Source: Escherichia coli | Lineage (GTDB): Bacteria > Pseudomonadota > Gammaproteobacteria > Enterobacterales > Enterobacteriaceae | DNA length: 64,000 bases | Strand: one strand, 5' to 3' | NCBI RefSeq assembly: GCF_016026235.1 | Contig: NZ_CP065613.1 | Shown here: positions 1 to 64,000 of the stretch, one piece after another | Numbering within the stretch: the first letter of the stretch is position 1 | How the letters are laid out: every line of letters begins with the position of its first letter | The notes under the pieces: generated by a model | What the model was told of the DNA's origin: nothing | The model's database searches: none | The model's input: only the letters and a program-made list of their open reading frames with translations | Translations under genes and position numbers: made by a program

Positions 1-164
1 ATGCGGGTCATGAAGTTACCAGAACCACTTGAACCAAACAGCGTAGCGGAAGCGCCTGCTCCGAAGGAGGCTCCCATATCAGCGCCTTTACCTTGCTGCA
101 GCATGATCAGACCAACAAGGCCAATTGCCACAATAAGGAAAACTACCAAAAGAGCTTCGTACAT
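1..164 (-). CDS. secG: Preprotein translocase subunit SecG, N-terminal part; gene runs off the window start
   Basis: Minus-strand ATG at 164..162 translates MYEALLVVFLIVAIGLVG...; absent from the ORF track because truncated by the window edge; synteny upstream of glmM. Confidence 0.8.
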   Translation of the reverse strand, partial: MYEALLVVFLIVAIGLVGLIMLQQGKGADMGASFGAGASATLFGSSGSGNFMTR

Positions 165-344
165 AATCAACCTGTTCCTTGCGGAGTTGCCGCGTACCAA
201 TGCTTCAACCAATAAAGCGGGAGTTTTTAATCTTTCCCACTGAAGCGGGTGTGAATACTAACCAAAGCGAATGACCTTCGCAAGGGCAATTTTATCGCAT
301 TGTATCAACTGCGGAAAAAAACAGCAAAACCGATGTGTTCGCCG

Positions 345-370
345 AGAAAAAAGGCGACAATCGCCGCCTT
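345..370 (-). terminator. Rho-independent terminator downstream of glmM
   Basis: Plus-strand aaggcgacaa/tcgccgcctt hairpin at 351..370 preceded by an A-run at 347..350, which gives hairpin plus U-run on the minus-strand transcript. Confidence 0.6.
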
Positions 371-391
371 TTTAGCCAGTTATCTAACGCT

Positions 392-1729
392 TTAAACGGC
401 TTTTACTGCATCGGCGATGCGGTGTGCAAATTCAGTCACCTGCGCTTCGTCTTCGCCTTCCACCATCACGCGAATTAACGGTTCGGTGCCGGATTTACGC
501 AACAGCACACGTCCACGGCTACCCAGCGCCGCTTCAACTTCTGCGGTCACGGCTTTAACTGACTCATGCTCAAGCGGATCGCCGCTACCTGCGGTGTAAC
601 GCACGTTTACCAGGATTTGCGGGAACATTTTCATGCCGCTGCAAAGGTCGTGCAGGCTCATATGGTTACGCGCCATCGCCGCCAGCACCTGCAAACCAGC
701 AACGATGCCGTCACCGGTAGTGGTTTTATCCAGCAGGATCACATGACCGGAATTCTCTGCACCGATACGCCAGCCTTTCTCCTGCATTTTTTCCAGTACG
801 TAGCGGTCACCCACTTTCGCGCGCGCAAATGGAATACCTAACTGTTTCAGCGCCAGTTCAAGCCCCATGTTGCTCATCAATGTACCCACAGCGCCACCAC
901 GCAGCTGGCCCTGACGAAGACCTTCACGCGCGATGATATACATGATCTGATCGCCATCGACTTTATTGCCTTCATGGTCAACCATAATCACGCGATCGCC
1001 GTCGCCGTCGAAGGCAATACCGAGATCCGCTTTTTCAGCCAGCACACGAGCCTGGAGCGCGCGAACGTCGGTAGCCCCCACTTCGGCATTGATGTTTACA
1101 CCGTTTGGCTCACAACCGATAGCGATAACATTCGCTCCCAGTTCGCGCAGCACGTTCGGCGCGATGTGATAAGTCGCACCGTTTGCGCAATCCACCACAA
1201 TCTTCAGTTCACTGAGGCTAAGTTCGTTCGGGAACGTGGCTTTGCAAAACTCGATATAGCGACCCGCAGCATCAACGATACGGCTGGCTTTACCCAGTTC
1301 TGCCGAATCAACACAGCTGATCTCTTTTTCCATTTCCGCTTCGATGGCTTCTTCAACTGCATCCGGCAGCTTAGTACCGTCAATAGAAAAGAATTTAATG
1401 CCATTATCGTAGAACGGGTTATGCGATGCAGATATCACAATTCCGGCCTCTGCGCGGAAGGTACGCGTCAGATAAGCCACGGCCGGTGTTGGCATCGGGC
1501 CAGTGAAGAGTGCGGAAAGGCCCGCAGCCGCCAGCCCCGCTTCCAGTGCTGACTCCAGCATATAGCCAGAAATACGCGTGTCTTTACCAATAATAATCTT
1601 ACGGGAGCCGTGGCGCGCCAGCACTTTACCCGCGGCCCAACCCAGCTTAAGCACAAAATCAGGTGTGATCGGCGCATCCCCTACACGACCACGAATCCCA
1701 TCGGTACCGAAATATTTACGATTACTCAT
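392..1729 (-). CDS. glmM: Phosphoglucosamine mutase
   Basis: ORF track 445 aa, [17 protein letters not shown]... with SASHNP active-site motif; ATG at 1729..1727. Confidence 0.95.
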
Positions 1730-2570
1730 AGCGTTTGTTTTCCTTTGCAGACAGAGTGGCTTCCACCACCCGCATCGCTTCTACGGTTTCTTTGACGTCA
1801 TGAACACGAATGATGTGCGCGCCTTGCATTGCGGCAATGACCGCACAGGCCAGACTACCGCTCAGGCGCTCGGACGGCCCCACGTTCAGCAGCTGCCCAA
1901 TCATCGATTTTCGTGACATACCCACCAACAGCGGCAGGTTGAAATGGTGAAATTCAGCCAGGCGCGCCAGTAATGAATAGTTATGGGAGAGATTTTTACC
2001 GAAACCGAATCCGGGGTCGAGCAACAATTTCTCTTTTGCGATACCCGCCTGCTCGCAACGTGCTATTTGCTCAATAAAGTAGCGATTCACTTCTGCAAAG
2101 ACATCGTCATACTTCGGGGCTTCCTGCATGGTTTTTGGATTTCCCTGCATATGCATCAGACAAACCGGTAAACCGGTTTCTGCAGCCGCCTCCAGAGCGC
2201 CAGGTTCGGAAAGGGAGCGGATATCGTTAATAATGTGAGCGCCAACTTTCGCTGACTCACGGATGACTTCTGGTTTGGATGTATCGACCGAGATCCAGAC
2301 TTCGAAGCGTTGAGCAATTGCCTCAACCACAGGAATAACACGTTGCAACTCTTCTTCAACGCTAACTTCCGCCGCCCCTGGGCGCGTGGACTCGCCACCA
2401 ACGTCAATGATCGTCGCGCCAGCGTTGATCATCAGATTCGCATGTTTCACCGCATCTATCAGCGAGTTATGCGTGCCACCATCCGAAAAGGAATCAGGCG
2501 TGACGTTGAGGATCCCCATTACGTGAGGATGGCTAAGGTCCAGTGAAGTGCCCTGGGCAAAGAGTTTCAT
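1722..2570 (-). CDS. folP: Dihydropteroate synthase
   Basis: ORF track 1722..2636; trimmed to the ATG giving [28 protein letters not shown]..., 282 aa; overlaps glmM start by 8 nt. Confidence 0.93.
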
Positions 2571-2659
2571 GGTGTTATCCCTGGTATGAATTGATAAGAA
2601 AAAACCCCGGAGCACGCCCCGGGGTTTTCGGTACAAATACAGTCATCTGATGCGGGAAC

Positions 2660-4594
2660 TTACTTGTCGCCTAACTGCTCTGACATGGTGTTACCCGGGT
2701 TCGGCGTACGCGGTTCATCAACCGGACGAGGAGCCTTTGGACTACCATTGTCGCCAGAATTGTTAGAAGCGCCTGGTTCTTCCCAGCCCGCTGGCGGACG
2801 TACATCGCGACGTGCCATCAGGTCATCAATCTGCGGTGCGTCGATAGTCTCATATTTCATGAGAGCATCTTTCATCGCATGCAGAATATCCATATTGTCG
2901 GTCAGAAGCTGACGCGCACGATTATAGTTACGCTCAATCAGTGCTTTCACTTCCTGGTCGATGATACGTGCAGTTTCATCGGACATATGTTTCGCTTTCG
3001 CTACGCTACGGCCGAGGAACACTTCACCTTCTTCTTCCGCGTACAGCAGTGGACCCAATTTCTCAGAGAAGCCCCACTGAGTCACCATGTTACGTGCCAG
3101 GTTGGTCGCAACTTTAATATCGTTGGACGCACCGGTAGAAACATGTTCCGGCCCGTAGATGATCTCTTCTGCCAGACGACCACCGTACAGCGTAGAAATC
3201 TGGCTTTCCAGTTTCTGACGGCTGGCGCTGATTGCGTCGCCCTCAGGCAAGAAGAAAGTCACACCCAGCGCACGACCGCGTGGGATAATCGTCACTTTGT
3301 GCACCGGATCGTGCTCCGGCACCAGGCGACCGATAATCGCATGACCCGCTTCGTGGTAAGCCGTCGATTCTTTCTGCGCTTCCGTCATCACCATGGAGCG
3401 ACGTTCCGCACCCATCATGATTTTGTCTTTCGCTTTCTCGAACTCAACCATCGACACAACGCGTTTGTTGCCACGAGCAGCGAACAGTGCCGCTTCGTTC
3501 ACCAGGTTCGCCAGGTCAGCACCGGAGAAACCAGGAGTACCACGGGCAATGATTGCCGCGTCGATATCGGGTGCCAATGGTACGCGACGCATGTGAACTT
3601 TCAGGATCTGCTCACGACCGCGAACATCTGGCAAGCCGACCACAACCTGACGGTCGAAACGGCCAGGACGCAGCAGGGCTGGGTCGAGAACGTCCGGACG
3701 GTTAGTCGCGGCGATAACGATGATACCTTCGTTACCTTCGAAGCCATCCATCTCAACCAGCATCTGGTTCAGAGTCTGTTCACGTTCATCGTGACCACCG
3801 CCCAGACCTGCGCCACGCTGGCGGCCTACGGCGTCGATTTCATCGATAAAGATGATGCACGGTGCCGCTTTCTTCGCCTGTTCGAACATGTCACGAACAC
3901 GGGATGCACCCACACCGACGAACATTTCTACGAAGTCAGAACCGGAGATAGTAAAGAACGGAACTTTCGCTTCGCCTGCAATCGCTTTCGCCAGCAGCGT
4001 TTTACCGGTACCTGGAGGACCGACCATCAGGACGCCTTTCGGGATCTTACCGCCGAGTTTCTGGAAGCGGCTCGGCTCGCGCAGATACTCAACCAGTTCA
4101 GCAACTTCTTCTTTTGCTTCGTCGCAGCCCGCAACGTCAGCAAAGGTCGTTTTGATCTGATCTTCCGTCAGCATGCGCGCTTTGCTCTTACCAAACGACA
4201 TGGCACCTTTGCCACCGCCGCCCTGCATTTGACGCATGAAGAAGATCCAGACACCAATCAGCAACAGCATCGGGAACCAGGAGATGAAGATAGAAGCCAG
4301 CAGGCTTGGTTCTTCAGGCGGTTCACCGACAACCTTGACGTTCTTGGTCAACAGGTTATCCAGTAATTTCGGATCCTGAACCGGAATGTAAGTGGTATAA
4401 CGGTTACTATCTTTCTTGGTAACGTTGATTTCACGTCCGTTGATACGCGCTTCACGAACCTGGTCGTTATTGACCTCTTGTAGGAAGGTAGAGTAATCCA
4501 CCTTACGGCCATTAGACTCGCTGGGCCCAAAGCTCTGGAATACTGACATCAGCACAACGGCAATGACCAGCCAGAGTATTAGGTTTTTCGCCAT
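2660..4594 (-). CDS. ftsH: ATP-dependent zinc metalloprotease FtsH (HflB)
   Basis: ORF track 647 aa; trimmed to [13 protein letters not shown]..., 644 aa; Walker A GPPGTGKT and HEAGH zinc motif present. Confidence 0.95.
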
Positions 4595-4693
4595 GTCACT
4601 CAAGGGATTAACCTCTTATTACAACTGTGTTAAAAACAGCGTCAGGATACTCTATATCCAGCATCTTTCAAACTTTCGTCTGAAATCTCCCGG

Positions 4694-5323
4694 TTAGGGT
4701 TTACGCCCGGTCGCTACAATATACACTTCCCGCGAACGTGCACGAGAAGAGTCCGGCTTACGAACTTTGACCTTCGTAAACAGGGAGCGAATTTCCCTTA
4801 GATACTCATCGAAACCTTCGCCCTGGAACACCTTCACTACAAAACTGCCACCTGGCGCTAATACATCACGACACATTTCTAGCGCCAGTTCCACCAGATA
4901 CATGGCACGGGGGATATCCACCGCCGGTGTTCCGCTCATGTTTGGTGCCATATCGGACATGACAACCTGGACTTTGCTGTCGCCAACGCGCTCCAGCAGT
5001 GCTTTCATCACCAGTTCATCACGAAAATCGCCCTGAAGAAAGTCCACACCAACGATAGGATCCATAGGTAAAAGATCGCAAGCGATGATGCGGCCTTTGC
5101 CGCCAATTTGGGTGACCACATATTGTGACCAACCACCCGGAGCAGCACCAAGGTCGACAACCGTCATTCCCGGTTTAAAGAGTTTGTCACTTTGCTGTAT
5201 TTCATCAAGTTTAAACCAGGCACGGGAACGTAACCCCTTTTTCTGTGCCTGTTGAACATATTTATCGCTAAAGTGTTCCTGAAGCCAGCGGCTGGAGCTG
5301 GCAGAACGCTTCTTACCTGTCAT
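4694..5323 (-). CDS. rlmE: 23S rRNA 2'-O-ribose U2552 methyltransferase RlmE (FtsJ)
   Basis: ORF track 209 aa, [42 protein letters not shown]...; synteny upstream of ftsH. Confidence 0.95.
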
Positions 5324-5448
5324 TTAACTTTCCCATGGGGATAACTCATCGTAACCAATTGCGTAAATTTTTACGCGCCTATTTGGTGATATATGGGAGA
5401 TGGCGGTAGAATGACCCGTTTTCAATCCCAACGTAAGCAAAAAATACG

Positions 5449-5742
5449 ATGAATCTGAGTACTAAACAAAAACAGCACCTGAAAGGTCTGGCACATCCGC
5501 TCAAGCCAGTTGTTCTGCTTGGCAGTAATGGTTTGACCGAAGGGGTGCTGGCCGAGATTGAACAAGCGTTAGAGCACCATGAACTCATCAAGGTGAAAAT
5601 CGCCACCGAAGATCGCGAAACTAAAACCTTGATCGTGGAAGCTATCGTGCGCGAAACCGGCGCCTGTAATGTACAGGTCATCGGTAAAACGCTGGTGCTT
5701 TATCGCCCAACTAAAGAACGTAAAATCTCGCTGCCACGCTAA
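5449..5742 (+). CDS. yhbY: RNA-binding protein YhbY (CRS1/CRM domain)
   Basis: ORF track 97 aa, MNLSTKQKQHLKGLAHPLKPVVLLGSNGLTEGVLAEIEQALEHHELIKVKI... Confidence 0.93.
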   Translation: MNLSTKQKQHLKGLAHPLKPVVLLGSNGLTEGVLAEIEQALEHHELIKVKIATEDRETKTLIVEAIVRETGACNVQVIGKTLVLYRPTKERKISLPR

Positions 5743-5830
5743 GATTATCCTAAAGTTACACACATTTGCTGTGTAAAACGAGGGGTTTTCCGCAGGCAGG
5801 AGAGCAAAATGCCACGCTCTGTTCGTTGAT

Positions 5831-5857
5831 AAAAGGCCGCATAGCGGCCTTTTTCCT
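5831..5857 (+). terminator. Hairpin terminator between convergent yhbY and greA
   Basis: aaaaggccgc-ata-gcggccttttt: GC stem with flanking A-run and T-run. Confidence 0.6.
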
Positions 5858-5897
5858 TTCTTTACAATACATCAACATCTTGAGTATTGGGTAATTC

Positions 5898-6374
<477 letters not shown>

Positions 6375-6621
6375 TTGTTATACCTCTTGAATATTCCTGA
6401 TGGGGCAAGTCTTCACCCACCCCGGCTGTTCGGCCTGCCCGGCATAACTCCTCACCGGGACCAGAAGCAAAAAAATACCGACCCAGGTACAAGTCCCAGG
6501 TCAGCTACAATTCACATTTTGATAGTCATTTTACCCTGAAGTTCCCGAAGGGTCATCGTTTACTTTATAGGGCGTTGCGCCGTAGTATGACGGCTCGATT
6601 CCAGGTTGTTAGCGCGAGATT

Positions 6622-8055
6622 ATGCGATTTTCCAGATTTATCATCGGATTGACCAGCTGTATAGCGTTTAGTGTTCAGGCCGCAAATGTTGATGAGTACA
6701 TTACTCAACTCCCCGCTGGTGCCAACCTTGCCCTGATGGTGCAAAAAGTCGGCGCGTCGGCCCCCGCTATTGATTACCACAGTCAGCAGATGGCGCTGCC
6801 CGCCAGTACGCAGAAAGTGATTACTGCGCTGGCGGCGTTGATTCAACTCGGCCCCGATTTTCGTTTCACCACGACGCTTGAAACCAAAGGCAATGTGGAA
6901 AACGGCGTACTTAAGGGTGACTTAGTGGCGCGATTTGGTGCCGATCCGACGTTAAAACGTCAGGATATTCGCAATATGGTCGCGACTTTGAAAAAATCTG
7001 GCGTCAACCAAATTGATGGCAATGTGTTAATAGATACCTCCATTTTCGCCAGCCACGATAAAGCCCCCGGCTGGCCATGGAATGACATGACACAATGCTT
7101 TAGCGCTCCGCCTGCCGCCGCCATAGTTGACCGCAACTGTTTCTCCGTCTCGCTCTACAGTGCCCCAAAACCTGGTGATATGGCTTTTATACGCGTGGCA
7201 TCTTATTACCCCGTTACGATGTTCAGCCAGGTACGCACCCTCCCCCGTGGTTCTGCCGAAGCGCAATACTGCGAACTGGATGTCGTACCAGGCGACCTGA
7301 ACCGCTTTACGCTAACGGGATGCCTGCCGCAACGTTCTGAGCCGCTCCCGTTGGCTTTTGCCGTGCAGGATGGAGCCAGCTATGCCGGGGCAATTCTGAA
7401 AGATGAGTTAAAACAGGCAGGTATCACCTGGAGCGGAACACTGCTGCGCCAGACTCAGGTTAACGAACCTGGAACGGTAGTTGCCAGTAAACAGTCGGCC
7501 CCGTTGCACGATCTGCTTAAGATTATGCTGAAAAAGTCGGACAACATGATCGCCGATACGGTTTTCCGCATGATAGGCCATGCGCGCTTCAATGTGCCTG
7601 GAACATGGCGGGCCGGGTCGGACGCCGTGCGTCAGATCCTGCGCCAGCAAGCCGGTGTCGATATTGGAAACACCATTATTGCCGATGGTTCAGGGCTTTC
7701 GCGGCATAACCTGATTGCCCCCGCCACCATGATGCAGGTGCTGCAATACATTGCCCAACACGACAATGAACTTAACTTTATCTCCATGCTGCCGCTGGCG
7801 GGCTATGACGGCTCTTTGCAGTACCGTGCAGGTCTGCATCAGGCGGGCGTGGATGGAAAAGTCTCAGCGAAAACCGGTTCGTTGCAGGGGGTATATAACC
7901 TGGCGGGATTCATTACCACAGCGAGCGGGCAACGAATGGCGTTTGTACAATATCTTTCTGGCTATGCAGTAGAACCGGCGGATCAGCGTAATCGCCGTAT
8001 TCCGTTAGTGCGTTTTGAAAGCCGTTTGTATAAAGATATTTATCAGAACAATTAG
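6622..8055 (+). CDS. dacB: D-alanyl-D-alanine carboxypeptidase/endopeptidase DacB (PBP4)
   Basis: ORF track 477 aa, MRFSRFIIGLTSCIAFSVQA signal peptide and STQK active-site motif; TAG stop at 8053..8055. Confidence 0.95.
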   Translation: MRFSRFIIGLTSCIAFSVQAANVDEYITQLPAGANLALMVQKVGASAPAIDYHSQQMALPASTQKVITALAALIQLGPDFRFTTTLETKGNVENGVLKGDLVARFGADPTLKRQDIRNMVATLKKSGVNQIDGNVLIDTSIFASHDKAPGWPWNDMTQCFSAPPAAAIVDRNCFSVSLYSAPKPGDMAFIRVASYYPVTMFSQVRTLPRGSAEAQYCELDVVPGDLNRFTLTGCLPQRSEPLPLAFAVQDGASYAGAILKDELKQAGITWSGTLLRQTQVNEPGTVVASKQSAPLHDLLKIMLKKSDNMIADTVFRMIGHARFNVPGTWRAGSDAVRQILRQQAGVDIGNTIIADGSGLSRHNLIAPATMMQVLQYIAQHDNELNFISMLPLAGYDGSLQYRAGLHQAGVDGKVSAKTGSLQGVYNLAGFITTASGQRMAFVQYLSGYAVEPADQRNRRIPLVRFESRLYKDIYQNN

Positions 8056-8069
8056 TCAAAAAGAAACCC

Positions 8070-8082
8070 CGGCACATGGCCG
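8070..8082. repeat. Target-site duplication, left copy (cggcacatggccg), flanking IS4
   Basis: Identical 13-mer directly abuts both IS4 termini, at 8070..8082 and 9508..9520. Confidence 0.85.
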
Positions 8083-9507
8083 TAATGCCAGTCAGTTAAG
8101 CAACTGACTGGCTCTTTTTCGGGGCTGTGGGGTATTTCCAGGGCCTCTCCTTTACCACTCTCGGGAAGGCCCTTCCCCTTCTCGTCGGTAATTTCACAAG
8201 TTGTCCCATACTTGCAAGATCGCGCATCAGCTCCGGTATACGTCCCGGTGAAGCGCCCTGCAATGTCATCAGCATTCTCATCACCATTCCGCATGATTCT
8301 GAGAAACTCAGTTGATTCGGCCAGTAACCTTTCAGATGTTCCGCCATTTTAATCATCTGATATCTCACCAGATTATAAGCCAGTAAGACACCCCACAGCT
8401 CTTGCTCCACAAGCTCCGGCTTTTTACTTCTCAGCGTCAGCCTGCTCAGTTGCATCGTCTGTTTTATCTCCCTGTATCCCAGTTCGATTTCCCAGCGATG
8501 ACTGTACAGATCCGCCATTTCTCCTCCGGGGAAGCGCATGGCGTCCGTCATCGACGTCAGCAGATGGCAGACTTTTCCTTTGCGCGTCACGGTCAGCAGG
8601 CGGGCTGTCACTTCATTTCCCAGTCCCGGCCACTTTTTTCGTGCCTGCGGGCTGGTTTTCAGCTTCACCAGATGATCGCCTTTACCCAGTTTTCTGAGCT
8701 CTTCATATTGCGCTCCCTTTCTGAGAGGTATCATCCAGTGGCGGTGTTCTCCCGCCAGGCTCCAGGCATTTAACAGTCCCAGTGAGTAATAACCTTTATC
8801 CATTAACGTCAGAGTGTTATCGCCGGTTTGTTCTATAAGTTGCTCAGCAAGCTCATTTTCGCTGTTCTTCATCGTGCCGAAGGCTGCAGCCGTCAGCAGA
8901 TGGCTGGTCAGTTCCATCTGGCAGACCATTTTGACCTGCGGGTAGAGCGCCGGGTTCCCGGCATGTGTCTGGCGGGGAAGGCTGCATCGTTCTCTGGTGT
9001 ATCCGGTGTGCGCCAGAACACACCATCGATGGCCAGCAGGGTCAGGCCGCACCAGTGCGGATGCGGCGTGGCGTTATGCCAGAGCTGCGCTGTTTTCGTG
9101 AACACGCGGCGGACAGCCTCACTTCCCAGGCGCTGGCGGGCCTGAATAACGGCACTGGGGGCAACGAAGGGGCGATTGCCCGGCAGCATGATGTCCAGGC
9201 GATTCACAATCTGGTGAAGAGGTTCTTTACGCTCAAGCGCCATGCCAACAATACACCAGACCATCATTTCGAGGGGAAGACGGCGCTTGCGTAGCGTTAC
9301 AGTACCTGATTCGGCAAGGCAACGAGAGATGAGTTCGGGGTCGAGGTAATCCCCCAGAGAAGTCAGTGGGTTACGCAGAGAATCGTAACGGGATACCAGA
9401 TCAAGAGCCTGTCCAATGTGCATAAAAAAATCCGGAAACAAGTGAGCGTTTCCGGATTCTTACACAGCCACTGGATCGGTCAACTGATCCTTAACTGATC
9501 GGCATTA
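8083..9507 (-). mobile_element. Insertion sequence IS4 (IS4 family), 1425 bp, transposase gene disrupted
   Basis: Termini taatgccagtcagttaag at 8083..8100 and ttaactgatcggcatta at 9491..9507 are imperfect inverted repeats; internal ORFs translate to IS4 transposase InsG; flanked by a 13-bp direct repeat. Confidence 0.92.
8096..9423 (-). pseudogene. insG: IS4 transposase InsG, frameshifted: N-terminal part in one frame, remainder in another
   Basis: ORF 8908..9441 gives MHIGQALDLVSRYDSLRNPL...ENDAAFP then changes frame; ORF 8096..9052 continues [17 protein letters not shown]... to KKSQSVA; frames switch at a G4 run at 8974..8977 (C4 on the coding strand). Confidence 0.85.
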
Positions 9508-9520
9508 CGGCACATGGCCG
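9508..9520. repeat. Target-site duplication, right copy (cggcacatggccg), flanking IS4
   Basis: Identical to 8070..8082; removing the IS and one repeat copy restores the hairpin aaaaccccggc-acatg-gccggggtttt. Confidence 0.85.
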
Positions 9521-9532
9521 GGGTTTTGCTGA

Positions 9533-10720
<1,188 letters not shown>

Positions 10721-11686
10721 TCATTCGCCTGCGCGGGGTTGCGATACCACCGTTGTATGCTTACGTAATCCGCCCCAAATACGATGACCAATGGCGGAAT
10801 ACATCGCGCCCGCAACCACGACAAACGCACCGAGATAACCTAAAAGGTTTAACATCGGTCTGGCGAAGAAATCGGGCCAGGCCAGTGATAAAAGATCTGA
10901 AAAAAACAGCGTAAACAGTGGGGTGAGCGTGATGATCGCGCTCACCTGCGCTGCCTGCCAGCGAGCCATCGCTTCCGCCAGGGCGCCATATCCTACCAAG
11001 GTATTCAGTCCGCAAAAAATTAAACATGCGAGCTGCCAGTGGCTAAGCTGCGCTATCACTCCAGGCTTTGCCAGAGGGAAGAGCGCAATTGTACATAAAG
11101 TGTACAGTAAAAACAGGATCTGCGGTGAGGCCAGCCGACGCAATAAAACCTTTTGCGCCACGCCATAACTCACCCAAACCGTCGCCGCACCGACCCCAAA
11201 GATAACTCCCCAGGTGTAATCGGTGAGCTTTGTAAATATCTCGACCAGACTGGTGTTAAAAAACATCACCAGGCCGCTCAGGAGCATCAATGCCCCTACA
11301 ACCTGAGTGCTGCGCATTTTCTCTTTCAGGATAAATACGCTGGCAACCATCATGCCAACTGGCGAGAGTTGCCCAATCACCTGCGAAGCGGTCGGACTCA
11401 GGTATTGCAAGGATGAGCTGAACAGGATGAAGTTCCCAAACAGCCCGGCGGTCGCCACTGCCAACAAAATCAACCAGCGTGGCTTACGAAACACGCGTAA
11501 TGGCGGCAACCTCTTCTTCACCGCAAGAATGGCACCCAGGCCAATACTCGCCATCAAGAAACGGTAAAACACGATTGTCGGAGGTTCCATCACCTCCAGC
11601 ACCTGCTTCATTGCGATTGGCAACGCCCCCCAGCAAATTGCTGTGGTGAGCGCCAAAAGAATGCCAATGCCTGCCTGCTGCTTCAT
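10721..11686 (-). CDS. yhbE: EamA/DMT-family inner membrane transporter YhbE
   Basis: ORF track 321 aa, hydrophobic multi-pass profile; synteny between obgE and rpmA. Confidence 0.88.
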   Translation of the reverse strand: MKQQAGIGILLALTTAICWGALPIAMKQVLEVMEPPTIVFYRFLMASIGLGAILAVKKRLPPLRVFRKPRWLILLAVATAGLFGNFILFSSSLQYLSPTASQVIGQLSPVGMMVASVFILKEKMRSTQVVGALMLLSGLVMFFNTSLVEIFTKLTDYTWGVIFGVGAATVWVSYGVAQKVLLRRLASPQILFLLYTLCTIALFPLAKPGVIAQLSHWQLACLIFCGLNTLVGYGALAEAMARWQAAQVSAIITLTPLFTLFFSDLLSLAWPDFFARPMLNLLGYLGAFVVVAGAMYSAIGHRIWGGLRKHTTVVSQPRAGE

Positions 11687-11757
11687 ACCGTATTCCCTGC
11701 AAAGCGCATTTGCGGATTAACGTCGCACCATGCGCATTTTTACCGGTTATCGAATGT

Positions 11758-11786
11758 AAAAAGCCCCGCAACGTGTTGCGGGGCTT
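11758..11786 (-). terminator. Rho-independent terminator of the rplU-rpmA operon
   Basis: Plus-strand aaaaagccccgcaacgtgttgcggggcttt; on the minus strand a GC hairpin followed by a U-run. Confidence 0.7.
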
Positions 11787-11812
11787 TCATCCGTTACCGG
11801 GACGCGAAAAAC

Positions 11813-12438
<626 letters not shown>

Positions 12439-12660
12439 TCAGAGTGCGCTATAAATATTCACAATAGGGCGCGAATATTACGCAAAACGCACGCCTTTGA
12501 CAAGTGCTACAGTCAATACACGAAGAAAAAAAACACAACTTGTACGGTAACGTTTATCTGTGCCATTTTTTCAGTACAATCACCCTATATTCCTAACCAT
12601 AAACCCTAAGTTGCCTTTGTTCACAGTAAGGTAATCGGGGCGAAAAGCCCGGCTTTTGCG

Positions 12661-13632
12661 ATGAATTTAGAAAAAATCAATGAGTTAACCGCGCAAGATA
12701 TGGCGGGTGTTAATGCGGCAATCCTTGAGCAGCTTAATTCCGACGTCCAACTGATCAATCAGTTAGGCTATTACATCGTCAGCGGCGGCGGTAAACGTAT
12801 TCGTCCGATGATTGCTGTACTGGCTTCACGAGCTGTTGGCTATGAGGGAAATGCGCATGTCACCATTGCTGCCCTGATCGAGTTTATCCACACGGCGACT
12901 CTGCTACACGACGACGTTGTGGATGAATCAGATATGCGCAGGGGTAAAGCTACCGCCAACGCTGCATTTGGCAATGCCGCCAGCGTGCTGGTAGGCGATT
13001 TTATTTATACCCGCGCGTTCCAGATGATGACCAGCCTCGGTTCGCTCAAAGTGCTGGAAGTCATGTCAGAAGCCGTAAACGTCATCGCAGAAGGTGAAGT
13101 TCTGCAACTGATGAACGTTAACGATCCGGACATCACTGAAGAAAACTACATGCGCGTTATCTATAGCAAAACCGCGCGTCTGTTTGAGGCTGCCGCGCAG
13201 TGTTCCGGGATTCTGGCTGGCTGTACGCCGGAGGAGGAGAAAGGCCTGCAGGATTATGGGCGCTATCTCGGCACTGCTTTCCAGTTGATCGACGATTTAC
13301 TCGATTACAATGCCGATGACGAACAGTTAGGTAAAAATGTCGGCGACGATCTGAACGAAGGTAAACCGACGCTGCCGCTGCTGCACGCGATGCATCATGG
13401 CACACCAGAACAGGCACAGATGATCCGTACCGCCATCGAACAGGGTAACGGTCGCCATCTTCTGGAACCGGTTCTGGAAGCAATGAACGCTTGTGGATCT
13501 CTTGAATGGACGCGTCAGCGTGCCGAGGAAGAAGCAGACAAAGCCATCGCAGCGTTACAGGTGCTCCCGGACACCCCTTGGCGAGAAGCACTCATCGGCC
13601 TCGCGCACATCGCTGTTCAACGCGATCGTTAA
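12661..13632 (+). CDS. ispB: Octaprenyl diphosphate synthase
   Basis: ORF track 323 aa; polyprenyl synthase DDxxD motifs (LLHDDVVDESD and LIDDLLDY). Confidence 0.95.
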   Translation: MNLEKINELTAQDMAGVNAAILEQLNSDVQLINQLGYYIVSGGGKRIRPMIAVLASRAVGYEGNAHVTIAALIEFIHTATLLHDDVVDESDMRRGKATANAAFGNAASVLVGDFIYTRAFQMMTSLGSLKVLEVMSEAVNVIAEGEVLQLMNVNDPDITEENYMRVIYSKTARLFEAAAQCSGILAGCTPEEEKGLQDYGRYLGTAFQLIDDLLDYNADDEQLGKNVGDDLNEGKPTLPLLHAMHHGTPEQAQMIRTAIEQGNGRHLLEPVLEAMNACGSLEWTRQRAEEEADKAIAALQVLPDTPWREALIGLAHIAVQRDR

Positions 13633-13859
13633 TCCCCTCCCCTCATCCCGCGCAGCGCGCGGGATGGTTCCAGTAAATTCCATAAAAACACTTATTCAGC
13701 TCTATAACACCCGAAAAACAGGGCTGTGCATCTTTATATATTCTGAATATTCACACTCTTTACAGGAACTTTTTAGAGCAATAGGCCATCAGGAGTATAG
13801 TGATGCTCGACAGAAGAAGTGTTCTGAATGAAAGCGACTAACTTAAGGAGTGAGGAAAG

Positions 13860-14138
13860 ATGGAAAGTAATTTCATTGACTGGCATCCCGCTGACATCAT
13901 TGCGGGTTTGCGCAAGAAGGGAACGTCAATGGCGGCGGAGTCTCGCAGAAATGGTTTGAGTTCCTCAACGCTGGCGAATGCATTATCGCGCCCATGGCCG
14001 AAAGGAGAGATGATTATTGCGAAAGCCCTGGGAACTGACCCCTGGGTTATCTGGCCATCACGCTACCATGATCCGCAGACCCATGAGTTTATCGACAGAA
14101 CGCAGTTGATGCGTAGCTACACTAAACCGAAAAAATGA
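13860..14138 (+). CDS. sfsB: Ner-like DNA-binding transcriptional regulator SfsB (Nlp)
   Basis: ORF track 92 aa, MESNFIDWHPADIIAGLRKKGTSMAAESRRNGLSSSTLANAL... Confidence 0.9.
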   Translation: MESNFIDWHPADIIAGLRKKGTSMAAESRRNGLSSSTLANALSRPWPKGEMIIAKALGTDPWVIWPSRYHDPQTHEFIDRTQLMRSYTKPKK

Positions 14139-14185
14139 GTGGTCTGGCGGTAGCCCCGCGAACGGGGCTGCCAGCTCTCAGACGA

Positions 14186-15445
<1,260 letters not shown>

Positions 15446-15499
15446 TTAGTTTGTTCTCAGTTAACAATTCATATCCGCTACCGGCGAATCGCCCATAGC

Positions 15500-15754
15500 T
15501 CAAAAGCCGTTCAGTTTGCGATCGCGCGCCCACTCCGCAGGGGTATACGCTTTGATCGACACAGCATGAATGCGGTTATCCGCAATATATTCCATCAGCG
15601 GGCCATAGACCGTCTGCTGTTTTTTAACCCGACTCATGCCGTCAAACAACTCACCCACGGCAATAACCTGAAAGTGGCTGCCATCGCCGGAAACGTGGAC
15701 TTCCTGGAGGGAGAGAGCGTTCATCAACACGCTCTGAATTTCATTATTTTCCAT
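15500..15754 (-). CDS. ibaG: BolA-family acid-stress protein IbaG (YrbA)
   Basis: ORF track 15500..15769; trimmed to the ATG giving [34 protein letters not shown]..., 84 aa. Confidence 0.9.
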
Positions 15755-15873
15755 GGGATCTTCAATCATCAGTTAATAAACCAGCGAAACATCTTAGAGC
15801 AAAGTTGCGCTGGCATAAATAAGCAAAAAGCCTCGCTGATAAATCAGACAAGGCTCGACTTGCAGGCAGGTTT

Positions 15874-15904
15874 GCCGGACAGGCGGTTAACGCCATATCC
15901 GGCC
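15874..15904. repeat. REP-like (palindromic unit) element between mlaB and ibaG
   Basis: gccggacaggcggttaacgccatatccggcc resembles the REP consensus GCCGGATG..CGCCTTATCCGGC. Confidence 0.5.
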
Positions 15905-15913
15905 TGAAAAAAT

Positions 15914-16206
15914 TTAACGAGGCAGAACATCAGCAGGCAAATTATACAATTTCGCCAGGGTATACACTTTGTCGTTTACCCCCTGAAGCGTCACATTGTT
16001 GCCCTGCTTTTTCGCCAGATCGATAAGATGGAGCAGCAGTGCCAGTCCCCCCGTATCCACGCGGGACACACGGCTAAGATCGATGCAGGTAATCCCCTTC
16101 ACCGCTTCCTCACGCATTTCCCAAAGCGGTAGCAGAACGTCCTGATCCAACTCTCCGGATAACGCCAGCGTGTCACCCGTCTGCATCCAGCTCAGTGACT
16201 CGCTCA

Positions 16207-16207
<1 letters not shown>
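15914..16207 (-). CDS. mlaB: Phospholipid ABC transporter STAS-domain protein MlaB
   Basis: ORF track 15914..16303; trimmed to the ATG giving MSESLSWMQTGDTLALSGELDQDVLLPLWEMR..., 97 aa; its start overlaps the mlaC stop by 1 nt. Confidence 0.9.
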
Positions 16208-16860
<653 letters not shown>

Positions 16861-17412
16861 TTATTTCGTTGTACCCACAGGTTCAGTGGTTTCATTATTA
16901 CCTGGCGCAGCAGCTGGCGCATCGCCACTATTCTTATTGTCATCGCCTTTACTACCGTAAAGGAACTGACCAATGAGATCTTCCAGCACCATCGCAGACT
17001 TGGTGTCCTGAATTGTATCGCCATCCTTCAGGATAGCAGTCCCCAGTTCCGGGTCTTCAAAACCGACGTTTAATGCCAGATATTGTTCTCCCAGCAGGCC
17101 GGAAGTACGAATGCTCAGCGAACTGGTATCAGGAATGTGGTTATAACGTTGTTCAATTTCCAGCGTTACGCGTGGCAGATAGGTTTTCGGGTCCAGCGTA
17201 ATATCCGCCACCCGGCCCACAACAACGCCACCAATACTGACCGGAGAGCGCGCTTTCAGGCCGCCAATGTTATCGAACGTCGCATAAAGCGTGTAGGTCG
17301 GTTCAGTACGTATGGACGTCACGTTCGCCGCCTTCAGGCAAACAAACAGCGCCGCCAGTAGTGCTGCTAATAAAAAGATACCCACCCAAATTTCATTTTT
17401 TTTCGTTTGCAT
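16861..17412 (-). CDS. mlaD: MCE-domain phospholipid transport protein MlaD
   Basis: ORF track 16861..17427; trimmed to MQTKKNEIWVGIFLLAALLAALFV..., 183 aa. Confidence 0.93.
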   Translation of the reverse strand: MQTKKNEIWVGIFLLAALLAALFVCLKAANVTSIRTEPTYTLYATFDNIGGLKARSPVSIGGVVVGRVADITLDPKTYLPRVTLEIEQRYNHIPDTSSLSIRTSGLLGEQYLALNVGFEDPELGTAILKDGDTIQDTKSAMVLEDLIGQFLYGSKGDDNKNSGDAPAAAPGNNETTEPVGTTK

Positions 17413-17416
17413 GAAC

Positions 17417-19016
<1,600 letters not shown>

Positions 19017-19225
19017 AATTCACCCTTCGTCTTGCGTTGATTTTCTAAGCATGGCGCTCAATTTAACCTTGAACCCAACATATTTACAGAATATTACCCG
19101 CCGTGGTTAGCGAAAGCTGGCATTTGTTTTACTTTTTAGCCGCATAAAGTCAAAATTAAGAATCCGTTACGGCTTTCTGAAAATCTTCAGCGGACCGGCG
19201 AGTATACCTGAAGAAAGGACGTTAG

Positions 19226-20203
19226 ATGCTTTTAGCTACGGCACTGTTAATTGTTGGTTTACTTTTGATCGTTTACAGTGCCGACCGCCTGGTTTTTGCC
19301 GCGTCTATTCTTTGCCGAACCTTTGGCATCCCGCCGCTGATCATCGGCATGACGGTGGTCAGTATTGGTACATCGTTACCAGAAATCATCGTCTCGCTTG
19401 CCGCGTCTCTGCACGAACAACGCGATTTAGCCGTTGGTACAGCCCTCGGCTCAAACATTATCAATATATTGCTGATCCTCGGTCTGGCTGCGCTGGTTCG
19501 TCCTTTTACCGTCCATTCTGATGTTCTACGCCGTGAATTACCCTTAATGTTGTTGGTCAGCGTGGTGGCCGGTTCCGTACTCTATGACGGACAACTTAGT
19601 CGCAGCGATGGTATCTTTCTCCTCTTTCTGGCTGTGCTATGGCTGCTGTTCATTGTTAAACTTGCACGTCAGGCTGAACGTCAGGGGACTGACAGCCTGA
19701 CCAGAGAGCAGCTTGCAGAGCTGCCGCGTGACGGCGGATTGCCCGTCGCGTTTTTATGGCTCGGCATTGCGCTTATCATCATGCCAGTGGCCACCCGGAT
19801 GGTGGTTGATAACGCCACGGTGCTGGCGAATTACTTTGCCATCAGCGAGTTGACGATGGGTCTGACGGCAATTGCTATCGGAACCAGCCTGCCGGAACTG
19901 GCAACCGCAATAGCGGGGGTTCGCAAAGGTGAAAACGACATTGCTGTCGGAAATATCATTGGCGCAAACATTTTTAATATTGTCATCGTGTTGGGTTTAC
20001 CCGCGCTGATAACGCCAGGAGAGATTGATCCACTGGCGTACAGTCGTGACTACAGCGTGATGTTGCTGGTGAGCATTATTTTTGCGTTGCTGTGCTGGCG
20101 GCGCTCCCCACAACCGGGCCGTGGTGTAGGGGTATTATTAACTGGCGGATTTATCGTATGGCTGGCGATGTTGTACTGGTTATCGCCAATACTCGTTGAA
20201 TAA
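19226..20203 (+). CDS. yrbG: Putative cation/Ca2+ exchanger YrbG (CaCA family)
   Basis: ORF track 325 aa, two repeated GTSLPE alpha-repeat motifs. Confidence 0.9.
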   Translation: MLLATALLIVGLLLIVYSADRLVFAASILCRTFGIPPLIIGMTVVSIGTSLPEIIVSLAASLHEQRDLAVGTALGSNIINILLILGLAALVRPFTVHSDVLRRELPLMLLVSVVAGSVLYDGQLSRSDGIFLLFLAVLWLLFIVKLARQAERQGTDSLTREQLAELPRDGGLPVAFLWLGIALIIMPVATRMVVDNATVLANYFAISELTMGLTAIAIGTSLPELATAIAGVRKGENDIAVGNIIGANIFNIVIVLGLPALITPGEIDPLAYSRDYSVMLLVSIIFALLCWRRSPQPGRGVGVLLTGGFIVWLAMLYWLSPILVE

Positions 20204-20216
20204 CTGGAAACGCATT

Positions 20217-21203
20217 ATGTCGCACGTAGAGTTACAACCGGGTTTTGACTTTCAGCAAGCAGGTAAAGAAGTCCTGGCGATTGAACGTGAATGCCTGGCG
20301 GAGCTTGATCAATACATCAATCAGAATTTCACGCTTGCCTGTGAAAAGATGTTCTGGTGTAAAGGGAAAGTTGTCGTCATGGGGATGGGGAAATCGGGGC
20401 ACATCGGGCGCAAAATGGCCGCAACGTTTGCCAGCACCGGTACACCTTCATTTTTCGTCCATCCTGGTGAAGCCGCGCATGGTGATTTAGGCATGGTCAC
20501 CCCACAGGATGTGGTGATTGCTATCTCTAACTCAGGTGAATCCAGCGAAATCACTGCCTTAATTCCAGTGCTTAAGCGTCTTCACGTACCGTTAATCTGC
20601 ATCACCGGTCGCCCGGAGAGCAGCATGGCGCGCGCCGCAGATGTGCATCTGTGTGTTAAAGTAGCGAAAGAAGCCTGTCCGTTAGGGCTGGCACCGACCA
20701 GCAGCACCACCGCCACGCTGGTAATGGGCGATGCCCTCGCTGTCGCGCTGTTAAAAGCACGCAGCTTTACTGCTGAAGATTTTGCGCTCTCACACCCAGG
20801 CGGCGCACTGGGTCGTAAACTTCTGCTGCGCGTAAACGATATTATGCATACGGGCGATGAGATCCCGCATGTTAAGAAAACGGCCAGTCTGCGTGACGCG
20901 TTACTGGAAGTTACCCGCAAAAATCTTGGTATGACTGTCATTTGCGATGACAATATGATGATTGAAGGCATCTTTACCGACGGTGATTTACGCCGTGTCT
21001 TCGATATGGGCGTGGATGTTCGTCAGTTAAGTATTGCCGATGTGATGACGCCGGGGGGAATACGCGTGCGCCCTGGCATTCTGGCCGTTGAGGCACTGAA
21101 CTTAATGCAGTCCCGCCATATCACCTCCGTGATGGTTGCCGATGGCGACCATTTACTCGGTGTGTTACATATGCATGATTTACTGCGTGCAGGCGTAGTG
21201 TAA
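20217..21203 (+). CDS. kdsD: D-arabinose 5-phosphate isomerase KdsD
   Basis: ORF track 20196..21203 starts at TTG; trimmed to the ATG giving MSHVELQPGFDFQQAGKEVLAIERE..., 328 aa; SIS plus CBS domains. Confidence 0.94.
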   Translation: MSHVELQPGFDFQQAGKEVLAIERECLAELDQYINQNFTLACEKMFWCKGKVVVMGMGKSGHIGRKMAATFASTGTPSFFVHPGEAAHGDLGMVTPQDVVIAISNSGESSEITALIPVLKRLHVPLICITGRPESSMARAADVHLCVKVAKEACPLGLAPTSSTTATLVMGDALAVALLKARSFTAEDFALSHPGGALGRKLLLRVNDIMHTGDEIPHVKKTASLRDALLEVTRKNLGMTVICDDNMMIEGIFTDGDLRRVFDMGVDVRQLSIADVMTPGGIRVRPGILAVEALNLMQSRHITSVMVADGDHLLGVLHMHDLLRAGVV

Positions 21204-21223
21204 AGATTCAAGGATAAACAACA

Positions 21224-21790
21224 ATGAGCAAAGCAGGTGCGTCGCTTGCGACCTGTTACGGCCCTGTCAGCGCCGACGTTATAGCAAAAGCAGAGAACAT
21301 TCGTCTGCTGATCCTCGATGTCGATGGCGTACTGTCAGATGGCCTGATTTATATGGGCAATAATGGCGAAGAGCTGAAAGCGTTCAATGTTCGTGACGGT
21401 TATGGCATTCGTTGTGCGCTCACCTCTGATATTGAAGTCGCTATCATTACTGGGCGAAAGGCTAAACTGGTAGAAGATCGTTGTGCCACATTGGGGATCA
21501 CTCACTTGTATCAGGGGCAGTCAAACAAACTGATCGCCTTTAGCGATCTGCTGGAAAAACTGGCGATTGCCCCGGAAAATGTGGCTTATGTCGGCGATGA
21601 TCTCATCGACTGGCCGGTAATGGAAAAAGTGGGTTTAAGCGTCGCCGTGGCCGATGCGCATCCACTGTTGATCCCGCGCGCCGATTACGTGACGCGCATT
21701 GCTGGCGGTCGTGGCGCAGTGCGCGAAGTTTGCGACTTATTACTCCTGGCGCGGGGCAAACTGGATGAAGCCAAAGGGCAATCGATATGA
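21224..21790 (+). CDS. kdsC: 3-deoxy-D-manno-octulosonate 8-phosphate phosphatase KdsC
   Basis: ORF track 188 aa, ...IRLLILDVDGVLSDGLIYMGNNGEELKAF..., HAD phosphatase. Confidence 0.95.
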   Translation: MSKAGASLATCYGPVSADVIAKAENIRLLILDVDGVLSDGLIYMGNNGEELKAFNVRDGYGIRCALTSDIEVAIITGRKAKLVEDRCATLGITHLYQGQSNKLIAFSDLLEKLAIAPENVAYVGDDLIDWPVMEKVGLSVAVADAHPLLIPRADYVTRIAGGRGAVREVCDLLLLARGKLDEAKGQSI

Positions 21791-22362
21791 GTAAAGCCAG
21801 ACGTTGGGTTATCATTGTGCTATCACTGGCGGTTCTGGTGATGATCGGCATTAATATGGCCGAAAAAGACGATACCGCCCAGGTGGTCGTCAACAACAAT
21901 GATCCCACCTATAAAAGCGAGCATACGGACACGCTCGTCTATAACCCAGAAGGGGCACTAAGCTATCGATTGATTGCTCAACACGTTGAATATTATTCCG
22001 ATCAGGCCGTTTCGTGGTTTACGCAGCCGGTACTTACCACGTTTGATAAGGATAAAATCCCGACATGGTCCGTAAAAGCAGATAAAGCCAAGCTGACCAA
22101 TGACCGGATGCTCTATTTATATGGACACGTTGAAGTCAACGCACTTGTGCCGGACTCTCAACTTCGCAGAATCACGACGGATAACGCGCAGATCAATCTG
22201 GTGACGCAGGATGTTACCTCTGAAGACCTCGTCACGTTATACGGAACAACATTTAACTCCAGCGGTCTGAAAATGCGCGGCAACTTACGCAGCAAGAACG
22301 CCGAGCTGATTGAAAAGGTTAGAACATCCTATGAAATTCAAAACAAACAAACTCAGCCTTAA
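21787..22362 (+). CDS. lptC: LPS export system protein LptC
   Basis: ORF track 191 aa, MSKARRWVIIVLSLAVLVMIGINMAEKDD...; ATGA overlap with the kdsC stop. Confidence 0.94.
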   Translation: MSKARRWVIIVLSLAVLVMIGINMAEKDDTAQVVVNNNDPTYKSEHTDTLVYNPEGALSYRLIAQHVEYYSDQAVSWFTQPVLTTFDKDKIPTWSVKADKAKLTNDRMLYLYGHVEVNALVPDSQLRRITTDNAQINLVTQDVTSEDLVTLYGTTFNSSGLKMRGNLRSKNAELIEKVRTSYEIQNKQTQP

Positions 22363-22888
22363 TCTTGTGCTTGCCAGCTCACTTCTGGCCGCCAGCATTC
22401 CGGCATTTGCCGTAACCGGAGACACTGATCAGCCGATCCACATTGAATCGGACCAGCAATCTCTTGATATGCAAGGCAACGTGGTTACCTTTACCGGTAA
22501 TGTCATCGTCACCCAGGGCACCATCAAAATTAATGCCGACAAAGTGGTCGTTACCCGTCCGGGTGGCGAACAAGGTAAAGAAGTGATTGACGGCTACGGT
22601 AAACCGGCAACGTTCTACCAGATGCAGGACAACGGTAAACCCGTTGAAGGTCACGCTTCCCAGATGCACTACGAACTGGCAAAAGATTTTGTCGTTCTGA
22701 CGGGTAATGCTTATCTGCAGCAGGTCGATAGCAACATTAAGGGCGATAAGATCACTTACCTGGTGAAAGAGCAGAAAATGCAGGCTTTCAGCGACAAAGG
22801 CAAGCGCGTAACCACCGTTCTGGTGCCGTCGCAGCTGCAGGACAAAAACAACAAAGGCCAGACCCCGGCACAGAAGAAGGGTAATTAA
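22331..22888 (+). CDS. lptA: LPS export periplasmic protein LptA
   Basis: ORF track 22310..22888; trimmed to the ATG giving MKFKTNKLSLNLVLASSLLAASIPAFA..., 185 aa; overlaps lptC by 32 nt. Confidence 0.94.
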   Translation: MKFKTNKLSLNLVLASSLLAASIPAFAVTGDTDQPIHIESDQQSLDMQGNVVTFTGNVIVTQGTIKINADKVVVTRPGGEQGKEVIDGYGKPATFYQMQDNGKPVEGHASQMHYELAKDFVVLTGNAYLQQVDSNIKGDKITYLVKEQKMQAFSDKGKRVTTVLVPSQLQDKNNKGQTPAQKKGN

Positions 22889-22894
22889 TTCGTT

Positions 22895-23620
22895 ATGGCA
22901 ACATTAACTGCAAAGAACCTTGCAAAAGCCTATAAAGGCCGTCGCGTGGTAGAAGACGTCAGCCTGACCGTCAACTCTGGGGAAATTGTCGGTCTGCTGG
23001 GGCCAAACGGTGCCGGTAAGACCACCACTTTCTATATGGTTGTTGGCATTGTGCCGCGCGATGCGGGCAACATCATTATTGATGATGACGATATCAGTCT
23101 GCTGCCTCTGCATGCACGCGCGCGCCGCGGTATCGGATATCTGCCGCAGGAAGCCTCCATTTTCCGTCGCCTCAGCGTTTACGATAACCTGATGGCGGTA
23201 CTGCAAATTCGTGACGACTTGTCTGCTGAACAACGTGAAGACCGCGCGAACGAGCTGATGGAAGAGTTTCACATTGAGCACCTGCGTGACAGCATGGGGC
23301 AGTCACTCTCCGGGGGTGAACGTCGCCGTGTAGAAATTGCCCGCGCACTGGCTGCGAATCCGAAATTTATTCTGCTCGACGAACCGTTTGCCGGGGTTGA
23401 CCCGATCTCGGTTATCGACATTAAACGCATCATTGAGCACCTGCGCGACAGCGGCCTGGGCGTGCTGATCACTGACCACAACGTGCGTGAAACACTGGCG
23501 GTTTGTGAACGCGCTTATATCGTCAGTCAGGGGCATTTGATCGCCCACGGCACGCCTACAGAAATCTTACAAGACGAACACGTTAAGCGTGTATACCTTG
23601 GGGAAGACTTCAGACTCTGA
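22895..23620 (+). CDS. lptB: LPS export ABC transporter ATPase LptB
   Basis: ORF track 241 aa; Walker [13 protein letters not shown] signature LSGGERRR, Walker B LLDEP. Confidence 0.96.
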
Positions 23621-23667
23621 TAGGGTAGAAGTTTGCGACGTTTTAGCAGGAGAGTACGATTCTGAAC

Positions 23668-25101
23668 ATGAAGCAAGGTTTGCAACTCAGGCTTAGCCAA
23701 CAACTGGCGATGACGCCACAGCTTCAACAGGCAATTCGTCTGTTGCAGTTGTCGACGCTGGAACTTCAGCAGGAGCTACAGCAGGCGCTGGAGAGTAATC
23801 CGCTGCTTGAGCAAATCGACACTCATGAAGAAATCGACACCCGCAAAACGCAAGACAGTGAAACGCTGGACACCGCCGACGCGCTCGAACAAAAAGAGAT
23901 GCCGGAAGAGCTGCCGCTCGATGCCAGTTGGGACACCATTTACACCGCTGGTACACCATCCGGCACCAGCGGTGACTACATTGACGACGAGCTACCGGTC
24001 TATCAGGGCGAAACGACGCAGACCTTGCAGGATTACCTGATGTGGCAGGTCGAGCTGACACCGTTTTCCGACACTGACCGCGCTATTGCTACCTCTATCG
24101 TCGATGCCGTTGATGACACCGGTTATCTGACTGTCCCGCTGGAAGATATTCTCGAAAGTATGGGCGATGAAGAGATCGACATCGACGAGGTTGAAGCCGT
24201 CCTTAAGCGGATCCAACGGTTTGATCCGGTCGGTGTGGCGGCAAAAGATCTGCGTGACTGCCTGCTGATCCAACTCTCCCAATTCGATAAAACCACGCCG
24301 TGGCTGGAAGAGGCCAGACTGATCATTAGCGATCATCTCGATCTGTTAGCCAATCACGACTTCCGCACTTTAATGCGCATCACGCGTCTGAAAGAAGATG
24401 TGCTGAAAGAAGCCGTCAATCTGATCCAGTCGCTCGATCCGCGCCCCGGGCAGTCGATCCAGACTGGCGAACCTGAGTATGTCATTCCAGATGTGCTGGT
24501 GCGTAAGCATAACGGTCACTGGACGGTAGAACTCAACAGTGACAGCATTCCGCGTCTGCAAATCAACCAGCACTACGCCTCGATGTGCAATAACGCGCGC
24601 AATGATGGTGACAGCCAGTTTATCCGCAGCAATCTGCAGGATGCCAAATGGTTGATCAAGAGTCTGGAAAGCCGTAACGATACGCTACTGCGCGTGAGTC
24701 GCTGTATCGTTGAACAGCAGCAAGCCTTCTTTGAGCAAGGCGAAGAATATATGAAACCGATGGTACTGGCCGATATCGCCCAGGCTGTCGAAATGCATGA
24801 ATCGACGATATCTCGCGTGACCACGCAAAAATACCTGCATAGTCCACGAGGCATTTTTGAACTGAAGTATTTCTTTTCCAGTCACGTCAATACCGAGGGC
24901 GGCGGCGAAGCTTCCTCCACGGCGATTCGTGCGCTGGTGAAGAAATTAATCGCGGCGGAAAACCCAGCGAAACCGTTGAGCGACAGCAAGTTAACCTCTT
25001 TGCTGTCGGAACAAGGTATCATGGTGGCACGCCGCACTGTTGCGAAGTACCGAGAGTCTTTATCCATTCCGCCGTCAAACCAGCGTAAACAGCTCGTTTG
25101 A
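23668..25101 (+). CDS. rpoN: RNA polymerase sigma-54 factor RpoN
   Basis: ORF track 477 aa, [48 protein letters not shown]... and C-terminal RpoN box [10 protein letters not shown]. Confidence 0.97.
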
Positions 25102-25123
25102 CCCAACCGATAAGGAAGACACT

Positions 25124-25411
25124 ATGCAGCTCAACATTACCGGAAATAACGTCGAGATCACCGAGGCACTGCGCGAATTTGTTACAGCCAAATTTGCCAA
25201 ACTTGAGCAATATTTTGACCGAATCAACCAGGTCTATGTTGTTCTGAAAGTGGAGAAAGTCACCCACACCTCAGATGCAACACTGCATGTAAACGGTGGT
25301 GAAATTCATGCCAGCGCGGAAGGTCAGGACATGTACGCTGCCATTGATGGCTTAATTGATAAGCTGGCACGCCAGTTGACCAAACATAAAGATAAACTGA
25401 AACAACACTAA
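25124..25411 (+). CDS. hpf: Ribosome hibernation promoting factor Hpf
   Basis: ORF track 25040..25411; trimmed to the ATG giving MQLNITGNNVEITEALREFVTAKFAKLEQYF..., 95 aa. Confidence 0.94.
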   Translation: MQLNITGNNVEITEALREFVTAKFAKLEQYFDRINQVYVVLKVEKVTHTSDATLHVNGGEIHASAEGQDMYAAIDGLIDKLARQLTKHKDKLKQH

Positions 25412-25528
25412 TTGTCCGGGCAATTAGCATGTGCATGGCGGCCTGTTGTGCGGCACAACGGGCCATTTGTACGGTTAATGCTCCGAGCCTGTTCCACTGT
25501 TTGAGTGGGCAGGTTCTTAGGTGAAATT

Positions 25529-26020
25529 ATGACAAATAATGATACAACTCTACAGCTTAGCAGTGTTCTTAACAGGGAATGTACGCGAAGCCGCGTCCAC
25601 TGTCAGAGCAAAAAACGCGCCCTGGAAATCATCAGCGAGCTGGCGGCGAAACAACTTAGCCTGCCGCCTCAGGTGGTTTTTGAAGCTATCCTGACGCGGG
25701 AAAAAATGGGCAGTACCGGTATCGGCAATGGTATTGCCATTCCGCATGGCAAACTGGAAGAAGATACTCTGCGTGCCGTTGGCGTTTTCGTTCAGCTCGA
25801 AACGCCTATAGCTTTCGATGCCATCGACAACCAACCGGTGGACTTACTTTTTGCCCTGCTGGTGCCGGCAGACCAAACTAAAACGCACCTGCATACTCTG
25901 TCGCTGGTGGCGAAACGTCTGGCGGACAAAACCATCTGCCGCCGTTTACGCGCAGCCCAGAGCGATGAAGAGCTGTATCAAATCATTACGGATACCGAAG
26001 GTACTCCGGATGAAGCGTAG
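25529..26020 (+). CDS. ptsN: Nitrogen-related PTS enzyme IIA (PtsN)
   Basis: ORF track 25505..26020; trimmed to the ATG giving MTNNDTTLQLSSVLNRE..., 163 aa; conserved GNGIAIPHG phosphorylation site. Confidence 0.94.
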   Translation: MTNNDTTLQLSSVLNRECTRSRVHCQSKKRALEIISELAAKQLSLPPQVVFEAILTREKMGSTGIGNGIAIPHGKLEEDTLRAVGVFVQLETPIAFDAIDNQPVDLLFALLVPADQTKTHLHTLSLVAKRLADKTICRRLRAAQSDEELYQIITDTEGTPDEA

Positions 26021-26065
26021 TTATTCGGTAATGTCTCTTTTAGACGTTGTGAGGAGAAACAGTAC

Positions 26066-26920
26066 ATGGTACTGATGATCGTCAGCGGACGTTCAGGTTC
26101 AGGTAAATCTGTCGCCCTGCGTGCGCTGGAAGATATGGGTTTTTACTGCGTGGATAACCTTCCCGTAGTGTTGTTACCCGATCTGGCTCGAACCCTGGCC
26201 GATCGCGAGATTTCTGCCGCCGTCAGCATTGATGTTCGTAATATGCCGGAGTCACCAGAAATATTCGAACAGGCGATGAGTAACCTGCCTGACGCTTTCT
26301 CACCGCAACTCCTGTTCCTGGATGCCGACCGTAATACCTTAATTCGTCGTTACAGTGACACGCGCCGACTGCATCCGCTTTCCAGCAAAAACCTGTCGCT
26401 GGAAAGTGCTATCGACAAAGAAAGCGATCTGCTGGAGCCTCTGCGTTCGCGAGCGGATCTGATTGTCGATACCTCAGAAATGTCCGTTCACGAGCTGGCA
26501 GAAATGCTGCGTACCCGTCTGCTGGGTAAACGTGAACGCGAACTGACCATGGTCTTTGAGTCTTTCGGCTTCAAACACGGTATCCCTATCGATGCAGATT
26601 ACGTCTTTGACGTGCGCTTCTTGCCGAACCCGCACTGGGATCCGAAACTGCGTCCAATGACAGGTCTTGATAAGCCTGTCGCCGCGTTCCTCGACCGCCA
26701 CACAGAAGTACACAATTTTATCTACCAGACGCGAAGCTATCTTGAGCTATGGTTACCTATGCTGGAAACCAACAACCGTAGCTACCTGACGGTCGCCATT
26801 GGTTGTACCGGCGGGAAGCACCGTTCGGTGTATATTGCAGAGCAACTGGCTGACTACTTCCGCTCGCGCGGTAAAAACGTCCAGTCACGCCATCGTACGC
26901 TGGAAAAACGTAAACCATGA
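26066..26920 (+). CDS. rapZ: RNase adaptor protein RapZ (YhbJ)
   Basis: ORF track 284 aa, [33 protein letters not shown]..., Walker A. Confidence 0.95.
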
Positions 26921-27189
26921 CCGTCAAGCAAACTGTTGAAATCACAAACAAGCTGGGCATGCATGCCCGGCCTGCAATGAAGCTGTTTGAATTAATGCAG
27001 GGTTTTGACGCTGAAGTGCTGTTACGTAATGACGAAGGCACCGAGGCTGAAGCCAACAGCGTTATTGCGCTGCTGATGTTGGATTCTGCCAAAGGGCGGC
27101 AGATTGAAGTTGAAGCGACCGGTCCACAGGAAGAGGAAGCACTGGCCGCCGTTATCGCCCTCTTTAATTCTGGTTTTGATGAAGATTAA
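26917..27189 (+). CDS. npr: Nitrogen-related phosphocarrier protein NPr (PtsO)
   Basis: ORF track 90 aa, [26 protein letters not shown]..., HPr-like; ATGA overlap with rapZ. Confidence 0.94.
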
Positions 27190-27335
27190 TCTTCATCACT
27201 TTGACATACAACTCCCTTCAAACTCCCCCCGACAATAAGAAAATCACGTACTGAAATCGTTCTCAATCAACGTCAATTGTACATTTCGTGCGCTTTTTAC
27301 TTTCAGAAGAACCTTAAGAAAACCTTAAGAAGCAT

Positions 27336-27352
27336 TGTTTAGGTTTCGTTTA
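27336..27352 (+). promoter_or_regulatory. Candidate PhoP box upstream of yrbL
   Basis: tgtttaggtttcgttta matches the (T/G)GTTTA-N5-(T/G)GTTTA direct-repeat consensus, about 50 bp upstream of the yrbL ATG; yrbL is a known PhoP-regulated gene. Confidence 0.5.
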
Positions 27353-27402
27353 AGTTAATCGACCATACTGGAGATCGTCAGAAAATATTTCCAGGAGATG
27401 GC

Positions 27403-28035
27403 ATGATTCGCTTATCTGAACAAAGTCCCCTGGGCACCGGAAGACATCGGAAATGTTATGCGCATCCGGAAGATGCCCAACGCTGTATCAAGATTGTCTA
27501 CCATCGTGGCGATGGTGGCGATAAAGAGATCCGTCGTGAGTTAAAGTACTACGCGCATCTTGGTCGCCGGTTAAAAGACTGGAGTGGAATACCGCGCTAT
27601 CACGGTACCGTTGAGACGGATTGCGGAACCGGTTATGTCTACGATGTGATTGCCGATTTTGACGGCAAGCCCTCCATTACGCTGACCGAATTTGCTGAAC
27701 AATGCCGTTACGAAGAAGACGTTGCACAACTGCGCCAGTTACTGAAACAGCTGAAGCGTTATTTGCAGGATAACCGTATCGTGACGATGTCGCTGAAGCC
27801 GCAGAATATCCTCTGTCACCGCATTAGTGAGTCAGAGGTTATCCCCGTCGTCTGCGACAACATTGGTGAAAGCACATTGATTCCACTGGCGACCTGGTCA
27901 AAGTGGTGTTGTCTGCGTAAGCAAGAGCGGTTGTGGAAACGATTTATCGCCCAACCGGCGCTGGCTATTGCCCTGCAGAAAGATCTGCAACCTCGTGAGA
28001 GCAAAACGCTGGCCCTCGCTTCGCGCGAAGCTTAA
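27403..28035 (+). CDS. yrbL: PhoP-regulated kinase-like protein YrbL
   Basis: ORF track 210 aa, [39 protein letters not shown]... Confidence 0.88.
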
Positions 28036-28760
28036 TCCAGCTGGTGTTGTTGCATAAACGGCTCACCGCCTAACTGATACATCTGCCGTAAAATCCACGC
28101 CTGACGGCTGCGCACGTAGCCCGATGGCGCGGAGACTTTGAAACGAAGTGGATTAGGTAATACAGCTGCCAGTAAGGCAGCTTCCGATCGGGTAAGTTTG
28201 CTCGCGGGTTTGTGGAAATAACGTTGTGCCGCAGCTTCGACGCCAAACACACCGTCGCCAAATTCGGCGATATTCAGGTAAACCGTCAGGATACGCTTTT
28301 TGCTCCAGACAGTTTCTATCCCCAGCGTTAATCCGGCTTCCAGCCCTTTTCGAACCCAGCTACGCCCATCCCATAAAAAGAGATTTTTGGCTGTCTGTTG
28401 AGAAATCGTTGAAGCACCGCGAATACGGTTTTCATTGCGCTCATTGTGCGCCAGGGCTTTCTCAATGGAAGCGACATCAAAGCCCCAGTGCTCAGGAAAT
28501 TTCTGATCTTCTGCGGCAATCACCGCCAGTCCCATCCACGGCGAGATTTGATCCATACTGACCCAGTCAGAATGTGCCACGTAACGAAAATTGCCATGCA
28601 GCCAGGCGCTGACCTGTCGCTCGACCATTACCGCTGAGAAGGGAACAGGCGCAACGCTAAACAACGCGATGCCCCCGCCCCAGTAAACGGCGAGGACAAC
28701 CATTAACCGCAGAAGAAAACGGCGAACAAAACTAAACACCGTTAAGCGGCTTTTACTCAT
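28032..28760 (-). CDS. mtgA: Monofunctional peptidoglycan glycosyltransferase MtgA
   Basis: ORF track 242 aa, ...[14 protein letters not shown]...[15 protein letters not shown]..., transglycosylase motifs. Confidence 0.94.
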
Positions 28761-29410
28761 TCAGCCAGAACCAGCACACGGGCAACCAGCTTATCAATGC
28801 CGCTCGCCGCTTCTGCAATGTTCTGCGCCAGCATATATGCTGGGGTGGTGACAATCTTATTGTCTTCATCAACCACGATATCATCGACAGGACACGGCAC
28901 ATGCTCCGCGCCCATCTCTTCCAGCACTTCTGCGGTATCGATATCAGTACCGATGGTCAAACGCAGCGGGAAATCGAAAATTTTCGGCAGCATCGCCGGG
29001 GCAATACACATAAAACCAAGCGGTTTTCCGGCCTGATGCATCGCTTGTGCCAGCGCCTTTAATTCACGGTCAACGGTGCATTCGCGACCAAGACTGGCAA
29101 AATTACTTAAATTCTTTGCCGCGCCAAACCCCCCCGGCACAATCAACGCATCCAGTTCAGCGGCATCGGCCTGGGCCAGAGGACGGATTTCACCGCGCGT
29201 TATTCGTGCCGCTTCAATCAGCACATTGCGCGTATCCGTCATCGCTTCGCCAGTTAAATGATTGATAACATCAACCTGCTGCTTATCAGGTGCAAAGCAG
29301 ACCGCCTGCGCACCGCTGCGTGAAATAGCTAACAACGTCAACACCGCTTCATGAATTTCAGAACCGTCATAGACGCCGCATCCGCTCAGAATTACGCCAA
29401 TTTTCTTCAT
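28757..29410 (-). CDS. elbB: DJ-1/PfpI-family glyoxalase-like protein ElbB (YhbL)
   Basis: ORF track 28757..29419; trimmed to [27 protein letters not shown]..., 217 aa. Confidence 0.92.
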
Positions 29411-29527
29411 TGTGATCATCCTTTCGCAATTGACTGAAACACATTAATTTTTTTAATAAAAATGGTACGCATCACACATTTAACTGATTCATGTAACAAA
29501 TCATTTAAGTTTTGCTATCTTAACTGC

Positions 29528-29648
29528 GTGCGGCCTGAAAAACAGTGCTGTGCCCTTGTAACTCATCATAATAATTTACGGCGCAGCCAAGATTTCCCTG
29601 GTGTTGGCGCAGTATTCGCGCACCCCGGTCTAGCCGGGGTCATTTTTT
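29528..29648 (+). ncRNA. arcZ: Small regulatory RNA ArcZ (SraH/RyhA)
   Basis: Sequence GTGCGGCCTGAAAAACAGTGCTGTGCCCTTGTAACTCATCATAATAATTTACGGCGCAGCCAAG... ends in the hairpin caccccggtctagccggggtc plus T6; lies between elbB and arcB, convergent with arcB. Confidence 0.9.
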
Positions 29649-31976
29649 AGTGGCTTTTGCCACCCACGCTTTCAGCACTTCTACGTCGTGACGCCACTCT
29701 TCTTTCATCTCTTCAATCCATTCACCGACGTTATCTTCCCAGGCAGGAAGGTCAGGAGACTGAATTTGCTGACCCAGCTGTTGCAGATGGCGTAACCCCA
29801 CTGACCCCGCCGCACCTTTAATTTTATGTCCTTCCTCAACAATGCCTTTTTTATCCTGCGCCGTCAGATTCGACTCCAGCACGCTGACATAGCCCGGCAT
29901 CATCTTCTCAAACACCGCTAACCCGTCGGTGATCAGCTTCGGTCCTACAAGTTCGAGATACTGTTCCAGCATGGGAATATCGAGCAATGCTTCTGATTTA
30001 CTGTTCTCTTCTGTCGTCACCGTACTCTCCTCATCATCCTGGGTATCCCAGAATTTCTTGATCATCGCGGTTAGCGCCGGAACAGAAAGCGGCTTACTCA
30101 GCACATCATCCATTCCAGCATTGAGGTACTCTTGTTTGTCTTTCAGCACGTTAGCGGTTAAGGCCACCAGCGGCGGTAAATCCTCTCGCGGATAACGCTT
30201 CGTCAGTTCACGAGAGATATCCAGCCCGGTCATATCTGGCAACTGAATATCCAGTAACACCAGGTCGTATTCGCCCGGTTTAAACATCTCTAGCGCCGCC
30301 TTGCCGGTCATGGCGACATCAACGCTGTTACCTAATTTTTCCAGCACAGAACGCGCGACAATCACGTTCAGTTCAATGTCTTCCACCAGTAGCACATTCA
30401 GCGCCGGTAAAGGCATATCGTCTTCATCAAACGCATCATCGACCTCTTCTGCCACCGACGGTGCGTGGATCGTCAACGTAAAGGTTGAACCTTTGCCCTG
30501 TTCGCTGGTAACCGTAATATCGCCACCCATATTTTTCGCCAGACGACGAGAAACGGCCAGACCAATACCGGTGCCGGTGGCAGGTTTACCGCCATGACTG
30601 TCTTTCACCTGGTAATACATGGCGAAGATTTTATCCAGCTCATCCTGCGGAATGCCGATACCAGAATCTTCCACTTCAAAATGCAGCATATCGCCTTCAT
30701 CGTAGCGCACGCGCACGGTAACCTGGCCTTGCTGGGTGAATTTGACGGCGTTACTGATGAGGTTCCACAGGATCTGCCGTAAACGCGTCCCGTCGGTAAT
30801 GACCTGATGCGGTAATGGCAGCGTAGGCTCCAGGTTAAAGCGCAATCCTTTTTGTTGCGCCTGCAATGCGGAGAGATTTTCCAGATCGGCAAGGAAGCTG
30901 GTGAAATCAACCGGCTGATTATCAAGCTGGACCTTGCGCCGTTCCATCTTATCCATGTCGATAATATCGTTAAAGATATTCCCCAGCGTGACGGCCGAAA
31001 CATGGATAGTTTTGAGATATTTTTCCTGCTCGGCGGTGAGTTCGGTATCCAGCAGAATGCGGCTCAGGCCGACGATACCGTTCAGCGGTGTACGCAATTC
31101 GTGACTGATGGTGGAGATAAACGTCGTTTTGTCGCGGCTGGCCCGTTCAAGCGCATCCTGATACCGCTTACGCTCGGTAATGTCGCGACCAAAGCCCATC
31201 AAACCGTGACGTTTACCCACGCGGTCGTAGTACGGCACTTTACGGATTTCAAAGCAGGCTTTGCGCCCGTCCGGGTAATCCAGCCACTGTTCATAGGTCA
31301 GTGACACATTATGACGGAACACTTTTTCATCGGTTTCAATGACTTTCGCAGCGGCTTCCGGTGAGTAAACATCAGCAGGTTTCAGATGAACCAGTTGTTT
31401 TTCGCTTTTTCCGGTCAGCAGCTCCATCGCGCGGTTACAGCCGGAAAACTCTTTATCTTCGTTACGATAAAAAACCAGGTCGGGTGAAGCATCAAGGAAG
31501 GAACGTAAGAATGAGGATTGCTGCTCGAGCTGAATTTGTGTCTCTTCGCGCTCTTTGATTTCAATTTTCAGTTGGCCGAAGGTTTCCTGCAGTTCTGCTT
31601 CCGCTTTTTCACGAACGGCAATTTCCTGATTTAGCTGGGCAATATTATCTTTTAACTGAACGTTGAGGCTCAAATCGCGCTCGCGCATCTCCTCCAGTTT
31701 TTGCACCAGCCGTGACAGACGTTGTCGTGACTCCTCCAGTTGCTCGACGACCACCGATAGAAAGTAGACCGCCCACGGCGTAATCAGCAAACCAAAGAAG
31801 ATAGAACGAATAACATCAATGCTTTCGACCTGACCATGCAGCACCATGGTTACCGCCATTTGTACCACAATGGCAAGAACGACGAGGGCCAGCGCCAGCA
31901 ACATTGAGAAGCGCACCAGACCTAACTTCATCATCAGGTCAACATAATACTGCGCCAGCAGACGAATTTGCTTCAT
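29640..31976 (-). CDS. arcB: Aerobic respiration control sensor kinase ArcB
   Basis: ORF track 778 aa, MKQIRLLAQYYVDLMMKLGLVRFSMLL...; HisKA H-box ISHELRTPLNG, receiver and Hpt domains. Confidence 0.96.
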   Translation of the reverse strand: MKQIRLLAQYYVDLMMKLGLVRFSMLLALALVVLAIVVQMAVTMVLHGQVESIDVIRSIFFGLLITPWAVYFLSVVVEQLEESRQRLSRLVQKLEEMRERDLSLNVQLKDNIAQLNQEIAVREKAEAELQETFGQLKIEIKEREETQIQLEQQSSFLRSFLDASPDLVFYRNEDKEFSGCNRAMELLTGKSEKQLVHLKPADVYSPEAAAKVIETDEKVFRHNVSLTYEQWLDYPDGRKACFEIRKVPYYDRVGKRHGLMGFGRDITERKRYQDALERASRDKTTFISTISHELRTPLNGIVGLSRILLDTELTAEQEKYLKTIHVSAVTLGNIFNDIIDMDKMERRKVQLDNQPVDFTSFLADLENLSALQAQQKGLRFNLEPTLPLPHQVITDGTRLRQILWNLISNAVKFTQQGQVTVRVRYDEGDMLHFEVEDSGIGIPQDELDKIFAMYYQVKDSHGGKPATGTGIGLAVSRRLAKNMGGDITVTSEQGKGSTFTLTIHAPSVAEEVDDAFDEDDMPLPALNVLLVEDIELNVIVARSVLEKLGNSVDVAMTGKAALEMFKPGEYDLVLLDIQLPDMTGLDISRELTKRYPREDLPPLVALTANVLKDKQEYLNAGMDDVLSKPLSVPALTAMIKKFWDTQDDEESTVTTEENSKSEALLDIPMLEQYLELVGPKLITDGLAVFEKMMPGYVSVLESNLTAQDKKGIVEEGHKIKGAAGSVGLRHLQQLGQQIQSPDLPAWEDNVGEWIEEMKEEWRHDVEVLKAWVAKATKK

Positions 31977-32071
31977 TAGGGAATTCCTTCACGACAACCT
32001 GCCCCAATAATACCCAATTCTGACAGTTACGTTATAAATTGTGTGAGAAATGCGGAATTCCCCTCAACGAC

Positions 32072-33001
32072 CTACTCCGTTGGAGGTAGCCACGGACGTC
32101 CCAGCGCCGATCCCTGTACGCCATGTTCATTCAGATAGCGATCCAGCTCGACCATTCCCGTCCATCGATTTTCGCACCACAGCGGAGCAAGCAGCGTCGG
32201 GCGACGGGCGCTGGCGGAAATGCGGTGGTAGATCACTTCCGGTGGCGTATGGCGAATCATTTCTCCGGCAGTGAGCGTGTAATCCTCCAGTTCAATACCG
32301 TTCAAACGCCCCGCTTCCCAGGCTTTCGCCATAATGCTGCCTTTCACAATATGCAGCGGATGCAGCTTTATGCCGTCCACGCCGGTTTCAACCACTCGCT
32401 CCAGCGTTTGCAAACATTCAGCCTGCCCTTCGCCAGGCAGGCCGACAATTAAGTGGGAACACACCTTCAGCCCGCGCTGACGTGCCAGCTGGGTTGTACG
32501 CTGATAACAGGCAAAATCATGGCCGCGGTTGATGCGATGCAGTGTTTTGTCGTGGGCGGTTTGTAGCCCCAGCTCCAGCCACACTTCGTAACCCTGGTCC
32601 TTATATTCGCAAAGCAGATCCAGCACCGCATCCGGCACGCAGTCCGGGCGGGTACCAACACACAAACCGACAATATTGGCCTGGCTCACCGCCTGCTGAT
32701 ACATAGAACGCAGCACCTGAACTTCCGCAAAGGTGCTGGTATACGCCTGAAAGTAGGCCAGATAGCGTTTAGCGCGGTTAACTAAATTCGCCTGGTGCGC
32801 CAGTTGCTCGGCAATGGAACGATGCTGCTGCGCTTCATCGGCAAACGAGGCCACATTACAGAATGTGCAGCCACCACGCCCGATGGTACCGTCACGGTTA
32901 GGGCAGCTAAAACCGCCGTGCAGCGTCAGCTTATGCACCTTTTGCCCATAACGACGGGTGAGATCACCACCAAACATATTGACTAATTTCTGTAACTGCA
33001 T
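32072..33001 (-). CDS. yhcC: Radical SAM protein YhcC
   Basis: ORF track 32072..33034; trimmed to MQLQKLVNMFGGDLTRRYGQKVHKLTLHGGFSCPNRDG..., 309 aa. Confidence 0.9.
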   Translation of the reverse strand: MQLQKLVNMFGGDLTRRYGQKVHKLTLHGGFSCPNRDGTIGRGGCTFCNVASFADEAQQHRSIAEQLAHQANLVNRAKRYLAYFQAYTSTFAEVQVLRSMYQQAVSQANIVGLCVGTRPDCVPDAVLDLLCEYKDQGYEVWLELGLQTAHDKTLHRINRGHDFACYQRTTQLARQRGLKVCSHLIVGLPGEGQAECLQTLERVVETGVDGIKLHPLHIVKGSIMAKAWEAGRLNGIELEDYTLTAGEMIRHTPPEVIYHRISASARRPTLLAPLWCENRWTGMVELDRYLNEHGVQGSALGRPWLPPTE

Positions 33002-33675
33002 AATCTGATAGACCGCGCCTTGAAAAGAGGCCAAAGCCTGCCATTTTTAGCTCAATTCGGCGATGACCTGGATCAATCGTCCCGGCCTGCTTTTATCAAC
33101 TGCATAATCAATCAAAATTACCGAAATTTCATGCATAATCACATAAATCACTTTTGCTTATCTTGTGTCAGATTTTTTTATCTCCTTATGGATTTTAGGC
33201 AAAAACAGTAGCATGAAACGTCATTACCAATTAAGGCAGTATAAAATGCTGGTTTTCTCGTCAGTTCAAGGCAGGATAAGGGTTAACACGCCTTTATGAC
33301 AGTCAGGAATTGACTGTTTCTCTAACGACTTCCCTTTTAGCCTTAAAGATAAAATCTATTTTAATTTCAGTCATTTAATAAAGAATTTTGCGCTAAAGCA
33401 CATTTCTGTACCAATAAGCTTGCCATTTGACCTGTATCAGCTTTCCCGATAAGTTGGAAATCCGCTGGAAGCTTTCTGGATGAGCAGCCTGCTCATCATA
33501 TTTATGCAGTAATTGAGATCCCCTCTTCACCGTATTAACCGATGCGAAAAGGACAACAAGGGGGCGAATGCGAGGCGCGCGTATGACACGCAAACCCCGT
33601 CGCCACGCTCTTTCTGTGCCCGTGCGCAGCGGTTCGGAAGTGGGGTTCCCGCAGAGCCTGGGGGAGGTTCACGAT

Positions 33676-36600
33676 ATGTTGTACGATAAATCCCTTGAGA
33701 GGGATAACTGTGGTTTCGGCCTGATCGCCCACATAGAAGGCGAACCTAGCCACAAGGTAGTGCGTACTGCAATACACGCACTGGCCCGCATGCAGCACCG
33801 TGGCGCGATTCTCGCCGATGGTAAAACCGGCGACGGTTGCGGCTTGCTGTTACAAAAACCGGATCGCTTTTTTCGCATCGTTGCGCAGGAGCGCGGCTGG
33901 CGTTTAGCAAAAAACTACGCTGTCGGGATGCTCTTCCTGAATAAAGATCCTGAACTCGCTGCTGCCGCACGCCTCATCGTTGAAGAAGAGCTGCAACGCG
34001 AAACCTTGTCGATTGTGGGCTGGCGAGATGTCCCCACTAACGAAGGCGTGCTGGGTGAAATCGCCCTCTCCTCTCTGCCACGCATTGAGCAAATTTTTGT
34101 GAACGCCCCAGCAGGCTGGCGTCCACGCGATATGGAGCGCCGTCTGTTTATCGCCCGCCGCCGCATTGAAAAGCGTCTCGAAGCCGACAAAGACTTCTAC
34201 GTCTGTAGCCTGTCGAATCTGGTGAACATCTATAAAGGTCTGTGTATGCCGGCGGATCTGCCGCGCTTTTATCTGGATCTTGCGGACCTGCGTCTGGAAT
34301 CGGCCATTTGCCTGTTCCACCAGCGCTTCTCCACTAACACCGTACCACGCTGGCCGCTGGCGCAACCGTTCCGCTACCTGGCGCATAACGGTGAAATCAA
34401 CACTATCACCGGTAACCGCCAATGGGCGCGTGCGCGTACCTATAAATTCCAGACGCCGCTGATCCCTGACCTGCACGACGCCGCACCGTTCGTCAACGAA
34501 ACCGGCTCTGACTCCAGTTCGATGGATAACATGCTGGAACTGCTGCTGGCAGGCGGGATGGATATCATCCGCGCCATGCGTCTATTAGTACCACCCTCCT
34601 GGCAGAACAACCCGGATATGGACCCGGAACTGCGTGCCTTCTTTGACTTTAACTCCATGCATATGGAGCCGTGGGATGGCCCGGCGGGCATCGTGATGTC
34701 TGACGGTCGTTTTGCTGCCTGTAACCTCGACCGTAACGGTCTGCGTCCGGCGCGCTACGTCATCACCAAAGATAAGCTCATCACCTGCGCCTCTGAAGTC
34801 GGTATCTGGGATTACCAGCCTGACGAAGTGGTCGAAAAAGGCCGCGTCGGGCCAGGCGAACTGATGGTTATCGACACCCGCAGTGGGCGTATTCTGCACT
34901 CGGCAGAAACCGATGACGATCTGAAAAGCCGCCATCCATATAAAGAGTGGATGGAGAAAAACGTCCGCCGACTGGTACCGTTTGAAGATCTGCCCGATGA
35001 AGAAGTGGGTAGCCGCGAACTGGACGACGACACGCTTGCCAGCTACCAGAAACAGTTTAACTACAGCGCGGAAGAGCTGGACTCCGTAATTCGCGTACTG
35101 GGCGAAAACGGTCAGGAAGCGGTCGGTTCGATGGGCGATGATACCCCATTCGCCGTGCTCTCCAGTCAGCCGCGCATTATTTACGACTACTTCCGCCAGC
35201 AGTTTGCCCAGGTGACTAACCCGCCAATCGACCCGCTGCGTGAAGCGCATGTTATGTCGCTCGCCACCAGCATTGGTCGTGAAATGAACGTCTTCTGTGA
35301 AGCAGAGGGCCAGGCGCACCGTTTAAGCTTTAAATCGCCGATTCTGCTCTACTCCGATTTCAAACAGCTCACGACGATGAAAGAGGAGCACTACCGCGCA
35401 GATACGCTGGATATCACCTTTGACGTCACTAAAACCACGCTCGAAGCGACAGTCAAAGAGCTGTGCGACAAAGCCGAAAAAATGGTACGTAGCGGCACCG
35501 TGTTGCTGGTGCTCTCCGACCGGAATATCGCTAAAGATCGCCTGCCGGTTCCGGCTCCGATGGCGGTTGGCGCGATCCAGACCCGTCTGGTCGATCAAAG
35601 CCTGCGCTGCGATGCCAACATCATCGTCGAAACCGCCAGCGCCCGCGATCCGCACCACTTCGCCGTGTTGCTGGGCTTCGGCGCGACGGCTATTTATCCA
35701 TACCTTGCCTATGAAACGCTGGGCCGCCTGGTAGACACCCATGCGATTGCCAAAGATTATCGTACCGTGATGCTCAACTACCGTAACGGCATCAACAAAG
35801 GCTTGTACAAAATCATGTCCAAAATGGGCATCTCCACCATCGCCTCTTACCGCTGCTCGAAACTGTTTGAAGCGGTCGGTCTACACGATGATGTAGTGGG
35901 CCTGTGCTTCCAGGGGGCGGTCAGCCGCATTGGGGGGGCGAGCTTTGAAGACTTCCAGCAGGATCTGCTGAATCTGTCGAAACGTGCCTGGCTGGCGCGT
36001 AAGCCCATCAGCCAGGGCGGCCTGCTGAAATACGTCCACGGCGGCGAATACCACGCCTACAACCCGGACGTGGTGCGCACGCTGCAACAAGCGGTACAAA
36101 GCGGCGAGTACAGCGACTATCAGGAATACGCGAAGCTGGTTAATGAGCGTCCGGCAACCACGCTGCGCGATCTGCTGGCAATTACGCCGGGTGAAAACGC
36201 GGTCAACATTGCTGATGTTGAACCGGCAAGCGAACTGTTTAAACGCTTCGATACCGCTGCGATGTCTATCGGCGCGTTAAGCCCGGAAGCCCACGAGGCG
36301 CTGGCGGAAGCGATGAACAGCATCGGCGGTAACTCAAACTCCGGTGAAGGCGGTGAAGATCCGGCGCGCTACGGCACCAACAAAGTGTCGCGCATCAAGC
36401 AGGTGGCTTCCGGTCGCTTTGGGGTTACTCCGGCGTATCTGGTCAATGCCGACGTCATTCAGATTAAAGTCGCCCAGGGCGCGAAGCCGGGCGAAGGCGG
36501 TCAGTTGCCGGGTGATAAAGTCACTCCTTACATCGCCAAACTGCGCTATTCGGTGCCCGGAGTGACGCTGATCTCCCCGCCGCCGCACCACGATATCTAC

Positions 36601-38136
36601 TCTATCGAGGACTTAGCGCAGCTCATTTTCGACCTCAAGCAGGTTAACCCGAAAGCGATGATCTCCGTGAAGCTGGTTTCCGAACCGGGCGTAGGCACCA
36701 TCGCGACTGGCGTGGCAAAAGCTTATGCCGATTTAATCACCATCGCAGGCTATGACGGCGGCACCGGCGCAAGTCCGCTTTCATCGGTGAAATACGCAGG
36801 CTGTCCGTGGGAGCTGGGGCTTGTTGAAACCCAGCAGGCGCTGGTTGCTAACGGCTTGCGTCACAAGATCCGTTTGCAGGTCGATGGCGGCCTGAAAACG
36901 GGTGTCGATATCATCAAGGCGGCGATTCTCGGCGCAGAAAGCTTCGGCTTCGGCACTGGCCCTATGGTGGCGCTCGGCTGTAAATATCTACGTATTTGCC
37001 ATCTGAACAACTGCGCAACGGGTGTAGCAACTCAGGATGACAAACTGCGTAAGAACCACTATCACGGCCTGCCGTTCAAGGTTACCAATTACTTTGAATT
37101 TATTGCCCGTGAAACCCGCGAGCTGATGGCACAGCTGGGCGTAACGCGTCTGGTGGATCTGATTGGTCGCACCGACCTGCTGAAAGAACTGGACGGTTTC
37201 ACCGCCAAACAGCAAAAACTGGCGCTGTCGAAGCTGCTGGAGACCGCCGAACCGCATCCAGGTAAGGCACTCTACTGCACCGAAAACAACCCGCCGTTTG
37301 ATAACGGCCTGCTGAACGCGCAGTTGCTGCAACAGGCGAAACCGTTTGTCGATGAGCGCCAGAGCAAAACCTTCTGGTTCGATATTCGCAACACCGACCG
37401 TTCTGTCGGCGCGTCGCTTTCAGGCTATATCGCCCAGACGCACGGCGATCAGGGGCTGGCAGCCGATCCTATCAAAGCGTACTTCAACGGCACCGCAGGC
37501 CAGAGCTTCGGCGTGTGGAACGCGGGCGGCGTGGAACTGTACCTGACCGGTGATGCCAACGACTATGTCGGTAAAGGCATGGCGGGCGGCTTAATCGCCA
37601 TTCGTCCTCCGGTTGGTTCCGCCTTCCGCAGCCATGAAGCAAGCATTATCGGCAACACCTGCCTGTATGGCGCGACCGGTGGTCGTCTGTATGCCGCAGG
37701 CCGCGCGGGTGAACGTTTCGGCGTGCGGAACTCCGGTGCTATCACCGTGGTAGAAGGCATTGGCGACAACGGCTGTGAATATATGACGGGCGGTATAGTC
37801 TGTATTCTGGGTAAAACCGGCGTGAACTTCGGCGCGGGCATGACTGGCGGCTTCGCTTACGTTCTCGATGAAAGCGGCGATTTCCGCAAACGCGTTAACC
37901 CGGAACTGGTCGAGGTCTTAAGCGTTGACGATCTGGCGATCCATGAAGAGCATCTGCGTGGTCTTATCACCGAGCATGTTCAGCATACCGGTTCTCAGCG
38001 TGGTGAAGAGATTCTGGCGAACTGGTCAACCTTCGCCACTAAATTTGCGCTGGTTAAACCGAAGTCCAGTGATGTAAAAGCACTGCTGGGTCACCGTAGT
38101 CGTAGCGCAGCAGAGTTGCGCGTGCAGGCGCAGTAA
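33676..38136 (+). CDS. gltB: Glutamate synthase (NADPH) large subunit GltB
   Basis: ORF track 33568..38136; start placed at the ATG giving [23 protein letters not shown]..., 1486 aa with Ntn Cys; in-frame upstream ATGs at 33568 and 33583 are alternative starts. Confidence 0.93.
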
Positions 38137-39567
<1,431 letters not shown>

Positions 39568-39750
39568 GCTCTGTCCCAGCGCCGCCTCCTCAGAAAAGAG
39601 TCGGCGCTGAAATTCTCCTTTCGTTCTGGAAAGCGCCTCGCATAATCTGAAGAAAACCAATGTAATACGCACATCTGGATTGTTACCGGCAGATGCCCGG
39701 CGTATAGCTGATTCCATTATTCAACACTGCGCCATATAAAGGGAAAGATA

Positions 39751-40878
39751 ATGGAATCGCTTTCAGAGAGAACCTCAACAGGCTACCAGCAAATCCACGA
39801 CGGTATTATTCACCTGGTCGATAGCGCCCGGACGGAAACGGTACGTAGCGTTAACGCGCTGATGACCGCGACATACTGGGAAATTGGCCGACGAATTGTC
39901 GAATTTGAACAAGGTGGCGAGGCCAGGGCTGCGTATGGTGCGCAGCTAATCAAGCGACTATCAAAGGATTTAAGTCTAAGGTATAAGCGTGGGTTCTCTG
40001 CAAAAAACTTACGCCAAATGAGGCTTTTTTACCTCTTTTTTCAACATGTTGAAATTCGCCAGACAGTGTCTGGCGAATTAACACCATTGGGAATTCCGCA
40101 GACACCATCTGCAGAATTCCCATCGGCAAAGATTTGGCAGACGCTGTCTGCCAAATCTTTCCCCCTGCCCTGGTCCACCTACGTCCGTTTACTTTCCGTT
40201 AAAAACGCTGACGCCCGCAGCTTTTATGAAAAAGAGACGCTCCGCTGTGGCTGGTCTGTTCGCCAGCTAGAACGGCAAATTGCGACCCAATTTTATGAGC
40301 GAACACTGCTGTCACATGACAAATCAGCCATGCTGCAACAACACGCTCCTGCCGAGACGCATATTCTTCCGCAACAGGCGATACGCGATCCCTTTGTGCT
40401 CGAATTTCTGGAATTGAAAGATGAATACTCAGAATCCGATTTTGAGGAGGCGCTGATCAACCACCTGATGGATTTTATGCTGGAACTTGGGGATGATTTT
40501 GCCTTTGTTGGTCGGCAGCGAAGGTTACGCATTGATGACAACTGGTTTCGTGTCGATCTGCTGTTTTTCCACCGCCGTTTACGCTGCCTGCTAATCGTCG
40601 ATCTAAAAGTGGGCAAATTCAGCTATAGCGATGCCGGACAGATGAATATGTATCTCAACTACGCCAAAGAGCACTGGACGCTACCGGATGAAAATCCGCC
40701 CATCGGTCTGGTTCTCTGTGCAGAGAAAGGAGTCGGAGAAGCGCATTATGCACTGGCTGGTTTGCCTAACACCGTTCTGGCGAGTGAATATAAGATGCAA
40801 CTACCTGATGAAAAACGACTCGCGGATGAACTCGTTCGAACACAGTCGGTGCTAGAAGAAGGCTATAGACTCCGTTAA
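39751..40878 (+). CDS. yhcG: DUF1016 / PD-(D/E)XK nuclease-superfamily protein YhcG
   Basis: ORF track 375 aa, MESLSERTSTGYQQIHDGIIHLVDSARTETVRSVNALMTATYWEIGRRIVEFEQ... Confidence 0.85.
   Translation: MESLSERTSTGYQQIHDGIIHLVDSARTETVRSVNALMTATYWEIGRRIVEFEQGGEARAAYGAQLIKRLSKDLSLRYKRGFSAKNLRQMRLFYLFFQHVEIRQTVSGELTPLGIPQTPSAEFPSAKIWQTLSAKSFPLPWSTYVRLLSVKNADARSFYEKETLRCGWSVRQLERQIATQFYERTLLSHDKSAMLQQHAPAETHILPQQAIRDPFVLEFLELKDEYSESDFEEALINHLMDFMLELGDDFAFVGRQRRLRIDDNWFRVDLLFFHRRLRCLLIVDLKVGKFSYSDAGQMNMYLNYAKEHWTLPDENPPIGLVLCAEKGVGEAHYALAGLPNTVLASEYKMQLPDEKRLADELVRTQSVLEEGYRLR
40053..40160. repeat. Three consecutive hyphenated palindromes inside the yhcG coding sequence
   Basis: 40053..40079 aattcgccagaca-g-tgtctggcgaatt; 40091..40119 gaattccgcaga-cacca-tctgcagaattc (one mismatch); 40128..40160 aaagatttggcagac-gct-gtctgccaaatcttt; shared CAGACA/TGTCTG core. 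Confidence 0.8.
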
Positions 40879-40893
40879 TTTCAGCGGTTTCGA

Positions 40894-40918
40894 ATTCTGC
40901 AGACACTGTCTGCAGAAT
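40894..40918. repeat. Fourth palindrome of the same family, 16 bp after the yhcG stop
   Basis: attctgcagaca-c-tgtctgcagaat, a perfect 12+1+12 palindrome, near-identical to the copy at 40091..40119. Confidence 0.8.
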
Positions 40919-40937
40919 CTTTAAAACGAACTAAGTT

Positions 40938-42270
<1,333 letters not shown>

Positions 42271-42274
<4 letters not shown>

Positions 42275-42960
42275 AGCACCGCCTTTTTCATCGCTGTGTT
42301 GTACCACTGACAAATGTGTTCAAGACGCGTAATGGCAGAACCGACCGTCACCGCCCACGCGCCGTGGCGCATCGCATCAGCCGCCTGAGCAGGCGTGTTG
42401 TAACGCCCTTCGGCAATCACCCGACATCCGGCGTCGCTCAACCTTTTCACCAGCGTCAGATCCGGCTCTTCTGGCGTTTCAGGCGTGGTATAGCCAGAAA
42501 GCGTAGTGCCAATAATTTCGGCTCCCAGTTTTTGGCATGCCAGGCCGTCTTCCGGCGTTGAGCAGTCGGTCATCGCCAGTAAACCGTGATGATGAATACG
42601 TGCCAGCAGCGTTTCAACAGGCACCGGACGCGGGCGGTCGGTGCCGTCAATGGCGATAATGTCCGCGCCCGCCTGCGCCAGCGCATCGACATCTTCAATA
42701 TAGGCCGTGATGCGTACCGGAGAATCCTCCAGATCGCGTTTCACAATTCCAATAATCGGCACGCTCACCACCGCACGCGTGGCTTGCAGATTTGCCACAC
42801 CTTCGATGCGAATGGCAACCGCGCCCGCCTGCTCTGCCGCTAATGCCATGGCTGCGACGATTTCGGGTTTATCGAGCGGGCTGTCAGGAACCGGCTGGCA
42901 GGAGACAATCAGGCCACCGTTAGCAGCGATTTTTTGATCCAGTTGTGCAAGTAACGACAT
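42271..42960 (-). CDS. nanE: N-acetylmannosamine-6-phosphate 2-epimerase NanE
   Basis: ORF track 42271..43002; trimmed to [29 protein letters not shown]..., 229 aa. Confidence 0.94.
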
Positions 42961-43007
42961 ACATCTTCCCTTAGCGAAAGGCCCGGTACATAGACCGGGC
43001 AACAGGA

Positions 43008-44498
43008 TTAACTTTTGGTTTTGACTAAATCGTTTTTGGCGCTGCCAAATGGCACGGCACCGCTAAATGGTTTGCCGTCGATAGCGTCATGAGTACGCAA
43101 TGCTTCCGGGCGCAGCCAACGCTGAACGCGGGAAGGCATATCCAGACCAATCAGCAGGATCACCACAAATGTCAGACTGAACGAGAGCGATGCCAGCGCA
43201 GTACCCAGATCCAGACGTTGAGCGATCAACGCGCCGATGATTGGGGCCAGTGCACCGCCCAATGCGCCAACGTTGTAGGTAAAGCCCAGGCCCGCTGCAC
43301 GCTGGTCGGTATCGAAATAACCGCCAATCAGTTTTGGTAAGATCCCGGCGATCCCTTGTCCAAGCATTTGCTGGAAGAACAGTAACAGACCGAGCACCCA
43401 GACGTTTGCACCGCCAATCGCAAATACCGGAATAATCAGCAGCTGCGAGGCCAACAGACTACAAACGTACGCTTTGCGGGTTCCCAGCCAGTCACCGAGG
43501 AAGCCACCGACGCAGCACCCCACCGCCGCGCCAAAGCCACTAAAGAACAGCACATTGGCGACAGTATGCGGGTTATAAGCCAGATCGGTTTTCAGATACG
43601 TTGGCAGCAGCGCCTGAATCGGCCATGAGTAGAGGAAAGCAAACAACACGACCACCATCAGCATTACGCCAGTTGGCCAGCGTTTGCCCGTACTCTGCAC
43701 CATAAAGCTGATAAAGATTGCGGCGCATAACAGCCCAAGAACAGCGACGATCGCGGCATTTTGCAGGTTACCGGCGAAGCAGAACCACAGCGCAGTAGCC
43801 GCCGCCAGTGTCATTACGATATTGGCAATGGGATGTTCACCACGGTAGAGAATATCCACCATTGTGCGTACTGGTGCTTTACCTGCGTGTTTCTCTTTCC
43901 AGTCTTCCGCTTCCGGGATGTTTTTACGCAGCCAGAGAGCAAAGATGATTGGCAAAATGCCGATAAAGAACAGCGCACGCCAGCCCCAGACCGGAACCAC
44001 CAGGCTGTAGACCTGAGCGGCAACGACGGCCCCCACAGAGAAGCCTGAAATCAGAAAGCCACTGGCTTTGTTACGCAGATGTTTTGGCCAGCTTTCAATG
44101 ACATAGGTGGCGCTGGAACCGTATTCACCCGCCATCCCCATGCCGATGACCAGACGAGCGATAAACATGGTGATGTAGCCTGGCGCAAAGCCGCAGGCCA
44201 GCGTCCCGGCCGAGAAGAGAACGATGCTGGTGACCATTGCCAGACGACGCCCGTAGCGGTCACCCATAGCGCCGAGCATCAGGCCGCCGAACCAGCGAGA
44301 GATAAAGGCTGCGGAGATCAGACTTGCCGCCTGCACCGTCGTCAGCCCGAATTCACCTTGTACTTCGGTGAGTACCAGGGCGATTAAAACGAAATCAAAA
44401 CCGTCAAGCAGATATCCCAACCAGGCAGCGGAAAATGCCCGCCATTGTGCACGATTGAGATGGCGATACCACGGGATATTCTGGGTTGTAGTACTCAT
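43008..44498 (-). CDS. nanT: Sialic acid transporter NanT (MFS)
   Basis: ORF track 43008..44528; trimmed to [36 protein letters not shown]..., 496 aa. Confidence 0.94.
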
Positions 44499-44569
44499 TG
44501 TGAGTCTCCCGCGGTGGGCGATGCCCACACGCTTTGGTATGAAAATTGTAGGGTACAGATGCGTTTATT

Positions 44570-44600
44570 TCCCCTCACCCGGTAGGGGCGAGCGAGGGGA
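44570..44600. repeat. GC-rich imperfect palindromic intergenic repeat, copy 1 (nanA-nanT spacer)
   Basis: tcccctcacccggtaggggcgagcgagggga; a second copy tcccctcaccctaaccccagaggagcgagggga at 62415..62447. Confidence 0.6.
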
Positions 44601-44606
44601 AACAAC

Positions 44607-45500
44607 TCACCCGCGCTCTTGCATCAACTGCTGGGCCAGCGCCTTCAGTTCTGGCAGATATTTTTCATCTACCGGACCAAACGGTTTGCGGCACAGCGGC
44701 ACAGAAACAACATCCATATAATGCAGAACAGTTTTCAGGCCGCGGAATACGCCCGTTTTGATCAGTAAATCAATGACTTTATTGCACTCAGTTTGCAGTT
44801 TCTGCGCGGTCTGGATATCGCCTTCTTTCAGCGCCTTCACGATCCCCTGATAGCGCCAGCCCATGATATTGTAAGTACTGCCGATACCGCCGTCTGCGCC
44901 CGCCAGCAAGCCGGAAGCGAAGATTTCGTCGTAACCGTTATAGAGCACCAGATCAGGATGTTCACGACGGATCTGTTCCATCTGATAGAGATCGCCAGAG
45001 GTCTGTTTCAGCGCGCCGACACCAGGCAGCGTAACCAAGGTGTTGATCTGATCCAGGGTCAGTTTTACCCCGCTCAGGGCTGGAATGTTGTACACCACCA
45101 TCGGCAAACCATCCGCCGAATCAATAATTGCCCGATAGTGATCGCAGTGTTCTTCAAAGCTGAAAGGATAGTAGAACGGTGTGACGGCGGAGACGGCATC
45201 GAAGCCATAACGTTTAGCCGATGCCGCAAGTTGTTGGCTTTCGGCGGTGCTGACGCAACCGACGTGGGCGATGAGTTTAATCTTACCTTTCGCCTCTTCG
45301 GCGACGATTTCCAGTACCTGTTCACGCTCGGAAAGGCTTTGTACAAAGGCTTCGCCGGTCGAACCACCCACGTATAAACCGTCAATGCCCTGCTGAATAT
45401 TGAACTGAACCAGGCGGCGCAGACTCGCTTTATCCAGTGCTTGTTGTTGATCAAAAGGAGTCAGGAGTGCAGCCATTACGCCACGTAAATTCGTTGCCAT
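44607..45500 (-). CDS. nanA: N-acetylneuraminate lyase NanA
   Basis: ORF track 297 aa, [52 protein letters not shown]... Confidence 0.96.
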
Positions 45501-45535
45501 AAATACCTCTGAAGTGATGCTTGTCTGATAAACGA

Positions 45536-45558
45536 TATACCTTTATACCTGTTATACC
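45536..45558 (-). promoter_or_regulatory. NanR operator: three GGTATA direct repeats in the nanA promoter
   Basis: Minus-strand reading GGTATAACAGGTATAAAGGTATA (plus-strand tatacctttatacctgttatacc), located between nanR and nanA. Confidence 0.65.
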
Positions 45559-45621
45559 AGATCAATTAAGCAACACCCCATACAGAAAGCTTATAATGCG
45601 ATCTGCTTCACTAAAGTGGCA

Positions 45622-46413
45622 TTATTTCTTTTTGTTGGTGGTCTGACCGAAGGCGTGCCAGGTAGCAGAGACGCTGTTGAGATGCGATTGCAACGCACGA
45701 TCGGCTTCGTCAGGATCGTGGCGGCGGATCGCGTCAACGATCGCAATATGCTGTTGATAGCTAACGTTGTTATGCTCGTGCAGAGCCTGATCAGCCACGG
45801 TTGGACGTGCGGCGATCAGCCAGTCGAGCAGGGCAACGTGGATCGCCATGAAGATTGGGTTACCTGGGATCTCCGCCAGCACGCGGTGGAAATCAACGTC
45901 TGAGCGAATGAATGCCGCGTTGTTATCCAGCGACTGACTGTTGATTTCCAGTGCTTTTGCCAGCAAATCGATTTGCTCATCGGTGGCGTGTTCAGCCGCA
46001 TAGCGCACCAGGCTGGATTCAAAGAACAGACGTAATTGTTCGAAATGGGCAATCCCACCAGGATGAGAAAGGAAATCTTTCGCCATGCCGGAAAGCTCGC
46101 CGATGATGGTGTCCGCAGAAGGACGTGAGACGCGGGCACGTTCGCCGTTGTTTATTTGCACCAGACCTTTGCGTTTTAACGCTGCCAGCGCTTCACGCAC
46201 CGAAGGACGCCCAACGTTAAAGAACGCCATCAGTTCGCGTTCAGACGGTAATTGTTCACCTTCGCCAAATTCACGACGGCGGATCATCTGTTCCAGCTCT
46301 TCTTCCACCATTTCGGAGAGTTTTTTACGCGCCAGCGGGCGGCTACGCAAGTTGCGACCAATTGCAGGTGAAGAATCTTCGGTTTGCGAATCAAATGCGT
46401 TCATAAGGCCCAT
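45622..46413 (-). CDS. nanR: GntR/FadR-family transcriptional repressor NanR
   Basis: ORF track 263 aa, [61 protein letters not shown]... Confidence 0.94.
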
Positions 46414-46792
46414 TCTGTAAGGTCAGTGTGATTAACATCATCAGTGACATCCTATCACAGGATTGAAAGTAGGGGAAAATGGCAGGGTTTTCTCTTTGTG
46501 CCTCATCATTACCATAATTAACGGAATAATTAACTATTGCGAAAAATTAATGTAACGCAGATAAAAACATCCCGATTGAATTATTTATAAGACTATTCAC
46601 GAGCATTATGAATATTATGAATGTGTTCTTACAAAATAATCATAAGCACATATTTTTTAATGAAAAATCACCTCACCTACAATTAAAAACACGACATCAG
46701 CACCATAAATAGACTTGCAAAAAATATAACATCATTGTTTTCAATCTGCCGTTGATGGGATTGACCGTTTTCTTTTGACACGGAGTTCAACA

Positions 46793-48160
46793 ATGTTCGG
46801 CATAATTATATCTGTCATCGTATTAATTACGATGGGCTATTTGATCCTGAAAAACTACAAACCTCAGGTGGTGCTGGCTGCCGCAGGTATCTTCCTGATG
46901 ATGTGCGGTGTCTGGTTAGGGTTCGGTGGTGTACTCGATCCCGCCAAAAGCAGCGGCTACTTGATCGTCGATATTTATAATGAAATCCTGCGCATGCTGT
47001 CCAACCGCATTGCCGGATTGGGGCTGTCGATTATGGCGGTGGGCGGTTATGCCCGCTACATGGAGCGCACAGGAGCCAGTCGCGCGATGGTGAGCTTGTT
47101 AAGCCGCCCGTTAAAACTCATTCGCTCGCCGTATATTATTCTGTCGGCAACTTACGTCATCGGCCAAATCATGGCGCAGTTTATTACCAGCGCCTCCGGC
47201 CTGGGTATGTTGCTGATGGTCACCTTATTTCCGACACTGGTGAGTCTGGGAGTAAGCCGTCTCTCTGCGGTGGCGGTTATCGCAACCACAATGTCCATTG
47301 AGTGGGGGATTCTGGAAACGAACTCCATTTTTGCAGCCCAGGTCGCGGGAATGAAAATTGCCACTTACTTCTTCCACTACCAGCTTCCGGTCGCCTCTTG
47401 CGTCATTATCTCGGTGGCGATCTCCCACTTTTTCGTGCAACGCGCTTTTGACAAAAAAGATAAAAATATCAATCACGAACAGGCAGAGCAAAAAGCTCTC
47501 GATAATGTCCCGCCGCTCTATTACGCCATTTTACCTGTGATGCCGTTAATCCTGATGCTCGGCTCGCTATTCCTTGCCCACATCGGGCTGATGCAGTCAG
47601 AACTGCATCTGGTGGTGGTGATGTTACTGAGTTTGACGGTGACGATGTTTGTTGAGTTCTTCCGCAAGCATAACTTGCGCGAAACAATGGACGATGTGCA
47701 GGCGTTTTTTGACGGCATGGGTACGCAGTTTGCCAACGTCGTAACGCTGGTGGTCGCGGGTGAAATATTTGCGAAAGGCTTAACGACGATTGGCACTGTC
47801 GATGCGGTTATCAGGGGTGCGGAGCATTCTGGTCTGGGCGGTATTGGCGTGATGATTATTATGGCGCTGGTCATTGCCATTTGTGCCATTGTGATGGGCT
47901 CTGGCAATGCGCCGTTTATGTCATTTGCCAGTCTTATTCCGAATATCGCAGCCGGACTACATGTACCAGCGGTTGTAATGATTATGCCGATGCATTTTGC
48001 CACGACGCTAGCGCGCGCGGTTTCGCCGATTACTGCGGTGGTAGTCGTTACGTCAGGAATTGCAGGCGTTTCGCCTTTTGCGGTGGTGAAGCGGACAGCG
48101 ATCCCCATGGCAGTCGGTTTCGTGGTGAATATGATTGCCACAATCACGCTATTTTATTAA
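46793..48160 (+). CDS. dcuD: Putative C4-dicarboxylate transporter DcuD (DcuC family)
   Basis: ORF track 46775..48160; trimmed to the ATG giving [25 protein letters not shown]..., 455 aa. Confidence 0.92.
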
Positions 48161-48201
48161 GCCATTAAAAGACAAAACAGGCCACCAGGGCCTGTTTTGT
48201 A

Positions 48202-48699
48202 TTACTTAACAACGCGTAATGCCGGTCGACCACCGCGTGGTGGCTGCGGAGGTTCATCGTCAGGATGAGTGTCATCATCGTGATCTGGCTTGTCGCCATC
48301 AATAACCGACATAACGGTTTCGTTGTCTGCCGATGCCTCTTCATCATTCATGATGCTGGCATCTTCATCGTAGGCAGCTTCAGGTTCAAACATCGTGCCA
48401 GCGCCATTTTCACGGGCGTAGATAGCCAGCACGGCAGCCAGCGGCACAGAAACCTGACGCGGAATGCCACCAAAGCGCGCGTTAAAGCGCACCTCATCAT
48501 TCGCCAGTTCCAGATTGCCGACAGCACGCGGCGCAATGTTGAGTACGATTTGCCCGTCACGCGCATATTCCATAGGAACCTGCACGCCAGGGAGCGTCAC
48601 ATCCACCACCAGGTGCGGCGTGAGCTGGTTATCCAGCAACCACTCATAGAATGCACGCAGCAGATAGGGACGACGTGGTGTTAGCTGTGACAAATCCAT
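48202..48699 (-). CDS. sspB: ClpXP adaptor, stringent starvation protein B
   Basis: ORF track 165 aa, MDLSQLTPRRPYLLRAFYEWLLDNQLTPHLVVDVTLPGVQVPMEYARDGQIVLNIAPRAV... Confidence 0.95.
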   Translation of the reverse strand: MDLSQLTPRRPYLLRAFYEWLLDNQLTPHLVVDVTLPGVQVPMEYARDGQIVLNIAPRAVGNLELANDEVRFNARFGGIPRQVSVPLAAVLAIYARENGAGTMFEPEAAYDEDASIMNDEEASADNETVMSVIDGDKPDHDDDTHPDDEPPQPPRGGRPALRVVK

Positions 48700-48704
48700 A
48701 CAGA

Positions 48705-49343
48705 TTAACTCCGGCCCAGACGCATTTCACGTTCTGCTTCAGTTAAAGAAGCAAGGAAAGAGTCACGCTCAAAGACGCGGGTCATATAGCCTTTCAGCTC
48801 TTTCGCACCCGGGCCGCTGAACTCGATACCCAGTTGCGGCAGACGCCACAGCAGCGGAGCAAGGTAGCAATCGACCAGGCTGAACTCATCACTCAGGAAG
48901 TACGGCTTCTGACCGAAGACCGGCGCAATCGCCAGCAGTTCTTCGCGCAGTTGCTTACGTGCGGCATCTGCTTCAGAAGCTGAACCGTTGATGATGGTGT
49001 TCATCAGCGTGTACCAGTCTTTTTCGATGCGATGCATGTACAGACGGCTTTCACCGCGAGCTACCGGGTAAACAGGCATCAGTGGCGGATGCGGGAAACG
49101 CTCATCCAGATATTCCATAATGATGCGAGATTCCCACAGGGTCAGCTCACGATCCACCAGGGTCGGAACGCTCTGATTCGGGTTGAGGTCAATCAGATCC
49201 TGAGGCGGATTGTCCTTTTCCACGTGTTCGATCTCGAAACTTACACCTTTCTCAGCCAGCACAATGCGGACCTGATGGCTATAGATGTCAGTAGGACCGG
49301 AAAACAGCGTCATTACCGAACGTTTGTTGGCAGCGACAGCCAT
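48705..49343 (-). CDS. sspA: Stringent starvation protein A (GST-like)
   Basis: ORF track 212 aa, MAVAANKRSVMTLFSGPTDIYSHQVRIVLAEKGVSFEIEHVE... Confidence 0.96.
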   Translation of the reverse strand: MAVAANKRSVMTLFSGPTDIYSHQVRIVLAEKGVSFEIEHVEKDNPPQDLIDLNPNQSVPTLVDRELTLWESRIIMEYLDERFPHPPLMPVYPVARGESRLYMHRIEKDWYTLMNTIINGSASEADAARKQLREELLAIAPVFGQKPYFLSDEFSLVDCYLAPLLWRLPQLGIEFSGPGAKELKGYMTRVFERDSFLASLTEAEREMRLGRS

Positions 49344-49675
49344 GAAAACCTCCAGGTATAGTCAGAATTTTTACTGCTACCAGCCACCAGGTGGCCAGTC
49401 AGAAGTTGTGTTACCCAGTAAGGAACGACTCTCTTTGTTCGAAAATCAAACAAAAAATGAGCAATACCCGACATTTGGGCAGAAAATTGGATGATAGTTT
49501 ACCAGATTTTGCGACCTTTGTGGTGAGTCGATGCCGGAAATGGGGAAAAAGAGATGCGCTTTAGTCTGAAATAGTTGACTTAGTCCCTTATTGGCGATGT
49601 GGTTTTTGTTTTACCTGTCTGTCAGGTGGCAGCAAAAAGCAACATTCCAGTTTTTACGCTGATTCAGATTTTAGC

Positions 49676-49706
49676 CATAAAAAAACCCGCCGAAGCGGGT
49701 TTTTTC
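49676..49706 (-). terminator. Rho-independent terminator downstream of rpsI (hairpin usable in both orientations)
   Basis: Plus-strand ataaaaaaacccgccgaagcgggttttttcg: GC stem with GAA-type loop, A-run on one side and T-run on the other. Confidence 0.7.
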
Positions 49707-49737
49707 GAAAATTGTTTTCTGCCGGAGCAGAAGCCAA

Positions 49738-50133
<396 letters not shown>

Positions 50134-50145
50134 CTATAATCCCGA

Positions 50146-50661
<516 letters not shown>

Positions 50662-50792
50662 CTACCCCTTCGAATAGCCTATGCCAGCACACAAAAAGTT
50701 TTGGGAAAAAAACTTTCTTGTAACGTGGGGTCGCAGGATTATAGAGAAGTCGGGGTCAAAGATCGACCCCTTTTTGTGATTTGTGGCAGGTT

Positions 50793-51920
50793 TTAACCCG
50801 CCAAATGCTCGCGCTTCAGATACTCTTCGCTTTGCATCTCTTGCAGACGTGACAGGCAACGCTGGAACTCAAACTTCAGCCGCTCACCCTGATAAATTTC
50901 ATACAGCGGCACTTCTGCACTCACCACTAATTTGACATGGCGCTCGTAAAACTCATCCACCAGCGCAATAAAGCGCCGCGCTTCACTCTCCATCAACCGC
51001 GTCATAACTGGTACATCAAACAACATGACCGTATGAAAGAGGCGTGAGAGCGCAATATAGTCATGCTGACTGCGGGCGTCGACGCACAGCGTAGTAAAAG
51101 AGACCGCCAGCGTCTGGTTCTCGACGCCCATTGTCGCTAATGGCCGATGGTTGATTTCTAACGTCGGTGAATTTTCTCGTTTCCCCCCCGCCAGCGCCAA
51201 CCATAGTTTATCCATTTGCGCCCGGGTTTCATCGTGGAGTGGCGAAAGCCACAGATGCGCCTGAGTGAGTGTACGCAGTCGATAATCAACACCAGCGTCC
51301 ACGTTCATTACATCACAATGCTGTTTAATGGCATCGATTGCAGGCAGAAAACGCGCACGTTGCAGGCCATTTCGATAAAGTTCATCCGGCGGAATATTTG
51401 ACGTCGCTACCAGGGTAATACCGCGGGCGAACAGGGCTTTCATCAGACCGCCAAGTAGCATGGCGTCGGTAATATCAGAAACAAAAAATTCGTCAAAACA
51501 GAGCACGTCAGTTTCGGCTTTAAAGCGATCGGCAATAATTTCCAGCGGATCGGTCTGCCCCTGTAAGGCAGTTAGCTCTTCGTGCACCCGCAGCATAAAA
51601 CGGTGAAAGTGCAGGCGCTGTTTCCGCTCTCCCGGCAGGCTTTGATAGAAAAGGTCCATCAGCCAGGTTTTCCCGCGTCCTACACCGCCCCACATATATA
51701 AGCCACGCACTGGCGTATGCTTTGTGTCTTCGCGTTTACCCCACAGCTTACCGACCCGCGCCATTAGCCCACTCGTCCTGGGGGCTGGTGGCGTGCTATT
51801 GATGAGTTCCTGATAAATAATTTCCAGGCGGCTGACGGCCTCTTTTTGAACGTCGTCGGGTTGATGGCTGCCTTCATTGAGCGCCTTCAGGTATTGCGAT
51901 GTTGGGGTAACGCTTTGCAT
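50793..51920 (-). CDS. zapE: Cell division ATPase ZapE (YhcM, AFG1-like)
   Basis: ORF track 375 aa, MQSVTPTSQYLKALNEGSHQPDDVQKEAVSRLEIIYQELIN...; Walker A GGVGRGKT. Confidence 0.92.
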   Translation of the reverse strand: MQSVTPTSQYLKALNEGSHQPDDVQKEAVSRLEIIYQELINSTPPAPRTSGLMARVGKLWGKREDTKHTPVRGLYMWGGVGRGKTWLMDLFYQSLPGERKQRLHFHRFMLRVHEELTALQGQTDPLEIIADRFKAETDVLCFDEFFVSDITDAMLLGGLMKALFARGITLVATSNIPPDELYRNGLQRARFLPAIDAIKQHCDVMNVDAGVDYRLRTLTQAHLWLSPLHDETRAQMDKLWLALAGGKRENSPTLEINHRPLATMGVENQTLAVSFTTLCVDARSQHDYIALSRLFHTVMLFDVPVMTRLMESEARRFIALVDEFYERHVKLVVSAEVPLYEIYQGERLKFEFQRCLSRLQEMQSEEYLKREHLAG

Positions 51921-52113
51921 GATCTTATTGTTATTCCTTGAATAATCGGTGCGCCGTTGTTCACGGTTGACGAAAAAAAGGCCGTTCTACACTACGCGAT
52001 ATGCAGTCGGGATTCCACTTCTGTGGAATTAACGGTTATAGTGGCATAATCAGCCGCAGGCATGGAGCCTGAAGCCAACACCCTACGGAAACAAAAGACA
52101 ACGGGAGATGTTC

Positions 52114-52512
52114 ATGACCTGGGAATATGCGCTAATTGGGTTAGTCGTCGGCATCATTATTGGTGCTGTGGCCATGCGTTTTGGTAATCGTAAACTACGC
52201 CAGCAACAGGCGTTGCAGTACGAACTGGAAAAGAATAAAGCTGAACTGGACGAGTATCGCGAAGAGCTGGTTAGCCACTTTGCCCGCAGCGCGGAATTAC
52301 TGGATACCATGGCGCACGACTATCGCCAGCTGTATCAGCACATGGCGAAAAGCTCCAGCAGCCTGCTGCCGGAACTGTCTGCTGAAGCAAACCCGTTCCG
52401 TAATCGTCTGGCAGAGTCTGAAGCCAGCAACGATCAGGCACCGGTGCAGATGCCTCGCGACTATTCTGAAGGCGCATCCGGCCTGCTGCGTACTGGCGCG
52501 AAGCGCGACTAA
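52114..52512 (+). CDS. zapG: Inner membrane protein ZapG (YhcB)
   Basis: ORF track 52108..52512; start placed at the ATG giving MTWEYALIGLVVGIIIGAVAMRFGNRKLRQQQ..., 132 aa; an in-frame ATG two codons upstream is an alternative. Confidence 0.88.
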   Translation: MTWEYALIGLVVGIIIGAVAMRFGNRKLRQQQALQYELEKNKAELDEYREELVSHFARSAELLDTMAHDYRQLYQHMAKSSSSLLPELSAEANPFRNRLAESEASNDQAPVQMPRDYSEGASGLLRTGAKRD

Positions 52513-52665
52513 TTTATTTTTCGGGCGCAGCCATTGCGCCCTCCTCTTCTCTCCCTCCCCGACTATCATTTAATCTGGTGTCTCATTGTTAGCCGTCTGA
52601 AAATTCAATAACATCAAACTGTTTTGAATCTCTTTTCTTATCATTCAGGTACGAGAGCAGGAATA

Positions 52666-54033
52666 ATGAAAAAACAAACCCAGCTGTTGAGTGCATTAGC
52701 GTTAAGTGTCGGGTTAACTCTCTCGGCGTCATTTCAGGCCGTCGCGTCGATTCCAGGCCAGGTTGCCGATCAGGCCCCCCTCCCCAGTCTGGCTCCAATG
52801 CTGGAAAAAGTGCTTCCGGCAGTGGTGAGCGTACGGGTGGAAGGAACGGCCAGTCAGGGACAGAAAATCCCGGAAGAATTCAAAAAGTTTTTTGGTGATG
52901 ATTTACCGGATCAACCTGCACAACCCTTCGAAGGTTTAGGCTCCGGTGTCATCATCAACGCCAGTAAAGGCTATGTGCTGACCAACAACCATGTGATTAA
53001 TCAGGCACAGAAAATCAGTATTCAGCTCAATGATGGGCGCGAGTTTGATGCAAAACTGATTGGTAGCGATGACCAGAGCGATATCGCCCTGTTGCAAATT
53101 CAAAACCCGAGCAAATTAACGCAAATCGCTATTGCCGACTCCGATAAATTGCGCGTCGGTGATTTTGCCGTGGCGGTCGGTAACCCATTTGGCCTTGGGC
53201 AAACCGCCACCTCTGGCATTGTTTCCGCATTAGGACGCAGCGGGTTGAATCTTGAAGGTCTGGAAAACTTTATCCAGACAGATGCTTCCATTAACCGCGG
53301 TAACTCCGGCGGTGCACTGTTAAACCTTAACGGTGAGTTAATTGGCATCAACACTGCAATCCTTGCGCCTGGCGGCGGGAGCGTCGGAATTGGATTTGCC
53401 ATCCCCAGTAATATGGCGCGAACACTGGCGCAGCAGCTTATCGACTTTGGTGAAATCAAACGCGGTTTGTTAGGCATCAAAGGCACCGAGATGAGTGCCG
53501 ATATCGCCAAAGCCTTCAACCTTGACGTGCAGCGTGGCGCGTTTGTCAGCGAAGTGTTGCCAGGTTCTGGCTCGGCGAAAGCGGGCGTCAAAGCGGGCGA
53601 TATTATTACCAGCCTCAACGGCAAACCGCTGAATAGCTTTGCTGAGTTGCGCTCTCGTATCGCGACCACCGAGCCGGGCACGAAAGTGAAGCTTGGCCTG
53701 CTACGTAACGGCAAACCACTGGAAGTAGAAGTGACGCTCGATACCAGCACCTCTTCGTCGGCCAGCGCTGAAATGATCACGCCAGCGCTGGAAGGTGCAA
53801 CGTTGAGCGATGGTCAGCTAAAAGATGGCGGCAAAGGTATTAAAATCGATGAGGTTGTCAAAGGAAGCCCAGCTGCTCAGGCTGGCTTGCAAAAAGACGA
53901 TGTGATCATTGGCGTCAACCGCGATCGGGTGAACTCGATTGCTGAAATGCGTAAAGTGCTGACGGCAAAACCGGCCATCATCGCCCTGCAAATTGTACGC
54001 GGCAATGAAAGCATCTATCTGCTGATGCGTTAA
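52666..54033 (+). CDS. degQ: Periplasmic serine endoprotease DegQ
   Basis: ORF track 52624..54033 starts at TTG; trimmed to the ATG giving MKKQTQLLSALALSVGLTLSASFQAVA..., 455 aa; GNSGGAL active-site motif, two PDZ domains. Confidence 0.95.
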   Translation: MKKQTQLLSALALSVGLTLSASFQAVASIPGQVADQAPLPSLAPMLEKVLPAVVSVRVEGTASQGQKIPEEFKKFFGDDLPDQPAQPFEGLGSGVIINASKGYVLTNNHVINQAQKISIQLNDGREFDAKLIGSDDQSDIALLQIQNPSKLTQIAIADSDKLRVGDFAVAVGNPFGLGQTATSGIVSALGRSGLNLEGLENFIQTDASINRGNSGGALLNLNGELIGINTAILAPGGGSVGIGFAIPSNMARTLAQQLIDFGEIKRGLLGIKGTEMSADIAKAFNLDVQRGAFVSEVLPGSGSAKAGVKAGDIITSLNGKPLNSFAELRSRIATTEPGTKVKLGLLRNGKPLEVEVTLDTSTSSSASAEMITPALEGATLSDGQLKDGGKGIKIDEVVKGSPAAQAGLQKDDVIIGVNRDRVNSIAEMRKVLTAKPAIIALQIVRGNESIYLLMR

Positions 54034-54122
54034 TGTCGTAAACCGGGCATCAGGCTGACGTGTGATGTCCGGTTAACTCGTGGTATGCTGCTGCCGTTCC
54101 CTTTTTTAATGACGCCTCCATC

Positions 54123-55190
54123 ATGTTTGTGAAGCTCTTACGTTCCGTTGCGATTGGATTAATTGTCGGCGCTATTCTGCTGGTTGCCATGCCTTCGCTG
54201 CGCAGCCTTAACCCGCTTTCCACTCCGCAATTTGACAGTACCGATGAGACGCCTGCCAGTTATAATCTGGCGGTTCGCCGCGCCGCGCCAGCGGTGGTTA
54301 ACGTTTACAACCGTGGTTTGAACACCAACTCTCACAACCAGCTTGAGATCCGCACCCTGGGATCCGGTGTAATCATGGATCAACGCGGTTATATCATCAC
54401 CAATAAACACGTCATCAACGACGCCGATCAGATCATCGTCGCCTTACAGGATGGACGTGTATTTGAAGCATTGCTGGTGGGATCTGACTCTCTAACCGAT
54501 CTGGCGGTACTTAAAATTAATGCCACTGGCGGTTTACCTACCATTCCAATTAATGCACGTCGCGTACCGCACATTGGCGACGTGGTACTGGCGATCGGTA
54601 ACCCGTACAACCTCGGGCAGACCATTACCCAGGGGATTATTAGTGCCACGGGTCGAATCGGTCTGAACCCGACCGGGCGGCAAAACTTCCTACAAACCGA
54701 TGCTTCCATTAACCACGGTAACTCTGGCGGCGCGCTGGTGAACTCGCTGGGCGAACTGATGGGCATTAACACGCTGTCGTTTGATAAGAGTAACGATGGC
54801 GAAACGCCGGAAGGTATCGGCTTTGCGATTCCTTTCCAGTTAGCAACCAAAATTATGGATAAGCTGATCCGCGATGGTCGCGTGATCCGCGGCTACATTG
54901 GTATCGGCGGACGCGAGATCGCACCACTGCACGCGCAGGGCGGTGGTATAGATCAACTGCAAGGGATCGTGGTTAATGAAGTGTCACCTGACGGCCCGGC
55001 GGCGAATGCGGGTATTCAGGTCAACGATCTGATTATTTCGGTGGATAACAAACCGGCCATCTCTGCTCTGGAGACGATGGATCAGGTGGCGGAAATTCGC
55101 CCTGGTTCGGTGATCCCGGTTGTAGTGATGCGTGATGATAAGCAGTTAACGCTGCAGGTCACCATTCAGGAATATCCGGCAACCAATTAA
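54123..55190 (+). CDS. degS: Envelope-stress sensor serine protease DegS
   Basis: ORF track 355 aa, MFVKLLRSVAIGLIVGAILLVAMPSLRSLNP...; GNSGGAL motif, one PDZ domain. Confidence 0.95.
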   Translation: MFVKLLRSVAIGLIVGAILLVAMPSLRSLNPLSTPQFDSTDETPASYNLAVRRAAPAVVNVYNRGLNTNSHNQLEIRTLGSGVIMDQRGYIITNKHVINDADQIIVALQDGRVFEALLVGSDSLTDLAVLKINATGGLPTIPINARRVPHIGDVVLAIGNPYNLGQTITQGIISATGRIGLNPTGRQNFLQTDASINHGNSGGALVNSLGELMGINTLSFDKSNDGETPEGIGFAIPFQLATKIMDKLIRDGRVIRGYIGIGGREIAPLHAQGGGIDQLQGIVVNEVSPDGPAANAGIQVNDLIISVDNKPAISALETMDQVAEIRPGSVIPVVVMRDDKQLTLQVTIQEYPATN

Positions 55191-55206
55191 GTCGAGTGCT
55201 CAAAAC

Positions 55207-55236
55207 AAAAACCGGAGTCTGTGCTCCGGTTTTTTA
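55207..55236. terminator. Bidirectional hairpin terminator between convergent degS and mdh
   Basis: aaaaaccggagtctgtgctccggtttttt: stem ccggag/ctccgg flanked by an A-run and a T-run. Confidence 0.7.
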
Positions 55237-55251
55237 TTATTCGCTAATCAA

Positions 55252-56265
<1,014 letters not shown>

Positions 56266-56561
56266 TTACAATGACCACATCTCAAGAATGTGTAGTCACG
56301 CAAGTTTAGCGTTTATGCATTTAATTGCCGTAATCAGGAACCTAACTTACGTAATTAACAGTCGCTTATGCATTAGCGCAACATTCCAACAGGTGGTGAC
56401 AATATACCCTACCGTTCAGCCAAAACAACATCAATTTGATAACAATTAATTTACTTTTAAGCAGAATTTGCATGCCGTGACGCAGGCATGTTTCTCAATA
56501 ACGAAATTTGATAAAATCCCGCTCTTTCATAACATTATTTCAGCCTTCTTCAGGGCTGACT

Positions 56562-56600
56562 GTTTGCATAAAAATTCATCTGTATGCACAATAATGTTGT
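56562..56600 (+). promoter_or_regulatory. Tandem ARG boxes (ArgR autoregulatory operator) upstream of argR
   Basis: tttgcataaaaattcatc and tatgcacaataatgttgt match the ARG box consensus TNTGAATWWWWATTCANW, 3 bp apart, about 25 bp upstream of the argR start. Confidence 0.55.
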
Positions 56601-56621
56601 ATCAACCACCATATCGGGTGA

Positions 56622-57095
<474 letters not shown>

Positions 57096-57459
57096 TCTCT
57101 GCCCCGTCGCTTCTGGCGGCGGGGAAAATGTTGCTTATCCCTCTCAACCCCCTGCTTTCCCCTGCGATTAATTTAACGAATAGTGCGTTTTACTGCGACA
57201 TGTCATTCACACAATGAATACATACGGTAAAAAAAGCACATTATGCAAAATTCATTATCTAATTGAAAATACTAGAATTAAAAATAAATAACCGTGTTTT
57301 TAATTCTTTTTTGTTATTAAAATTCACATTTTTAACACTTAGTATCAACTGAAACAGTTAGCGTAGTATTAATTAGCTCAATAATTAGTGTATACTTGAT
57401 TTTGTGATAAGGGTCACGAAACAAAGACCCAGCAAAAAGATTATGTTGAGGTAAATATC

Positions 57460-57723
57460 ATGAAAATCAAAACCACTGTTGCTGCATTAAGCGTACTTTC
57501 TGTTCTCTCTTTCGGTGCATTCGCTGCCGACTCCATTGATGCTGCACAAGCACAAAATCGTGAAGCAATCGGGACCGTATCCGTAAGTGGTGTGGCGTCT
57601 TCGCCAATGGATATGCGTGAAATGCTGAACAAAAAAGCGGAAGAGAAAGGCGCAACGGCCTACCAGATTACTGAAGCTCGTAGCGGTGACACCTGGCACG
57701 CTACGGCTGAACTGTACAAATAA
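57460..57723 (+). CDS. yhcN: Stress-induced periplasmic protein YhcN (DUF1471 / YdgH-BhsA family)
   Basis: ORF track 87 aa, MKIKTTVAALSVLSVLSFGAFAADSIDAAQAQNREAIGTVSVSG..., signal peptide. Confidence 0.9.
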   Translation: MKIKTTVAALSVLSVLSFGAFAADSIDAAQAQNREAIGTVSVSGVASSPMDMREMLNKKAEEKGATAYQITEARSGDTWHATAELYK

Positions 57724-57750
57724 ACCCTCATCGTCTTGTCCGACGATATT

Positions 57751-57777
57751 GCCCCCGGTTCGGGGGCTTTTTTTTGC
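57751..57777 (+). terminator. Rho-independent terminator downstream of yhcN
   Basis: gcccccggttcgggggc followed by tttttttt. Confidence 0.75.
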
Positions 57778-57778
57778 G

Positions 57779-58051
57779 CTAATGACGAACATTAAAACGC
57801 AAATGCCCTTCCAGCTCTTCCTCTGCCTCATCAAACAGCAATATTAACGCGCCAAAACGGCGACGCGTTTTCTCTCCCAGATGAACAAATTCAATCTCAA
57901 GTGGTAGCGGCAGGACATCGTTCATTAACACATCCCATAGTGAGTCGAGATCGCGTACCTTATCTTTCGCCAGACCAAAGGTTTGGCTAAAGTCACGATA
58001 AAAATCCTCCGGACTCTCAATCTCATCAAAATCAAAGGTATAAATATTCAT
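57779..58051 (-). CDS. yhcO: Barstar-like protein YhcO
   Basis: ORF track 90 aa, [58 protein letters not shown]... Confidence 0.88.
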
Positions 58052-58142
58052 CTGTTGCCACCGTCACGTTTCGCGGCGAGTTCTGCCGTGCATCGCTAAG
58101 TATAGCCATGAAAAAACCGACGCTTTTGGCGTCGGTTTTGAC

Positions 58143-60110
58143 TTAACTATCAGTCAACGCATGTTGATACTTATGGAGCATCCCCGCCAGCCGATGTACC
58201 GGTTCCGTCACCTGCGGTGGCGCTTGCCAGATGCGTAGCTTTTCCTGGTAGATTTCAAGTTCTTCCAGCAACTGGCCAAAGTACCGGCGACGTTTATCAT
58301 CGCTACGGGCAGATATCACATGGTCTGCTGTGCGGCGCATTTGTCGGTGAAACGCCGATAAATCCTCGTTAACCGGGATCGGCGCATCACGCAGGCGCTG
58401 GTGCGCGATAATCATCGTCAGCGCCAGGCGAAATTTCGGCAAATCCCCTGGGAACTTATTCATCAGCAAAAACAGCTGCTGATAAAGTGCCGGGAGGTGG
58501 TTCTCTTTACGACGTGCCACATTGGTAGTCATCGCGGAAACAGCGGCAGAAACAAACTGATTAAGCAGTACACGTCCAGTCCTGTCGCGCGATTTATCCC
58601 GCACCAGCAAAATAACGGTGAACGCGAGCACACAGCCGACGATTTGCCCTAATGCGCTGTCGAGAAACTGACTGAAATGGAAAGTCATCGGGTTATCAAG
58701 CACGATAATATTTATGGTGCTGGCCAGTGCCCCCATCGAGCCCAGTCGCCGTTTCTGTACTTCTATACCGAGGAAGAATCCCAGCACTGCCAGGCTAATA
58801 CACAGCAGCAACATGGTCTGTTGGGTATTAGGGATAATCACCAAAAAGTAAAGCAGCCCTAACGGCAGCGCTGCCAGCGTCCCGTAGATAAAGTCGATCG
58901 CCACCATGCGTGGATTCGGCAAACGCATTGCCAGTGACGTCACTACCGCAATCATCACCATTGCACCACTGCCGGAAGTCCAGCCCGTCCACAGCCAGAA
59001 AAGCGTGCCCAGAATGCAGGAAAGTGTGGTTCGCCAGAAGTTAACCATCGCATGATGACGTTCGGCTGACTCTACTTTGACTTCCGGTTCGCCTTGCAGG
59101 ATCTCTTCTTCGGTGGCGTTGATTTTTGTGTTACTGATAACGCCGCGCTTGAGAAGCTGATAACGCGTTGCCGCCGCGACCCAGCTATAAATGGTGACAG
59201 GCGTTTCCCGTTCCCCGGTCCAGGCGATAACTCTCCGCAGGCGTTTGAGCTGCTTGTGAACGTCCTGCGCGGTTTCTACCGGCGTATCAAAAAATTCGCG
59301 GAAAGTATCAGTGATCAATTCTGGGCGCGTATTCTGAATAAGATAAGTTTCGCAGGATTGGGTAATCAGCGTCAGCGATAGCGTATTGATCGCTTTTAAA
59401 CGTCGATTGGCCCGCGCCCAGCGGGAAGATTCCATATTCAGATTGCTGCGCATGCCTTGTAGCGCCGTGGTGCGTCGAACCAGGTCGCCCCAGGCCTTAT
59501 CAACAATCTCGCCATCACCATGTTTGATGCATAATTGCATTAGTTGATATTGCGCCACCAGCAAACTTTCCAGCTCTCGATCCACTTCTTGTTTGATCGA
59601 TCGCGGAGAAAAGAGCAGATCCGCCATAATCGCACACACAATACCGATAACGATCTCGCTACAACGTTCGACGGCAAACTGCGGCGTAAGAAGCGGTTCC
59701 GGCTGAATGGTGATCACAATGATCAGCGCGGTATAACCAGCCAGCCCCCACGCATACGAGTTTTCTATTCGTACCAGCGAGGATATCCAGGTACAAAAAC
59801 CGGCCCAGATACAGCACACCAGAATCATCAATAATGGTGCGCGGATCATCGCAATGATGATCACCAGTCCGGCAATACAGCCAATAAATGTGCCGATGAT
59901 GCGCAAAAAGCCACGATAGCGAATAGCGCCAGAATACGGTTCACCTCCCGCAGCAAAGGCCGGACCGGCAGCAACAATCGCCGCTGTCAGTACCGCCCAG
60001 CGTGGCGTTTCCAGCTGGAAGTGAAAGCCAACAAACAGCGCCAGTACAATGGCGGTCGCCAGTTTTACCGCAAAGCGAATATGTTGGTTAGCAATGGAGA
60101 AAATACCCAT
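58143..60110 (-). CDS. aaeB: p-Hydroxybenzoic acid efflux pump subunit AaeB
   Basis: ORF track 655 aa, [61 protein letters not shown]... Confidence 0.93.
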
Positions 60111-60115
60111 CGTGA

Positions 60116-61048
60116 TTAACCAAACTCACGCAGGCGATGGGCCATTTTACGGAAGAACGAATCCTGGCTTTCGTCGCGATCTTGTTTGCCAGTGACCACC
60201 ACTGTAGCAGTGGTGCCCGCAGGCCAGATGTTCTCTTGCTGGTTGTCGAGACGAATACGAACCGGAACACGTTGCGCCAAACGCACCCATTCAAGGTTAG
60301 AGTCGATGGTCGCCATCCCTTTGTCGTCACGCGTGCTGCTGGCGTTGGTGACCCCAGCGGCAACACTATCAACAGTCCCTTTCAGCACTTTGTTACTGCC
60401 AAGCGGCGTGATCTCTGCACGATACCCAGGGCGCACCCCTTCCAGCTTAGTTTCTTCCATATAGGCCAGTACATAGAAAGAGTTCTGTTTCACCAGCGCA
60501 ACCGCCGTTGATCCACGAGTAATAAACTCACCGGTATAGACATTGAGGTTGGTCACCCAGCCATCCGCTGGCGCGCGGATCACCGTGCGTTCAAGATCCA
60601 GTTTTGCCAGATCGCGGGTCGCCTGCGCTTTCGCTAACTGATGCAGAACAGTTTGTAGTACGTTGTTGGCCTAGTCGATCTCTTCGCGAGACATCACCTG
60701 CACACCGAGACGGTTACGACGTCCGGCCTCCTGGCGTTTCTCCTGTGCCAGTACCTGATAATAAGCAACATCGGCTTGCGCTTCCTCAAGCGCCTTTTGA
60801 TAGCGCGGCTGGTCGATGGTGAACAGTACCTGTCCTTTTTTCACCAGCTGGTTATCATGAACATTCACCTGGGTAATGAGTCCAGAAACGTCCGGCGCGA
60901 TCGCAACGACGTCAGCGCTAAAGCGCGCGTCACGCGTCCACGGGGATTCGGTGTAATAGACCCAGGCATTAAAAATTGCGATGAAGGCCAGAATGACTAA
61001 TACGACCGTGATGGCCGTACGGGAGAATTTTCTTATTAGTGTTTTCAC
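60116..61048 (-). pseudogene. aaeA: p-Hydroxybenzoic acid efflux pump membrane-fusion subunit AaeA, interrupted by an in-frame amber codon at codon 126
   Basis: The 933-nt frame (311 codons) is intact except for TAG at 60671..60673 on the minus strand; ORF track splits it into 60671..61048 ([26 protein letters not shown]...SREEID) and 60116..60583; same-frame translation between them reads [38 protein letters not shown]. Confidence 0.85.
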
Positions 61049-61055
61049 TTCAACC

Positions 61056-61259
61056 TCAAACGAACAGTCGCGATATCAAATAAAACAAGCAGCAATAGAG
61101 CGCGGTGTTGAACAACGCCGGATGCCAGACAAAGTCGTAGATACCTGTTGGCACAAGTACCCGGCGCACCAGCCAGAAAATCGCCAGTGATAAAAGCAAT
61201 TCAAAAAATATCGGTGGGAAGGACAGCCCAAACACCACGATAACGGGAAACAGACTCAT
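61056..61259 (-). CDS. aaeX: Small membrane protein AaeX
   Basis: ORF track 61056..61328; trimmed to the ATG giving [50 protein letters not shown]..., 67 aa. Confidence 0.9.
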
Positions 61260-61441
61260 GTTGACCTTGGTTGTATAGAGAGAGCAGGCGTTATTATTTT
61301 CAGCATCTGTCGCCGCAGAGAAGGGCATGGAAAGCCGGGCGAGAGCAACATTGCTGTAGATTGATATTTAATATATTAGCGTAACTGTTATGCTGTTATC
61401 TATATTATGTGATCTAAATCACTTTTAAGTCAGAGTGAATA

Positions 61442-62371
61442 ATGGAACGACTAAAACGCATGTCGGTGTTTGCCAAAGTAGTTGAATTTGGCTCTTTTAC
61501 CGCCGCCGCCAGACAGCTACAGATGAGCGTTTCGTCCATCAGTCAGACGGTGTCAAAACTGGAAGATGAGTTGCAGGTAAAGCTGTTAAACCGTAGCACA
61601 CGCAGCATTGGCCTGACCGAAGCCGGTAGAATTTACTACCAGGGCTGCCGTCGTATGCTTCATGAAGTGCAGGATGTTCATGAGCAACTGTATGCCTTCA
61701 ATAACACCCCCATCGGGACGCTACGCATTGGCTGTTCTTCAACTATGGCACAAAATGTTCTCGCCGGGCTGACAGCCAAAATGCTGAAAGAATACCCAGG
61801 TTTGAGCGTCAATCTGGTTACCGGAATTCCAGCCCCCGACCTGATTGCCGACGGTCTGGATGTGGTGATCCGCGTCGGCGCGTTGCAGGATTCCAGCCTG
61901 TTTTCCCGCCGTCTTGGCGCGATGCCAATGGTGGTGTGCGCCGCGAAAAGCTATCTCACACAATACGGCATACCGGAAAAACCCGCCGATTTAAGTAGCC
62001 ATTCATGGCTTGAATACAGCGTGCGGCCCGACAATGAATTTGAACTGATTGCACCGGAAGGGATCTCGACTCGCCTGATCCCGCAAGGGAGATTTGTGAC
62101 TAATGATCCGATGACGCTGGTGCGCTGGCTAACGGCGGGTGCCGGGATCGCCTACGTGCCGCTGATGTGGGTGATCAACGAGATCAATCGTGGGGAGCTG
62201 GAGATCCTGCTGCCGCGTTATCAGTCAGATCCACGCCCGGTTTATGCGTTATATACCGAAAAAGATAAGCTGCCGCTGAAGGTACAGGTCGTGATCAACT
62301 CGCTGACGGATTATTTTGTTGAGGTCGGTAAATTGTTTCAGGAGATGCACGGGCGCGGGAAAGAGAAGTAA
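61442..62371 (+). CDS. aaeR: LysR-family transcriptional activator AaeR
   Basis: ORF track 309 aa, MERLKRMSVFAKVVEFGSFTAAARQLQMSVSSISQTVSKLEDELQVKLLNRSTR..., LysR HTH. Confidence 0.94.
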   Translation: MERLKRMSVFAKVVEFGSFTAAARQLQMSVSSISQTVSKLEDELQVKLLNRSTRSIGLTEAGRIYYQGCRRMLHEVQDVHEQLYAFNNTPIGTLRIGCSSTMAQNVLAGLTAKMLKEYPGLSVNLVTGIPAPDLIADGLDVVIRVGALQDSSLFSRRLGAMPMVVCAAKSYLTQYGIPEKPADLSSHSWLEYSVRPDNEFELIAPEGISTRLIPQGRFVTNDPMTLVRWLTAGAGIAYVPLMWVINEINRGELEILLPRYQSDPRPVYALYTEKDKLPLKVQVVINSLTDYFVEVGKLFQEMHGRGKEK

Positions 62372-62414
62372 TTCATATTGTACTGTTACGTTGTACAAAC
62401 CTGTGCCAACGGGT

Positions 62415-62447
62415 TCCCCTCACCCTAACCCCAGAGGAGCGAGGGGA
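62415..62447. repeat. GC-rich imperfect palindromic intergenic repeat, copy 2 (aaeR-tldD spacer)
   Basis: tcccctcaccctaaccccagaggagcgagggga shares both arms with the copy at 44570..44600. Confidence 0.6.
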
Positions 62448-62498
62448 CCGTTCGTGCACGTAGAAAGATTAATTATCCTACTGAAAATAATGAAATTA

Positions 62499-63959
<1,461 letters not shown>

Positions 63960-64000
63960 TTAGTTACTGCAGTAGAGGATTTTTTACGGCTGCCGGATGC

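Follow-up and report, generated by a model that had tools for sequence, protein, structure and literature searches.

Why does an insertion sequence lie inside the hairpin shared by two convergent genes, and what becomes of the transcripts that were meant to end there? This question is raised by the dacB/obgE junction in a 64,000-nt stretch of Escherichia coli DNA (the window, meaning the whole stretch that was analysed), where a 1425-bp copy of IS4 occupies positions 8083-9507 between the two genes. The reading favoured here, with a probability of roughly 0.88, is that IS4 transposed by target preference into the terminator-type hairpin shared by dacB and obgE, that the event was recent and strain-specific, and that the transcripts of both genes likely still terminate. 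The element and its immediate surroundings are laid out as follows.

6622..8055, + strand: dacB (477 aa), the left flanking gene (ORF, and annotation in matching E. coli records)
8070..8082, no strand assigned: left 13-bp target-site duplication, CGGCACATGGCCG (sequence, repeat search)
8083..9507, - strand (that of the transposase): IS4 element, 1425 bp (nucleotide identity)
8083..8100, no strand assigned: terminal inverted repeat at the transposase-distal end, TAATGCCAGTCAGTTAAG (16/18 against the other end)
9490..9507, no strand assigned: terminal inverted repeat at the transposase-proximal end, CTTAACTGATCGGCATTA (repeat search, K-12 alignment)
9508..9520, no strand assigned: right 13-bp target-site duplication (sequence, repeat search)
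9533..10705, - strand: obgE/cgtA (390 aa), the flanking gene on the right, which converges with dacB (ORF, and matching records)

The element starts with TAATGCC and ends with GGCATTA, and its 18-bp terminal inverted repeats (TAATGCCAGTCAGTTAAG against TAATGCCGATCAGTTAAG) match at 16/18 positions. At the nucleotide level it is 99.9% identical to copies annotated as 'IS4-like element IS4 family transposase'; of 5426 complete E. coli genomes, 2686 carry such copies. Against the K-12 insG element the identity is 99.5%, the seven differences being six substitutions and one missing base. When the one missing G is restored, the transposase is 442 aa long, differs from K-12 InsG at four residues, scores 303.8 bits against NCBIfam NF033592 (transpos_IS4_1; cutoff 115), matches both Pfam PF13006 (Nterm_IS4) and PF01609 (DDE_Tnp_1), and contains the YREK motif (Y-2-R-3-E-6-K). 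The unrepaired gene is not a single uninterrupted ORF, being split into parts of 171 aa and about 277 aa. The element is thereby confirmed as IS4 (IS4 family, IS4 subgroup), carrying all of the defining features save the intact ORF. The two copies of the 13-bp direct repeat are identical, and no other copy of CGGCACATGGCCG was found on either strand of the 64-kb window; the occupied-site junction reads CCGGCACATGGCCGTAATGCCAGTCAGTT. An earlier note, made from the letters alone, had placed an IS4 of 1425 bp with these termini in the dacB/obgE spacer and had proposed a 13-bp target-site duplication, and its assignment, boundaries and duplication all hold.

The K-12 IS4 is like the window copy in having 18-bp inverted repeats that match at 16/18 positions, a duplication of 11-13 bp, and an A-run and a T-run as target arms, the K-12 copy lying in aaataggc[ATCTTGGTTCTG]gtgttt. 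Like the window copy after repair, it encodes a 442-aa DDE transposase with Nterm_IS4, DDE_Tnp_1 and the YREK motif. It is unlike the window copy in length (1426 against 1425 bp), since the window copy is without one G at 8970-8973 and its transposase is split; in the six substitutions, which amount to four amino-acid changes after repair; and in its locus.

The empty site was built in silico by removing IS4 and one copy of the repeat. With a 600-nt query, the reconstructed junction was found as a single piece, at 600/600 identity, in E. coli FDAARGOS_943, an IS-free relative whose junction is the one that the earlier note had predicted. Among the matches listed, FDAARGOS_943 is the closest relative found. 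Where it is listed as a match, over window positions 1-8082, 9521-34000 and 58501-64000, its identity is 99.9-100%; over 34001-58500, where it is absent among the matches listed, its coordinates allow a roughly collinear stretch. With a probe of 77 nt across the junction, built in such a way that it could not be spanned by the K-12 allele, the empty junction of the 39-nt spacer allele was seen in about 3456 of the 5426 complete E. coli genomes. The occupied site was found in 0 of these 5426 genomes, an annotated collection without Shigella, and the exact left IS4 junction had no match among metagenome contigs. Judged from these comparisons, the insertion is recent and strain-specific, because the site is empty both in the 5426 genomes and in the near-identical FDAARGOS_943; the earlier proposal that it is a strain marker is upheld on the same count. 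IS4 is abundant in Shigella. The site may be occupied in relatives outside those compared, Shigella genomes included, since the searchable annotated collection is without Shigella.

The short spacer that had been supposed for K-12 proved to be incorrect. There the dacB-obgE spacer is 185 nt, comprising the same hairpin and, directly after it, a 146-nt REP/BIME-like block, which we take to be REP-type sequence by the REP consensus. This block stands in place of the hairpin's T-run in K-12-type genomes. The spacer of the window lineage, at 39 nt, is the other common allele.

Could the element be a repeat misplaced during assembly? IS elements are a classic source of misassembly, and this junction was seen in no other genome. 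However, exact IS4 ends together with a perfect 13-bp duplication of a sequence present once in the empty allele form the signature of transposition, unlike a collapsed or misjoined repeat. An assembly artefact is accordingly considered highly improbable, and a genuine transposition into the dacB/obgE spacer is the reading retained.

What IS4 interrupted is a hairpin, of which the two arms now lie on either side of the element.

8063..8073, no strand assigned: left arm of the split hairpin, gaaaccccggc, parted from its partner (sequence, empty-site fold)
9517..9527, no strand assigned: right arm of the split hairpin, gccggggtttt (sequence, empty-site fold)

The restored empty site reads gaaaccccggc-acatg-gccggggtttt, beginning 7 nt after the dacB stop and, on the obgE strand, 5 nt after the obgE stop. 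The + strand RNA folds with 10 Watson-Crick pairs and one G·U (-25.2 kcal/mol, z = -5.7), and the - strand RNA with 10 pairs (-22.0 kcal/mol, z = -4.2). The hairpin described in the earlier note is therefore real, and IS4 does split it, but its stem is not the perfect 11 bp that had been stated, the left arm being gaaaccccggc and not aaaaccccggc. The U-tract of the obgE-sense strand, UUUCUUUUU, is good; that of the dacB-sense strand is weak, with only UUUU followed by GCUGAUU. Thus, the empty site is built like a bidirectional intrinsic terminator, predicted to be the stronger for obgE. Its strength for dacB at the original site is uncertain, because the U-tract of the + strand has only four U. 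After the insertion, the remnants on each side amount to a 4-bp stem, at -5 to -6 kcal/mol no more stable than shuffled sequences.

Whether IS4 landed in this hairpin by chance was addressed by comparing its target sites. To 15 E. coli IS4 sites were added 67 left ends of IS4, taken from genomes representative of their species (Budvicia, Yersinia, Kosakonia, Silvania, Dryocola, Buttiauxella, Rosenbergiella, Pectobacterium and others) and 20 more IS4 copies found via exact-protein look-ups; the scan of species-representative genomes for IS4 ends returned no Escherichia records. The 75 unique left flanks, drawn from E. coli and from many other Enterobacterales, were found to have A at 73-88% at positions -20 to -17, to be C-rich at -12 to -9, and to have G at 71-76% at -4 and -1. 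AAA occurs at -23 to -14 in 88% of them, compared with 12.6% of random positions (p = 2e-49), and 36% have the duplicated stretch enclosed by a 4-bp stem, compared with 1.4%. Duplication length at the 31 complete sites is 12 bp (n=15), 13 bp (n=10), 11 bp (n=5) or 14 bp (n=1). A left-hand AAA and a right-hand TTT occur together at 21/31 of these sites, compared with 1.6% of random ones, and the commonest spacing between the arms is N18-19. The window has AAA-N19-TTT; the consensus given by Mayaux et al. in 1984 is reportedly AAA-N20-TTT. Empty sites reconstructed from 22 complete sites fold with a median of -17.1 kcal/mol, compared with -9.5 kcal/mol for random sequence (p = 1e-5). Terminator-type IS4 sites elsewhere include rpoD/mug, pdxK/crr, tdk/adhE, aroA/ycaL and a site downstream of 5S rRNA. 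Overall, IS4 sits in terminator-like sequences made up of an A-run, a GC-rich stem-loop and a T-run, as observed across the 75 flanks and 31 sites.

The alternative, that IS4 inserts at random and met the terminator by coincidence, draws on some copies that lie in coding sequence without strong hairpins (bcsG, ygeA and a phage tape-measure gene). Yet even the intragenic sites retain the A-run and T-run arms. The flanks are far from random, in the A-run as in the joint presence of both arms; the folding energy of the empty sites departs from that of random sequence; and at crr/pdxK two different IS4 subtypes were found at the same position with the same duplication. Coincidence is already largely refuted by these observations and is given hardly any weight. 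[quoted passage not shown] No paper explicitly tying IS4 to terminators was found in the open-access literature. As a cause of the terminator landing, target preference had gone unmentioned in the earlier note.

Many IS4 copies elsewhere were observed to match the window for about 25 nt past both IS ends, which pointed to the copy at aroA/ycaL. This copy (e.g., in NZ_CP064847) is like that of the window in its 13-bp duplication, whose core is very similar (CGGCAATGTGCCG; CGGCACATGGCCG in the window), and in lying within an AAAA...TTTT terminator-type hairpin at a gene 3' end, in the same register to the arms (aaaaaaaacgc[CGGCAATGTGCCG]acgtttt). It is unlike the window copy in that the genes are tandem rather than convergent, the locus is another one, and the transposase is intact (G5). 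Further afield, IS231A, also of the IS4 family, was reportedly described by Hallet et al. in 1994 to make a duplication of about one helical turn and to favour a GC-rich dyad core between A/T tracts, its target choice being said to depend on the flanking arms and on DNA shape. IS231A is nevertheless a different element, with a Bacillus host and a different consensus. Bacterial class C group II introns home to intrinsic terminators, a low-cost 'safe haven' after genes. Unlike IS4, they retrohome by means of an RNA and a reverse transcriptase, and their insertion point lies downstream of the hairpin and not within it; the parallel is one of analogy only.

The mechanism proposed for the dacB/obgE site can be outlined from these features. 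IS4 would have moved by cut-and-paste into the hairpin common to the convergent dacB and obgE. Staggered cuts 13 bp apart would have fallen on either side of the loop and the upper stem, and CGGCACATGGCCG would have been doubled in the repair. The element prefers an A-run, about 3 nt, a GC-rich and often palindromic core of 11-13 bp, about 3 nt and a T-run, and the dacB/obgE site was probably chosen because bidirectional terminators have this very layout. The host hairpin is destroyed, down to its 4-bp remnants, with IS4 supplying what may be its replacement, an inward-facing hairpin and T-run at each end. The structures concerned are the following.

8087..8119, + strand: inward-facing terminator-like hairpin (11 bp, 4-nt loop), then TCTTTTT (terminator scan, fold)
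9419..9461, - strand: hairpin (14-15 pairs) and U7 immediately upstream of the transposase ATG, terminator-like from the obgE side (inverted repeat, folds)
9456..9483, - strand: promoter-like site, TTGACC, 16-nt spacer, TG-AAGAAT (promoter scan; putative function)

The left-end hairpin lies 5 nt inside the element, and on the - strand the right-end hairpin and its U7 occupy the stretch 46-88 nt in from the right end. Transcripts of dacB are predicted to stop at the former, about 25 nt further downstream than before, and transcripts of obgE at the latter, about 70 nt further downstream than before. Termination of both is probably kept, because an inward-facing hairpin and T-run is present at each IS4 end. 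The right end has a further property. The only promoter-like site in IS4 has its -10 hexamer within the 5' arm of the 9419-9461 hairpin, so that native transposase transcripts would be without that arm. The predicted native 5' end folds weakly (-7.3 kcal/mol, no better than shuffled sequences), and in the predicted fold of RNA reading through from obgE the full hairpin is formed. Such a layout would keep external transcription out of the transposase gene and, at the same time, give the host gene a terminator again.

A contrary reading, which takes up the functional suggestion of the earlier note, holds that IS4 materially removes the insulation between dacB and obgE, with read-through leading to antisense interference or to altered stability of the essential obgE message. 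In keeping with such an effect, all that is left of the 10-11-bp hairpin is 4-bp remnants, whose folding does not surpass that of shuffled sequence. Moreover, the left-end hairpin has no U-run on the - strand, so that transposase or read-through RNA could run antisense into dacB. The incoming host transcripts nevertheless each face a terminator-like structure, dacB the canonical hairpin and TCTTTTT of the left end and obgE the 14-15-bp hairpin and U7 of the right end, and many healthy strains carry IS4 in terminators beside rpoD, aroA and rrn 5S. Material loss of insulation is thus judged unlikely. Retained termination, with probably little loss of insulation and an expected phenotypic effect that is small, remains the preferred reading.

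The transposase gene of this copy was found to carry a frameshift, which the earlier note had missed.

8970..8973, no strand assigned: G4 run, a 1-nt deletion relative to the canonical G5 (alignments)
8096..8929, - strand: C-terminal transposase fragment with the DDE domain, in a different frame from the N-terminal part (ORFs; equivalent 277-aa gene with PF01609)
8908..9423, - strand: N-terminal transposase fragment, 171 aa, Nterm_IS4 (PF13006), ending at a premature stop (ORF, K-12 alignment)

Alignment with canonical IS4 places the deletion at G4 in place of G5, which shifts the frame near codon 150 of 442. Programmed recoding was considered as a rescue of the frame and rejected, the 165-nt overlap of the two ORFs being free of X_XXY_YYZ heptamers, with runs that do not exceed C4. 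If the deletion is real, the copy would be non-autonomous, movable only with transposase from another IS4.

Is the missing G genuine, or is the copy intact and autonomous with a homopolymer error of sequencing or assembly? The latter is suggested by the identity of the element, the gap aside, to intact copies (L106, L112 and EIEC copies), by the scarcity of G4 among IS4-bearing E. coli records from complete genomes (17/2564), and by the insertion sites at glgP and crr/pdxK, each of which has G5 in one assembly and G4 in another; the lack of a recoding signal points the same way. On the other side, the exact 171-aa frameshift product is recorded in 200 blocks of a large protein collection (in 76 cases on contigs shorter than 2 kb), a run of five bases is short for a systematic error, and two copies in one genome, L098 and L099, have G4 together with a common private SNP. 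Error is a serious minority explanation, held to be somewhat less probable than a real deletion.

Taking the deletion as real, the distribution of G4 bears on how such copies arise. The 171-aa product also occurs in the IS-rich 4.5-5 Mb genomes CP026810, CP026824, CP026834 and CP026845, probably of Shigella. Copies with G4 elsewhere are 1-4 SNPs from the window copy, several having duplications of their own, and in CP026845 intact IS4 copies of the same subtype co-occur with G4. Spread in trans of a defective G4 copy, as a single lineage, is partly supported, since it fits the separate duplications, the common private SNP and the co-occurring intact copies. In-situ mutation, gene conversion or homopolymer/assembly error are possible sources of G4 as well, because the same sites occur with G5 elsewhere.

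The rest of the window was found to be collinear with E. coli in single pieces, and no other insertion was found within its 64 kb. Its Rfam matches are only the greA leader and ArcZ, and no tRNA genes were found in it. Its ObgE, YhbE, GreA and YhbY proteins are all common alleles, each present on at least 1000 contigs, and an exact-protein look-up of a 318-aa ORF gave no record.

What does this locus add to the understanding of IS4? The event is an ordinary insertion of a known element at a known type of preferred site, a consolidation and not a discovery, because arm-specific targeting has already been described for the IS4 subgroup. A broader reading, tentative and on balance doubtful, would make IS4 a terminator-seeking insertion sequence across Enterobacterales, with the 'terminator-swap' as its safe haven and with the G4 variant spread in trans in IS-rich, Shigella-like genomes. 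If this were true, IS4 would read the A-tract/GC-stem/T-tract, cut round the top of the stem and substitute its own inward terminators, the transposase-proximal one also blocking activation of the transposase by read-through. For the strain itself, the insertion is a clean marker, its site being empty in the complete E. coli genomes compared, including a relative 99.9-100% identical. The terminator shared by dacB and obgE can, it appears, be broken without obvious harm. The targeting of terminators by IS4, together with the inward terminators that it would bring, may help to explain why the element is tolerated beside rpoD, aroA, rrn and obgE.

Two alleles of the dacB-obgE spacer were found in E. 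coli, a 39-nt form and a 185-nt K-12-type form. The 39-nt spacer, consisting of the hairpin and a T-run, is carried by about 3456 of 5426 genomes, and is the allele into which the IS4 copy of the window is inserted. In the K-12-type spacer, a 146-nt block of REP/BIME-like sequence directly follows ...ggccgggg in place of the T-run. The K-12-type allele has therefore lost the right-arm T-run preferred by IS4. The two forms are located as follows:

Window 8056-8082 plus 9521-9532: 39-nt spacer allele
L026 (the K-12 record) 3428-3573, corresponding to NC_000913.3 about 3330427-3330572: 146-nt block of the K-12-type spacer

At the left junction of the element with the host, a composite structure is predicted on the - strand (window 8040-8125; -29.2 kcal/mol, z = -3.6). 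In the modelled fold, CCCC in the IS4 end (8121-8124) can base-pair with the GGGG that lies in the left arm on the host side. The repeat remnant and the hairpin of the IS end are then enclosed, with UUUCUUUUU coming after the structure. By chance, such a structure might terminate transposase transcripts that run out of IS4 towards dacB.

The G5-to-G4 frameshift of the window's transposase gene (8970-8973) was seen again in many IS4 copies of IS-rich genomes, which are probably Shigella (copies L094-L103 and L106-L115 compared). CP026845 carries intact IS4 copies together with G4 copies, and at the glgP and crr/pdxK insertion sites assemblies disagree over the identical site, one showing G5 and the other G4. 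The recurrence of G4 may be due to a defective lineage mobilized in trans, gene conversion, recurrent slippage or assembly error.

The crr/pdxK intergenic region is also occupied by two IS4 subtypes, 5 SNPs apart, in different genomes (copies L014 and L106), at exactly the same position and with the same 12-bp duplication (CGCCGATGGGCG). This suggests that a hot spot was used more than once, independently, or that gene conversion took place between IS copies. Matching flanking duplications were absent at five copies (L012, L063, L094, L095 and L096), each of which probably arose when two IS4 copies recombined, in an IS-mediated rearrangement or deletion.

An exact 30-nt IS4 end was also present in two records attributed to non-enterobacterial taxa, CACSKA010000024.1 ('Chryseobacterium sp. 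18061'; L090) and a 1403-bp contig of an Oscillospiraceae MAG (L093). Contamination or a mis-binned enterobacterial IS4 contig is the likely source, rather than a real host range.

Elsewhere in the 64-kb window, two Rfam matches were obtained:

Window 6470-6591, - strand: greA leader (124.9 bits)
Window 29528-29635, + strand: ArcZ sRNA (120.8 bits)

Both are to be expected in this part of the chromosome; no further Rfam match and no tRNA gene was found in the window.

The closest relative, E. coli FDAARGOS_943 (NZ_CP065615.1), is 99.9-100% identical to the window across most of its length, and lacks the dacB/obgE IS4. It carries another element, which is missing from the window:

L104 (FDAARGOS_943, NZ_CP065615.1) 5140-6330: annotated 'IS4-like element ISEc60 family transposase', between folP and ftsH

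Since each strain lacks the element of the other, IS content differs within a few kb.

Follow-up and report, generated by a model that had tools for sequence, protein, structure and literature searches.

The insertion sequence IS4 (insG) is the type element of the IS4 family and belongs to its subgroup IS4. A transposase made without frameshifting is given as a hallmark of this family, whose catalytic triad has the spacing D(60-110)D(100-150)E (PMC2266710). Members of subgroup IS4 produce target duplications of 10 to 13 bp, and strong target-arm specificity has been reported for them (PMC2266710). IS4 also belongs to a set of five insertion sequences whose copy numbers have risen in Shigella and in enteroinvasive E. 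coli (PMC7373316). Elements of the IS1 and IS3 families encode transposase differently, in two overlapping frames that are joined by a -1 shift, and in these families the two-ORF layout, an A-rich slippery motif, and a stimulatory structure are conserved.

Frameshifted IS4 pseudogenes have been deposited from E. coli 675SK2 (CYU58_RS23930) and, under names such as "putative transposase" or "IS4 orf," from Shigella sonnei 53G and S. flexneri strains K-304 and 2457T, and a truncated product of 177 or 171 amino acids is on record from several Shigella assemblies. Here we describe an IS4 copy in a 64,000-nucleotide stretch of an E. coli genome (contig NZ_CP065613.1 of assembly GCF_016026235.1; hereafter, the window) whose predicted product is the same as that truncated protein. 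The window copy shares with the type element its 18-bp terminal repeats, a target duplication in the 10- to 13-bp range, and an Nterm_IS4 plus DDE_Tnp_1 architecture; it differs in having a run of four C residues (C4) and two transposase frames where the type element has five (C5) and a single ORF. The previously deposited frameshifted copies lie at other loci and mostly carry further single-nucleotide polymorphisms (SNPs) or run deletions, whereas the window copy has just one lesion.

RESULTS

An IS4 element lies between dacB and obgE

Positions 8083 to 9507 of the window, read on the minus strand, constitute a complete IS4 element of 1,425 bp, with the transposase in the minus sense. IS4 is present in 2,686 of 5,426 complete E. 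coli genomes by megablast, and 2,519 E. coli records have a single match that covers at least 80% of the element. Among the complete genomes listed, intact IS4 is 1,426 bp long and is 99.9% identical to the window element over 100% of its length. The first-pass annotation had recognized the element as IS4 and had taken it to be one base short of a canonical length of about 1,426 bp. Both statements are borne out by global pairwise and three-way alignment, in which 1,425 of 1,426 positions are the same as in an intact copy from E. coli CFSAN029787 (positions 1501 to 2926 of the sequence compared) and the remaining position is a single gap, a pattern that is not due to chance. CFSAN029787, which we take to be an enteroinvasive E. 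coli, carries the IS4 haplotype of the window on both its chromosome and a plasmid.

The ends of the element and its target site are as follows.

9490 to 9507, minus strand: left terminal inverted repeat (element positions 1 to 18), TAATGCCGATCAGTTAAG; same as in intact copies and found once in the window
8083 to 8100, minus strand: right terminal inverted repeat, reverse complement TAATGCCAGTCAGTTAAG; matches the left repeat at 16 of 18 positions and is the same as in intact copies
8070 to 8082, no strand: target-site duplication on the dacB side, CGGCACATGGCCG, 13 bp
9508 to 9520, no strand: target-site duplication on the obgE side, CGGCACATGGCCG, 13 bp

The element ends carry the -AATR- signature of subgroup IS4 (PMC2266710, Table 1), and the 13-bp duplication falls within the range given above for the subgroup. 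The duplication was confirmed by two relatives that lack the element, in which the site is present unduplicated as AAACCCCGGCACATGGCCGGGGTTTT within the hairpin of a terminator shared by dacB and obgE. The two genes are convergent, with dacB at 6622 to 8055 on the plus strand and obgE (cgtA) at 9533 to 10705 on the minus strand. IS4 was absent from this site in all of the complete E. coli genomes searched.

Among 26 distinct IS4 sites with duplications of 11 to 13 bp, 17 had AAA in the left 10 bp and TTT in the right 10 bp, a flanking pattern that fits the target-arm specificity reported for subgroup IS4 (PMC2266710). Many of the 26 sites resemble GC-rich terminator hairpins, as the window site does (8060 to 8082 and 9508 to 9530).

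At this locus (8056 to 8112 and 9424 to 9532), IS4 has interrupted the bidirectional hairpin that terminates dacB and obgE, and each end of IS4 has a terminator-like hairpin that faces inward:

8087 to 8112, plus strand: terminator-like hairpin at the right end of IS4, an 11-pair stem followed by TCTTTTT; faces transcription arriving from dacB
9424 to 9456, minus strand: strong hairpin TCCGGAAAC...GTTTCCGGA followed by a T7 run; inside IS4, directly upstream of the transposase ATG

A 56-nucleotide stretch that spans the second hairpin (9415 to 9470) has a folding energy of -23.5 kcal/mol (z = -6.3), and 0 of 200 shuffled sequences folded as well. A promoter-like site is found just upstream of the hairpin, at 9483 to 9456. 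The two hairpins may keep read-through transcription out of the transposase gene and could also stand in for the dacB/obgE terminator that was lost.

The transposase gene is split after codon 150

The sole difference between the window copy and intact IS4 is the loss of one C, from C5 to C4, at element positions 531 to 535. The first-pass annotation had located the missing base in this run and had proposed that the frame switches exactly where ...AAFP gives way to RQTH...; both ORFs read in this way, and no other position distinguishes the copy from intact IS4. It had also allowed that a reference IS4 might have the same run length and be read across this point in one frame, but the reference copies have C5 and a single frame. 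For the shortened run it had offered two readings, a defective copy unable to move by itself and a homopolymer sequencing error. The resulting features are listed below.

8974 to 8977, minus strand: contracted homopolymer at the frameshift site; G4 on the plus strand, C4 on the coding strand, C5 in intact IS4; after codon 150
8908 to 9423, minus strand: upstream ORF from the ATG, 171 amino acids, comprising 150 native residues (...ENDAAFP) and 21 out-of-frame residues, with the stop at 8908 to 8910
8096 to 8974, minus strand: downstream part of the transposase, native residues 151 to 442 (292 residues, RQTHAGNP...); the frame is open back to 9052

From an alternative TTG start, the upstream ORF extends over 8908 to 9441. 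In the downstream frame, RQTHAGNP... agrees exactly with the wild-type protein.

The intact transposase, of 442 amino acids, contains the Pfam domains Nterm_IS4 (residues 18 to 109) and DDE_Tnp_1 (residues 126 to 352) and scores 304 bits against NCBIfam NF033592. The upstream ORF of the window copy retains Nterm_IS4 (PF13006, residues 18 to 109, E = 7.6e-34), the catalytic residue D133, and the first 24 residues of the catalytic domain; it matches positions 3 to 131 of NF033592 with 105 bits, under the 115-bit cutoff. The downstream ORF matches positions 44 to 200 of DDE_Tnp_1 (PF01609) and positions 144 to 332 of NF033592 (173.7 bits). A sequence search for solved structures of relatives found none at E values up to 1.

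Counted in native residues, the spacings D133-D209 (76) and D209-E314 (105) fit the family definition, and the Y(2)R(3)E(6)K motif is fully encoded. D209, E314, and the YREK residues (Y307, R310, E314, and K321) all lie in the downstream frame, however, and not in that of D133. Because neither fragment holds the full catalytic triad, no active transposase can be made from the copy as written. Both of its ends are the same as those of intact copies, so mobilization in trans is possible in principle; the copy would be non-autonomous and would move only with transposase supplied by an intact IS4 elsewhere in the cell. The split after codon 150 departs from the single ORF of the IS4 family and makes the element a defective derivative of IS4 by descent, not a member of another family.

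Homopolymer lesions in other IS4 copies

The C4 allele is rare in complete genomes. It was the best match in 17 of the 2,564 E. coli records that hold the site, and in 2,546 of these the best copy was not C4, every such row listed being one base longer, that is, C5. At least four to five IS4 SNP backgrounds carry the allele, at separate sites that each show a target duplication of their own, and in E. coli 675SK2 (CYU58_RS23930) the same C5-to-C4 lesion was annotated as "frameshifted" by the NCBI pipeline. Among index blocks with the 171-amino-acid product, the longest contig was shorter than 10 kb in 152 of 200, and we took these 152 to be short-read assemblies.

Synthetic -1 alleles of the remaining long runs of IS4, used as control queries against complete E. 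coli genomes, recovered 3 records with a lesion at the C5 run at 347, 9 at the G5 run at 153, and 4 at the A6 run at 870, compared with 17 at 531. Six of the 17 genomes with the 531 lesion also carry a second IS4 run lesion, with the two lesions on a single copy in two of these genomes. The assemblies SCU-313, B-2207, FDAARGOS_536, ECOD1, 23CRST013, and ECO_2_R recur across runs. Exact matches to the truncated products in larger collections were distributed as follows.

531, -1: 131 contigs, from NCBI, JGI, and Logan (the 171-amino-acid product)
531, +1: 14 contigs
347, -1: 65 contigs, including an entry from S. flexneri 2457T (AAP17976.1)
347, +1: at least 1,000 contigs
153, -1: 106 contigs
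870, -1: 4 contigs
870, +1: 2 contigs

The 347 +1 change affects the C5 run at element positions 347 to 351 (window 9157 to 9161) and gives a truncated product of 101 amino acids in at least 1,000 E. coli contigs; it is absent from the window copy and appears to be a defective IS4 allele that has been inherited widely. We considered whether the run at 531 is a unique hot spot. This idea is weakly supported, as lesions in complete genomes fall at 531 more often than at any other run, yet lesions in other runs are as common or far commoner in the larger collection. Homopolymer frameshifts are the ordinary way in which IS4 copies decay or are misread.

Run deletions were also observed in Shigella. 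Some long Shigella contigs (the CP0268xx series, CP026839.1, PTES01000002.1, and others) have them at 152/153, 232, 336, 347, and 531, and the deletions are not the same from copy to copy within one genome or among orthologous copies on the virulence plasmid. They reflect either extensive genuine decay or homopolymer miscalls that recur systematically in repeats. Exact-protein look-ups (DacB, YrbG, NanT, and the 177-, 171-, 273-, and 277-amino-acid fragments) found no other occurrence of the lesion at dacB/obgE; they did find many frameshifted copies at other sites.

Comparison with close relatives

The insertion is shared by the sister assembly GCA_031665325.1, which differs from the window by 2 mismatches and 0 gaps in 20,978 bp. 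Its transposase is an intact product of 448 amino acids with both domains, an intactness that rests on the gene call of that assembly. Since the sister has an intact gene at the same insertion, the change in the window copy is either an artifact or very recent, having arisen within a divergence of ~1e-4 per site.

The closest complete genome, E. coli FDAARGOS_943, could be aligned with the window over ~62 kb, with 28 substitutions and 0 indels, and the alignment was interrupted by mobile elements only. This relative seems to be without IS4, as the element search matched just one place. The only other structural differences are insertions in FDAARGOS_943 that the window lacks. One is an ISEc60 between folP and ftsH (window 2609 to 2620), and at the other (window 46508 to 46811) an IS1 stands in place of 304 bp from the region between nanR and dcuC and the start of dcuC.

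Four of the 28 substitutions fall within 260 bp of aaeA, which encodes an efflux pump subunit (window 60116 to 61048, minus strand). In the window, aaeA has a premature stop at codon 126 (approximately 60671 to 60673), where FDAARGOS_943 encodes Gln, and this strain probably carries it as a pseudogene.

DISCUSSION

Known biology accounts fully for the window copy, which is a defective or a miscalled IS4 copy, of a kind that is already known. We give an even chance to the reading that one C was truly lost from the C5 tract after a complete IS4 had inserted, leaving a defective copy. On this reading, a complete IS4 would have inserted into the dacB/obgE terminator hairpin and would later have lost one C from the tract at codons 149 to 151, for which replication slippage would be the simplest route. 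Translation from the normal ATG would then yield a 171-amino-acid product in which the N-terminal IS4 domain and D133 are followed by 21 wrong residues, and D209, E314, and YREK, left in a separate and unlinked frame, would not contribute to an active transposase. Provided that the base call is real, the comparison with GCA_031665325.1 shows that the lesion is younger than the split from the sister strain, which bears the same insertion intact. It is speculation that the truncated fragment might bind IS4 ends or inhibit transposition.

A serious alternative, which we place somewhat short of an even chance, is that the missing base is a homopolymer miscall or polishing failure in a repeat and that the real copy is intact, autonomous, and 1,426 bp long. 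The full 448-amino-acid protein encoded at the orthologous insertion of the near-identical sister favors this explanation, as a real mutation must be very recent, and the rough expectation for one 5-base run over the divergence from the sister is ~1e-3. Multicopy insertion sequences are the hardest place in a genome to polish. It also counts toward a miscall that -1 lesions occur at every long IS4 run, with the same assemblies recurring across runs, and that each of the four related IS4 copies on one Shigella chromosome has lost bases from a different set of runs, which is the expected look of residual miscalls in repeats. Yet the window shows no other indel in ~62 kb relative to FDAARGOS_943 or in 21 kb relative to the sister, and this clean background argues against a generally error-prone assembly. 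With the closest complete relative apparently lacking IS4, the element may be low copy in this lineage, in which case polishing would be as good as in unique sequence. The C4 allele is, moreover, widespread, on several IS4 SNP backgrounds and in collections that include short-read assemblies, it was annotated as frameshifted in 675SK2, and the run-347 frameshift product was deposited for S. flexneri 2457T (AAP17976.1). The 2457T genome is presumably Sanger finished, so real run lesions of this type probably exist. Our rough estimate of the likelihood is ~1e-3 for real slippage and ~1e-3 for assembly error.

A broader reading would make the C5 tract at 531 to 535 a preferred and possibly reversible point of inactivation, with C4 elements forming non-autonomous lineages that multiply in Shigella and enteroinvasive E. 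coli, through mobilization in trans or a rare slip on C_CCC, and with the window copy as a fresh case. We regard this as very unlikely. Two frameshifted copies in the Shigella contig CP026810.1 share private SNPs and lie at separate sites with their own duplications, which could mean that the element moved after it had acquired the lesion. We considered these copies as proof of a heritable, transposed lesion; they are suggestive, but the case is undermined by the chromosome whose related copies differ in their run deletions, and the pattern is equally explained by mobilization in trans, gene conversion, or assembly error.

Scarcely credible is the remaining proposal, that the C4 allele is still expressed as an attenuated autonomous IS4, its frame restored by a -1 slip of peptidyl-tRNA-Pro on C_CCC or by polymerase stuttering. 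A proline tRNA that re-paired one base back on C4 (at the CCTTCCCCGCC site) would indeed give ...AAFP-RQTH..., the exact wild-type protein, and movement of the CP026810.1 copies after the lesion would agree with such expression. The great majority of IS4 copies, however, are single-ORF C5 elements, four bases are far too few for a polymerase to slip efficiently, and frameshifting is by definition foreign to the IS4 family (PMC2266710). The junction has no slippery heptamer of the form X_XXY_YYZ, and no unusual fold was detected in 91 nucleotides around and downstream of the site (z = -0.19 relative to shuffled sequences). The window copy resembles IS1 and IS3 elements in having two overlapping transposase frames that a -1 shift would join, but this layout is not conserved among IS4 copies and the heptamer and downstream structure of programmed frameshifting are lacking. 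We rejected programmed recoding for an allele found in so few records.

With either outcome, a true loss of one C or a miscall, what is known of IS4 is unchanged, and the importance of the finding is local only. An error would mean a residual homopolymer miscall inside a repeat of an otherwise clean assembly. If the missing base is genuine, the copy is not self-mobile, a single inactivating slippage event separates the strain from its sister, and the lesion would be of modest use as a marker in strain typing and in tallies of active copies of the insertion sequence.

Follow-up and report, generated by a model that had tools for sequence, protein, structure and literature searches.

The gene overlaps in the window, by which we mean the whole 64,000-nt stretch of Escherichia coli DNA that was analyzed (contig NZ_CP065613.1), are real, occur at background frequency, and are neither enriched nor unusual. 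Very probably they are the normal annotated junctions of their operons, with ribosomes reinitiating at the short overlaps and with lptA initiating mainly by itself. As a discovery the overlaps carry little weight: they are textbook operon architecture, already known and found across all E. coli annotations, and the 32-nt overlap of lptC and lptA, along with two minor promoters within lptC, is already published (PMC4986956). What is added here is the conservation of that overlap across species, evidence against an upstream TTG start for lptA, and a map of synonymous constraint. The one mildly interesting by-product is an extended block of synonymous constraint with an invariant 16-mer at the 3’ end of lptC.

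Overlapping genes in the window and their frequency

The segment is E. coli chromosome from secG to tldD. By the PGAP annotation of strain FDAARGOS_943 and that of K-12 MG1655, its gene order begins with secG, glmM-folP, ftsH, rlmE and the mla operon, continues through yrbG-kdsD-kdsC-lptC-lptA-lptB-rpoN-hpf-ptsN-rapZ-npr, and ends with yrbL, mtgA-elbB, arcB, gltBD, yhcG and nanQKETA-nanR, on to tldD. Of 5426 complete E. coli genomes, 5423 match a 15-kb query around the feature under study across 80% or more of the query, with FDAARGOS_943 as the best match at 99.9% identity. Over 22250..22420, which covers the whole lptC/lptA junction, the window is identical to K-12.

We translated every junction gene from the coordinates implied by annotation, and each reads as one uninterrupted frame that begins with ATG and has its only stop at the end. 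All nine overlaps listed by a first-pass annotation made from the sequence were recovered base for base, in agreement with the PGAP and K-12 annotations (Table 1), and a check of the annotation found no further CDS/CDS overlap in the window. Overlap of a stop codon with a start codon is seen at kdsC/lptC, rapZ/npr, elbB/mtgA, nanE/nanK and nanK/nanQ (ATGA) and at mlaC/mlaB (TAATG), and the gene order and strands in the annotations place the members of these pairs next to each other on the same strand. The folP/glmM (8 nt), lptC/lptA (32 nt) and yrbL/mtgA (convergent) overlaps fall outside this class. The first-pass annotation had grouped folP/glmM with the ATGA junctions while giving its length as 8 nt in brackets; that length stands, and the junction is not a true ATGA stop/start overlap. 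Co-transcription of the pairs outside yrbG-lptB is assumed from distance and established knowledge. The genes from yrbG to lptB form one operon (PMC4986956).

Table 1. Overlapping genes in the window and sigmaE-like candidate sites within lptC
Feature	Position	Strand	Sequence	Overlap	Agreement or basis
folP/glmM	1722..1729	-	ATGAGTAA	8 nt	PGAP
mlaC/mlaB	16207	-	TAATG	1 nt	PGAP and K-12
kdsC/lptC	21787..21790	+	ATGA	4 nt	PGAP and K-12
lptC/lptA	22331..22362	+	ATGAAATTCAAAACAAACAAACTCAGCCTTAA (lptA ATG to lptC TAA)	32 nt	PGAP and K-12
rapZ/npr	26917..26920	+	ATGA	4 nt	PGAP and K-12
elbB/mtgA	28757..28760	-	ATGA	4 nt	PGAP and K-12
nanE/nanK	42271..42274	-	ATGA	4 nt	PGAP
nanK/nanQ (yhcH)	41399..41402	-	ATGA	4 nt	PGAP
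yrbL/mtgA, convergent	28032..28035	both	TTAA (stop codons overlapping on opposite strands)		PGAP and K-12
sigmaE-like candidate A	22243..22270	+	GGAACAA-N16-TCTGA		pattern match
sigmaE-like candidate B	22280..22309	+	GCAACTT-N18-GCTGA		consensus scan

Translational coupling, the heading under which all nine overlaps had been gathered, cannot apply to yrbL/mtgA, as these are convergent genes on separate mRNAs. The shared TTAA simply marks two convergent genes abutting, with no bearing on translation. We looked for a terminator-like hairpin at this junction and found none.

The 65 genes of the window form 46 co-directional adjacent pairs, 8 of which overlap (17%). For most groups of prokaryotes, about 15% of co-directional pairs are reported to overlap (Huber et al. 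2019, PMC6728339), and the overlaps are therefore not enriched, since the two frequencies are indistinguishable (binomial p=0.68). The -4 spacing is itself abundant, partly because three of its four bases already come with the start codon (review, PMC12548453). The first-pass description of these overlaps as expected for their operons thus holds, as they are standard annotated E. coli junctions at the usual frequency.

Other features of the window were seen along the way. The interval between dacB and obgE holds an IS4-family insertion element (8064..9526) with imperfect terminal inverted repeats of 37 nt (8064-8100 and 9490-9526). Its transposase is divided between two overlapping minus-strand ORFs (8908..9441 and 8096..9052) and is apparently frameshifted, since these ORFs match the N- and C-terminal parts, respectively, of the NF033592 IS4 transposase model. 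FDAARGOS_943 is without the element at dacB/obgE and instead carries an ISEc60-family copy in the folP-ftsH interval. A near-perfect match to the sigmaE-type consensus (GGAACTT-N17-TCTGA, 2655..2683, plus strand) occurs at the ftsH stop codon and points antisense into the ftsH 3’ end; it could be a chance match, with 0.34 expected per window. Rfam places the ArcZ sRNA at 29528..29635 (120.8 bits) and a greA leader cis-regulatory element upstream of greA at 6470..6591 on the minus strand (124.9 bits). By the K-12 annotation ArcZ is 121 nt long (29528..29648) and reaches 9 nt into the 3’ end of the convergent arcB (29640..31976), an RNA/CDS overlap absent from the first-pass list. Within 39567..40938, yhcG (39751..40878), to which no NCBIfam model matched, comes immediately after gltD and is followed by the nan operon, an arrangement shared with FDAARGOS_943. 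The gltD-nan interval of K-12 holds gltF and the fimbrial-like yhcA-F genes, and this strain would thus lack the gltF/yhcA-F block.

The lptC/lptA overlap and the initiation of lptA

The lptC gene occupies 21787..22362 and lptA 22331..22888, with lptA in the +1 frame relative to lptC, and the 32 shared nucleotides, which include the lptC TAA, match the published length (PMC4986956). We compared the locus among the 80 closest Enterobacteriaceae species, whose LptA is 80-100% identical and all 80 of which have homologues of both LptC and LptA. In 76 of them the overlap measures exactly 32 nt, the lptA ATG is invariant in all 80, and the kdsC/lptC ATGA is found in 77, the remaining 3 being truncated or N-containing contigs. 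Four species have overlaps of 17 nt (two species), 101 nt or 170 nt, in which the lptC stop has moved and the lptA ATG is kept, and the length of the LptC C-terminal tail is therefore not strictly fixed. These altered stops (L060, L071, L066 and L074) belong to Entomohabitans (170 nt), Tenebrionibacter (101 nt) and two ‘Citrobacter/Chryseobacterium sp. 1805x/1806x’ assemblies (17 nt). Assembly L074 is labelled Chryseobacterium and yet has a locus of Enterobacteriaceae type, and for this reason is probably mislabelled or contaminated.

In the lptA frame, third-position identity falls from 0.99 within the overlap to 0.55 over the remainder of lptA (p=2e-7), and in the lptC frame it is 0.88 within the overlap compared with 0.51 for the lptC body (p=3.5e-6). 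These values point to a genuine dual-coding overlap with both frames under purifying selection. Past the lptA ATG, lptC continues for 10 codons within the stretch that encodes the N-terminus of the LptA signal peptide, and because two reading frames share these codons, every base of the overlap is doubly constrained.

An ORF finder extends lptA back to a TTG at 22310, and we rejected this codon as the start. In 6 species an in-frame TGA, arising where GTG replaces GTT, lies upstream of the ATG, and the bases just 5’ of the ATG vary synonymously in the lptC frame and non-synonymously in the lptA frame. The comparative data provide independent support for the annotated start, and the ATG at 22331 appears to be correctly placed.

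Constraint extends beyond the overlap itself. Synonymous change is suppressed over some 120 nt of the lptC 3’ end, beginning about 90 nt 5’ of the lptA ATG; in 22245..22330 (plus strand) third-position identity in lptC is 0.78, compared with 0.51 in the body of the gene (p=2e-7), and a sliding profile agrees. The suppression peaks at the invariant 16-mer AGCTGATTGAAAAGGT (22304..22319, plus strand), 12-27 nt upstream of the lptA ATG, which is the only run of at least 11 nt at 95% conservation or more in kdsC-lptB (2397 nt, 77 species) and contains both a weak Shine-Dalgarno (SD)-like AAGG and the GCTGA of sigmaE-like candidate B. The 16-mer takes in synonymous sites, and a rare AGA codon adjoins it. 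Ahead of lptC, identity at the kdsC 3’ end rises only briefly (0.76 in its final 10 codons), and ahead of lptB there is hardly any rise at the lptA 3’ end (0.61). Since neither compares with the rise in lptC, the lptC 3’ end carries non-coding information beyond the overlap. Third-position conservation is also high over the first 10 codons of lptC (21787..21816; 0.88 versus 0.50 in the gene body), which suggests that the lptC initiation region just after the kdsC/lptC ATGA is under constraint.

The stretch 22245..22330 is likely home to the lptA translation initiation region and the published internal promoters. Two minor promoters, lptAp1, which is sigmaE-dependent, and lptAp2, lie within lptC upstream of lptA and drive lptAB under lptC depletion (PMC4986956, where the sigmaE dependence and start of lptAp1 are attributed to Martorana 2011). 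Of the two sigmaE-like candidates in Table 1, candidate A is perfect in E. coli, and its pattern has 2 matches in the window versus 0.34 expected; its conservation is poor, and only 10 of 79 sequences retain TCTGA. Candidate B scores 10/12 with a spacer of 18 nt; 77 of 79 sequences retain its -10, and its -35 persists as NNAAYTT, with a perfect GGAACTT in 8. Under the sigmaE spacing rules of 15-19 nt from -35 to -10 and 25-28 nt from -35 to +1 (Rhodius et al. 2006, PMC1312014), candidate B would have its predicted +1 near 22312-22317, leaving a leader of about 15-19 nt that includes the AAGG. From this arrangement we infer that the conserved block may combine a promoter with a ribosome-binding site. 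A simple scan of 21700..22950 found no sigma70 consensus promoter, a result that is uninformative for weak promoters, and the Rhodius 2012 paper does not mention lptA/yhbN.

We propose that lptA starts at the ATG at 22331, probably mainly on its own, from an initiation region that is conserved, unstructured and A-rich and that lies within the last ~30 codons of lptC. The same codons would carry lptAp1 and lptAp2, whose transcripts leave no room for coupling to lptC translation. Independent initiation of lptA is at least possible and probably important, because mRNAs from the internal promoters lack lptC translation and because the most conserved stretch of kdsC-lptB precedes the start. The competing account is strict coupling, in which ribosomes that have terminated at the lptC stop (22360-22362) move backward by 32 nt and start again at the ATG at 22331; we give it only a slight chance, and the same slight chance to its corollary that LptA output is set by lptC translation. 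Co-transcription from the strong yrbG promoter and the presence of the products in one complex (PMC4986956) fit such coupling, as does the recurrence of the 32-nt geometry in 76 of the 80 species. So does the SD of lptA, whose only SD-like element, the AAGG, forms an anti-SD duplex of just -3.4 kcal/mol at a spacing of 11-12 nt. A strong site of independent initiation would not be expected to show so weak an AAGG at this distance from the ATG, which counts against self-initiation. However, coupling efficiency drops fast with the distance between stop and start, and changes of less than 20 nt can cut it substantially (review, PMC12548453), while the four species with 17, 101 or 170 nt have moved the lptC stop and kept the lptA ATG. 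Internal-promoter transcripts of lptAB, which are without lptC translation, support expression under lptC depletion (PMC4986956). Nor is the start masked by inhibitory structure: an inhibitory mRNA hairpin over it, to be melted by lptC ribosomes, was considered and rejected (MFE z=-0.55), and no conserved RNA structure over it was found (alifold -6 kcal/mol). The decay with distance, the changes in overlap length, the internal promoters and the lack of a masking structure together make strict coupling to lptC unlikely as the main route to lptA, and the fixed 32 nt is more simply explained by dual-coding constraint.

The known internal promoters, together with the ribosome-binding region of lptA, are the most likely reason for the constraint and the 16-mer. 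It is conceivable, if improbable, that the 16-mer and its ~120 nt exceed what these ‘minor’ promoters would call for, and form either a deeply conserved, closely packed control module or a site for a new RNA or protein regulator. Such a module would place a sigmaE-type -10, a transcription start and a ribosome-binding site within the last codons of lptC, giving an lptAB mRNA with a very short leader. If true, a control module or regulator site would fix the ratio of LptA to LptC independently of the overlap. Both lptC and lptA are essential and serve as antibiotic targets, and for their engineering it matters that lptA expression signals and the lptA start lie within the final ~40 codons of lptC, where deletion or recoding would affect LptA and LptB.

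Short junctions, Shine-Dalgarno strength and start codons

Where the overlap is 1, 4 or 8 nt (seven junctions), a ribosome ending the upstream gene would sit on the next start codon and would most likely re-initiate there (termination-reinitiation), with variable SD help from the last codons of the upstream gene. By analogy, coupling at the 1-nt and 4-nt junctions is plausible: tests on five native E. coli ATGA pairs showed coupling in four, the exception being bioBF, which initiates de novo despite its ATGA overlap (PMC6728339). SD duplexes are strong for nanQ (-8.2 kcal/mol) and nanK (-8.1 kcal/mol), moderate for glmM and lptC, and weak (-2.2 to -3.4 kcal/mol) for lptA (-3.4), npr (-3.3), mlaB (-3.3) and mtgA (-2.2, the weakest). 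The weak SDs of npr, mtgA and mlaB would fit a reliance on the upstream ribosome, and nanQ and nanK could initiate de novo because their SDs are strong. Genes with overlapping starts tended toward weaker SDs than those with non-overlapping starts, a non-significant trend (p=0.08), and we dropped SD strength as a discriminator between the two.

The short overlaps could also be neutral by-products of stop and start mutation in compact genomes, with the downstream genes initiating de novo. The ease with which -4 spacing evolves, given that the start codon provides three of its four bases (PMC12548453), the precedent of bioBF, the background frequency of overlaps in the window and the strong SDs of nanK and nanQ would all sit well with this. 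We nevertheless find it doubtful, as it must contend with the coupling of the other four native ATGA pairs (PMC6728339), the very weak SDs of npr, mtgA and mlaB, and the retention of the kdsC/lptC ATGA across 77 species. Reinitiation at the short junctions is the reading that we retain.

Some of the annotated starts have competitors. The nanQ (yhcH) gene opens with three consecutive ATGs (41394..41402, minus strand: ATGATGATG), and its start is ambiguous: the first ATG gives a 4-nt overlap with nanK, the second 1 nt and the third none. The longest mlaB ORF starts at a GTG at 16303 and encodes 129 aa, compared with the annotated 97 aa. One or more annotated starts could therefore be wrong, and some overlaps could be annotation artefacts, were nanQ to use its second or third ATG, mlaB the GTG, or lptA the TTG to which the ORF finder extends it. 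The K-12 MlaB protein record stands at version 4, and in the accessible sources direct N-terminal evidence covers only npr. Against this are the lptA ATG in 80 of 80 species, the stop after the TTG in 6 of them and upstream substitutions that are non-coding in the lptA frame, as well as the agreement of two independent annotations on all starts and the kdsC/lptC ATGA kept in 77 of 80. We regard mistaken starts as unlikely, and the annotated starts as the better choice.

The first-pass annotation had proposed N-terminal proteomics as a check on the chosen starts. The signal peptide of LptA is cleaved in the mature protein, and N-terminal proteomics of mature LptA is therefore blind to its start codon. 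The approach would be usable for cytoplasmic proteins, and LptA would need initiation profiling or nascent-chain methods. For npr the proposed check succeeds: the accessible part of the TRAINSPOTTER supplement contains an N-terminal peptide at the annotated ATG, at K-12 position 3347966, which is the ATG of the rapZ/npr overlap. Among the entries listed there, npr is the sole junction gene of the window, and the entries of the INRI-seq supplements include none of the window’s junction genes.

Comparison with known coupled genes, sigmaE promoters and the lpt operon

The short junctions of the window resemble the trpE/trpD and trpB/trpA pairs of the trp operon in having a stop/start overlap of a few bases within one operon. 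Coupling in the trp pairs was reportedly demonstrated genetically by Oppenheim and Yanofsky in 1980 (cited in PMC12548453), whereas for the window pairs we infer it. The ATGA/TGATG pairs studied by Huber et al. 2019 (hyfHI, astDB, ydbH/ynbE as well as menDH; PMC6728339) are likewise co-directional with 4-nt or 1-nt overlaps, and both sets may have in common an SD of variable strength inside the upstream gene. None of the window’s pairs is among those tested in that work, and the window’s 8-nt, 32-nt and convergent overlaps fall outside its ATGA/TGATG class.

Taking the known sigmaE promoters of Rhodius et al. 2006 (PMC1312014) as the reference class, the two sigmaE-like sites in lptC are sequence candidates that resemble GGAACTT-N15-19-TCAAA/TCTGA, and one of them is conserved across Enterobacteriaceae. 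Candidate B departs from the sigmaE optimum of that study in its 18-nt spacer and its GCTGA -10. The yrbG-kdsD-kdsC-lptC-lptA-lptB operon of Sperandeo 2006 and Martorana 2011, as far as it is described in PMC4986956, is the same locus, with a junction identical to that of K-12, and with respect to that description of yrbG-lptB the overlap itself shows no difference.

Follow-up and report, generated by a model that had tools for sequence, protein, structure and literature searches.

We find that the 11-bp tandem repeat in the yrbL promoter of this Escherichia coli O157:H7 chromosome is best read as a PmrA/BasR operator that stands beside a PhoP box and represses the PhoP-activated yrbL promoter, and we put the probability of this reading at about 0.9. 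The match to the PmrA box, its conservation, its position and the stability of its copy number are observed here, while PmrA binding and repression come from the literature; an operator at yrbL has already been described, and the repeat, to which a preliminary description of this DNA had drawn attention, is not a discovery.

The window, the whole 64-kb stretch of DNA that was analysed, contains an npr-yrbL intergenic region that is 100% identical to that of O157:H7 chromosomes and that is found in 5425 of 5426 complete E. coli genomes. Around it, the genes run in the order rpoN, hpf, ptsN, rapZ, npr (26917-27189, plus strand) and yrbL (plus strand), followed by mtgA, elbB and arcB, all on the minus strand. 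The elements of the promoter region are as follows.

27274-27296, no strand assigned: conserved upstream block CAATTGTACATTTCGTGCGCTTT, part of the yrbL promoter region
27310-27320 and 27321-27331: tandem repeat, two units of AACCTTAAGAA, each unit one PmrA half-site plus spacer or flank
27313-27329, best on the minus strand: PmrA/BasR box, CTTAAG-AAAAC-CTTAAG on the plus strand and CTTAAG-GTTTT-CTTAAG (CTTAAGGTTTTCTTAAG) on the minus strand
27336-27352, plus strand: PhoP box TGTTTAGGTTTCGTTTA (TGTTTA-GGTTT-CGTTTA), direct orientation, overlapping the -35 position; class II, 'architecture I'
27364-27369, plus strand: -10 hexamer CATACT, 11 nt downstream of the PhoP box
27403-28035, plus strand: yrbL coding sequence, ATG at 27403; 'PhoP regulatory network protein YrbL' in RefSeq, PF10707

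Much of this layout had been recognised in the preliminary description. The two tandem copies, with CTTAAG inside each, are present in the sequence; a PhoP box with one mismatch follows after 4 bp (GCAT), in an architecture published for Salmonella; and annotation bears out that the downstream gene is yrbL. The -10 element had been put in the right place, at a spacing of about 12 bp from the PhoP box that we correct to 11 bp. The repeat was also rightly said to adjoin a response-regulator site, the PhoP box, but what was missed is that the repeat itself is, in all likelihood, a PmrA/BasR box. The starts of the PmrA and PhoP boxes are offset by 23 bp, with a gap of 5-6 bp between the boxes, and 34 nt separate the end of the PmrA box from CATACT. 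The repeat at 27310-27331 is the only perfect tandem duplication of period 11 or more in the 64-kb window, and it is non-random, since 200 dinucleotide-preserving shuffles give a mean of only 0.02 such duplications per window.

The PmrA box is described as two hexanucleotide repeats separated by five nucleotides, to which a PmrA dimer binds head-to-tail (PMC10570014), and has been defined as a first half-site 'CTTAAG' and a second half-site 'XTTAAT' with five base pairs between them (PMC3973317). The yrbL repeat contains CTTAAG-N5-CTTAAG, that is, two xTTAA(G/T) hexamers 5 nt apart with a period of 11 bp, and 27313-27329 is the only occurrence of YTTAAK-N5-YTTAAK in the window, where 0.12 matches are expected. 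For comparison, the authentic PmrA targets pmrR, eptA and arnB were taken directly from the E. coli K-12 genome and read in the direction of the gene: pmrR has CTTAAG-GTTCA-CTTAAT followed after 10 nt by CATACT, eptA has CTTAAG-GTTGG-CTTAAT, and arnB has CTTAAG-GTTAA-GTTAAT followed after 10 nt by TAAAAT. The arn and pmrR boxes are also contained in published oligonucleotides, an arn oligo and a pmrR primer. The similarity extends beyond the hexamers to the form CTTAAG-GTTnn-xTTAAT, as the yrbL minus strand CTTAAGGTTTTCTTAAG averages 13.7 of 17 identities to these three targets and the plus strand 11.0 of 17; the minus-strand form of the outgroups, CTTAAGGTTTTCTTAAT, averages 14.7 of 17. We infer that the yrbL box is read on the minus strand, opposite to the activated promoters, a call that hangs on spacer and flank bases alone because the hexamers are palindromic. 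A BasR consensus of the form 'TTAAnnTT' found no support in the literature search and is excluded from the evidence.

Two side observations concern the K-12 targets. In the eptA-adiC intergenic region of K-12 MG1655 (L020, 6638-6670), the eptA PmrA box lies within a near-perfect inverted repeat, CCAACCTTAAG-TT-CTTAAGGTTGG, that holds three CTTAAG-type half-sites and shares the 9-mer AACCTTAAG with the yrbL unit. At the pmrR promoter (L020, 3056-3088), the -10 hexamer CATACT stands 10 nt after the PmrA box, and at yrbL a CATACT stands 11 nt after the PhoP box.

Papers citing Zwir et al. 2005 PNAS (PMC2681069, PMC3335776) report that PmrA binds and represses the E. coli yrbL promoter, describe yrbL as 'directly repressed by PmrA', state that the E. 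coli promoter has both PhoP- and PmrA-binding sites with experimentally verified dual regulation, and place the PmrA box of Salmonella yrbL about 24 bp from its PhoP box (PMC2681069/PMC3335776). A regulator table enters yrbL under 'BasR, PhoP' (PMC4145685), and a 2026 transcriptome of iron-adapted E. coli B reports that yrbL is one of the most strongly reduced genes precisely where the rise of basR, eptA and arn is greatest, which fits repression by BasR. Judged from the sequence match and the reported spacing, 27313-27329 is almost certainly the published PmrA box: gene, species and PhoP-box neighbour are the same, and the spacing is ~23 bp against the ~24 bp reported for Salmonella. The passages on yrbL in these published accounts mention neither the exact 11-bp repeat, nor the reverse fit to the consensus, nor the rare one- and three-copy alleles described below.

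The neighbouring PhoP box in O157 has a single mismatch to (T/G)GTTTA-N5-(T/G)GTTTA, a C at 27347, where a T in K-12 and most E. coli (TGTTTA) makes the box perfect; the C might slightly weaken PhoP activation in O157. The O157-type 57-mer with C at 27347 is common to about 525 genomes. The direct orientation of the box and its distance from CATACT agree with architecture I, in which a direct box lies 11-12 nt upstream of the -10 hexamer, and Salmonella yrbL is reported as an architecture-I promoter with a single direct PhoP box 11 nt from a -10 CATACT, predicted to be class II (PMC2681069/PMC3335776). According to its authors, that PhoP-box submotif classification, including the single box at yrbL, draws on DNase footprinting, and S1 nuclease was used to locate the start site of Salmonella yrbL. 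In Shigella, yrbL is reported to be 50-fold down in a phoPQ mutant, and PhoP-P to shift the yrbL promoter in EMSA. Consensus scans of 27100-27500 for sigma-70 promoters and terminators found nothing; for the promoter this is expected and uninformative, because the yrbL promoter is activator-dependent and lacks a -35 element. An Rfam scan of the npr-yrbL intergenic region found no RNA element, its sole match, a sub-threshold eukaryotic snoRNA, being noise. One strain, 2009C-3133 (NZ_CP013025.1, ~476-775 of the locus), carries an IS1A inserted at or within the -10 hexamer, where its alignment to the window breaks, so that the PhoP/PmrA-controlled promoter is separated from yrbL.

Conservation was measured in an alignment of 13 yrbL upstream regions from three genera (Escherichia, Citrobacter and Salmonella), with E. 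coli O157 and K-12, four cryptic or other Escherichia, E. albertii, four Citrobacter and S. enterica subsp. arizonae among its members.

PmrA box, 27313-27329: 14 of 17 columns invariant, mean pairwise identity 0.94
PhoP box, 27336-27352: 9 of 17 columns invariant, mean pairwise identity 0.84
-10 hexamer, 27364-27369: 6 of 6 columns invariant, mean pairwise identity 1.00
6 bp between the boxes, 27330-27335: 0 of 6 columns invariant, mean pairwise identity 0.47
13 bp upstream of the repeat, 27297-27309: 0 of 13 columns invariant, mean pairwise identity 0.39

No other extended element of the yrbL promoter is as well conserved as the PmrA box, whose half-site cores carry the phylogenetic footprint of purifying selection. 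On the minus strand the box reads CTTAAG-GTTTT-CTTAAT in E. albertii and three Citrobacter sp. isolates and TTTAAG-GTTTT-CTTAAT in Salmonella, and the second half-site of C. amalonaticus is CCTAAT. Among further yrbL orthologues, retrieved through protein databases, the arrangement is that of E. coli in S. enterica, a distant Escherichia (81% YrbL identity) and Pluralibacter, and Siccibacter has CTTAAG-AAAAA-CTTAAG; in Cedecea colo and Erwinia sp. CPCC 100877, a member of the same 17-mer family (CTTAAGGTTTTCTTAAG / CTTAAGGTTTTATTAAG) stands in the orientation opposite to E. coli and at a different distance, and the Cedecea colo upstream region has no recognisable PhoP box or CATACT.

This distribution also dates the repeat. 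In most Enterobacteriaceae the 11-nt units already agree with each other at 9-10/11 positions, from which we conclude that the repeat is not a recent duplication; and because the outgroups have the canonical CTTAAG-GTTTT-CTTAAT, the exact 11/11 identity amounts to one or two Escherichia-specific substitutions in an ancient dimer site. Homogenisation by slippage is an unnecessary explanation for the 11/11 identity in E. coli, since one or two point changes suffice, the two routes being indistinguishable. In K-12 and most lineages, the last base of copy 2 is G (A to G), leaving the duplication at 21/22.

Copy number was surveyed in 5426 complete E. coli genomes by megablast with 38-39-nt junction probes and a word size of 28 nt, at which a two-copy genome cannot seed the one- or three-copy probes because its longest exact match to them is 25-26 nt. 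The two-copy probe finds at least 5169 of the 5426 genomes; in its 38-nt form it matches 1865 genomes exactly and 3162 with one mismatch (in K-12, the last base of copy 2), and the perfect 11-bp duplication is present in about a third of E. coli genomes. A precise 11-bp deletion was found by the one-copy probe in a single genome, O25b:H4-ST131 strain 4993; the first version of this probe was unable to seed on K-12-type flanks, and a version with K-12 flanks had no match among complete E. coli genomes. The three-copy probe finds precise 11-bp insertions in two genomes, O157:H7 strain 493/89 and strain HCP4S3_I4. When a 57-nt query was searched at word size 11, no less than 80% of it was covered in 5424 of 5425 genomes, the sampled full-length rows all being exactly 57 bp and strain 4993 the sole partial match. 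Exact one-unit changes on three different haplotypes point to independent events, and at ~0.06% of genomes they show that slippage is real but rare and that this is not a contingency locus. The suggestion of the preliminary description that copy-number change tunes or phase-varies the promoter thus finds no support in the survey, with at least 5169 of 5426 genomes at two copies and three exceptions; the comparison across strains that it proposed reveals no phase variation.

The alternatives differ widely in how well they withstand these data. Contingency loci typically consist of long tracts of short units. Those of Haemophilus and Neisseria, whose repeats set promoter spacer length, are like yrbL in that a tandem repeat in a promoter gains and loses whole units, and the rival reading that grows out of the preliminary description takes the yrbL repeat for a recent tandem duplication whose slippage tunes or phase-varies a PhoP-dependent promoter. 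The exact one-unit deletion in strain 4993 and the insertions in 493/89 and HCP4S3_I4, independent and on three haplotypes, lend it something, as does the expectation from half-site affinities (PMC10570014) that loss of one unit leaves a single half-site and should weaken PmrA binding. We nevertheless consider this very improbable: copy number varies in just 3 of 5426 genomes, so that the repeat is 99.94% fixed in the species where a contingency locus would be frequently polymorphic; two 11-bp units are far from a long tract of many short ones; and the two-unit structure is a protein-binding site conserved between genera, its outgroup units too similar to one another for the duplication to be recent. 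A chance repeat without function can be set aside almost entirely, as nothing but the small size of the element favours it, against the rarity of such repeats in the shuffled windows and the 14 of 17 positions that stay invariant within an otherwise divergent intergenic region.

Two further readings concern which protein uses the site. PhoP, in place of PmrA, could bind the repeat as a second PhoP box in reverse orientation, given that the 22-mer of the repeat is 73% complementary to the PhoP-box region, that its minus strand, GGTTTT-CTTAA-GGTTCT, resembles (T/G)GTTTA-N5-(T/G)GTTTA, and that a second upstream box is reported at some PhoP promoters (PMC2681069/PMC3335776). Only 9 of 12 half-site positions match, however, the footprint-based classification as published assigns yrbL a single PhoP box (architecture I), and the invariant bases of the repeat are the TTAAG cores typical of PmrA, not GTTTA; we hold this to be most unlikely. 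QseB, a PmrA paralogue that recognises PmrA-box DNA and is subject to cross-talk with PmrB, is a better candidate as main or additional user of the site, since the first 11 nt of QseB-related PmrA-box DNA, including two flanking T's (TTCTTAAGGTT), equal the yrbL minus strand. The literature credits PmrA/BasR with the regulation of yrbL, and a role for QseB, which strikes us as possible though doubtful, would be compatible with the PmrA explanation rather than exclusive of it.

If the repeat is a PmrA operator, its form has a simple structural explanation. In a phosphorylated PmrA dimer the two DNA-binding domains would sit head-to-tail, each on one of two hexamers spaced by a helical turn, a geometry that makes the site resemble an 11-bp tandem duplication. 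For Klebsiella PmrA, a Kd of 45 nM is reported for the full site and of 0.13 and 9.3 uM for the half-sites (PMC10570014), consistent with both half-sites being needed for cooperative high-affinity binding. In low Mg2+, PhoP-P on the adjacent PhoP box, in place of a -35 element, would activate yrbL; PmrA-P, arising from Fe3+/Al3+ or mild acid, or via PmrD after PhoP activation, would bind 6 bp upstream of the PhoP box and repress the promoter. With PhoP activating and PmrA repressing, yrbL would integrate two envelope-stress signals of opposite sign, and the PhoP/PmrA pair has been published as a 'bi-fan' motif. Repression may work through interference with PhoP binding or with the contact between PhoP and RNA polymerase, which we prefer because PmrA and PhoP footprints of ~25 bp would abut across the 5-6 bp gap; complexes of this family are reported to cover ~25 bp, as in the 25-bp box1 oligonucleotide (PMC3973317). 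Occlusion of the alpha-CTD is less likely, as the alpha-CTD is reported to be dispensable at mgtA, an architecture-I PhoP promoter (PMC2681069/PMC3335776).

Comparison with other PmrA-controlled promoters is consistent with this repressor role. Like yrbL, the activated PmrA boxes of E. coli pmrR, eptA-basRS and arnB and of Salmonella and Klebsiella pbgP have xTTAAk hexamers 5 bp apart, with CTTAAG as first half-site followed by GTT, in a head-to-tail PmrA dimer site. At the activated promoters, which are of class II, the box takes the place of the -35 element, ends ~10 nt before the -10, points towards the gene and activates; the yrbL box, in contrast, stands one site further upstream, 6 bp beyond a PhoP box that occupies the -35, fits best on the opposite strand, and represses. 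A box that is off the -35 and reversed agrees with the reported repressor role. Its closest likeness is the Salmonella pmrD promoter (Kato et al. 2003), which is reported to have a PhoP box at -35 and a repressing PmrA box upstream, so that both genes are described as sitting in a negative feedback or incoherent loop between the PhoP and PmrA systems. The reported distance between the boxes is ~38 bp at pmrD against ~23 bp at yrbL, and the pmrD product feeds back on PmrA itself.

The block at 27274-27296 is the second conserved element upstream of yrbL, invariant at 19 of 23 positions across Escherichia, Citrobacter and Salmonella amid DNA that is about 40% identical, and it is retained at a non-syntenic yrbL homologue of Enterobacter hormaechei that has a PhoP box and no PmrA box. 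A further regulator of yrbL, as yet undescribed, possibly binds there. Inspection of the block by eye for OmpR- or RstA-like half-sites, a minus-strand mar-box, sigma-54 and CRP sites and a minus-strand promoter gave no convincing fit. The literature found on yrbL and OmpR is one paper, whose passage on yrbL concerns a coding mutation only, yrbL V149L together with envZ in the most peptide-resistant evolved strain (PMC9241736).

Taken together, the rare alleles, the orthologues and this block allow a wider proposal, which we regard as quite speculative and unlikely to hold in full: that rare gain or loss of a repeat unit is a selectable means of rewiring yrbL, that box orientation and distance set the sign of control, and, separately, that a third regulator acts at 27274-27296. 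If it were true, PmrA would no longer bind cooperatively at the one-copy allele of ST131 strain 4993, whose yrbL would then escape PmrA repression, and two overlapping registers would be available at the three-copy alleles. The PmrA box is reversed and abuts the PhoP box in Escherichia, Salmonella and Citrobacter, and is forward and further upstream in Cedecea and Erwinia; the sign of regulation may depend on the orientation of the PmrA box and its distance to the PhoP box, and the Cedecea/Erwinia orientation suggests, at the level of sequence, that PmrA control of yrbL has changed in sign or mode from one genus to another.

As for the product, YrbL (PF10707) shows sub-threshold similarity to protein kinase domains (Pfam E=0.0012), and its weak PDB matches are all kinases. 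On a gut-metagenome contig, two adjacent convergent yrbL homologues lie beside a Kdo-kinase-family gene (PF06293). These observations hint that YrbL may be a small, kinase-like enzyme controlled by envelope stress. The 420-bp contig NZ_JUET01000135.1, which carries the label Tannerella forsythia ATCC 43037, encodes a fragment with 98% identity to E. coli YrbL; contamination of that assembly with E. coli DNA almost certainly accounts for it.

For E. coli, the survey gives a concrete negative: the yrbL repeat is no phase-variation switch. The operator makes yrbL a dual-input promoter that PhoP activates and PmrA represses, which carries little weight as a discovery. More generally, dimer sites of the OmpR/PhoB family have an 11-bp period and can mimic perfect tandem duplications, so that an apparent duplication beside one regulator's site may itself belong to another regulator.

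Follow-up and report, generated by a model that had tools for sequence, protein, structure and literature searches.

The window analysed here is a stretch of 64,000 nucleotides of Escherichia coli DNA (contig NZ_CP065613.1, assembly GCF_016026235.1). It carries the small RNA gene arcZ between two protein-coding genes of the opposite strand, in the order elbB (28757..29410, minus strand), arcZ (29528..29648, plus strand) and arcB (29640..31976, minus strand), with arcZ and arcB convergent. According to the open reading frame list and the K-12 annotation, arcB encodes a sensor histidine kinase of 778 amino acids; its product ends in WVAKATKK, and its TGA stop codon, read as TCA on the plus strand, occupies positions 29640..29642. 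The primary ArcZ transcript is 121 nt long. On the plus strand it reads GTGCGGCCTGAAAAACAG...CACCCCGGTCTAGCCGGGGTCATTTTTT from position 29528 and ends at 29648, the last base of a run of six thymines (29643..29648). The sequence, the open reading frame list, the terminator scan and the K-12 annotation all indicate that arcZ and the coding sequence of arcB overlap by 9 nt on opposite strands (29640..29648). These 9 nt comprise the arcB stop codon and two lysine codons.

ArcZ, also known as SraH or RyhA, is chiefly a trans-acting Hfq sRNA with targets including rpoS and flhDC. Its presence at this locus was established by scanning the whole window against Rfam at gathering thresholds. The ArcZ family RF00081 matched the plus strand at 29528..29635 over its full model (1-106 of 106), with a score of 120.8 bits (gathering score 66) and an E-value of 4e-27. 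The only other match in the window was the greA leader RF01769, located upstream of greA (6470..6591, minus strand, 124.9 bits). Since the RF00081 model ends partway along the terminator's 3' arm, at 29635, and has no terminator helix in its consensus structure, this match establishes the identity of ArcZ and not the overlap of its terminator with the arcB stop codon. That overlap was assessed with the terminator scan, the K-12 annotation and a comparison across species. A 62-amino-acid open reading frame starting with ATG (29462..29650, plus strand) extends over the entire sRNA and its promoter, and its TAG end uses the last T of the T-run. We took it as a mechanical reading frame.

In the annotation of K-12 MG1655, arcZ (b4450) lies at 3350577..3350697 and arcB (b3210) at 3350689..3353025 on the opposite strand. 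These coordinates project onto 29528..29648 and 29640..31976 of the window, and the 9-nt overlap is thus already annotated there, with the same elbB-arcZ-arcB synteny. Positions 29400..29720 are 100% identical to K-12, so that the promoter, the sRNA, the terminator and the 3' end of arcB have the same sequence in both strains and the locus shows no difference; the ArcB proteins do not differ by a single amino acid. Overall, the window is approximately 99.1% identical to K-12 and therefore belongs to a different strain, which makes the intactness of the locus a real and not a trivial result. The sequence-only reading had recognised the sRNA as ArcZ, convergent with arcB and intact in this strain, with the arcB stop codon at 29640..29642 and the T-run ending at 29648. 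All of this was borne out by the Rfam match, the open reading frame list, the terminator scan and the comparison with K-12.

The 281-nt locus was found in 5416 of 5426 complete E. coli genomes, at an identity of at least 99% in 5176. Elsewhere in the window, two larger differences from K-12 were observed. An insertion sequence of the IS4 family (8083..9529, about 1.3 kb), absent from K-12, separates dacB from obgE. Two reading frames make up its transposase, one of 177 amino acids (8908..9441, minus strand; Pfam Nterm_IS4) and one of 318 (8096..9052, minus strand; DDE_Tnp_1), and the element therefore looks frameshifted. In addition, about 7 kb of K-12 sequence downstream of gltD, comprising gltF, yhcA, yhcD, yhcE (with IS5) and yhcF, is missing at approximately 39570..39623. 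All that the window has at this junction is a stretch of 54 nt that finds no match in K-12.

The ArcZ terminator and the arcB strand beyond its stop codon

The terminator of ArcZ is the stem-loop ACCCCGGT-CTA-GCCGGGGT at 29622..29640 on the plus strand. In the terminator scan it has a stem of eight pairs, six of them G-C, and a loop of 3 nt, and it is followed by CATTTTTT. The same hairpin was recovered when the single sequence was folded. C29641 and A29642 form a spacer between the stem and the six-base U-tail, which on the minus strand reads as the final arcB lysine codons, AAA AAA. The arcB stop codon is thus located at the junction of stem and T-run, and only one of its three bases, T29640, takes part in the stem. 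The sequence-only reading had drawn the stem at 29621..29641, which adds one base at either end; these two bases, C29621 and C29641, are unable to pair with each other. Its further statement that the stop codon lies inside the terminator holds if the terminator is defined as stem plus U-tract; it does not hold for the stem proper.

The terminator scan returned one terminator-like match in 1.4 kb against a mean of 1.4 in shuffled sequences, which taken alone is not above chance. It is the position of the hairpin at the 3' end of the Rfam match, together with its covariation across species, that identifies it as a real terminator. Standard pairs account for 97.7% of the cells of the helix among 38 distinct hairpin variants. 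In the three inner pairs both partners have changed, from G-C to A-U and from C-G to U-A, so that pairing is kept, and no shuffle reached the covariation score of the helix. Sliding the 3' partner by 1-3 columns reduced the paired cells to at most 62%. Variation was never or almost never seen in the five outer pairs; T29640, which takes part in the closing A-U pair, also serves as the third base of the arcB stop codon. Covariation also distinguishes the two strands. Among the matches listed, G-U pairs, which would be A-C mismatches on the opposite strand, occur in 59 of 121 sequences and A-C pairs in 5, and the mean stability of the hairpin is 1.8 kcal/mol better on the ArcZ strand than on the arcB strand. 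The helix is thus a genuine terminator structure of the ArcZ strand.

The stem is nevertheless palindromic, and in the window it folds on both strands (-12.7 kcal/mol on the arcB strand versus -13.9 kcal/mol on the ArcZ strand). The hairpin might consequently serve arcB mRNA as well, as a bidirectional terminator or mainly as a 3' stabiliser, in which case the overlap with ArcZ would be limited to about 28 nt. We consider this distinctly improbable. The plus strand upstream of the stem reads GTATTCGCGC, so that a polymerase coming from arcB would meet GCGCGAATAC after the hairpin, with no T-run. The preference of G-U pairs for the ArcZ strand (59 sequences versus 5 with A-C) and the lower mean stability on the arcB strand point in the same direction. 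A bidirectional intrinsic terminator was rejected on the grounds that the minus strand has no T-run at this position and that no minus-strand terminator was called. Indeed, the terminator scan detected no intrinsic terminator on the minus strand within 28700..30100, and among 107 species no conserved minus-strand terminator was found after arcB, with weak matches at inconsistent positions in 22.

Since the minus strand offers no T-run, polymerases leaving arcB should go on through the DNA antisense to arcZ in the direction of elbB, a gene of the same strand. The absence of a minus-strand terminator points to a putative arcB 3' UTR, or read-through path, at 29411..29639 (minus strand), antisense to arcZ and its promoter. 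The annotated genes share 9 nt only, and any longer complementarity would be provided by this 3' UTR; judged from the sequence, the 3' region of arcB is very likely complementary to ArcZ. Literature searches for experimentally determined 3' ends of arcB mRNA, or for transcripts reading from arcB into elbB, gave nothing relevant.

The same lack of a terminator on the arcB strand can be read in another way. If arcB polymerases traverse arcZ and its promoter, as they should, the mutual repression of the two genes could mainly be transcriptional interference, through collision or occlusion of convergent RNA polymerases, and not RNA-RNA pairing. One source indeed states that arcZ 'is repressed by arcB transcription'. 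However, a reported effect of ArcZ, the destabilisation of arcB mRNA, is post-transcriptional (PMC3937726, PMC4281340). We therefore regard interference as the main mechanism as unlikely, and retain pairing between ArcZ and the 3' region of arcB mRNA as the preferred reading.

Conservation of ArcZ and of its overlap with arcB

The conservation of the locus was surveyed in one genome per species, using the exact 25-nt ArcZ core GGTGTTGGCGCAGTATTCGCGCACC as the search pattern, which yielded at least 120 loci in other Enterobacterales species. The genera surveyed include Escherichia, Salmonella, Citrobacter, Enterobacter, Kosakonia, Yersinia, Rahnella and Erwinia, and also Pantoea, Photorhabdus, Xenorhabdus, Proteus, Providencia and Morganella. 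Only genomes that carry this core unchanged could enter the sample, a bias that leaves out diverged lineages, among them Pectobacterium; Dickeya and Serratia are absent as well.

Within ArcZ, conservation among 114 distinct species sequences is poor in the 5' half and reaches at least 95% at positions 29593..29626 (plus strand). The search pattern forced only 29600..29624 of this core, and the unforced positions 29593..29599 and 29625..29626 nevertheless reach the same level. This 3' core, or seed region, constitutes the body of the processed form. The active ArcZ is described as a 3' fragment of about 56 nt released by RNase E processing (PMC11331407, PMC4152358), and the contrast between a conserved 3' part and a variable 5' part fits this description. 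With the size taken from the literature, processed ArcZ would span approximately 29593..29648.

In all 121 sequences examined (the matches listed plus the window), the triplet after the terminator's 3' arm is TCA (84 sequences) or TTA (37 sequences), and five to nine thymines come next. To place the arcB stop codon relative to this triplet, the C-terminus of ArcB was used as a tblastn anchor. Of the 120 loci that could be assessed among the matches listed, counting the window, about 101 (approximately 84%) end arcB on the same stem/T-run triplet, which makes arcB and arcZ overlap by 9 nt (14 loci), 10 nt (43 loci) or 11 nt (44 loci). These counts agree with the published statement that ten bases is the usual length of the overlap between the 3' end of arcZ and arcB, Pectobacterium being named among the exceptions (PMC11331407).

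The stop codon lies elsewhere in about 19 of the loci among the matches listed, mostly from Pantoea, the remainder from Mixta, Morganella, Pluralibacter and Chimaeribacter. Some of these displaced stops leave an overlap of 0-2 nt at the end of the T-run and others a gap of 4-10 nt, which reaches 58 nt in Chimaeribacter; in one Pantoea species, arcB ends inside the hairpin loop, giving an overlap of 23 nt. One locus scored as different, L084, seems to keep the frame and to be interrupted further upstream. Loci where arcB stops elsewhere (L015, L024, L029, L033, L037, L047, L071, L091, L092 and L110) also retain TCA or TTA after the stem. Its retention may reflect a constraint on ArcZ itself, or shared ancestry, most of these loci being from Pantoea.

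The existence of about 19 species with a moved arcB stop indicates that the overlap of the coding sequence is common but dispensable. Judged from the sequences compared, the constant feature is the convergent adjacency of arcZ and arcB. These observations bear on whether the 9-nt overlap is a regulatory element at all. It could have arisen simply because the genes are tightly packed, with the arcB stop codon and the two lysine codons making use of the complement of the U-tail; control would then be exerted by ArcA-P at the arcZ promoter and by whatever arcB 3' UTR extends through arcZ. Among the matches listed, the stop has shifted by 6-21 nt (68 nt in Chimaeribacter) in about 19 of the 120 assessable loci, with arcZ still convergent and adjacent, and the T(C/T)A triplet is kept even where it no longer ends arcB, as would be expected from packing. 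Moreover, ArcZ phenotypes in Klebsiella are reported in the literature to be complemented from another locus, so that ArcZ acts in trans there. On the other hand, the same triplet serves as the stop in about 101 of the 120 assessable loci among the matches listed, in several families, and reviews ascribe the effect on arcB to the cis-antisense overlap (PMC3937726, PMC4281340, PMC4152358). We consider packing a possible explanation of the 9 nt, though clearly the less probable one, and the cis-antisense reading is kept in what follows.

The arcZ promoter and the region upstream

A putative sigma-70 promoter for arcZ was read by eye and from conservation at 29493..29521 on the plus strand. It consists of a -35 hexamer GTAACA (29493..29498), a 17-nt spacer with a TG at 29513..29514, and a -10 hexamer TATCTT (29516..29521). 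With 8 of 12 positions it fell below the threshold of 9 in the sigma-70 consensus scan. T29516, A29517, T29521 and the TTTG at 29511..29514 are nonetheless all at least 95% conserved among the 114 distinct species sequences. The promoter sequence is that of K-12, and the start site, G29528, was taken from the K-12 annotation and the literature.

Upstream of arcZ, a conserved block overlaps the -35 hexamer (29471..29500, plus strand), with most positions at least 95% conserved in the same 114 sequences. ArcA-P is reported to bind at the promoter of arcZ, and the literature also mentions a 'conserved ArcA binding region' (PMC11331407 and another source). On the basis of this literature and of its conservation, the block probably contains the ArcA-P operator. 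The ArcA-box pattern TGTTA-N6-TGTTA, searched for at a minimum of 8 of 10 positions, gave no match within 29380..29560.

In other E. coli, insertion sequence IS1 was found within the arcZ promoter at two different sites; the promoter in this window is uninterrupted. In E. coli HSP60 (L124, 2233..3000), the IS1 target duplication TTGCTATCT is in the -10 box, at a site corresponding to window positions 29512..29520. In the K-12 laboratory derivatives C600, RV308, NEB Turbo, GM4792, DTU-1 and CV601, IS1 lies 5 nt further upstream than in HSP60; in C600 it occupies approximately 773..1540 of L125, and the site corresponds to 29507..29514. Both insertions part the conserved upstream block and the -35 hexamer from the -10 hexamer. 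An IS1-arcZ junction is carried by 58 of 5426 genomes. Regarding the K-12 strain ER2796, one paper called arcZ 'missing'.

Mutual regulation of ArcZ and arcB

The arrangement described above is already known, both from the K-12 annotation and from reviews of ArcZ. ArcA-P is reported to repress arcZ, ArcZ represses arcB, and arcB mRNA 'is speculated' to be an antisense RNA on ArcZ (PMC11331407). ArcZ has likewise been presented as a 3'-end antisense RNA of arcB, with mutual negative regulation (PMC4152358), and is said to 'destabilize[s] antisense arcB mRNA' (PMC3937726). Regarding the silencing of arcB by binding at the junction of coding sequence and 3' UTR, the mechanism 'remains to be determined' according to PMC4281340. 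The arrangement had also been put forward, in the initial reading, as the known basis of reciprocal ArcZ/arcB regulation. This is indeed how the literature presents it, with pairing as the speculated mechanism. The accompanying claim that the two transcripts are complementary over their 3' ends stands for the 9 nt shared by the annotated features, and would extend further by way of the arcB 3' UTR.

From these elements, the following course of events can be proposed. ArcZ would be transcribed rightwards from the sigma-70 promoter at 29493..29521, starting at G29528, and transcription would end at the stem 29622..29640, with its CA spacer and the T6 tract that ends at 29648. arcB would be transcribed leftwards, its last two lysine codons and TGA being the complement of the ArcZ U-tail and spacer. 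Transcription of arcB would then continue into the DNA antisense to arcZ, producing an arcB 3' region perfectly complementary to ArcZ over at least the terminator and possibly over the whole sRNA. According to the literature, ArcZ would act in cis as a 3'-end antisense RNA that lowers arcB mRNA. In turn, ArcB, by way of ArcA-P, would repress the arcZ promoter, and arcB transcription or arcB mRNA would lower ArcZ further, which together would make a mutual-repression switch. We infer the arcB read-through, the RNA-RNA pairing and the resulting decay or take them from the literature, and for the complementarity beyond 9 nt and the pairing mechanism this literature is secondary. Altogether, we are highly confident that the window contains the canonical, K-12-like arcZ-arcB locus of E. 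coli with its cis-antisense mutual-repression switch.

The position of the stop codon suggests a further and far more speculative layer. Among the matches listed, the two lysine codons and the stop are tied to the ArcZ U-tail and the base of the terminator in about 84% of species, so that a ribosome terminating on arcB would cover the hairpin. Such a ribosome could conceivably sit on the arcB-strand hairpin, melt it and thereby gate the pairing of ArcZ with arcB, in which case arcB translation, and not transcription alone, would set the decay of both RNAs. If this were true, the translational link would be uncoupled in the species with a moved stop (Pantoea, Mixta, Morganella). We consider this gating very improbable, and the switch proposed above does without it.

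These results mean that a non-K-12 strain possesses an intact ArcZ/ArcB switch, linking oxygen and redox sensing to RpoS. To what was known of the locus, the present analysis adds the frequency with which arcB stops at the terminator junction (about 84% of the sample listed), strand-specific covariation evidence for the terminator, and corrected coordinates for its stem.

The geometry of an overlap is by itself no proof of regulation, since two other cis-encoded sRNAs that overlap a 3' UTR behave differently. GadY is likewise a convergent sRNA complementary to the 3' end of the mRNA of its neighbour, gadX. GadY, however, stabilises gadX mRNA, and ArcZ, by contrast, lowers arcB mRNA (PMC4281340). 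McaS and abgR display the same 3'-overlap geometry, yet McaS has no reported effect on abgR mRNA (PMC4281340).

What the first reader, a model, noticed from the sequence alone, without database searches (positions are those of the whole stretch)
39568..39750. gltD is followed directly by yhcG; the gltF-yhcADEF fimbrial block is absent
In K-12 the order is gltB-gltD-gltF-yhcA-yhcD-yhcE-yhcF-yhcG, with a chaperone-usher fimbrial operon that carries an IS5 in yhcE. Here only 183 bp separate the gltD stop (39567) from the yhcG start (39751). The spacer has no IS end, att-like repeat or FRT/lox-type scar that I can recognise. This locus is therefore a variable island junction; the missing block is either an insertion in the K-12 lineage or a deletion here.
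Basis: partly seen in the sequence, partly recalled or inferred. Interest (0 to 1): 0.35.

Follow-up and report, generated by a model that had tools for sequence, protein, structure and literature searches.

The report
gltD-yhcG junction without Yhc fimbriae
In this E. coli window the glutamate synthase gene gltD is followed directly by yhcG because the strain carries the commonest and very old version of a multi-version locus; K-12's extra fimbrial operon is a known minority version, so the finding is ordinary, though the neighbouring yhcG gene holds an unexplained conserved DNA palindrome.

Summary
gltD ends at 39567, yhcG starts at 39751, and the 183-bp spacer holds no fimbrial gene, IS end or tRNA. 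K-12's order gltD-gltF-yhcADEF(IS5)-yhcG was also verified.

The window shows the majority arrangement. Of 5,426 complete E. coli genomes:
- about 2,410 look like the window;
- 722 have the same junction but a truncated yhcG (BL21 type);
- 1,122 carry the yhc block (K-12 type, inflated by lab strains);
- 947 (B2 strains) have neither gene.

The spacer is 92.9-100% identical in the other E. coli and Escherichia loci compared, and recognisable in Pseudocitrobacter, so it is an intact old junction, not a deletion scar. The yhc operon is not a K-12-lineage novelty either. Diverged versions lie next to gltD in E. marmotae, E. albertii, Citrobacter, Kluyvera and Leclercia. Both haplotypes are ancient alternatives, probably exchanged by recombination through gltD and the nan genes. 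Sporadic Yhc fimbriae are already published.

By-product: yhcG contains three 39-bp units, each a ~27-bp palindrome, plus a fourth copy after its stop. Several rearrangement breakpoints at this locus fall on these units. In 71 distant DUF1016 genes, 45 have a palindrome with arms of 8 bp or more at the same position (0.77 expected). Its function is unknown.

The parts
33676..38136 (+). gltB, glutamate synthase large subunit (start as in RefSeq; the mechanical ORF starts at 33568)
   Evidence: ORF list. RefSeq annotation of the 100%-matching stretch of FDAARGOS_943.
38149..39567 (+). gltD, glutamate synthase small subunit; stop TAA at 39565-39567
39568..39750 (.). 183-bp gltD-yhcG spacer (the finding). 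An intact, conserved intergenic region, not a scar.
   Evidence: It is 100% identical in O157:H7, 96-99% in other E. coli, E1V33 and E. albertii, 93-94% in E. whittamii, E69 and SCPM, and 72% in Pseudocitrobacter vendiensis.
39570..39622 (+). 53 bp with no counterpart in K-12. In K-12 this position holds a 7,080-bp segment: a solo palindrome, an AT-rich leader, gltF-yhcADEF with IS5, and the yhcF terminator region.
   Evidence: Pairwise alignments.
39577..39609 (+). Hairpin hp1 (CAGCGCCG...CGGCGCUG) followed by AAAUUCUCCUUUCG. Inferred to be the gltBD terminator.
   Evidence: RNA fold -20.2 kcal/mol, z -2.2. The stem is kept in the other Escherichia species and in both Pseudocitrobacter species. 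The simple terminator scan did not call it because the T-run is weak.
39623..39750 (+). 128-bp yhcG upstream region (presumed promoter and 5' UTR). This is where homology to K-12's yhcF-yhcG spacer resumes.
   Evidence: 80% identity in the local alignment that also covers the first 50 bp of yhcG; 73.6% to K-12 over the 128 bp alone but 95.3% to O121. The scan found no sigma-70 consensus. K-12's version carries the candidate antisense RNA G0-10703 (PMC7967276).
39751..40878 (+). yhcG, a DUF1016_N plus PD-(D/E)XK nuclease and candidate phage-defence gene
   Evidence: Pfam 9e-43 and 1.5e-56. PADLOC PDC-S02 1.4e-135. Invariant E245, D269, L285, K286 across nine homologues, and D284 in the closer six-sequence set.
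40052..40078 (.). Palindromic unit 1 inside yhcG (AAATTCGCCAGACAGTGTCTGGCGAAT; peptide EIRQTVSGEL). Its 28-nt core AAATTCGCCAGACAGTGTCTGGCGAATT (40052-40079) is identical to the solo palindrome of B2 strains.
40091..40117 (.). Palindromic unit 2 (39 bp after unit 1; peptide GIPQTPSAEF)
40130..40156 (.). Palindromic unit 3 (peptide KIWQTLSAKS). The BL21-type truncation and the E. marmotae yhcG deletion both break right after its ...GCCAAAT.
40892..40918 (.). H': a fourth, extragenic copy of the palindromic unit, between the yhcG stop and the nanQ stop
   Evidence: Fold -17.8 kcal/mol on the + strand and -22.7 on the - strand. It co-varies with the internal unit in E. whittamii.
40938..41402 (-). 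nanQ (yhcH), N-acetylneuraminate anomerase; the right-hand core flank of the variable slot
   Evidence: NCBIfam NF040884, E 1.2e-70. gltD-nanQ synteny holds in 37 of the 43 enterobacterial species loci fetched.

Best explanation
The window carries the yhc-less, yhcG-bearing haplotype of an old multi-allelic slot between the convergent core operons gltBD and nanATEKQ. Nothing was recently lost or gained here.

The 183-bp spacer is the native intergenic region. It consists of a conserved hairpin right after gltD (inferred gltBD terminator) and the yhcG upstream region. K-12's gltF-yhcADEF is a beta-class chaperone-usher fimbrial operon. It belongs to an alternative, equally old haplotype that survives in a minority of E. 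coli and in some E. marmotae and E. albertii.

Inferred, not shown: whole haplotypes move between lineages by homologous recombination through the conserved flanks (gltD on one side, the nan genes on the other). Local deletions, truncations and replacements arise by recombination or breakage at the palindromic 39-bp units of yhcG and their solo copies.
For: Shown:
- Census of 5,426 complete genomes. The gltD|yhcG junction is contiguous in 3,132, of which 722 have the BL21-type truncated yhcG. The K-12 type with gltF/yhcA is in 1,122. gltD|nanQ with neither gene is in 947.
- The junction is conserved across Escherichia species and in Pseudocitrobacter.
- gltD-nanQ synteny holds in 37 of 43 species loci, none of which carries yhc genes.
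- YhcD homologues of E. albertii (82% aa) and E. marmotae (67% aa) lie in the same slot. E. marmotae shares K-12's yhcF-yhcG spacer (83%) and its left palindrome.
- yhc-like operons abut gltD in Citrobacter, Kluyvera and Leclercia.
- yhc genes differ far more between species (64-85% nt) than gltD and nanQ/nanK/nanE do (90-95% nt between K-12 and E. marmotae), and they do not follow species relatedness.
- The 128-bp yhcG upstream region falls into two deep classes: window/O121 95%, window/K-12 74%.
- The K-12 block is AT-rich, 38-49% GC outside the IS5 against 54-61% in the flanks.
- A genuine deletion of the block leaves an IS1 and the K-12 left flank.
- Breakpoints on palindromic units.

Literature: Yhc fimbriae are sporadic and confined to phylogroup A.
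Against: - Deep polarity is unresolved. Because yhc-like operons sit beside gltD in several genera, the yhc-less junction could itself descend from a very old deletion.
- No recombination tracts were mapped, and the states were not placed on a genome phylogeny. Exchange by flank recombination is therefore an inference.
- The 21% figure for the K-12 type is inflated by laboratory K-12 derivatives among complete genomes.
- The terminator role of hp1 is inferred from a moderate hairpin (z -2.2) with a weak T-run.
- The rest of this strain's genome could not be searched for yhc homologues.
Confidence: 0.8

Rival explanations
1. Recent deletion: the window's lineage had gltF-yhcADEF and lost it cleanly.
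For: yhc-type operons are old neighbours of gltD, so loss must have happened in some lineages. Deletions do occur here, for example the IS1-mediated one in LR-48.
Against: The 183-bp spacer is 92.9-100% identical in the yhc-less loci of the other E. coli and Escherichia compared, and is recognisable in Pseudocitrobacter. It contains none of the K-12 left flank, no IS and no remnant of gltF or yhcF. The only documented deletion leaves an obvious scar.
Confidence: 0.05
2. Recent horizontal insertion specific to the K-12 / phylogroup A lineage, into a site that otherwise looked like the window.
For: Low GC of the block. Within E. coli it is reported only from phylogroup A. The block replaces 53 bp of the window-type spacer. 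The closest alleles in other species are still 64-85% nt identical, so import from an unsampled Escherichia donor is possible.
Against: The same architecture exists in E. marmotae: left palindrome, yhc, the same yhcF-yhcG spacer, yhcG, H'. K-12's left flank matches the yhcG-less spacers of B2 strains and of P. faecalis, not the window's. K-12's yhcG upstream region is a different deep allele. The whole haplotype is therefore old, even if phylogroup A acquired it by introgression.
Confidence: 0.12
3. Site-specific integration: the palindromes H (after gltD) and H' (after yhcG) are attL/attR of an island, and the solo palindrome of B2 strains is the empty attB.
For: In K-12 and E. marmotae, H and H' flank yhc plus yhcG as ~27-bp direct repeats. 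B2 strains have exactly one copy, joining the left flank of H to the right flank of H'.
Against: There is no integrase or recombinase in the block and no tRNA. The repeats are copies of a unit that lies inside the yhcG reading frame. The window has H' but no left copy. yhc operons beside gltD in other genera have ordinary terminators and no such palindromes.
Confidence: 0.05
4. Assembly artefact: the block was collapsed or misplaced in the assembly.
For: None.
Against: The same junction is found in 3,132 independent complete genomes and in other species. No repeat at the junction could collapse 7 kb.
Confidence: 0.01

Closest known systems
Yhc (gltF-yhcADEF) beta-class chaperone-usher fimbriae of E. 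coli K-12 (Nuccio & Baumler 2007, cited from memory; Korea 2010; Wurpel 2013, PMC3559732; Del Canto 2017, PMC5216030)
   Same: This is the very block whose absence was noticed. It is published as a sporadic, under-represented fimbrial type, found in phylogroup A and IS5-disrupted in K-12. Wurpel et al. left open whether it is an ancient remnant or a recent gain.
   Different: The window has none of it. The new detail here is that diverged orthologous operons occupy the same gltD slot in E. marmotae and E. albertii, and abut gltD (in the opposite orientation) in Citrobacter, Kluyvera and Leclercia. That favours the 'ancient' reading.
Integration and replacement hotspots between core genes in E. 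coli (general pan-genome concept, from my own knowledge)
   Same: A fixed slot between conserved core operons holds alternative accessory cargo, and variants spread by recombination in the flanks.
   Different: There is no tRNA, integrase or prophage. The cargo is small: a fimbrial operon, a candidate defence nuclease, and a 0.47-kb unknown ORF in the BL21 type.
LSPA-6 yhcG length polymorphism of E. coli O157:H7
   Same: The typing scheme scores length alleles of a yhcG amplicon. The O157 genome examined here lacks exactly 78 bp, which is two 39-bp units.
   Different: The typing papers read here treat it as a marker only. The palindromic nature of the units and their role as breakpoints are not discussed in them.
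Rickettsia palindromic elements inserted in-frame in protein-coding genes (Ogata et al. 2000, from my own knowledge)
   Same: Palindromic DNA lies inside open reading frames and is translated.
   Different: Those are dispersed mobile repeats found in many unrelated genes. The yhcG palindrome sits at one fixed position of one gene family, and in E. coli it occurs only at this locus.

Membership tests
Yhc beta-class chaperone-usher fimbrial operon | Usher protein (Pfam Usher, PapC_N, PapC_C) | tested here: not met
   K-12 YhcD carries these domains. tblastn of YhcD against the whole window gives no hit at E <= 1e-3.
Yhc beta-class chaperone-usher fimbrial operon | PapD-like chaperone and DUF1120 subunits (GltF, YhcF) | tested here: not met
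   The domains were verified in the K-12 proteins. None has a hit in the window.
Genomic island with site-specific integration | Integrase or recombinase gene, and a tRNA or att target | tested here: not met
   No tRNA in 30000-50000. No recombinase among the K-12 block's genes. The only mobile gene there is IS5, inside yhcE.
Genomic island with site-specific integration | Direct repeats flanking the insert, and a single copy at the empty site | tested here: inconclusive
   K-12 and E. marmotae have H and H' flanking yhc plus yhcG, and B2 strains have one copy. However, the repeats derive from the yhcG reading frame, and the window lacks the left copy.
IS-mediated deletion scar | IS end, or truncated flanking genes, at the junction | tested here: not met
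   The spacer is intact and conserved. A positive control for a scar is strain LR-48.
YhcG / DUF1016 PD-(D/E)XK nuclease (gene next to the junction) | DUF1016_N plus YhcG_C domains and the catalytic E...D...(D/E)xK motif | tested here: met
   Pfam hits are above the curated cut-offs. E245, D269, L285 and K286 are invariant in nine homologues, and D284 in the closer six-sequence set. Nuclease activity itself cannot be tested here.
Anti-phage defence gene | Demonstrated protection against phage | not testable with these tools
   There is only a match to a PADLOC candidate family, PDC-S02, and enrichment of DUF1016 genes next to phase-variable restriction-modification and BREX loci (PMC9881135).
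Intrinsic (rho-independent) terminator, for hairpin hp1 at 39577-39609 | GC-rich stem followed by a T-run | tested here: inconclusive
   A stem of 8 plus 3 pairs, -20.2 kcal/mol, z -2.2, conserved between species. The T-run is weak and the consensus scan did not call it.
Dispersed palindromic repeats (REP/BIME, ERIC, MITE), for the 27-nt units | Many copies dispersed around the genome | tested here: not met
   In 5,120 genomes the unit is found only at this locus: a median of 2 places, which is the two strands of one palindrome, lying under yhcG or the B2 spacer. No Rfam match.

The most novel reading that the evidence does not exclude
The 25-31-bp perfect dyad at a fixed position inside YhcG/DUF1016 nuclease genes is a functional cis-acting DNA element. 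It could be, for example, a dyad or cruciform recognised by the encoded Holliday-junction-resolvase-like nuclease or by host recombination and repair enzymes. The window has three tandem copies at 40052-40156 and a solo copy at 40892-40918. On this reading the element drives deletion, unit gain and loss, module swapping and cassette replacement, which is why the alternative haplotypes of the gltD-nanQ slot break at these units. The peptide it encodes would then be subordinate to the DNA symmetry.
Probability: 0.3. Interest if true: 0.65.

Novelty: already known. Interest (0 to 1): 0.3.

Why it matters
For the finding itself, little. It is a reminder that K-12 is the odd one out at this locus, and that gltF is a fimbrial subunit gene of an accessory operon rather than part of a universal gltBDF operon.

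Two modest gains come from the follow-up. First, Wurpel et al. (2013) asked whether Yhc fimbriae are an ancient remnant or a recent gain. The evidence here favours ancient, with trans-species presence/absence. Second, the slot has at least five states, and several of their borders fall on palindromic units of yhcG.

The by-product could matter more. A covarying perfect palindrome is conserved at one position of a widespread candidate defence nuclease family, while the encoded amino acids are not conserved. If this is a functional DNA element, it gives a concrete handle on what YhcG/DUF1016 proteins recognise.

Tried and rejected
- Rfam scan of 39000-41500: only a chance miRNA hit, E 0.62.
- Promoter and terminator consensus scan: nothing in the spacer on the + strand.
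- tRNA scan: none.
- I tested whether K-12's gltD-gltF spacer beyond the first ~45 bp is a relic of yhcG. It is not significant: score 33-41 against shuffles of 29.6 +/- 3.7, maximum 41. Its first ~130 bp do align with the P. faecalis yhcG-less spacer: score 52 against 20.9 +/- 3.0.
- I first took the window to be identical to FDAARGOS_943. It is 99.95% identical, with three IS differences.
- I first suspected a cryptic Escherichia clade, because NanQ and GltD are 100% identical at the amino-acid level to Escherichia sp. E1V33. Rejected: nucleotide identity to E1V33 is 95.5%, against 97.5% to UTI89 and 96.9% to K-12.
- The 101-aa ORF annotated 'transposase' in the BL21-type cassette has no Pfam match.
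- No solved structure is related to YhcG by sequence.
- Literature searches for yhcG, DUF1016 and PDC-S02 found no functional study and no mention of the palindrome.
- An RNA-hairpin reading of the palindrome is disfavoured but not excluded. 26 of 34 distinct palindromes have a 1-nt centre, and G.T mismatches are not enriched.

Full report
OBSERVATION. The window reads gltB (33676-38136), gltD (38149-39567, stop TAA), a 183-bp spacer (39568-39750), yhcG (39751-40878), and then convergent nanQ (40938-41402) followed by nanK, nanE, nanT, nanA and nanR. GltD matches TIGR01318 at 1.7e-270. YhcG has Pfam DUF1016_N and YhcG_C (PDDEXK). K-12 MG1655 indeed has gltD, gltF, yhcA, yhcD, yhcE::IS5, yhcF, yhcG, nanQ. 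None of the five Yhc proteins has a tblastn hit anywhere in the window. There is no tRNA within 10 kb, no Rfam family and no IS sequence in the spacer.

HOW COMMON IS IT. Among 5,426 complete E. coli genomes, a query spanning the junction is contiguous in 3,132. Of these, 722 have a BL21-type variant in which yhcG is cut off and replaced by a 0.47-kb segment. That leaves about 2,410 genomes like the window. The K-12 arrangement (gltD end plus gltF plus yhcA, contiguous) is in 1,122 genomes, a number swollen by laboratory K-12 derivatives. A third state has gltD and nanQ only 67 bp apart with neither yhc nor yhcG. It is in 947 genomes, including UTI89, ST131, Nissle and the type strain. About 225 genomes are other variants, such as IS1 derivatives. 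The K-12 query gives 5,420 places in 5,416 genomes, so the block is essentially never found elsewhere at megablast level. The window therefore shows the majority state, and K-12 is the exception.

JUNCTION ANATOMY. Against K-12, homology ends 2 bp after the gltD stop and resumes at window 39623 (TTCTGGAAAGC). The window has 53 bp (39570-39622) where K-12 has 7,080 bp. Those 53 bp contain a hairpin, CAGCGCCG...CGGCGCTG (39577-39609; -20.2 kcal/mol, z -2.2), followed by AAATTCTCCTTTCG. I infer that this is the gltBD terminator, although the simple scan did not call it. The remaining 128 bp are the yhcG upstream region. They are 95% identical to O121 but only 74% identical to K-12.

IS THE SPACER A SCAR? 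No. I probed one genome per species with NanQ. In 37 of the 43 enterobacterial loci that carry nanQ, gltD was found close by, and none of the 43 carries yhc genes. Many genera have gltD and nanQ 45-110 bp apart with an ordinary terminator. yhcG sits in the slot in Escherichia sp. E1V33, SCPM-O-B-8794, E. whittamii, E69, Pseudocitrobacter vendiensis and Citrobacter amalonaticus. It also sits there, with extra genes, in S. enterica arizonae and diarizonae (yhcG fragments only) and in C. gillenii. The window's spacer, hairpin included, is 100% identical in O157:H7 and 96-99% identical in other E. coli, E1V33 and E. albertii, whose yhcG has decayed. It is 93-94% identical in E. whittamii, E69 and SCPM, and 72% in P. 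vendiensis. By contrast, strain LR-48 shows a real deletion of the block. It retains 165 bp of the K-12 left flank, then an IS1, then yhcG from unit 3 onward.

IS THE yhc BLOCK A K-12 INSERTION? Not in the sense proposed. The closest YhcD relatives are from E. albertii (82% aa) and E. marmotae (67% aa). Both lie in the same slot. E. marmotae has gltD, a palindrome, an AT-rich leader, gltF-yhcADEF, the same yhcF-yhcG spacer as K-12 (83%), a decayed yhcG, H' and nanQ. E. albertii has gltD, the yhc operon, an H'-like palindrome and nanQ. More distant operons (48-57% aa) abut gltD in the convergent orientation in Citrobacter, Kluyvera and Leclercia. The K. oxytoca homologue is elsewhere. The yhc genes are 64-85% nt identical between K-12 and E. 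marmotae or E. albertii, while the gltD and nan flanks are about 90-95% between K-12 and E. marmotae. They are also mosaic: gltF, yhcA and yhcD of K-12 are nearer to E. albertii, and yhcF is nearer to E. marmotae. The block is AT-rich, 38-49% GC outside the IS5 against 54-61% in the flanks. The presence/absence of yhc is thus an old polymorphism shared across species. Which state is ancestral at the family level cannot be decided from these data. What can be said is that neither a recent K-12-lineage insertion nor a recent deletion in the window's lineage fits. The literature already lists Yhc as a sporadic beta-class fimbrial type of phylogroup A, and left 'ancient remnant or recent gain' open (PMC3559732; PMC5216030).

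HOW THE STATES RELATE. yhcG contains three tandem 39-bp units, each with a ~27-bp palindrome (40052-40078, 40091-40117, 40130-40156; peptides EIRQTVSGEL, GIPQTPSAEF, KIWQTLSAKS). A fourth copy, H', lies between the yhcG and nanQ stops (40892-40918). The three internal units fold as three consecutive hairpins, -64.8 kcal/mol, z -11.5. Several rearrangement borders at the locus fall on these units:
- The B2 'empty' spacer holds one palindrome whose 28-nt core is identical to unit 1 of the window, joined to the right flank of H'.
- K-12 and E. marmotae have a solo palindrome shortly after gltD, as the left border of their haplotype.
- The decayed yhcG of E. albertii NBRC 107761 is deleted between unit 3 and H'.
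- The E. marmotae yhcG deletion and the BL21-type replacement both start right after ...GTCTGCCAAAT of unit 3.
- O157:H7 lacks two units (78 bp), which fits the length alleles that LSPA-6 typing scores at yhcG.
- SCPM-O-B-8794 lacks one unit.
- In E. whittamii, H' has the same arm sequence as the second internal unit, which suggests exchange between copies.

K-12's first ~130 bp after gltD are homologous to the yhcG-less spacer of P. faecalis (score 52 against shuffles of 20.9 +/- 3.0). The haplotype with a solo palindrome is therefore old too. My model has two parts. Whole haplotypes are swapped by homologous recombination in gltD and the nan genes (inferred). Local changes arise at the palindromic units (supported by the breakpoints above, mechanism unknown).

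THE PALINDROME (by-product). In 26 distinct units from these loci, the 12-bp arms are 92.9% paired against 83.4 +/- 1.1 in shuffles. There are 31 cells with changes on both sides against 12.5 +/- 2.2. The unit is confined to this locus in E. coli.

I then fetched 80 DUF1016 homologues from viral contigs (30-60% aa identity; 71 distinct genes). In the stretch aligned to YhcG residues 92-143, 45 of 71 genes have a perfect palindrome with arms of at least 8 bp, where codon shuffles predict 0.77. 27 of 71 have arms of at least 10 bp, where 0.03 is expected. The gene's longest palindrome lies in that stretch in 38 of 71, where 6.2 is expected from its length.

The form is roughly (C)AATT(G/T/C)-N6-8-ACA-[c/g]-TGT-N'-(C/A/G)AATTG. 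The inner part differs between genes but stays symmetric, and the encoded peptide is not conserved (CQTVSG, ASAVRT, VVSLIR, CYTLCS). 26 of 34 distinct palindromes have a 1-nt centre, and G.T mismatches are not enriched. This points to symmetry at the level of double-stranded DNA rather than an RNA hairpin.

YhcG is a predicted nuclease related to Holliday-junction resolvases (PMC1189080) and a PADLOC defence candidate. I found no paper that mentions the palindrome and no related solved structure. Its function is unknown. Possibilities include a recognition or cruciform site for the nuclease itself, an operator, or a recombination hotspot for swapping gene halves. Quasi-palindrome correction alone would not explain a fixed position across such divergent genes.

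VERDICT. The finding is ordinary and already known in substance: the window has the majority, old haplotype, and K-12's Yhc fimbrial operon is a sporadic accessory. Added value lies in the multi-state, trans-species history of the slot and in the unexplained conserved palindrome in yhcG. Interest for the finding as posed is low (0.3). The palindrome deserves its own follow-up.

Noticed in passing
window 40052-40156 and 40892-40918; loci L074-L166: yhcG carries three tandem 39-bp units, each a ~27-bp palindrome, plus a solo copy after its stop. A perfect palindrome sits at the same position in 45 of 71 distant DUF1016 genes (0.77 expected). Its arms covary while the encoded peptide is not conserved. 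Function unknown, and no paper found on it.
   Followed up: yes
L068 3657-4128 (E. coli BAP1/BL21 type); corresponds to window 40157-40937: In 722 genomes yhcG is cut exactly after unit 3, and its 3' part plus H' is replaced by a 0.47-kb segment. That segment encodes a 101-aa protein annotated 'transposase' that has no Pfam match.
   Followed up: partly
window 8083-9507: A ~1.4-kb IS4-like insertion lies between dacB and obgE/cgtA. It is absent from the nearest relative, FDAARGOS_943, where 13 bp overlap at the empty site. The transposase reading frame appears split into ORFs of 177 and 318 aa.
   Followed up: partly
window ~2609-2620 and 46508-46811: The window lacks two IS copies present in FDAARGOS_943. 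One is ISEc60, between ftsH and folP. The other is IS1A, between nanR and dcuD, which in that strain replaces 304 bp that are intact here. The window therefore comes from a 99.95%-identical sister strain, not from that record.
   Followed up: partly
L082, L084, L086 (Citrobacter, Kluyvera, Leclercia); L060-L065 (E. albertii, E. marmotae): yhc-type beta-fimbrial operons lie directly beside gltD in several genera, in the opposite orientation to K-12 outside Escherichia. Their divergence does not follow species relatedness. Kluyvera has three tandem DUF1120 subunit genes.
   Followed up: partly
window 40058-40159, minus strand: Because the units are palindromic, the reverse strand encodes a peptide 53% identical to YhcG residues 101-134 (tblastn, E 6e-4).
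   Followed up: no
L003 9644-9827 (K-12 yhcF-yhcG spacer) versus window 39623-39750: K-12's version of the yhcG upstream region carries a reported stationary-phase antisense RNA candidate, G0-10703 (PMC7967276). The window's version is only 74% identical, so that RNA may not exist here.
   Followed up: no
L011, L014, L018, L021, L025, L036, L045, L082 (Citrobacter and relatives); L022, L027 (Salmonella arizonae, diarizonae): Many Citrobacter and Salmonella loci carry a further ~2.8-kb cargo between nanQ and gltD. In Citrobacter L082 it is an amidohydrolase (cytosine-deaminase-like) gene plus a cytosine/purine permease gene. This shows the slot accepts several unrelated cassettes.
   Followed up: no

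What the first reader, a model, noticed from the sequence alone, without database searches (positions are those of the whole stretch)
40053..40918. Family of four related hyphenated palindromes within and just after yhcG
Three palindromes of 27, 29 and 33 bp lie back-to-back inside the yhcG coding region at 40053..40160, all built around CAGACA / TGTCTG. A fourth, near-identical to the second, lies 16 bp past the yhcG stop at 40894..40918. Perfect palindromes of this length are unusual inside coding sequence. In the protein they encode three in-phase peptide repeats (IRQTVSG, IPQTPSA, IWQTLSA), so they look like in-frame copies of a small palindromic unit, or binding sites for a dimeric protein, laid over the gene. 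Copies 2 and 4 contain GAATTC and CTGCAG, which I read as a by-product of the palindrome, not a cloning scar.
Basis: seen in the sequence. Interest (0 to 1): 0.45.

Follow-up and report, generated by a model that had tools for sequence, protein, structure and literature searches.

The report
Conserved hairpin palindrome inside YhcG genes
The four E. coli palindromes are local copies of a DNA palindrome that sits at one fixed spot inside YhcG/DUF1016 nuclease genes in more than 20 bacterial phyla; its two arms stay complementary while their sequence changes, so a DNA-level structure, not the protein, is being conserved, and I found no prior description of it.

Summary
Three in-frame 39-bp units in yhcG each carry a hyphenated palindrome, and a fourth copy lies just past the stop codon.

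The feature is not specific to E. coli. In 67 DUF1016 genes picked only by nuclease-domain motifs, 66% have a perfect palindrome with arms of at least 8 bp just upstream of the conserved Trp. The figure is 2.9% for other windows of the same genes and 1.6% after synonymous recoding.

The symmetry centre is fixed and the arm sequences differ, with strong compensatory covariation. Stem mismatches show no G·T excess, which points to DNA pairing rather than a sense-RNA fold. The encoded peptide lies in a predicted disordered linker.

A scan for one version of the motif hit at least 120 loci across more than 20 phyla, 91 of them inside YhcG homologues.

Escherichia alone tripled the unit and copied it to two intergenic sites. 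Structural variants of the locus (island deletion, gene truncation, 78-bp indel) join at these palindromes.

Function is unproven. My best guess is a DNA hairpin or cruciform acting in cis with the NucS-like nuclease the gene encodes. The rivals are an mRNA hairpin and a self-correcting, functionless palindrome. No Rfam family or paper describes it.

The parts
39751..40878 (+). yhcG CDS, 375 aa: DUF1016_N domain plus YhcG_C PD-(D/E)XK nuclease domain
   Evidence: ORF. Pfam PF17761 at 9e-43 and PF06250 at 1.5e-56. PADLOC candidate defence family PDC-S02. The C-terminal domain resembles NucS/EndoMS by Foldseek.
40039..40156 (+). Tandem array of three in-frame 39-bp (13-codon) units. Together with the codons up to Pro140 (nt 40170) they encode residues 97-140, a predicted disordered linker.
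   Evidence: Direct-repeat family D1 with 39-bp spacing. AlphaFold block-mean pLDDT of 50/36/33 for residues 101-130, no secondary structure over residues 97-140. Unit number varies among strains and genera, giving proteins of 349 to 391 aa.
40053..40079 (.). Palindrome 1: AATTCGCCAGACA-G-TGTCTGGCGAATT (13+1+13, perfect)
   Evidence: Inverted repeat I11. DNA hairpin -13.1 kcal/mol, z = -8.1. The same 27-mer is the solo palindrome in strains that lack yhcG.
40089..40121 (.). Palindrome 2: GGGAATTCCGCAGA-CACCA-TCTGCAGAATTCCC (14-nt arms, one mismatch)
   Evidence: Sequence. DNA hairpin -12.5 kcal/mol, z = -7.0.
40128..40160 (.). Palindrome 3: AAAGATTTGGCAGAC-GCT-GTCTGCCAAATCTTT (15+3+15). This is the unit at the family's ancestral position, next to PLPWSTY. 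Its outer edge is the breakpoint of the truncated allele found in 726 genomes.
   Evidence: Inverted repeat I7. Hairpin -15.7 kcal/mol. Breakpoint read in L211.
40879..40918 (.). Extragenic unit 4, in the yhcG frame after the stop (FQRFRILQTLSAE). It holds palindrome 4, ATTCTGCAGACA-C-TGTCTGCAGAAT, at 40894-40918. It lies between the convergent yhcG and nanQ genes.
   Evidence: 73% identical to unit 1 over 40 nt (D1). Inverted repeat I15. A natural read-through variant, P0020, translates it. A compensatory G>C / C>G pair is seen in L002. It does not match the intrinsic-terminator consensus.

Best explanation
WHAT IT IS (shown; about 0.9).

The palindromes are copies of an element carried by the YhcG/DUF1016 gene family as a whole. 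It is a 12-bp-stem, roughly 3-nt-centre DNA palindrome with the consensus AATT-N4-A-NN-CA-N-TG-NN-T-N4-AATT. It lies in the codons of the disordered linker just upstream of the conserved L-x-W-S-H motif.

Position and symmetry are conserved across phyla. The arm sequence, and therefore the peptide, drifts through compensatory changes.

In the Escherichia lineage the 39-bp unit was tandemly triplicated. It was also copied to two nearby intergenic spots: after yhcG, which is copy 4 here, and after gltD in K-12-type strains.

HOW IT WORKS (inferred; about 0.4).

The element acts as DNA, as a hairpin on single strands or a cruciform in supercoiled duplex. It is kept because it works in cis with the gene's own product.

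That product has a NucS/Holliday-junction-resolvase-like nuclease domain, and relatives of that domain act on branched or distorted DNA. The most likely role is structure-specific binding that sets the gene's own expression or activity. Cleavage is also possible.

A side effect is shown rather than inferred. The palindromes are fragile joints where the E. coli locus repeatedly rearranges: unit gain and loss, loss of the island plus yhcG, and replacement of the nuclease half.
For: Family-wide and at the nucleotide level:
- 80 loci were retrieved using peptide patterns from the nuclease domain only. In most of the 79 ORFs recovered from them, the longest palindrome of the whole ORF lies in the stretch just upstream of L-x-W-x-H, with many different sequences.
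- Perfect arms of at least 8 bp occur in 66% of the 67 non-redundant genes. The figure is 2.9% in 698 control windows and 1.6% after synonymous-codon resampling.
- With a fixed centre at -18 nt from the Trp codon and no optimisation, 34 of 67 genes have at least 9 of 12 pairs. Only 21 of 21,470 control positions do.
- Covariation: 90% of cells are paired against 61% in shuffles. There are 176 double-sided changes against 58±7. Slid controls give 25-40%.
- Within I-x-Q-T-x-S motifs, Ser is TCT in 100% of cases (19% elsewhere in the same genes), Thr is ACA in 100% (32%), and Ile is ATT in 92% (43%).

Hairpin geometry:
- Pairs at distances d2 to d13 from the centre are 73-100% complementary.
- d1 is only 60% complementary, and d14 falls to 42%.

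DNA rather than sense RNA:
- Stem mismatches at d2-d12 are 8 G·T, 13 A·C and 30 other, out of 605.
- At the free positions of 101 further sites the counts are 5 G·T and 7 A·C.

Not a protein requirement:
- The linker is predicted disordered.
- Unit number varies from 1 to 5 or more.
- Subfamilies with unrelated peptides (IVQRGVAQ, KLSPLVRE) still encode palindromes.

Breadth:
- At least 120 loci in more than 20 phyla match an 18-base version of the motif. My own estimate of the chance expectation is a few sites.
- 91 of them lie inside YhcG homologues.
- The family has 24,551 clusters at 50% identity.

Link to the nuclease:
- Foldseek best hits are NucS/EndoMS structures 2vld and 5gke.
- Kinch et al. 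2005 found the domain closest to archaeal Holliday-junction resolvases and YraN.
- An array of 37 units lies directly upstream of a DUF1016 gene in L084.

Fragility:
- E. coli structural alleles join at the palindromes.
- N-terminal gene fragments end at the palindrome in L120 and L034.
Against: - No experiment or expression data bear on function. Nothing shows that YhcG binds or cuts the structure.
- Cruciform extrusion of a 27-bp palindrome in vivo is usually inefficient (my own knowledge, not tested here).
- The conserved outer AATT and central CA-N-TG could partly reflect conserved Ile, Leu/Val and Leu codons rather than recognition.
- 12 of 67 genes lack a good palindrome.
- Salmonella and Citrobacter koseri share the same imperfect copy, with a G·G mismatch. 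Perfection is therefore not obligatory.
- Extragenic copies next to the gene are rare outside Escherichia, 2 of 67.
- The lack of G·T excess could also come from an arm-to-arm copying process, whatever the function.
Confidence: 0.5

Rival explanations
1. mRNA hairpin. The stem-loop acts in the transcript. It could slow ribosomes at the domain boundary, be a processing site such as for RNase III, stabilise or attenuate the message, or bind YhcG as RNA, thereby tuning production of a potentially toxic nuclease.
For: The region folds into three strong RNA hairpins: -66 kcal/mol, z = -9.3. The geometry of a 12-bp stem and 3-nt loop closed by C-G fits a hairpin. The element always lies on the coding strand of an expressed gene. 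A repeat array directly upstream of a nuclease gene (L084) recalls type III toxin-antitoxin RNA repeats; that comparison is from my own knowledge.
Against: G·U-type pairs are not enriched over A·C: 8 against 13 and 5 against 7. No U-tract follows, and the terminator scan finds none of the four. No Rfam family matches. Intergenic copies and solo copies in strains without the gene keep perfect symmetry.
Confidence: 0.2
2. Functionless, self-perpetuating palindrome. Once a quasi-palindrome exists in a tolerant linker, intrastrand template switching during replication copies one arm onto the other. This is the quasipalindrome correction known in E. coli. The arms then evolve in concert with no selection for any function.
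For: Pairing is Watson-Crick only, with no strand bias. The linker is disordered and tolerates almost any peptide and any unit number. Tandem unit expansion and local copying in Escherichia and in L084 look mutational.
Against: A 12-bp-arm palindrome is kept at one codon-exact position in about 80% of a sample in which many members are only 28-43% identical to the E. coli protein. Palindromes of this size are nearly absent from the rest of the same genes, 0.14-0.7% of windows. The stem ends and the loop-closing C-G are fixed. An uncorrected mismatch is shared by Salmonella and Citrobacter, so correction is not fast. Palindromes are deletion-prone, as the E. coli alleles show, so persistence without benefit is unexpected.
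Confidence: 0.2
3. In-frame selfish palindromic element (MITE-like or Rickettsia-RPE-like) that inserted into yhcG and nearby.
For: The units are in frame, vary in copy number, and have copies outside the gene. Canonical copies occur in non-coding DNA of unrelated genomes with no DUF1016 similarity within 1.2 kb, at 19 of the 29 extragenic sites tested.
Against: There is no dispersal in E. coli: the motif occurs only at the gltD-nanQ locus in 5,426 genomes. One unit occupies the same position in homologues from many phyla, so it is ancestral to the family and not an insertion. I saw no terminal repeats or target duplications.
Confidence: 0.05
4. Operator sites for a dimeric transcription factor laid over the gene.
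For: The sites have two-fold symmetry, with conserved blocks at the centre and the outer ends. In three Clostridia contigs a copy sits just after a promoter-like sequence.
Against: The sites lie about 300 nt inside the ORF. Three different arm sequences occur in one gene, and alleles whose N-terminal residues are identical carry different arms. Positions that vary freely still co-vary, which a shared half-site preference does not explain.
Confidence: 0.04
5. Ordinary conserved coding sequence or chance symmetry.
For: The I-x-Q-T-x-S-x-E peptide recurs in many homologues.
Against: Synonymous resampling of the same peptides gives arms of at least 8 bp in 1.6% of cases against 66% observed. Codon choice inside the motif is near-absolute. 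Subfamilies with different peptides still carry palindromes.
Confidence: 0.01

Closest known systems
REP elements with their RAYT transposase (REPtrons)
   Same: A short palindrome forms a DNA hairpin and is tied to one nuclease-type gene. In E. coli, copies flank the gene. The arms co-vary.
   Different: REPs are extragenic and dispersed in hundreds of copies, and RAYT is an HUH/Y1 enzyme. Here the palindrome is inside the ORF at a fixed codon position, usually in a single copy, and the enzyme is a PD-(D/E)XK nuclease. There is no genome-wide spread.
Integron attC sites
   Same: Structure is conserved rather than sequence. The element is recognised as a folded single DNA strand. Watson-Crick covariation is present. 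The sites mark cassette boundaries, and the E. coli variants join at the palindromes.
   Different: attC sites have R/L core boxes (GTTRRRY) and extrahelical bases, lie at cassette ends, and need IntI. I saw none of these by reading the sequence. No integrase is nearby.
Cis sites embedded in the gene of the protein that acts on them, such as the pac sites inside the phage P22, SPP1 and P1 small-terminase genes (my own knowledge)
   Same: A DNA site sits inside the coding sequence of a DNA-processing enzyme, so site and enzyme travel together.
   Different: pac sites are sequence-specific and are not covarying palindromes. No packaging context is present here. Action of YhcG on its own palindrome is unproven.
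Rickettsia palindromic elements (RPE), selfish palindromes inserted in frame (Ogata 2000, as cited in PMC4316617)
   Same: Palindromic DNA is translated in frame as a tolerated peptide.
   Different: RPEs are 100-150 nt, dispersed in many unrelated genes, and appear as insertions relative to orthologues. This element is 27 bp and is resident in one gene family at one position.
Coding-region VNTR used for typing (the yhcG locus of the LSPA-6 scheme for E. coli O157:H7)
   Same: It is the same locus. Length alleles of yhcG are already used as a lineage marker. The 78-bp (two-unit) indel is seen in L001.
   Different: The passages of the typing papers I searched mention only amplicon length alleles. 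They say nothing of the palindromes or their family-wide conservation.
Quasipalindrome template-switch hotspots in E. coli (my own knowledge)
   Same: Arm-to-arm correction gives perfect Watson-Crick palindromes with no strand bias.
   Different: Those are mutational hotspots in arbitrary genes. They are not elements conserved at one position across a gene family in many phyla.

Membership tests
YhcG / DUF1016 protein family (host gene) | DUF1016_N and YhcG_C PD-(D/E)XK domains score above Pfam cut-offs | tested here: met
   146 bits (cut-off 32.8) and 191 bits (cut-off 32.5).
Coding-region tandem repeat (VNTR) | Head-to-tail in-frame units with copy-number differences between strains | tested here: met
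   Three 39-bp units. One unit in L001 and two in L002. Protein lengths range from 349 to 391 aa through unit number.
REP/BIME or other dispersed E. coli repeat | Many copies scattered over the genome, mostly intergenic | tested here: not met
   A 37-nt query with E up to 10 against 5,426 genomes gave a median of 2 and a maximum of 5 places per genome. All 30 rows displayed lie in yhcG or in unannotated DNA at this locus.
Intrinsic (Rho-independent) terminator | G+C-rich stem-loop followed by a U-tract, downstream of a gene | tested here: not met
   The consensus scan reports none of the four. The tails are AATTAAC, AATTCCC and AATCTTT. Position is met only for copy 4 and for the K-12 copy after gltD. 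That K-12 copy lies between gltD and gltF, which are reported to be co-transcribed as the gltBDF operon (my own knowledge).
In-frame selfish palindromic element (RPE/MITE-like) | Present or absent as an insertion relative to orthologues, and dispersed | tested here: not met
   One unit lies at the same alignment position in homologues from many phyla. No dispersal.
Integron attC | R''/L''-L'/R' boxes with a GTTRRRY core, extrahelical bases, a neighbouring intI and cassette array | tested here: not met
   No GTTRRRY core in any copy (sequence). The neighbours are gltD and nanQ.
Any curated RNA family (Rfam 15) | Covariance-model match at or near the gathering score | tested here: not met
   Only sub-threshold microRNA-type noise (E 0.4-10) in the window. 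Nothing at the palindromes in 12 loci.
Conserved nucleic-acid stem-loop (structure under constraint) | Compensatory double changes that keep pairing across homologues, above controls | tested here: met
   11 of 12 pairs show double-sided changes. 176 cells against 58±7. 90% paired against 25-40% when slid. A fixed-centre test without optimisation agrees.
RNA-level structure (sense strand) | G·U pairs tolerated much more than A·C | tested here: not met
   G·T 8 against A·C 13. G·T 5 against A·C 7.
Operator of a dimeric DNA-binding protein | A conserved half-site sequence shared by the sites of one regulator | tested here: not met
   Three different arm sequences occur within one gene. Near-identical alleles carry different arms.
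Substrate or binding site of the YhcG nuclease itself | Specific binding or cleavage of the hairpin or cruciform by the protein | not testable with these tools
   Only indirect evidence: the NucS/HJ-resolvase-like fold, strict linkage of the element to the gene family, and an adjacent array in L084.

The most novel reading that the evidence does not exclude
YhcG/DUF1016 nucleases and the palindrome inside their own gene form a self-contained enzyme-plus-DNA-structure module. The protein recognises the hairpin or cruciform extruded from its own coding sequence, and from copies of it. It uses that structure as a sensor, an autoregulatory switch or a cleavage site. This activity would drive the cassette-like rearrangements seen at the E. 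coli locus. It would be a new class of palindrome-associated element in one of the most widespread candidate defence gene families.
Probability: 0.25. Interest if true: 0.92.

Novelty: categorically new. Interest (0 to 1): 0.8.

Why it matters
YhcG/DUF1016 is a very large family: 24,551 clusters at 50% identity. It is found in defence islands, restriction-modification loci, phages and conjugative elements. No function is known for it.

A DNA structure conserved inside the gene across phyla would be the first concrete handle on what these nucleases recognise or how they are controlled. It can be tested directly by synonymous recoding and by hairpin or cruciform binding assays.

It would also be a rare case in which a peptide segment of a cellular protein is dictated by a nucleic-acid structure rather than the other way round.

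Practically, it explains three things. It shows why yhcG is a length-polymorphic typing locus in O157:H7. It shows why the gltD-nanQ interval has several recurrent structural alleles. It may also explain why DUF1016 genes so often appear as N-terminal-only or C-terminal-only fragments in databases, since many PADLOC fragment models end near residues 101-115.

Tried and rejected
- Genome-wide repeat family in E. coli: rejected. The motif occurs only at this locus.
- Rfam match: none.
- Intrinsic terminator: no consensus match.
- Solved-structure homologue by sequence: none. NCBIfam: none.
- Literature searches found no description of the palindrome. Terms tried: yhcG, DUF1016, PDC-S02, COG4804/PF06250/PF17761 and the core sequence itself. 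I also searched the relevant passages of PMC1189080, PMC9881135, PMC4316617, PMC7967276 and PMC11341870. yhcG appears only as a length marker in LSPA-6 typing.
- General flanking of DUF1016 genes by copies of their palindrome: rejected. It holds for only 2 of 67 loci. Salmonella and C. koseri have none.
- The 468-bp segment that replaces the nuclease half in 726 genomes is not a multicopy mobile element. It is single-copy, and its 101-aa ORF, annotated 'transposase', has no Pfam hit.
- The canonical copies next to serine-recombinase genes in Clostridia and the L120 fragments were examined but not resolved.
- The first iterated HMM may have been contaminated by the repeat motif. I therefore recounted with single-sequence phmmer.
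- I recall that the classical LSPA-6 alleles differ by 78 bp (394 against 472 bp). The papers I read confirmed only the 394 and 392 bp alleles.
Full report
**1. The observation**

The window is E. coli, 100% identical to strain FDAARGOS_943 over the region. The gene order is gltD (38149-39567, +), yhcG (39751-40878, +) and nanQ/yhcH (40938-41402, -). YhcG carries Pfam DUF1016_N and the YhcG_C PD-(D/E)XK nuclease domain.

- AATTCGCCAGACA-G-TGTCTGGCGAATT at 40053-40079.
- GGGAATTCCGCAGA-CACCA-TCTGCAGAATTCCC at 40089-40121, with one arm mismatch.
- AAAGATTTGGCAGAC-GCT-GTCTGCCAAATCTTT at 40128-40160.
- ATTCTGCAGACA-C-TGTCTGCAGAAT at 40894-40918, 16 nt past the stop.

The first three lie in three tandem 39-bp, 13-codon units at 40039-40156. 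The fourth unit is 73% identical to unit 1 over 40 nt (family D1). It is in the yhcG reading frame, where it would read FQRFRILQTLSAE. A natural variant, P0020, reads through into it.

The core CAGAC-N1-5-GTCTG occurs 4 times in the window against 0.17 expected. Each copy folds far better than shuffles: DNA z = -6.9 to -8.1 and RNA z = -9.3 for the trio.

Units 1 and 3 differ at two arm positions. At both, the partner base has changed to match (C..G to T..A, and C..G to G..C; read).

**2. Variation inside E. coli**

Among 5,426 complete genomes the motif occurs only at this locus, so it is not a dispersed repeat. The locus itself is strongly polymorphic, and the joints lie at the palindromes.

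- (a) Unit number changes. L001 has one unit through a 78-bp deletion and encodes 349 aa. A 92%-identical allele, L002, has two units. Its first palindrome is AATTGTGCAGACA-C-TGTCTGCACAATT, again perfect but with different arms. Its copy 4 carries a compensatory G>C / C>G pair. Homologue lengths of 349 to 391 aa differ almost only by the number of I-x-Q-T-x-S units.
- (b) K-12-type strains have a fifth copy, GAATTCGCCAGACTGTGTCTGGCGAATC, 13 nt after the gltD stop. It lies at the left edge of the gltF-yhcA-F fimbrial island that separates gltD from yhcG. 1,236 genomes have this junction.
- (c) 947 genomes have neither the island nor yhcG. Their 67-bp gltD-nanQ spacer holds one palindrome. Its left flank matches the post-gltD copy and its right flank matches copy 4. 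Its 27 bases equal palindrome 1 of the window.
- (d) In 726 genomes yhcG is cut exactly at the outer edge of palindrome 3 (...GTCTGCCAAAT|TGAGAGG...). The nuclease half and copy 4 are replaced by a single-copy 468-bp segment.
- (e) One strain has IS1 between the post-gltD copy and palindrome 3.

yhcG is already used as a length marker in the LSPA-6 typing scheme for O157:H7. In the passages I searched, those papers do not mention palindromes.

**3. Other genera**

In Salmonella and Citrobacter koseri, yhcG follows gltBD directly, as in this window. It has a single unit, ATTCAGCAGACACTGTCTGGTGAAT. There are no extragenic copies, and ordinary G+C hairpins stand where E. coli has its intergenic palindromes. 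The gltD-yhcG arrangement is therefore probably ancestral. The triplication and the extragenic copies were found only in Escherichia among the genera examined.

**4. The element belongs to the whole gene family**

I scanned one genome per species for ATTCNNCAGACNNNGTCTGNNGAAT. The pattern has 18 fixed bases, and my estimate of chance is a few sites in 298 Gb.

- The loci come from more than 20 phyla, including Proteobacteria, Firmicutes, Bacteroidota, Planctomycetota, Verrucomicrobiota, Acidobacteriota, Actinomycetota, Cyanobacteria, Chloroflexota, Deinococcota, Spirochaetota and CPR groups.
- In 91 loci the site is inside an ORF that matches E. coli YhcG at E ≤ 1e-10.
- It always falls in the linker before L-S-W-S-H-Y.
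- At the four unconstrained NN positions the arms are complementary in 95 and 86 of 101 sites.

That search selects for the motif, so I also built an unbiased set. The search for related loci on viral contigs used peptide patterns from the nuclease domain only.

- In most of the 79 ORFs recovered, the longest palindrome of the entire ORF sits in the stretch just upstream of L-x-W-x-H.
- The sequences differ widely. Examples are AATTGCGAACG-CGC-TGCGTTCGCAATT (PIANALRSQF), CAGATTGTGAACGCATGCGTTCACAATCTG (QIVNACVHNL), CAATTTGCTACACA-C-TGTGTAGCAAATTG (AICYTLCSKL) and CTCTCACCA-C-TGGTGAGAG (KLSPLVRE).
- Perfect arms of at least 8 bp occur in 66% of the 67 non-redundant genes. The figure is 2.9% in 698 other windows of the same genes and 1.6% after synonymous-codon resampling of the same peptides.
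- With the centre fixed at -18 nt from the aligned Trp codon and no optimisation, 34 of 67 genes have at least 9 of 12 complementary pairs. Only 21 of 21,470 in-phase control positions do.
- On an ungapped alignment of 52 sites, 90% of cells pair against 61% in shuffles. There are 176 double-sided changes against 58±7. Sliding the partner gives 25-40%.
- Codon choice inside I-x-Q-T-x-S is nearly absolute: Ser TCT 100% against 19% elsewhere, Thr ACA 100% against 32%.

**5. Anatomy**

- The centre is one base, usually C or G, at codon position 1 of a Leu or Val codon.
- The pair next to it (d1) is only 60% complementary.
- d2 is an almost invariant C-G.
- d3 to d13 are 73-100% complementary, and d14 drops to 42%.
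- This describes a 12-bp stem with a 3-nt loop. The consensus is AATT-N4-A-NN-CA-N-TG-NN-T-N4-AATT.
- Stem mismatches show no preference for G·T over A·C: 8 against 13 and 5 against 7. A structure selected only in the sense RNA should tolerate G·U, so the constraint, or the process that maintains it, works on DNA complementarity.

**6. The protein side**

- AlphaFold, run with a 28-sequence alignment, places residues 97-140 in a coil between two helices. All three E. coli units fall there. Block-mean pLDDT is 50, 36 and 33 for residues 101-130.
- Homologues carry from one to five or more units.
- One Rhodothermales contig has a 1,012-aa ORF made of 37 repeats of 26 aa (two 39-bp half-units each), immediately upstream of a DUF1016 gene.
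- The peptide therefore looks like a tolerated by-product of the DNA.
- The nuclease domain is most like NucS/EndoMS (2vld, 5gke), then Can2/Card1 and Bax1.
- Kinch et al. 2005 placed it near archaeal Holliday-junction resolvases and YraN.
- PADLOC lists the family as candidate defence gene PDC-S02. Many of its fragment models end at residues 101-115, which is at the palindrome.
- The family has 24,551 clusters at 50% identity.

**7. Interpretation**

Shown:
- A position-fixed, sequence-variable DNA palindrome is a feature of most YhcG/DUF1016 genes sampled.
- The E. coli finding is a lineage-specific amplification of it.
- The palindromes are rearrangement joints.

Two observations argue against a sequence-specific dimeric binder. 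Three different arm sequences coexist in one gene, and alleles identical over the aligned N-terminal ~80 residues carry different arms. What matters is intramolecular complementarity.

Inferred, at about 0.4: the element works as a DNA hairpin or cruciform in cis with the encoded structure-specific nuclease. Structure-specific binding that controls the gene or the enzyme seems most likely.

Rivals:
- An mRNA hairpin (0.2). It is weakened by the pair-type spectrum, by the absence of U-tracts, and by perfect solo copies in strains without the gene.
- A self-correcting palindrome without function (0.2). It fits the Watson-Crick-only pattern. It fits poorly with conservation at one codon-exact position in about 80% of a deeply diverged sample, and with the uncorrected mismatch shared by Salmonella and Citrobacter.
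- A MITE/RPE-like insertion, an operator, and plain coding conservation are each tested and not supported.

**8. Known versus new**

No Rfam family matches. No solved-structure relative turns up by sequence. The searchable literature holds nothing on this palindrome.

The nearest analogies are REP-RAYT, attC-IntI, pac sites inside terminase genes, and Rickettsia RPEs. Each fails at least one defining feature tested here. The length polymorphism of yhcG is known. The palindrome, its covariation and its distribution across the family appear to be undescribed.

**9. Limits**

- The unbiased set is modest (67 genes) and comes from viral contigs.
- Canonical copies outside DUF1016 genes lack any DUF1016 similarity within 1.2 kb at 19 of the 29 extragenic sites tested, spread over about 26 loci. 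Some of these lie next to serine-recombinase genes. They are not explained.
- The origin of the two Escherichia intergenic copies is unresolved.
- No functional data exist.

Noticed in passing
L211:1958-2425 (E. coli strain 64); corresponds to window 40157-40935 being replaced: In 726 of 5,426 E. coli genomes the nuclease half of yhcG and copy 4 are replaced by a single-copy 468-bp segment. The segment carries a 101-aa ORF annotated 'transposase' that has no Pfam hit. The left joint is exactly at the outer edge of palindrome 3.
   Followed up: partly
L084:2430-5468 (-), Rhodothermales MAG: A 1,012-aa ORF is made of 37 repeats of 26 aa (SILQTVSVESGSGVNSRLVSMNRGRY, two 39-bp half-units each). 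It lies immediately upstream of a DUF1016 gene at 1198-2361 (-). It is unclear whether this is a real protein or an expanded palindrome array that happens to stay open.
   Followed up: partly
L123:6083-6423, L124:4425-4765 (-), L096:9080-9420 (Clostridia MAGs): The canonical palindrome (ATTC[GA]TCAGACANTGTCTGA[TC]GAAT) follows a sigma-70-like promoter and a conserved element of about 100 nt. In L123 and L124 it lies about 0.5 kb from a large serine-recombinase gene. The DNA beyond the palindrome differs between copies, as at the edge of an integrative element. No DUF1016 similarity is nearby.
   Followed up: partly
L120:1-1500 (Cytophagales MAG); L034:9284-9406: DUF1016 N-terminal fragments stop at the palindrome. 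In L120 the 86-bp palindrome-bearing segment recurs three times at about 680-bp spacing, and a fragment matching residues 13-97 abuts the middle copy. In L034, residues 1-32 are fused directly to a palindrome. These look like further rearrangement joints at the element.
   Followed up: partly
L007:2515-2542 (K-12 derivative), 13 nt after the gltD stop: A fifth family member, GAATTCGCCAGACTGTGTCTGGCGAATC, lies between gltD and gltF at the left edge of the gltF-yhcA-F island. The window strain lacks both the island and this copy. In its place it has a different hairpin, CAGCGCCG...CGGCGCTG, at about 39578-39611.
   Followed up: yes
window 39568-39750 (yhcG upstream region): A published study reports a divergent or antisense small RNA, G0-10703, overlapping the yhcG 5' UTR by 128 bp and induced in stationary phase (PMC7967276). 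It is unrelated to the palindromes, but it bears on whether yhcG is expressed.
   Followed up: no
L006:1-2500 (E. coli strain 167): yhcG is truncated at its 5' end, at window position ~39985, which is not at a palindrome. The truncation lies next to an IS629 remnant and a group II intron reverse-transcriptase gene. This is another independent disruption of the locus.
   Followed up: no
Searches (PADLOC models; representative hits): Many database entries for this family are N-terminal-only proteins ending near residues 101-115, or C-terminal-only proteins starting near residues 130-145. This suggests that genes or assemblies often break at the palindrome.
   Followed up: no
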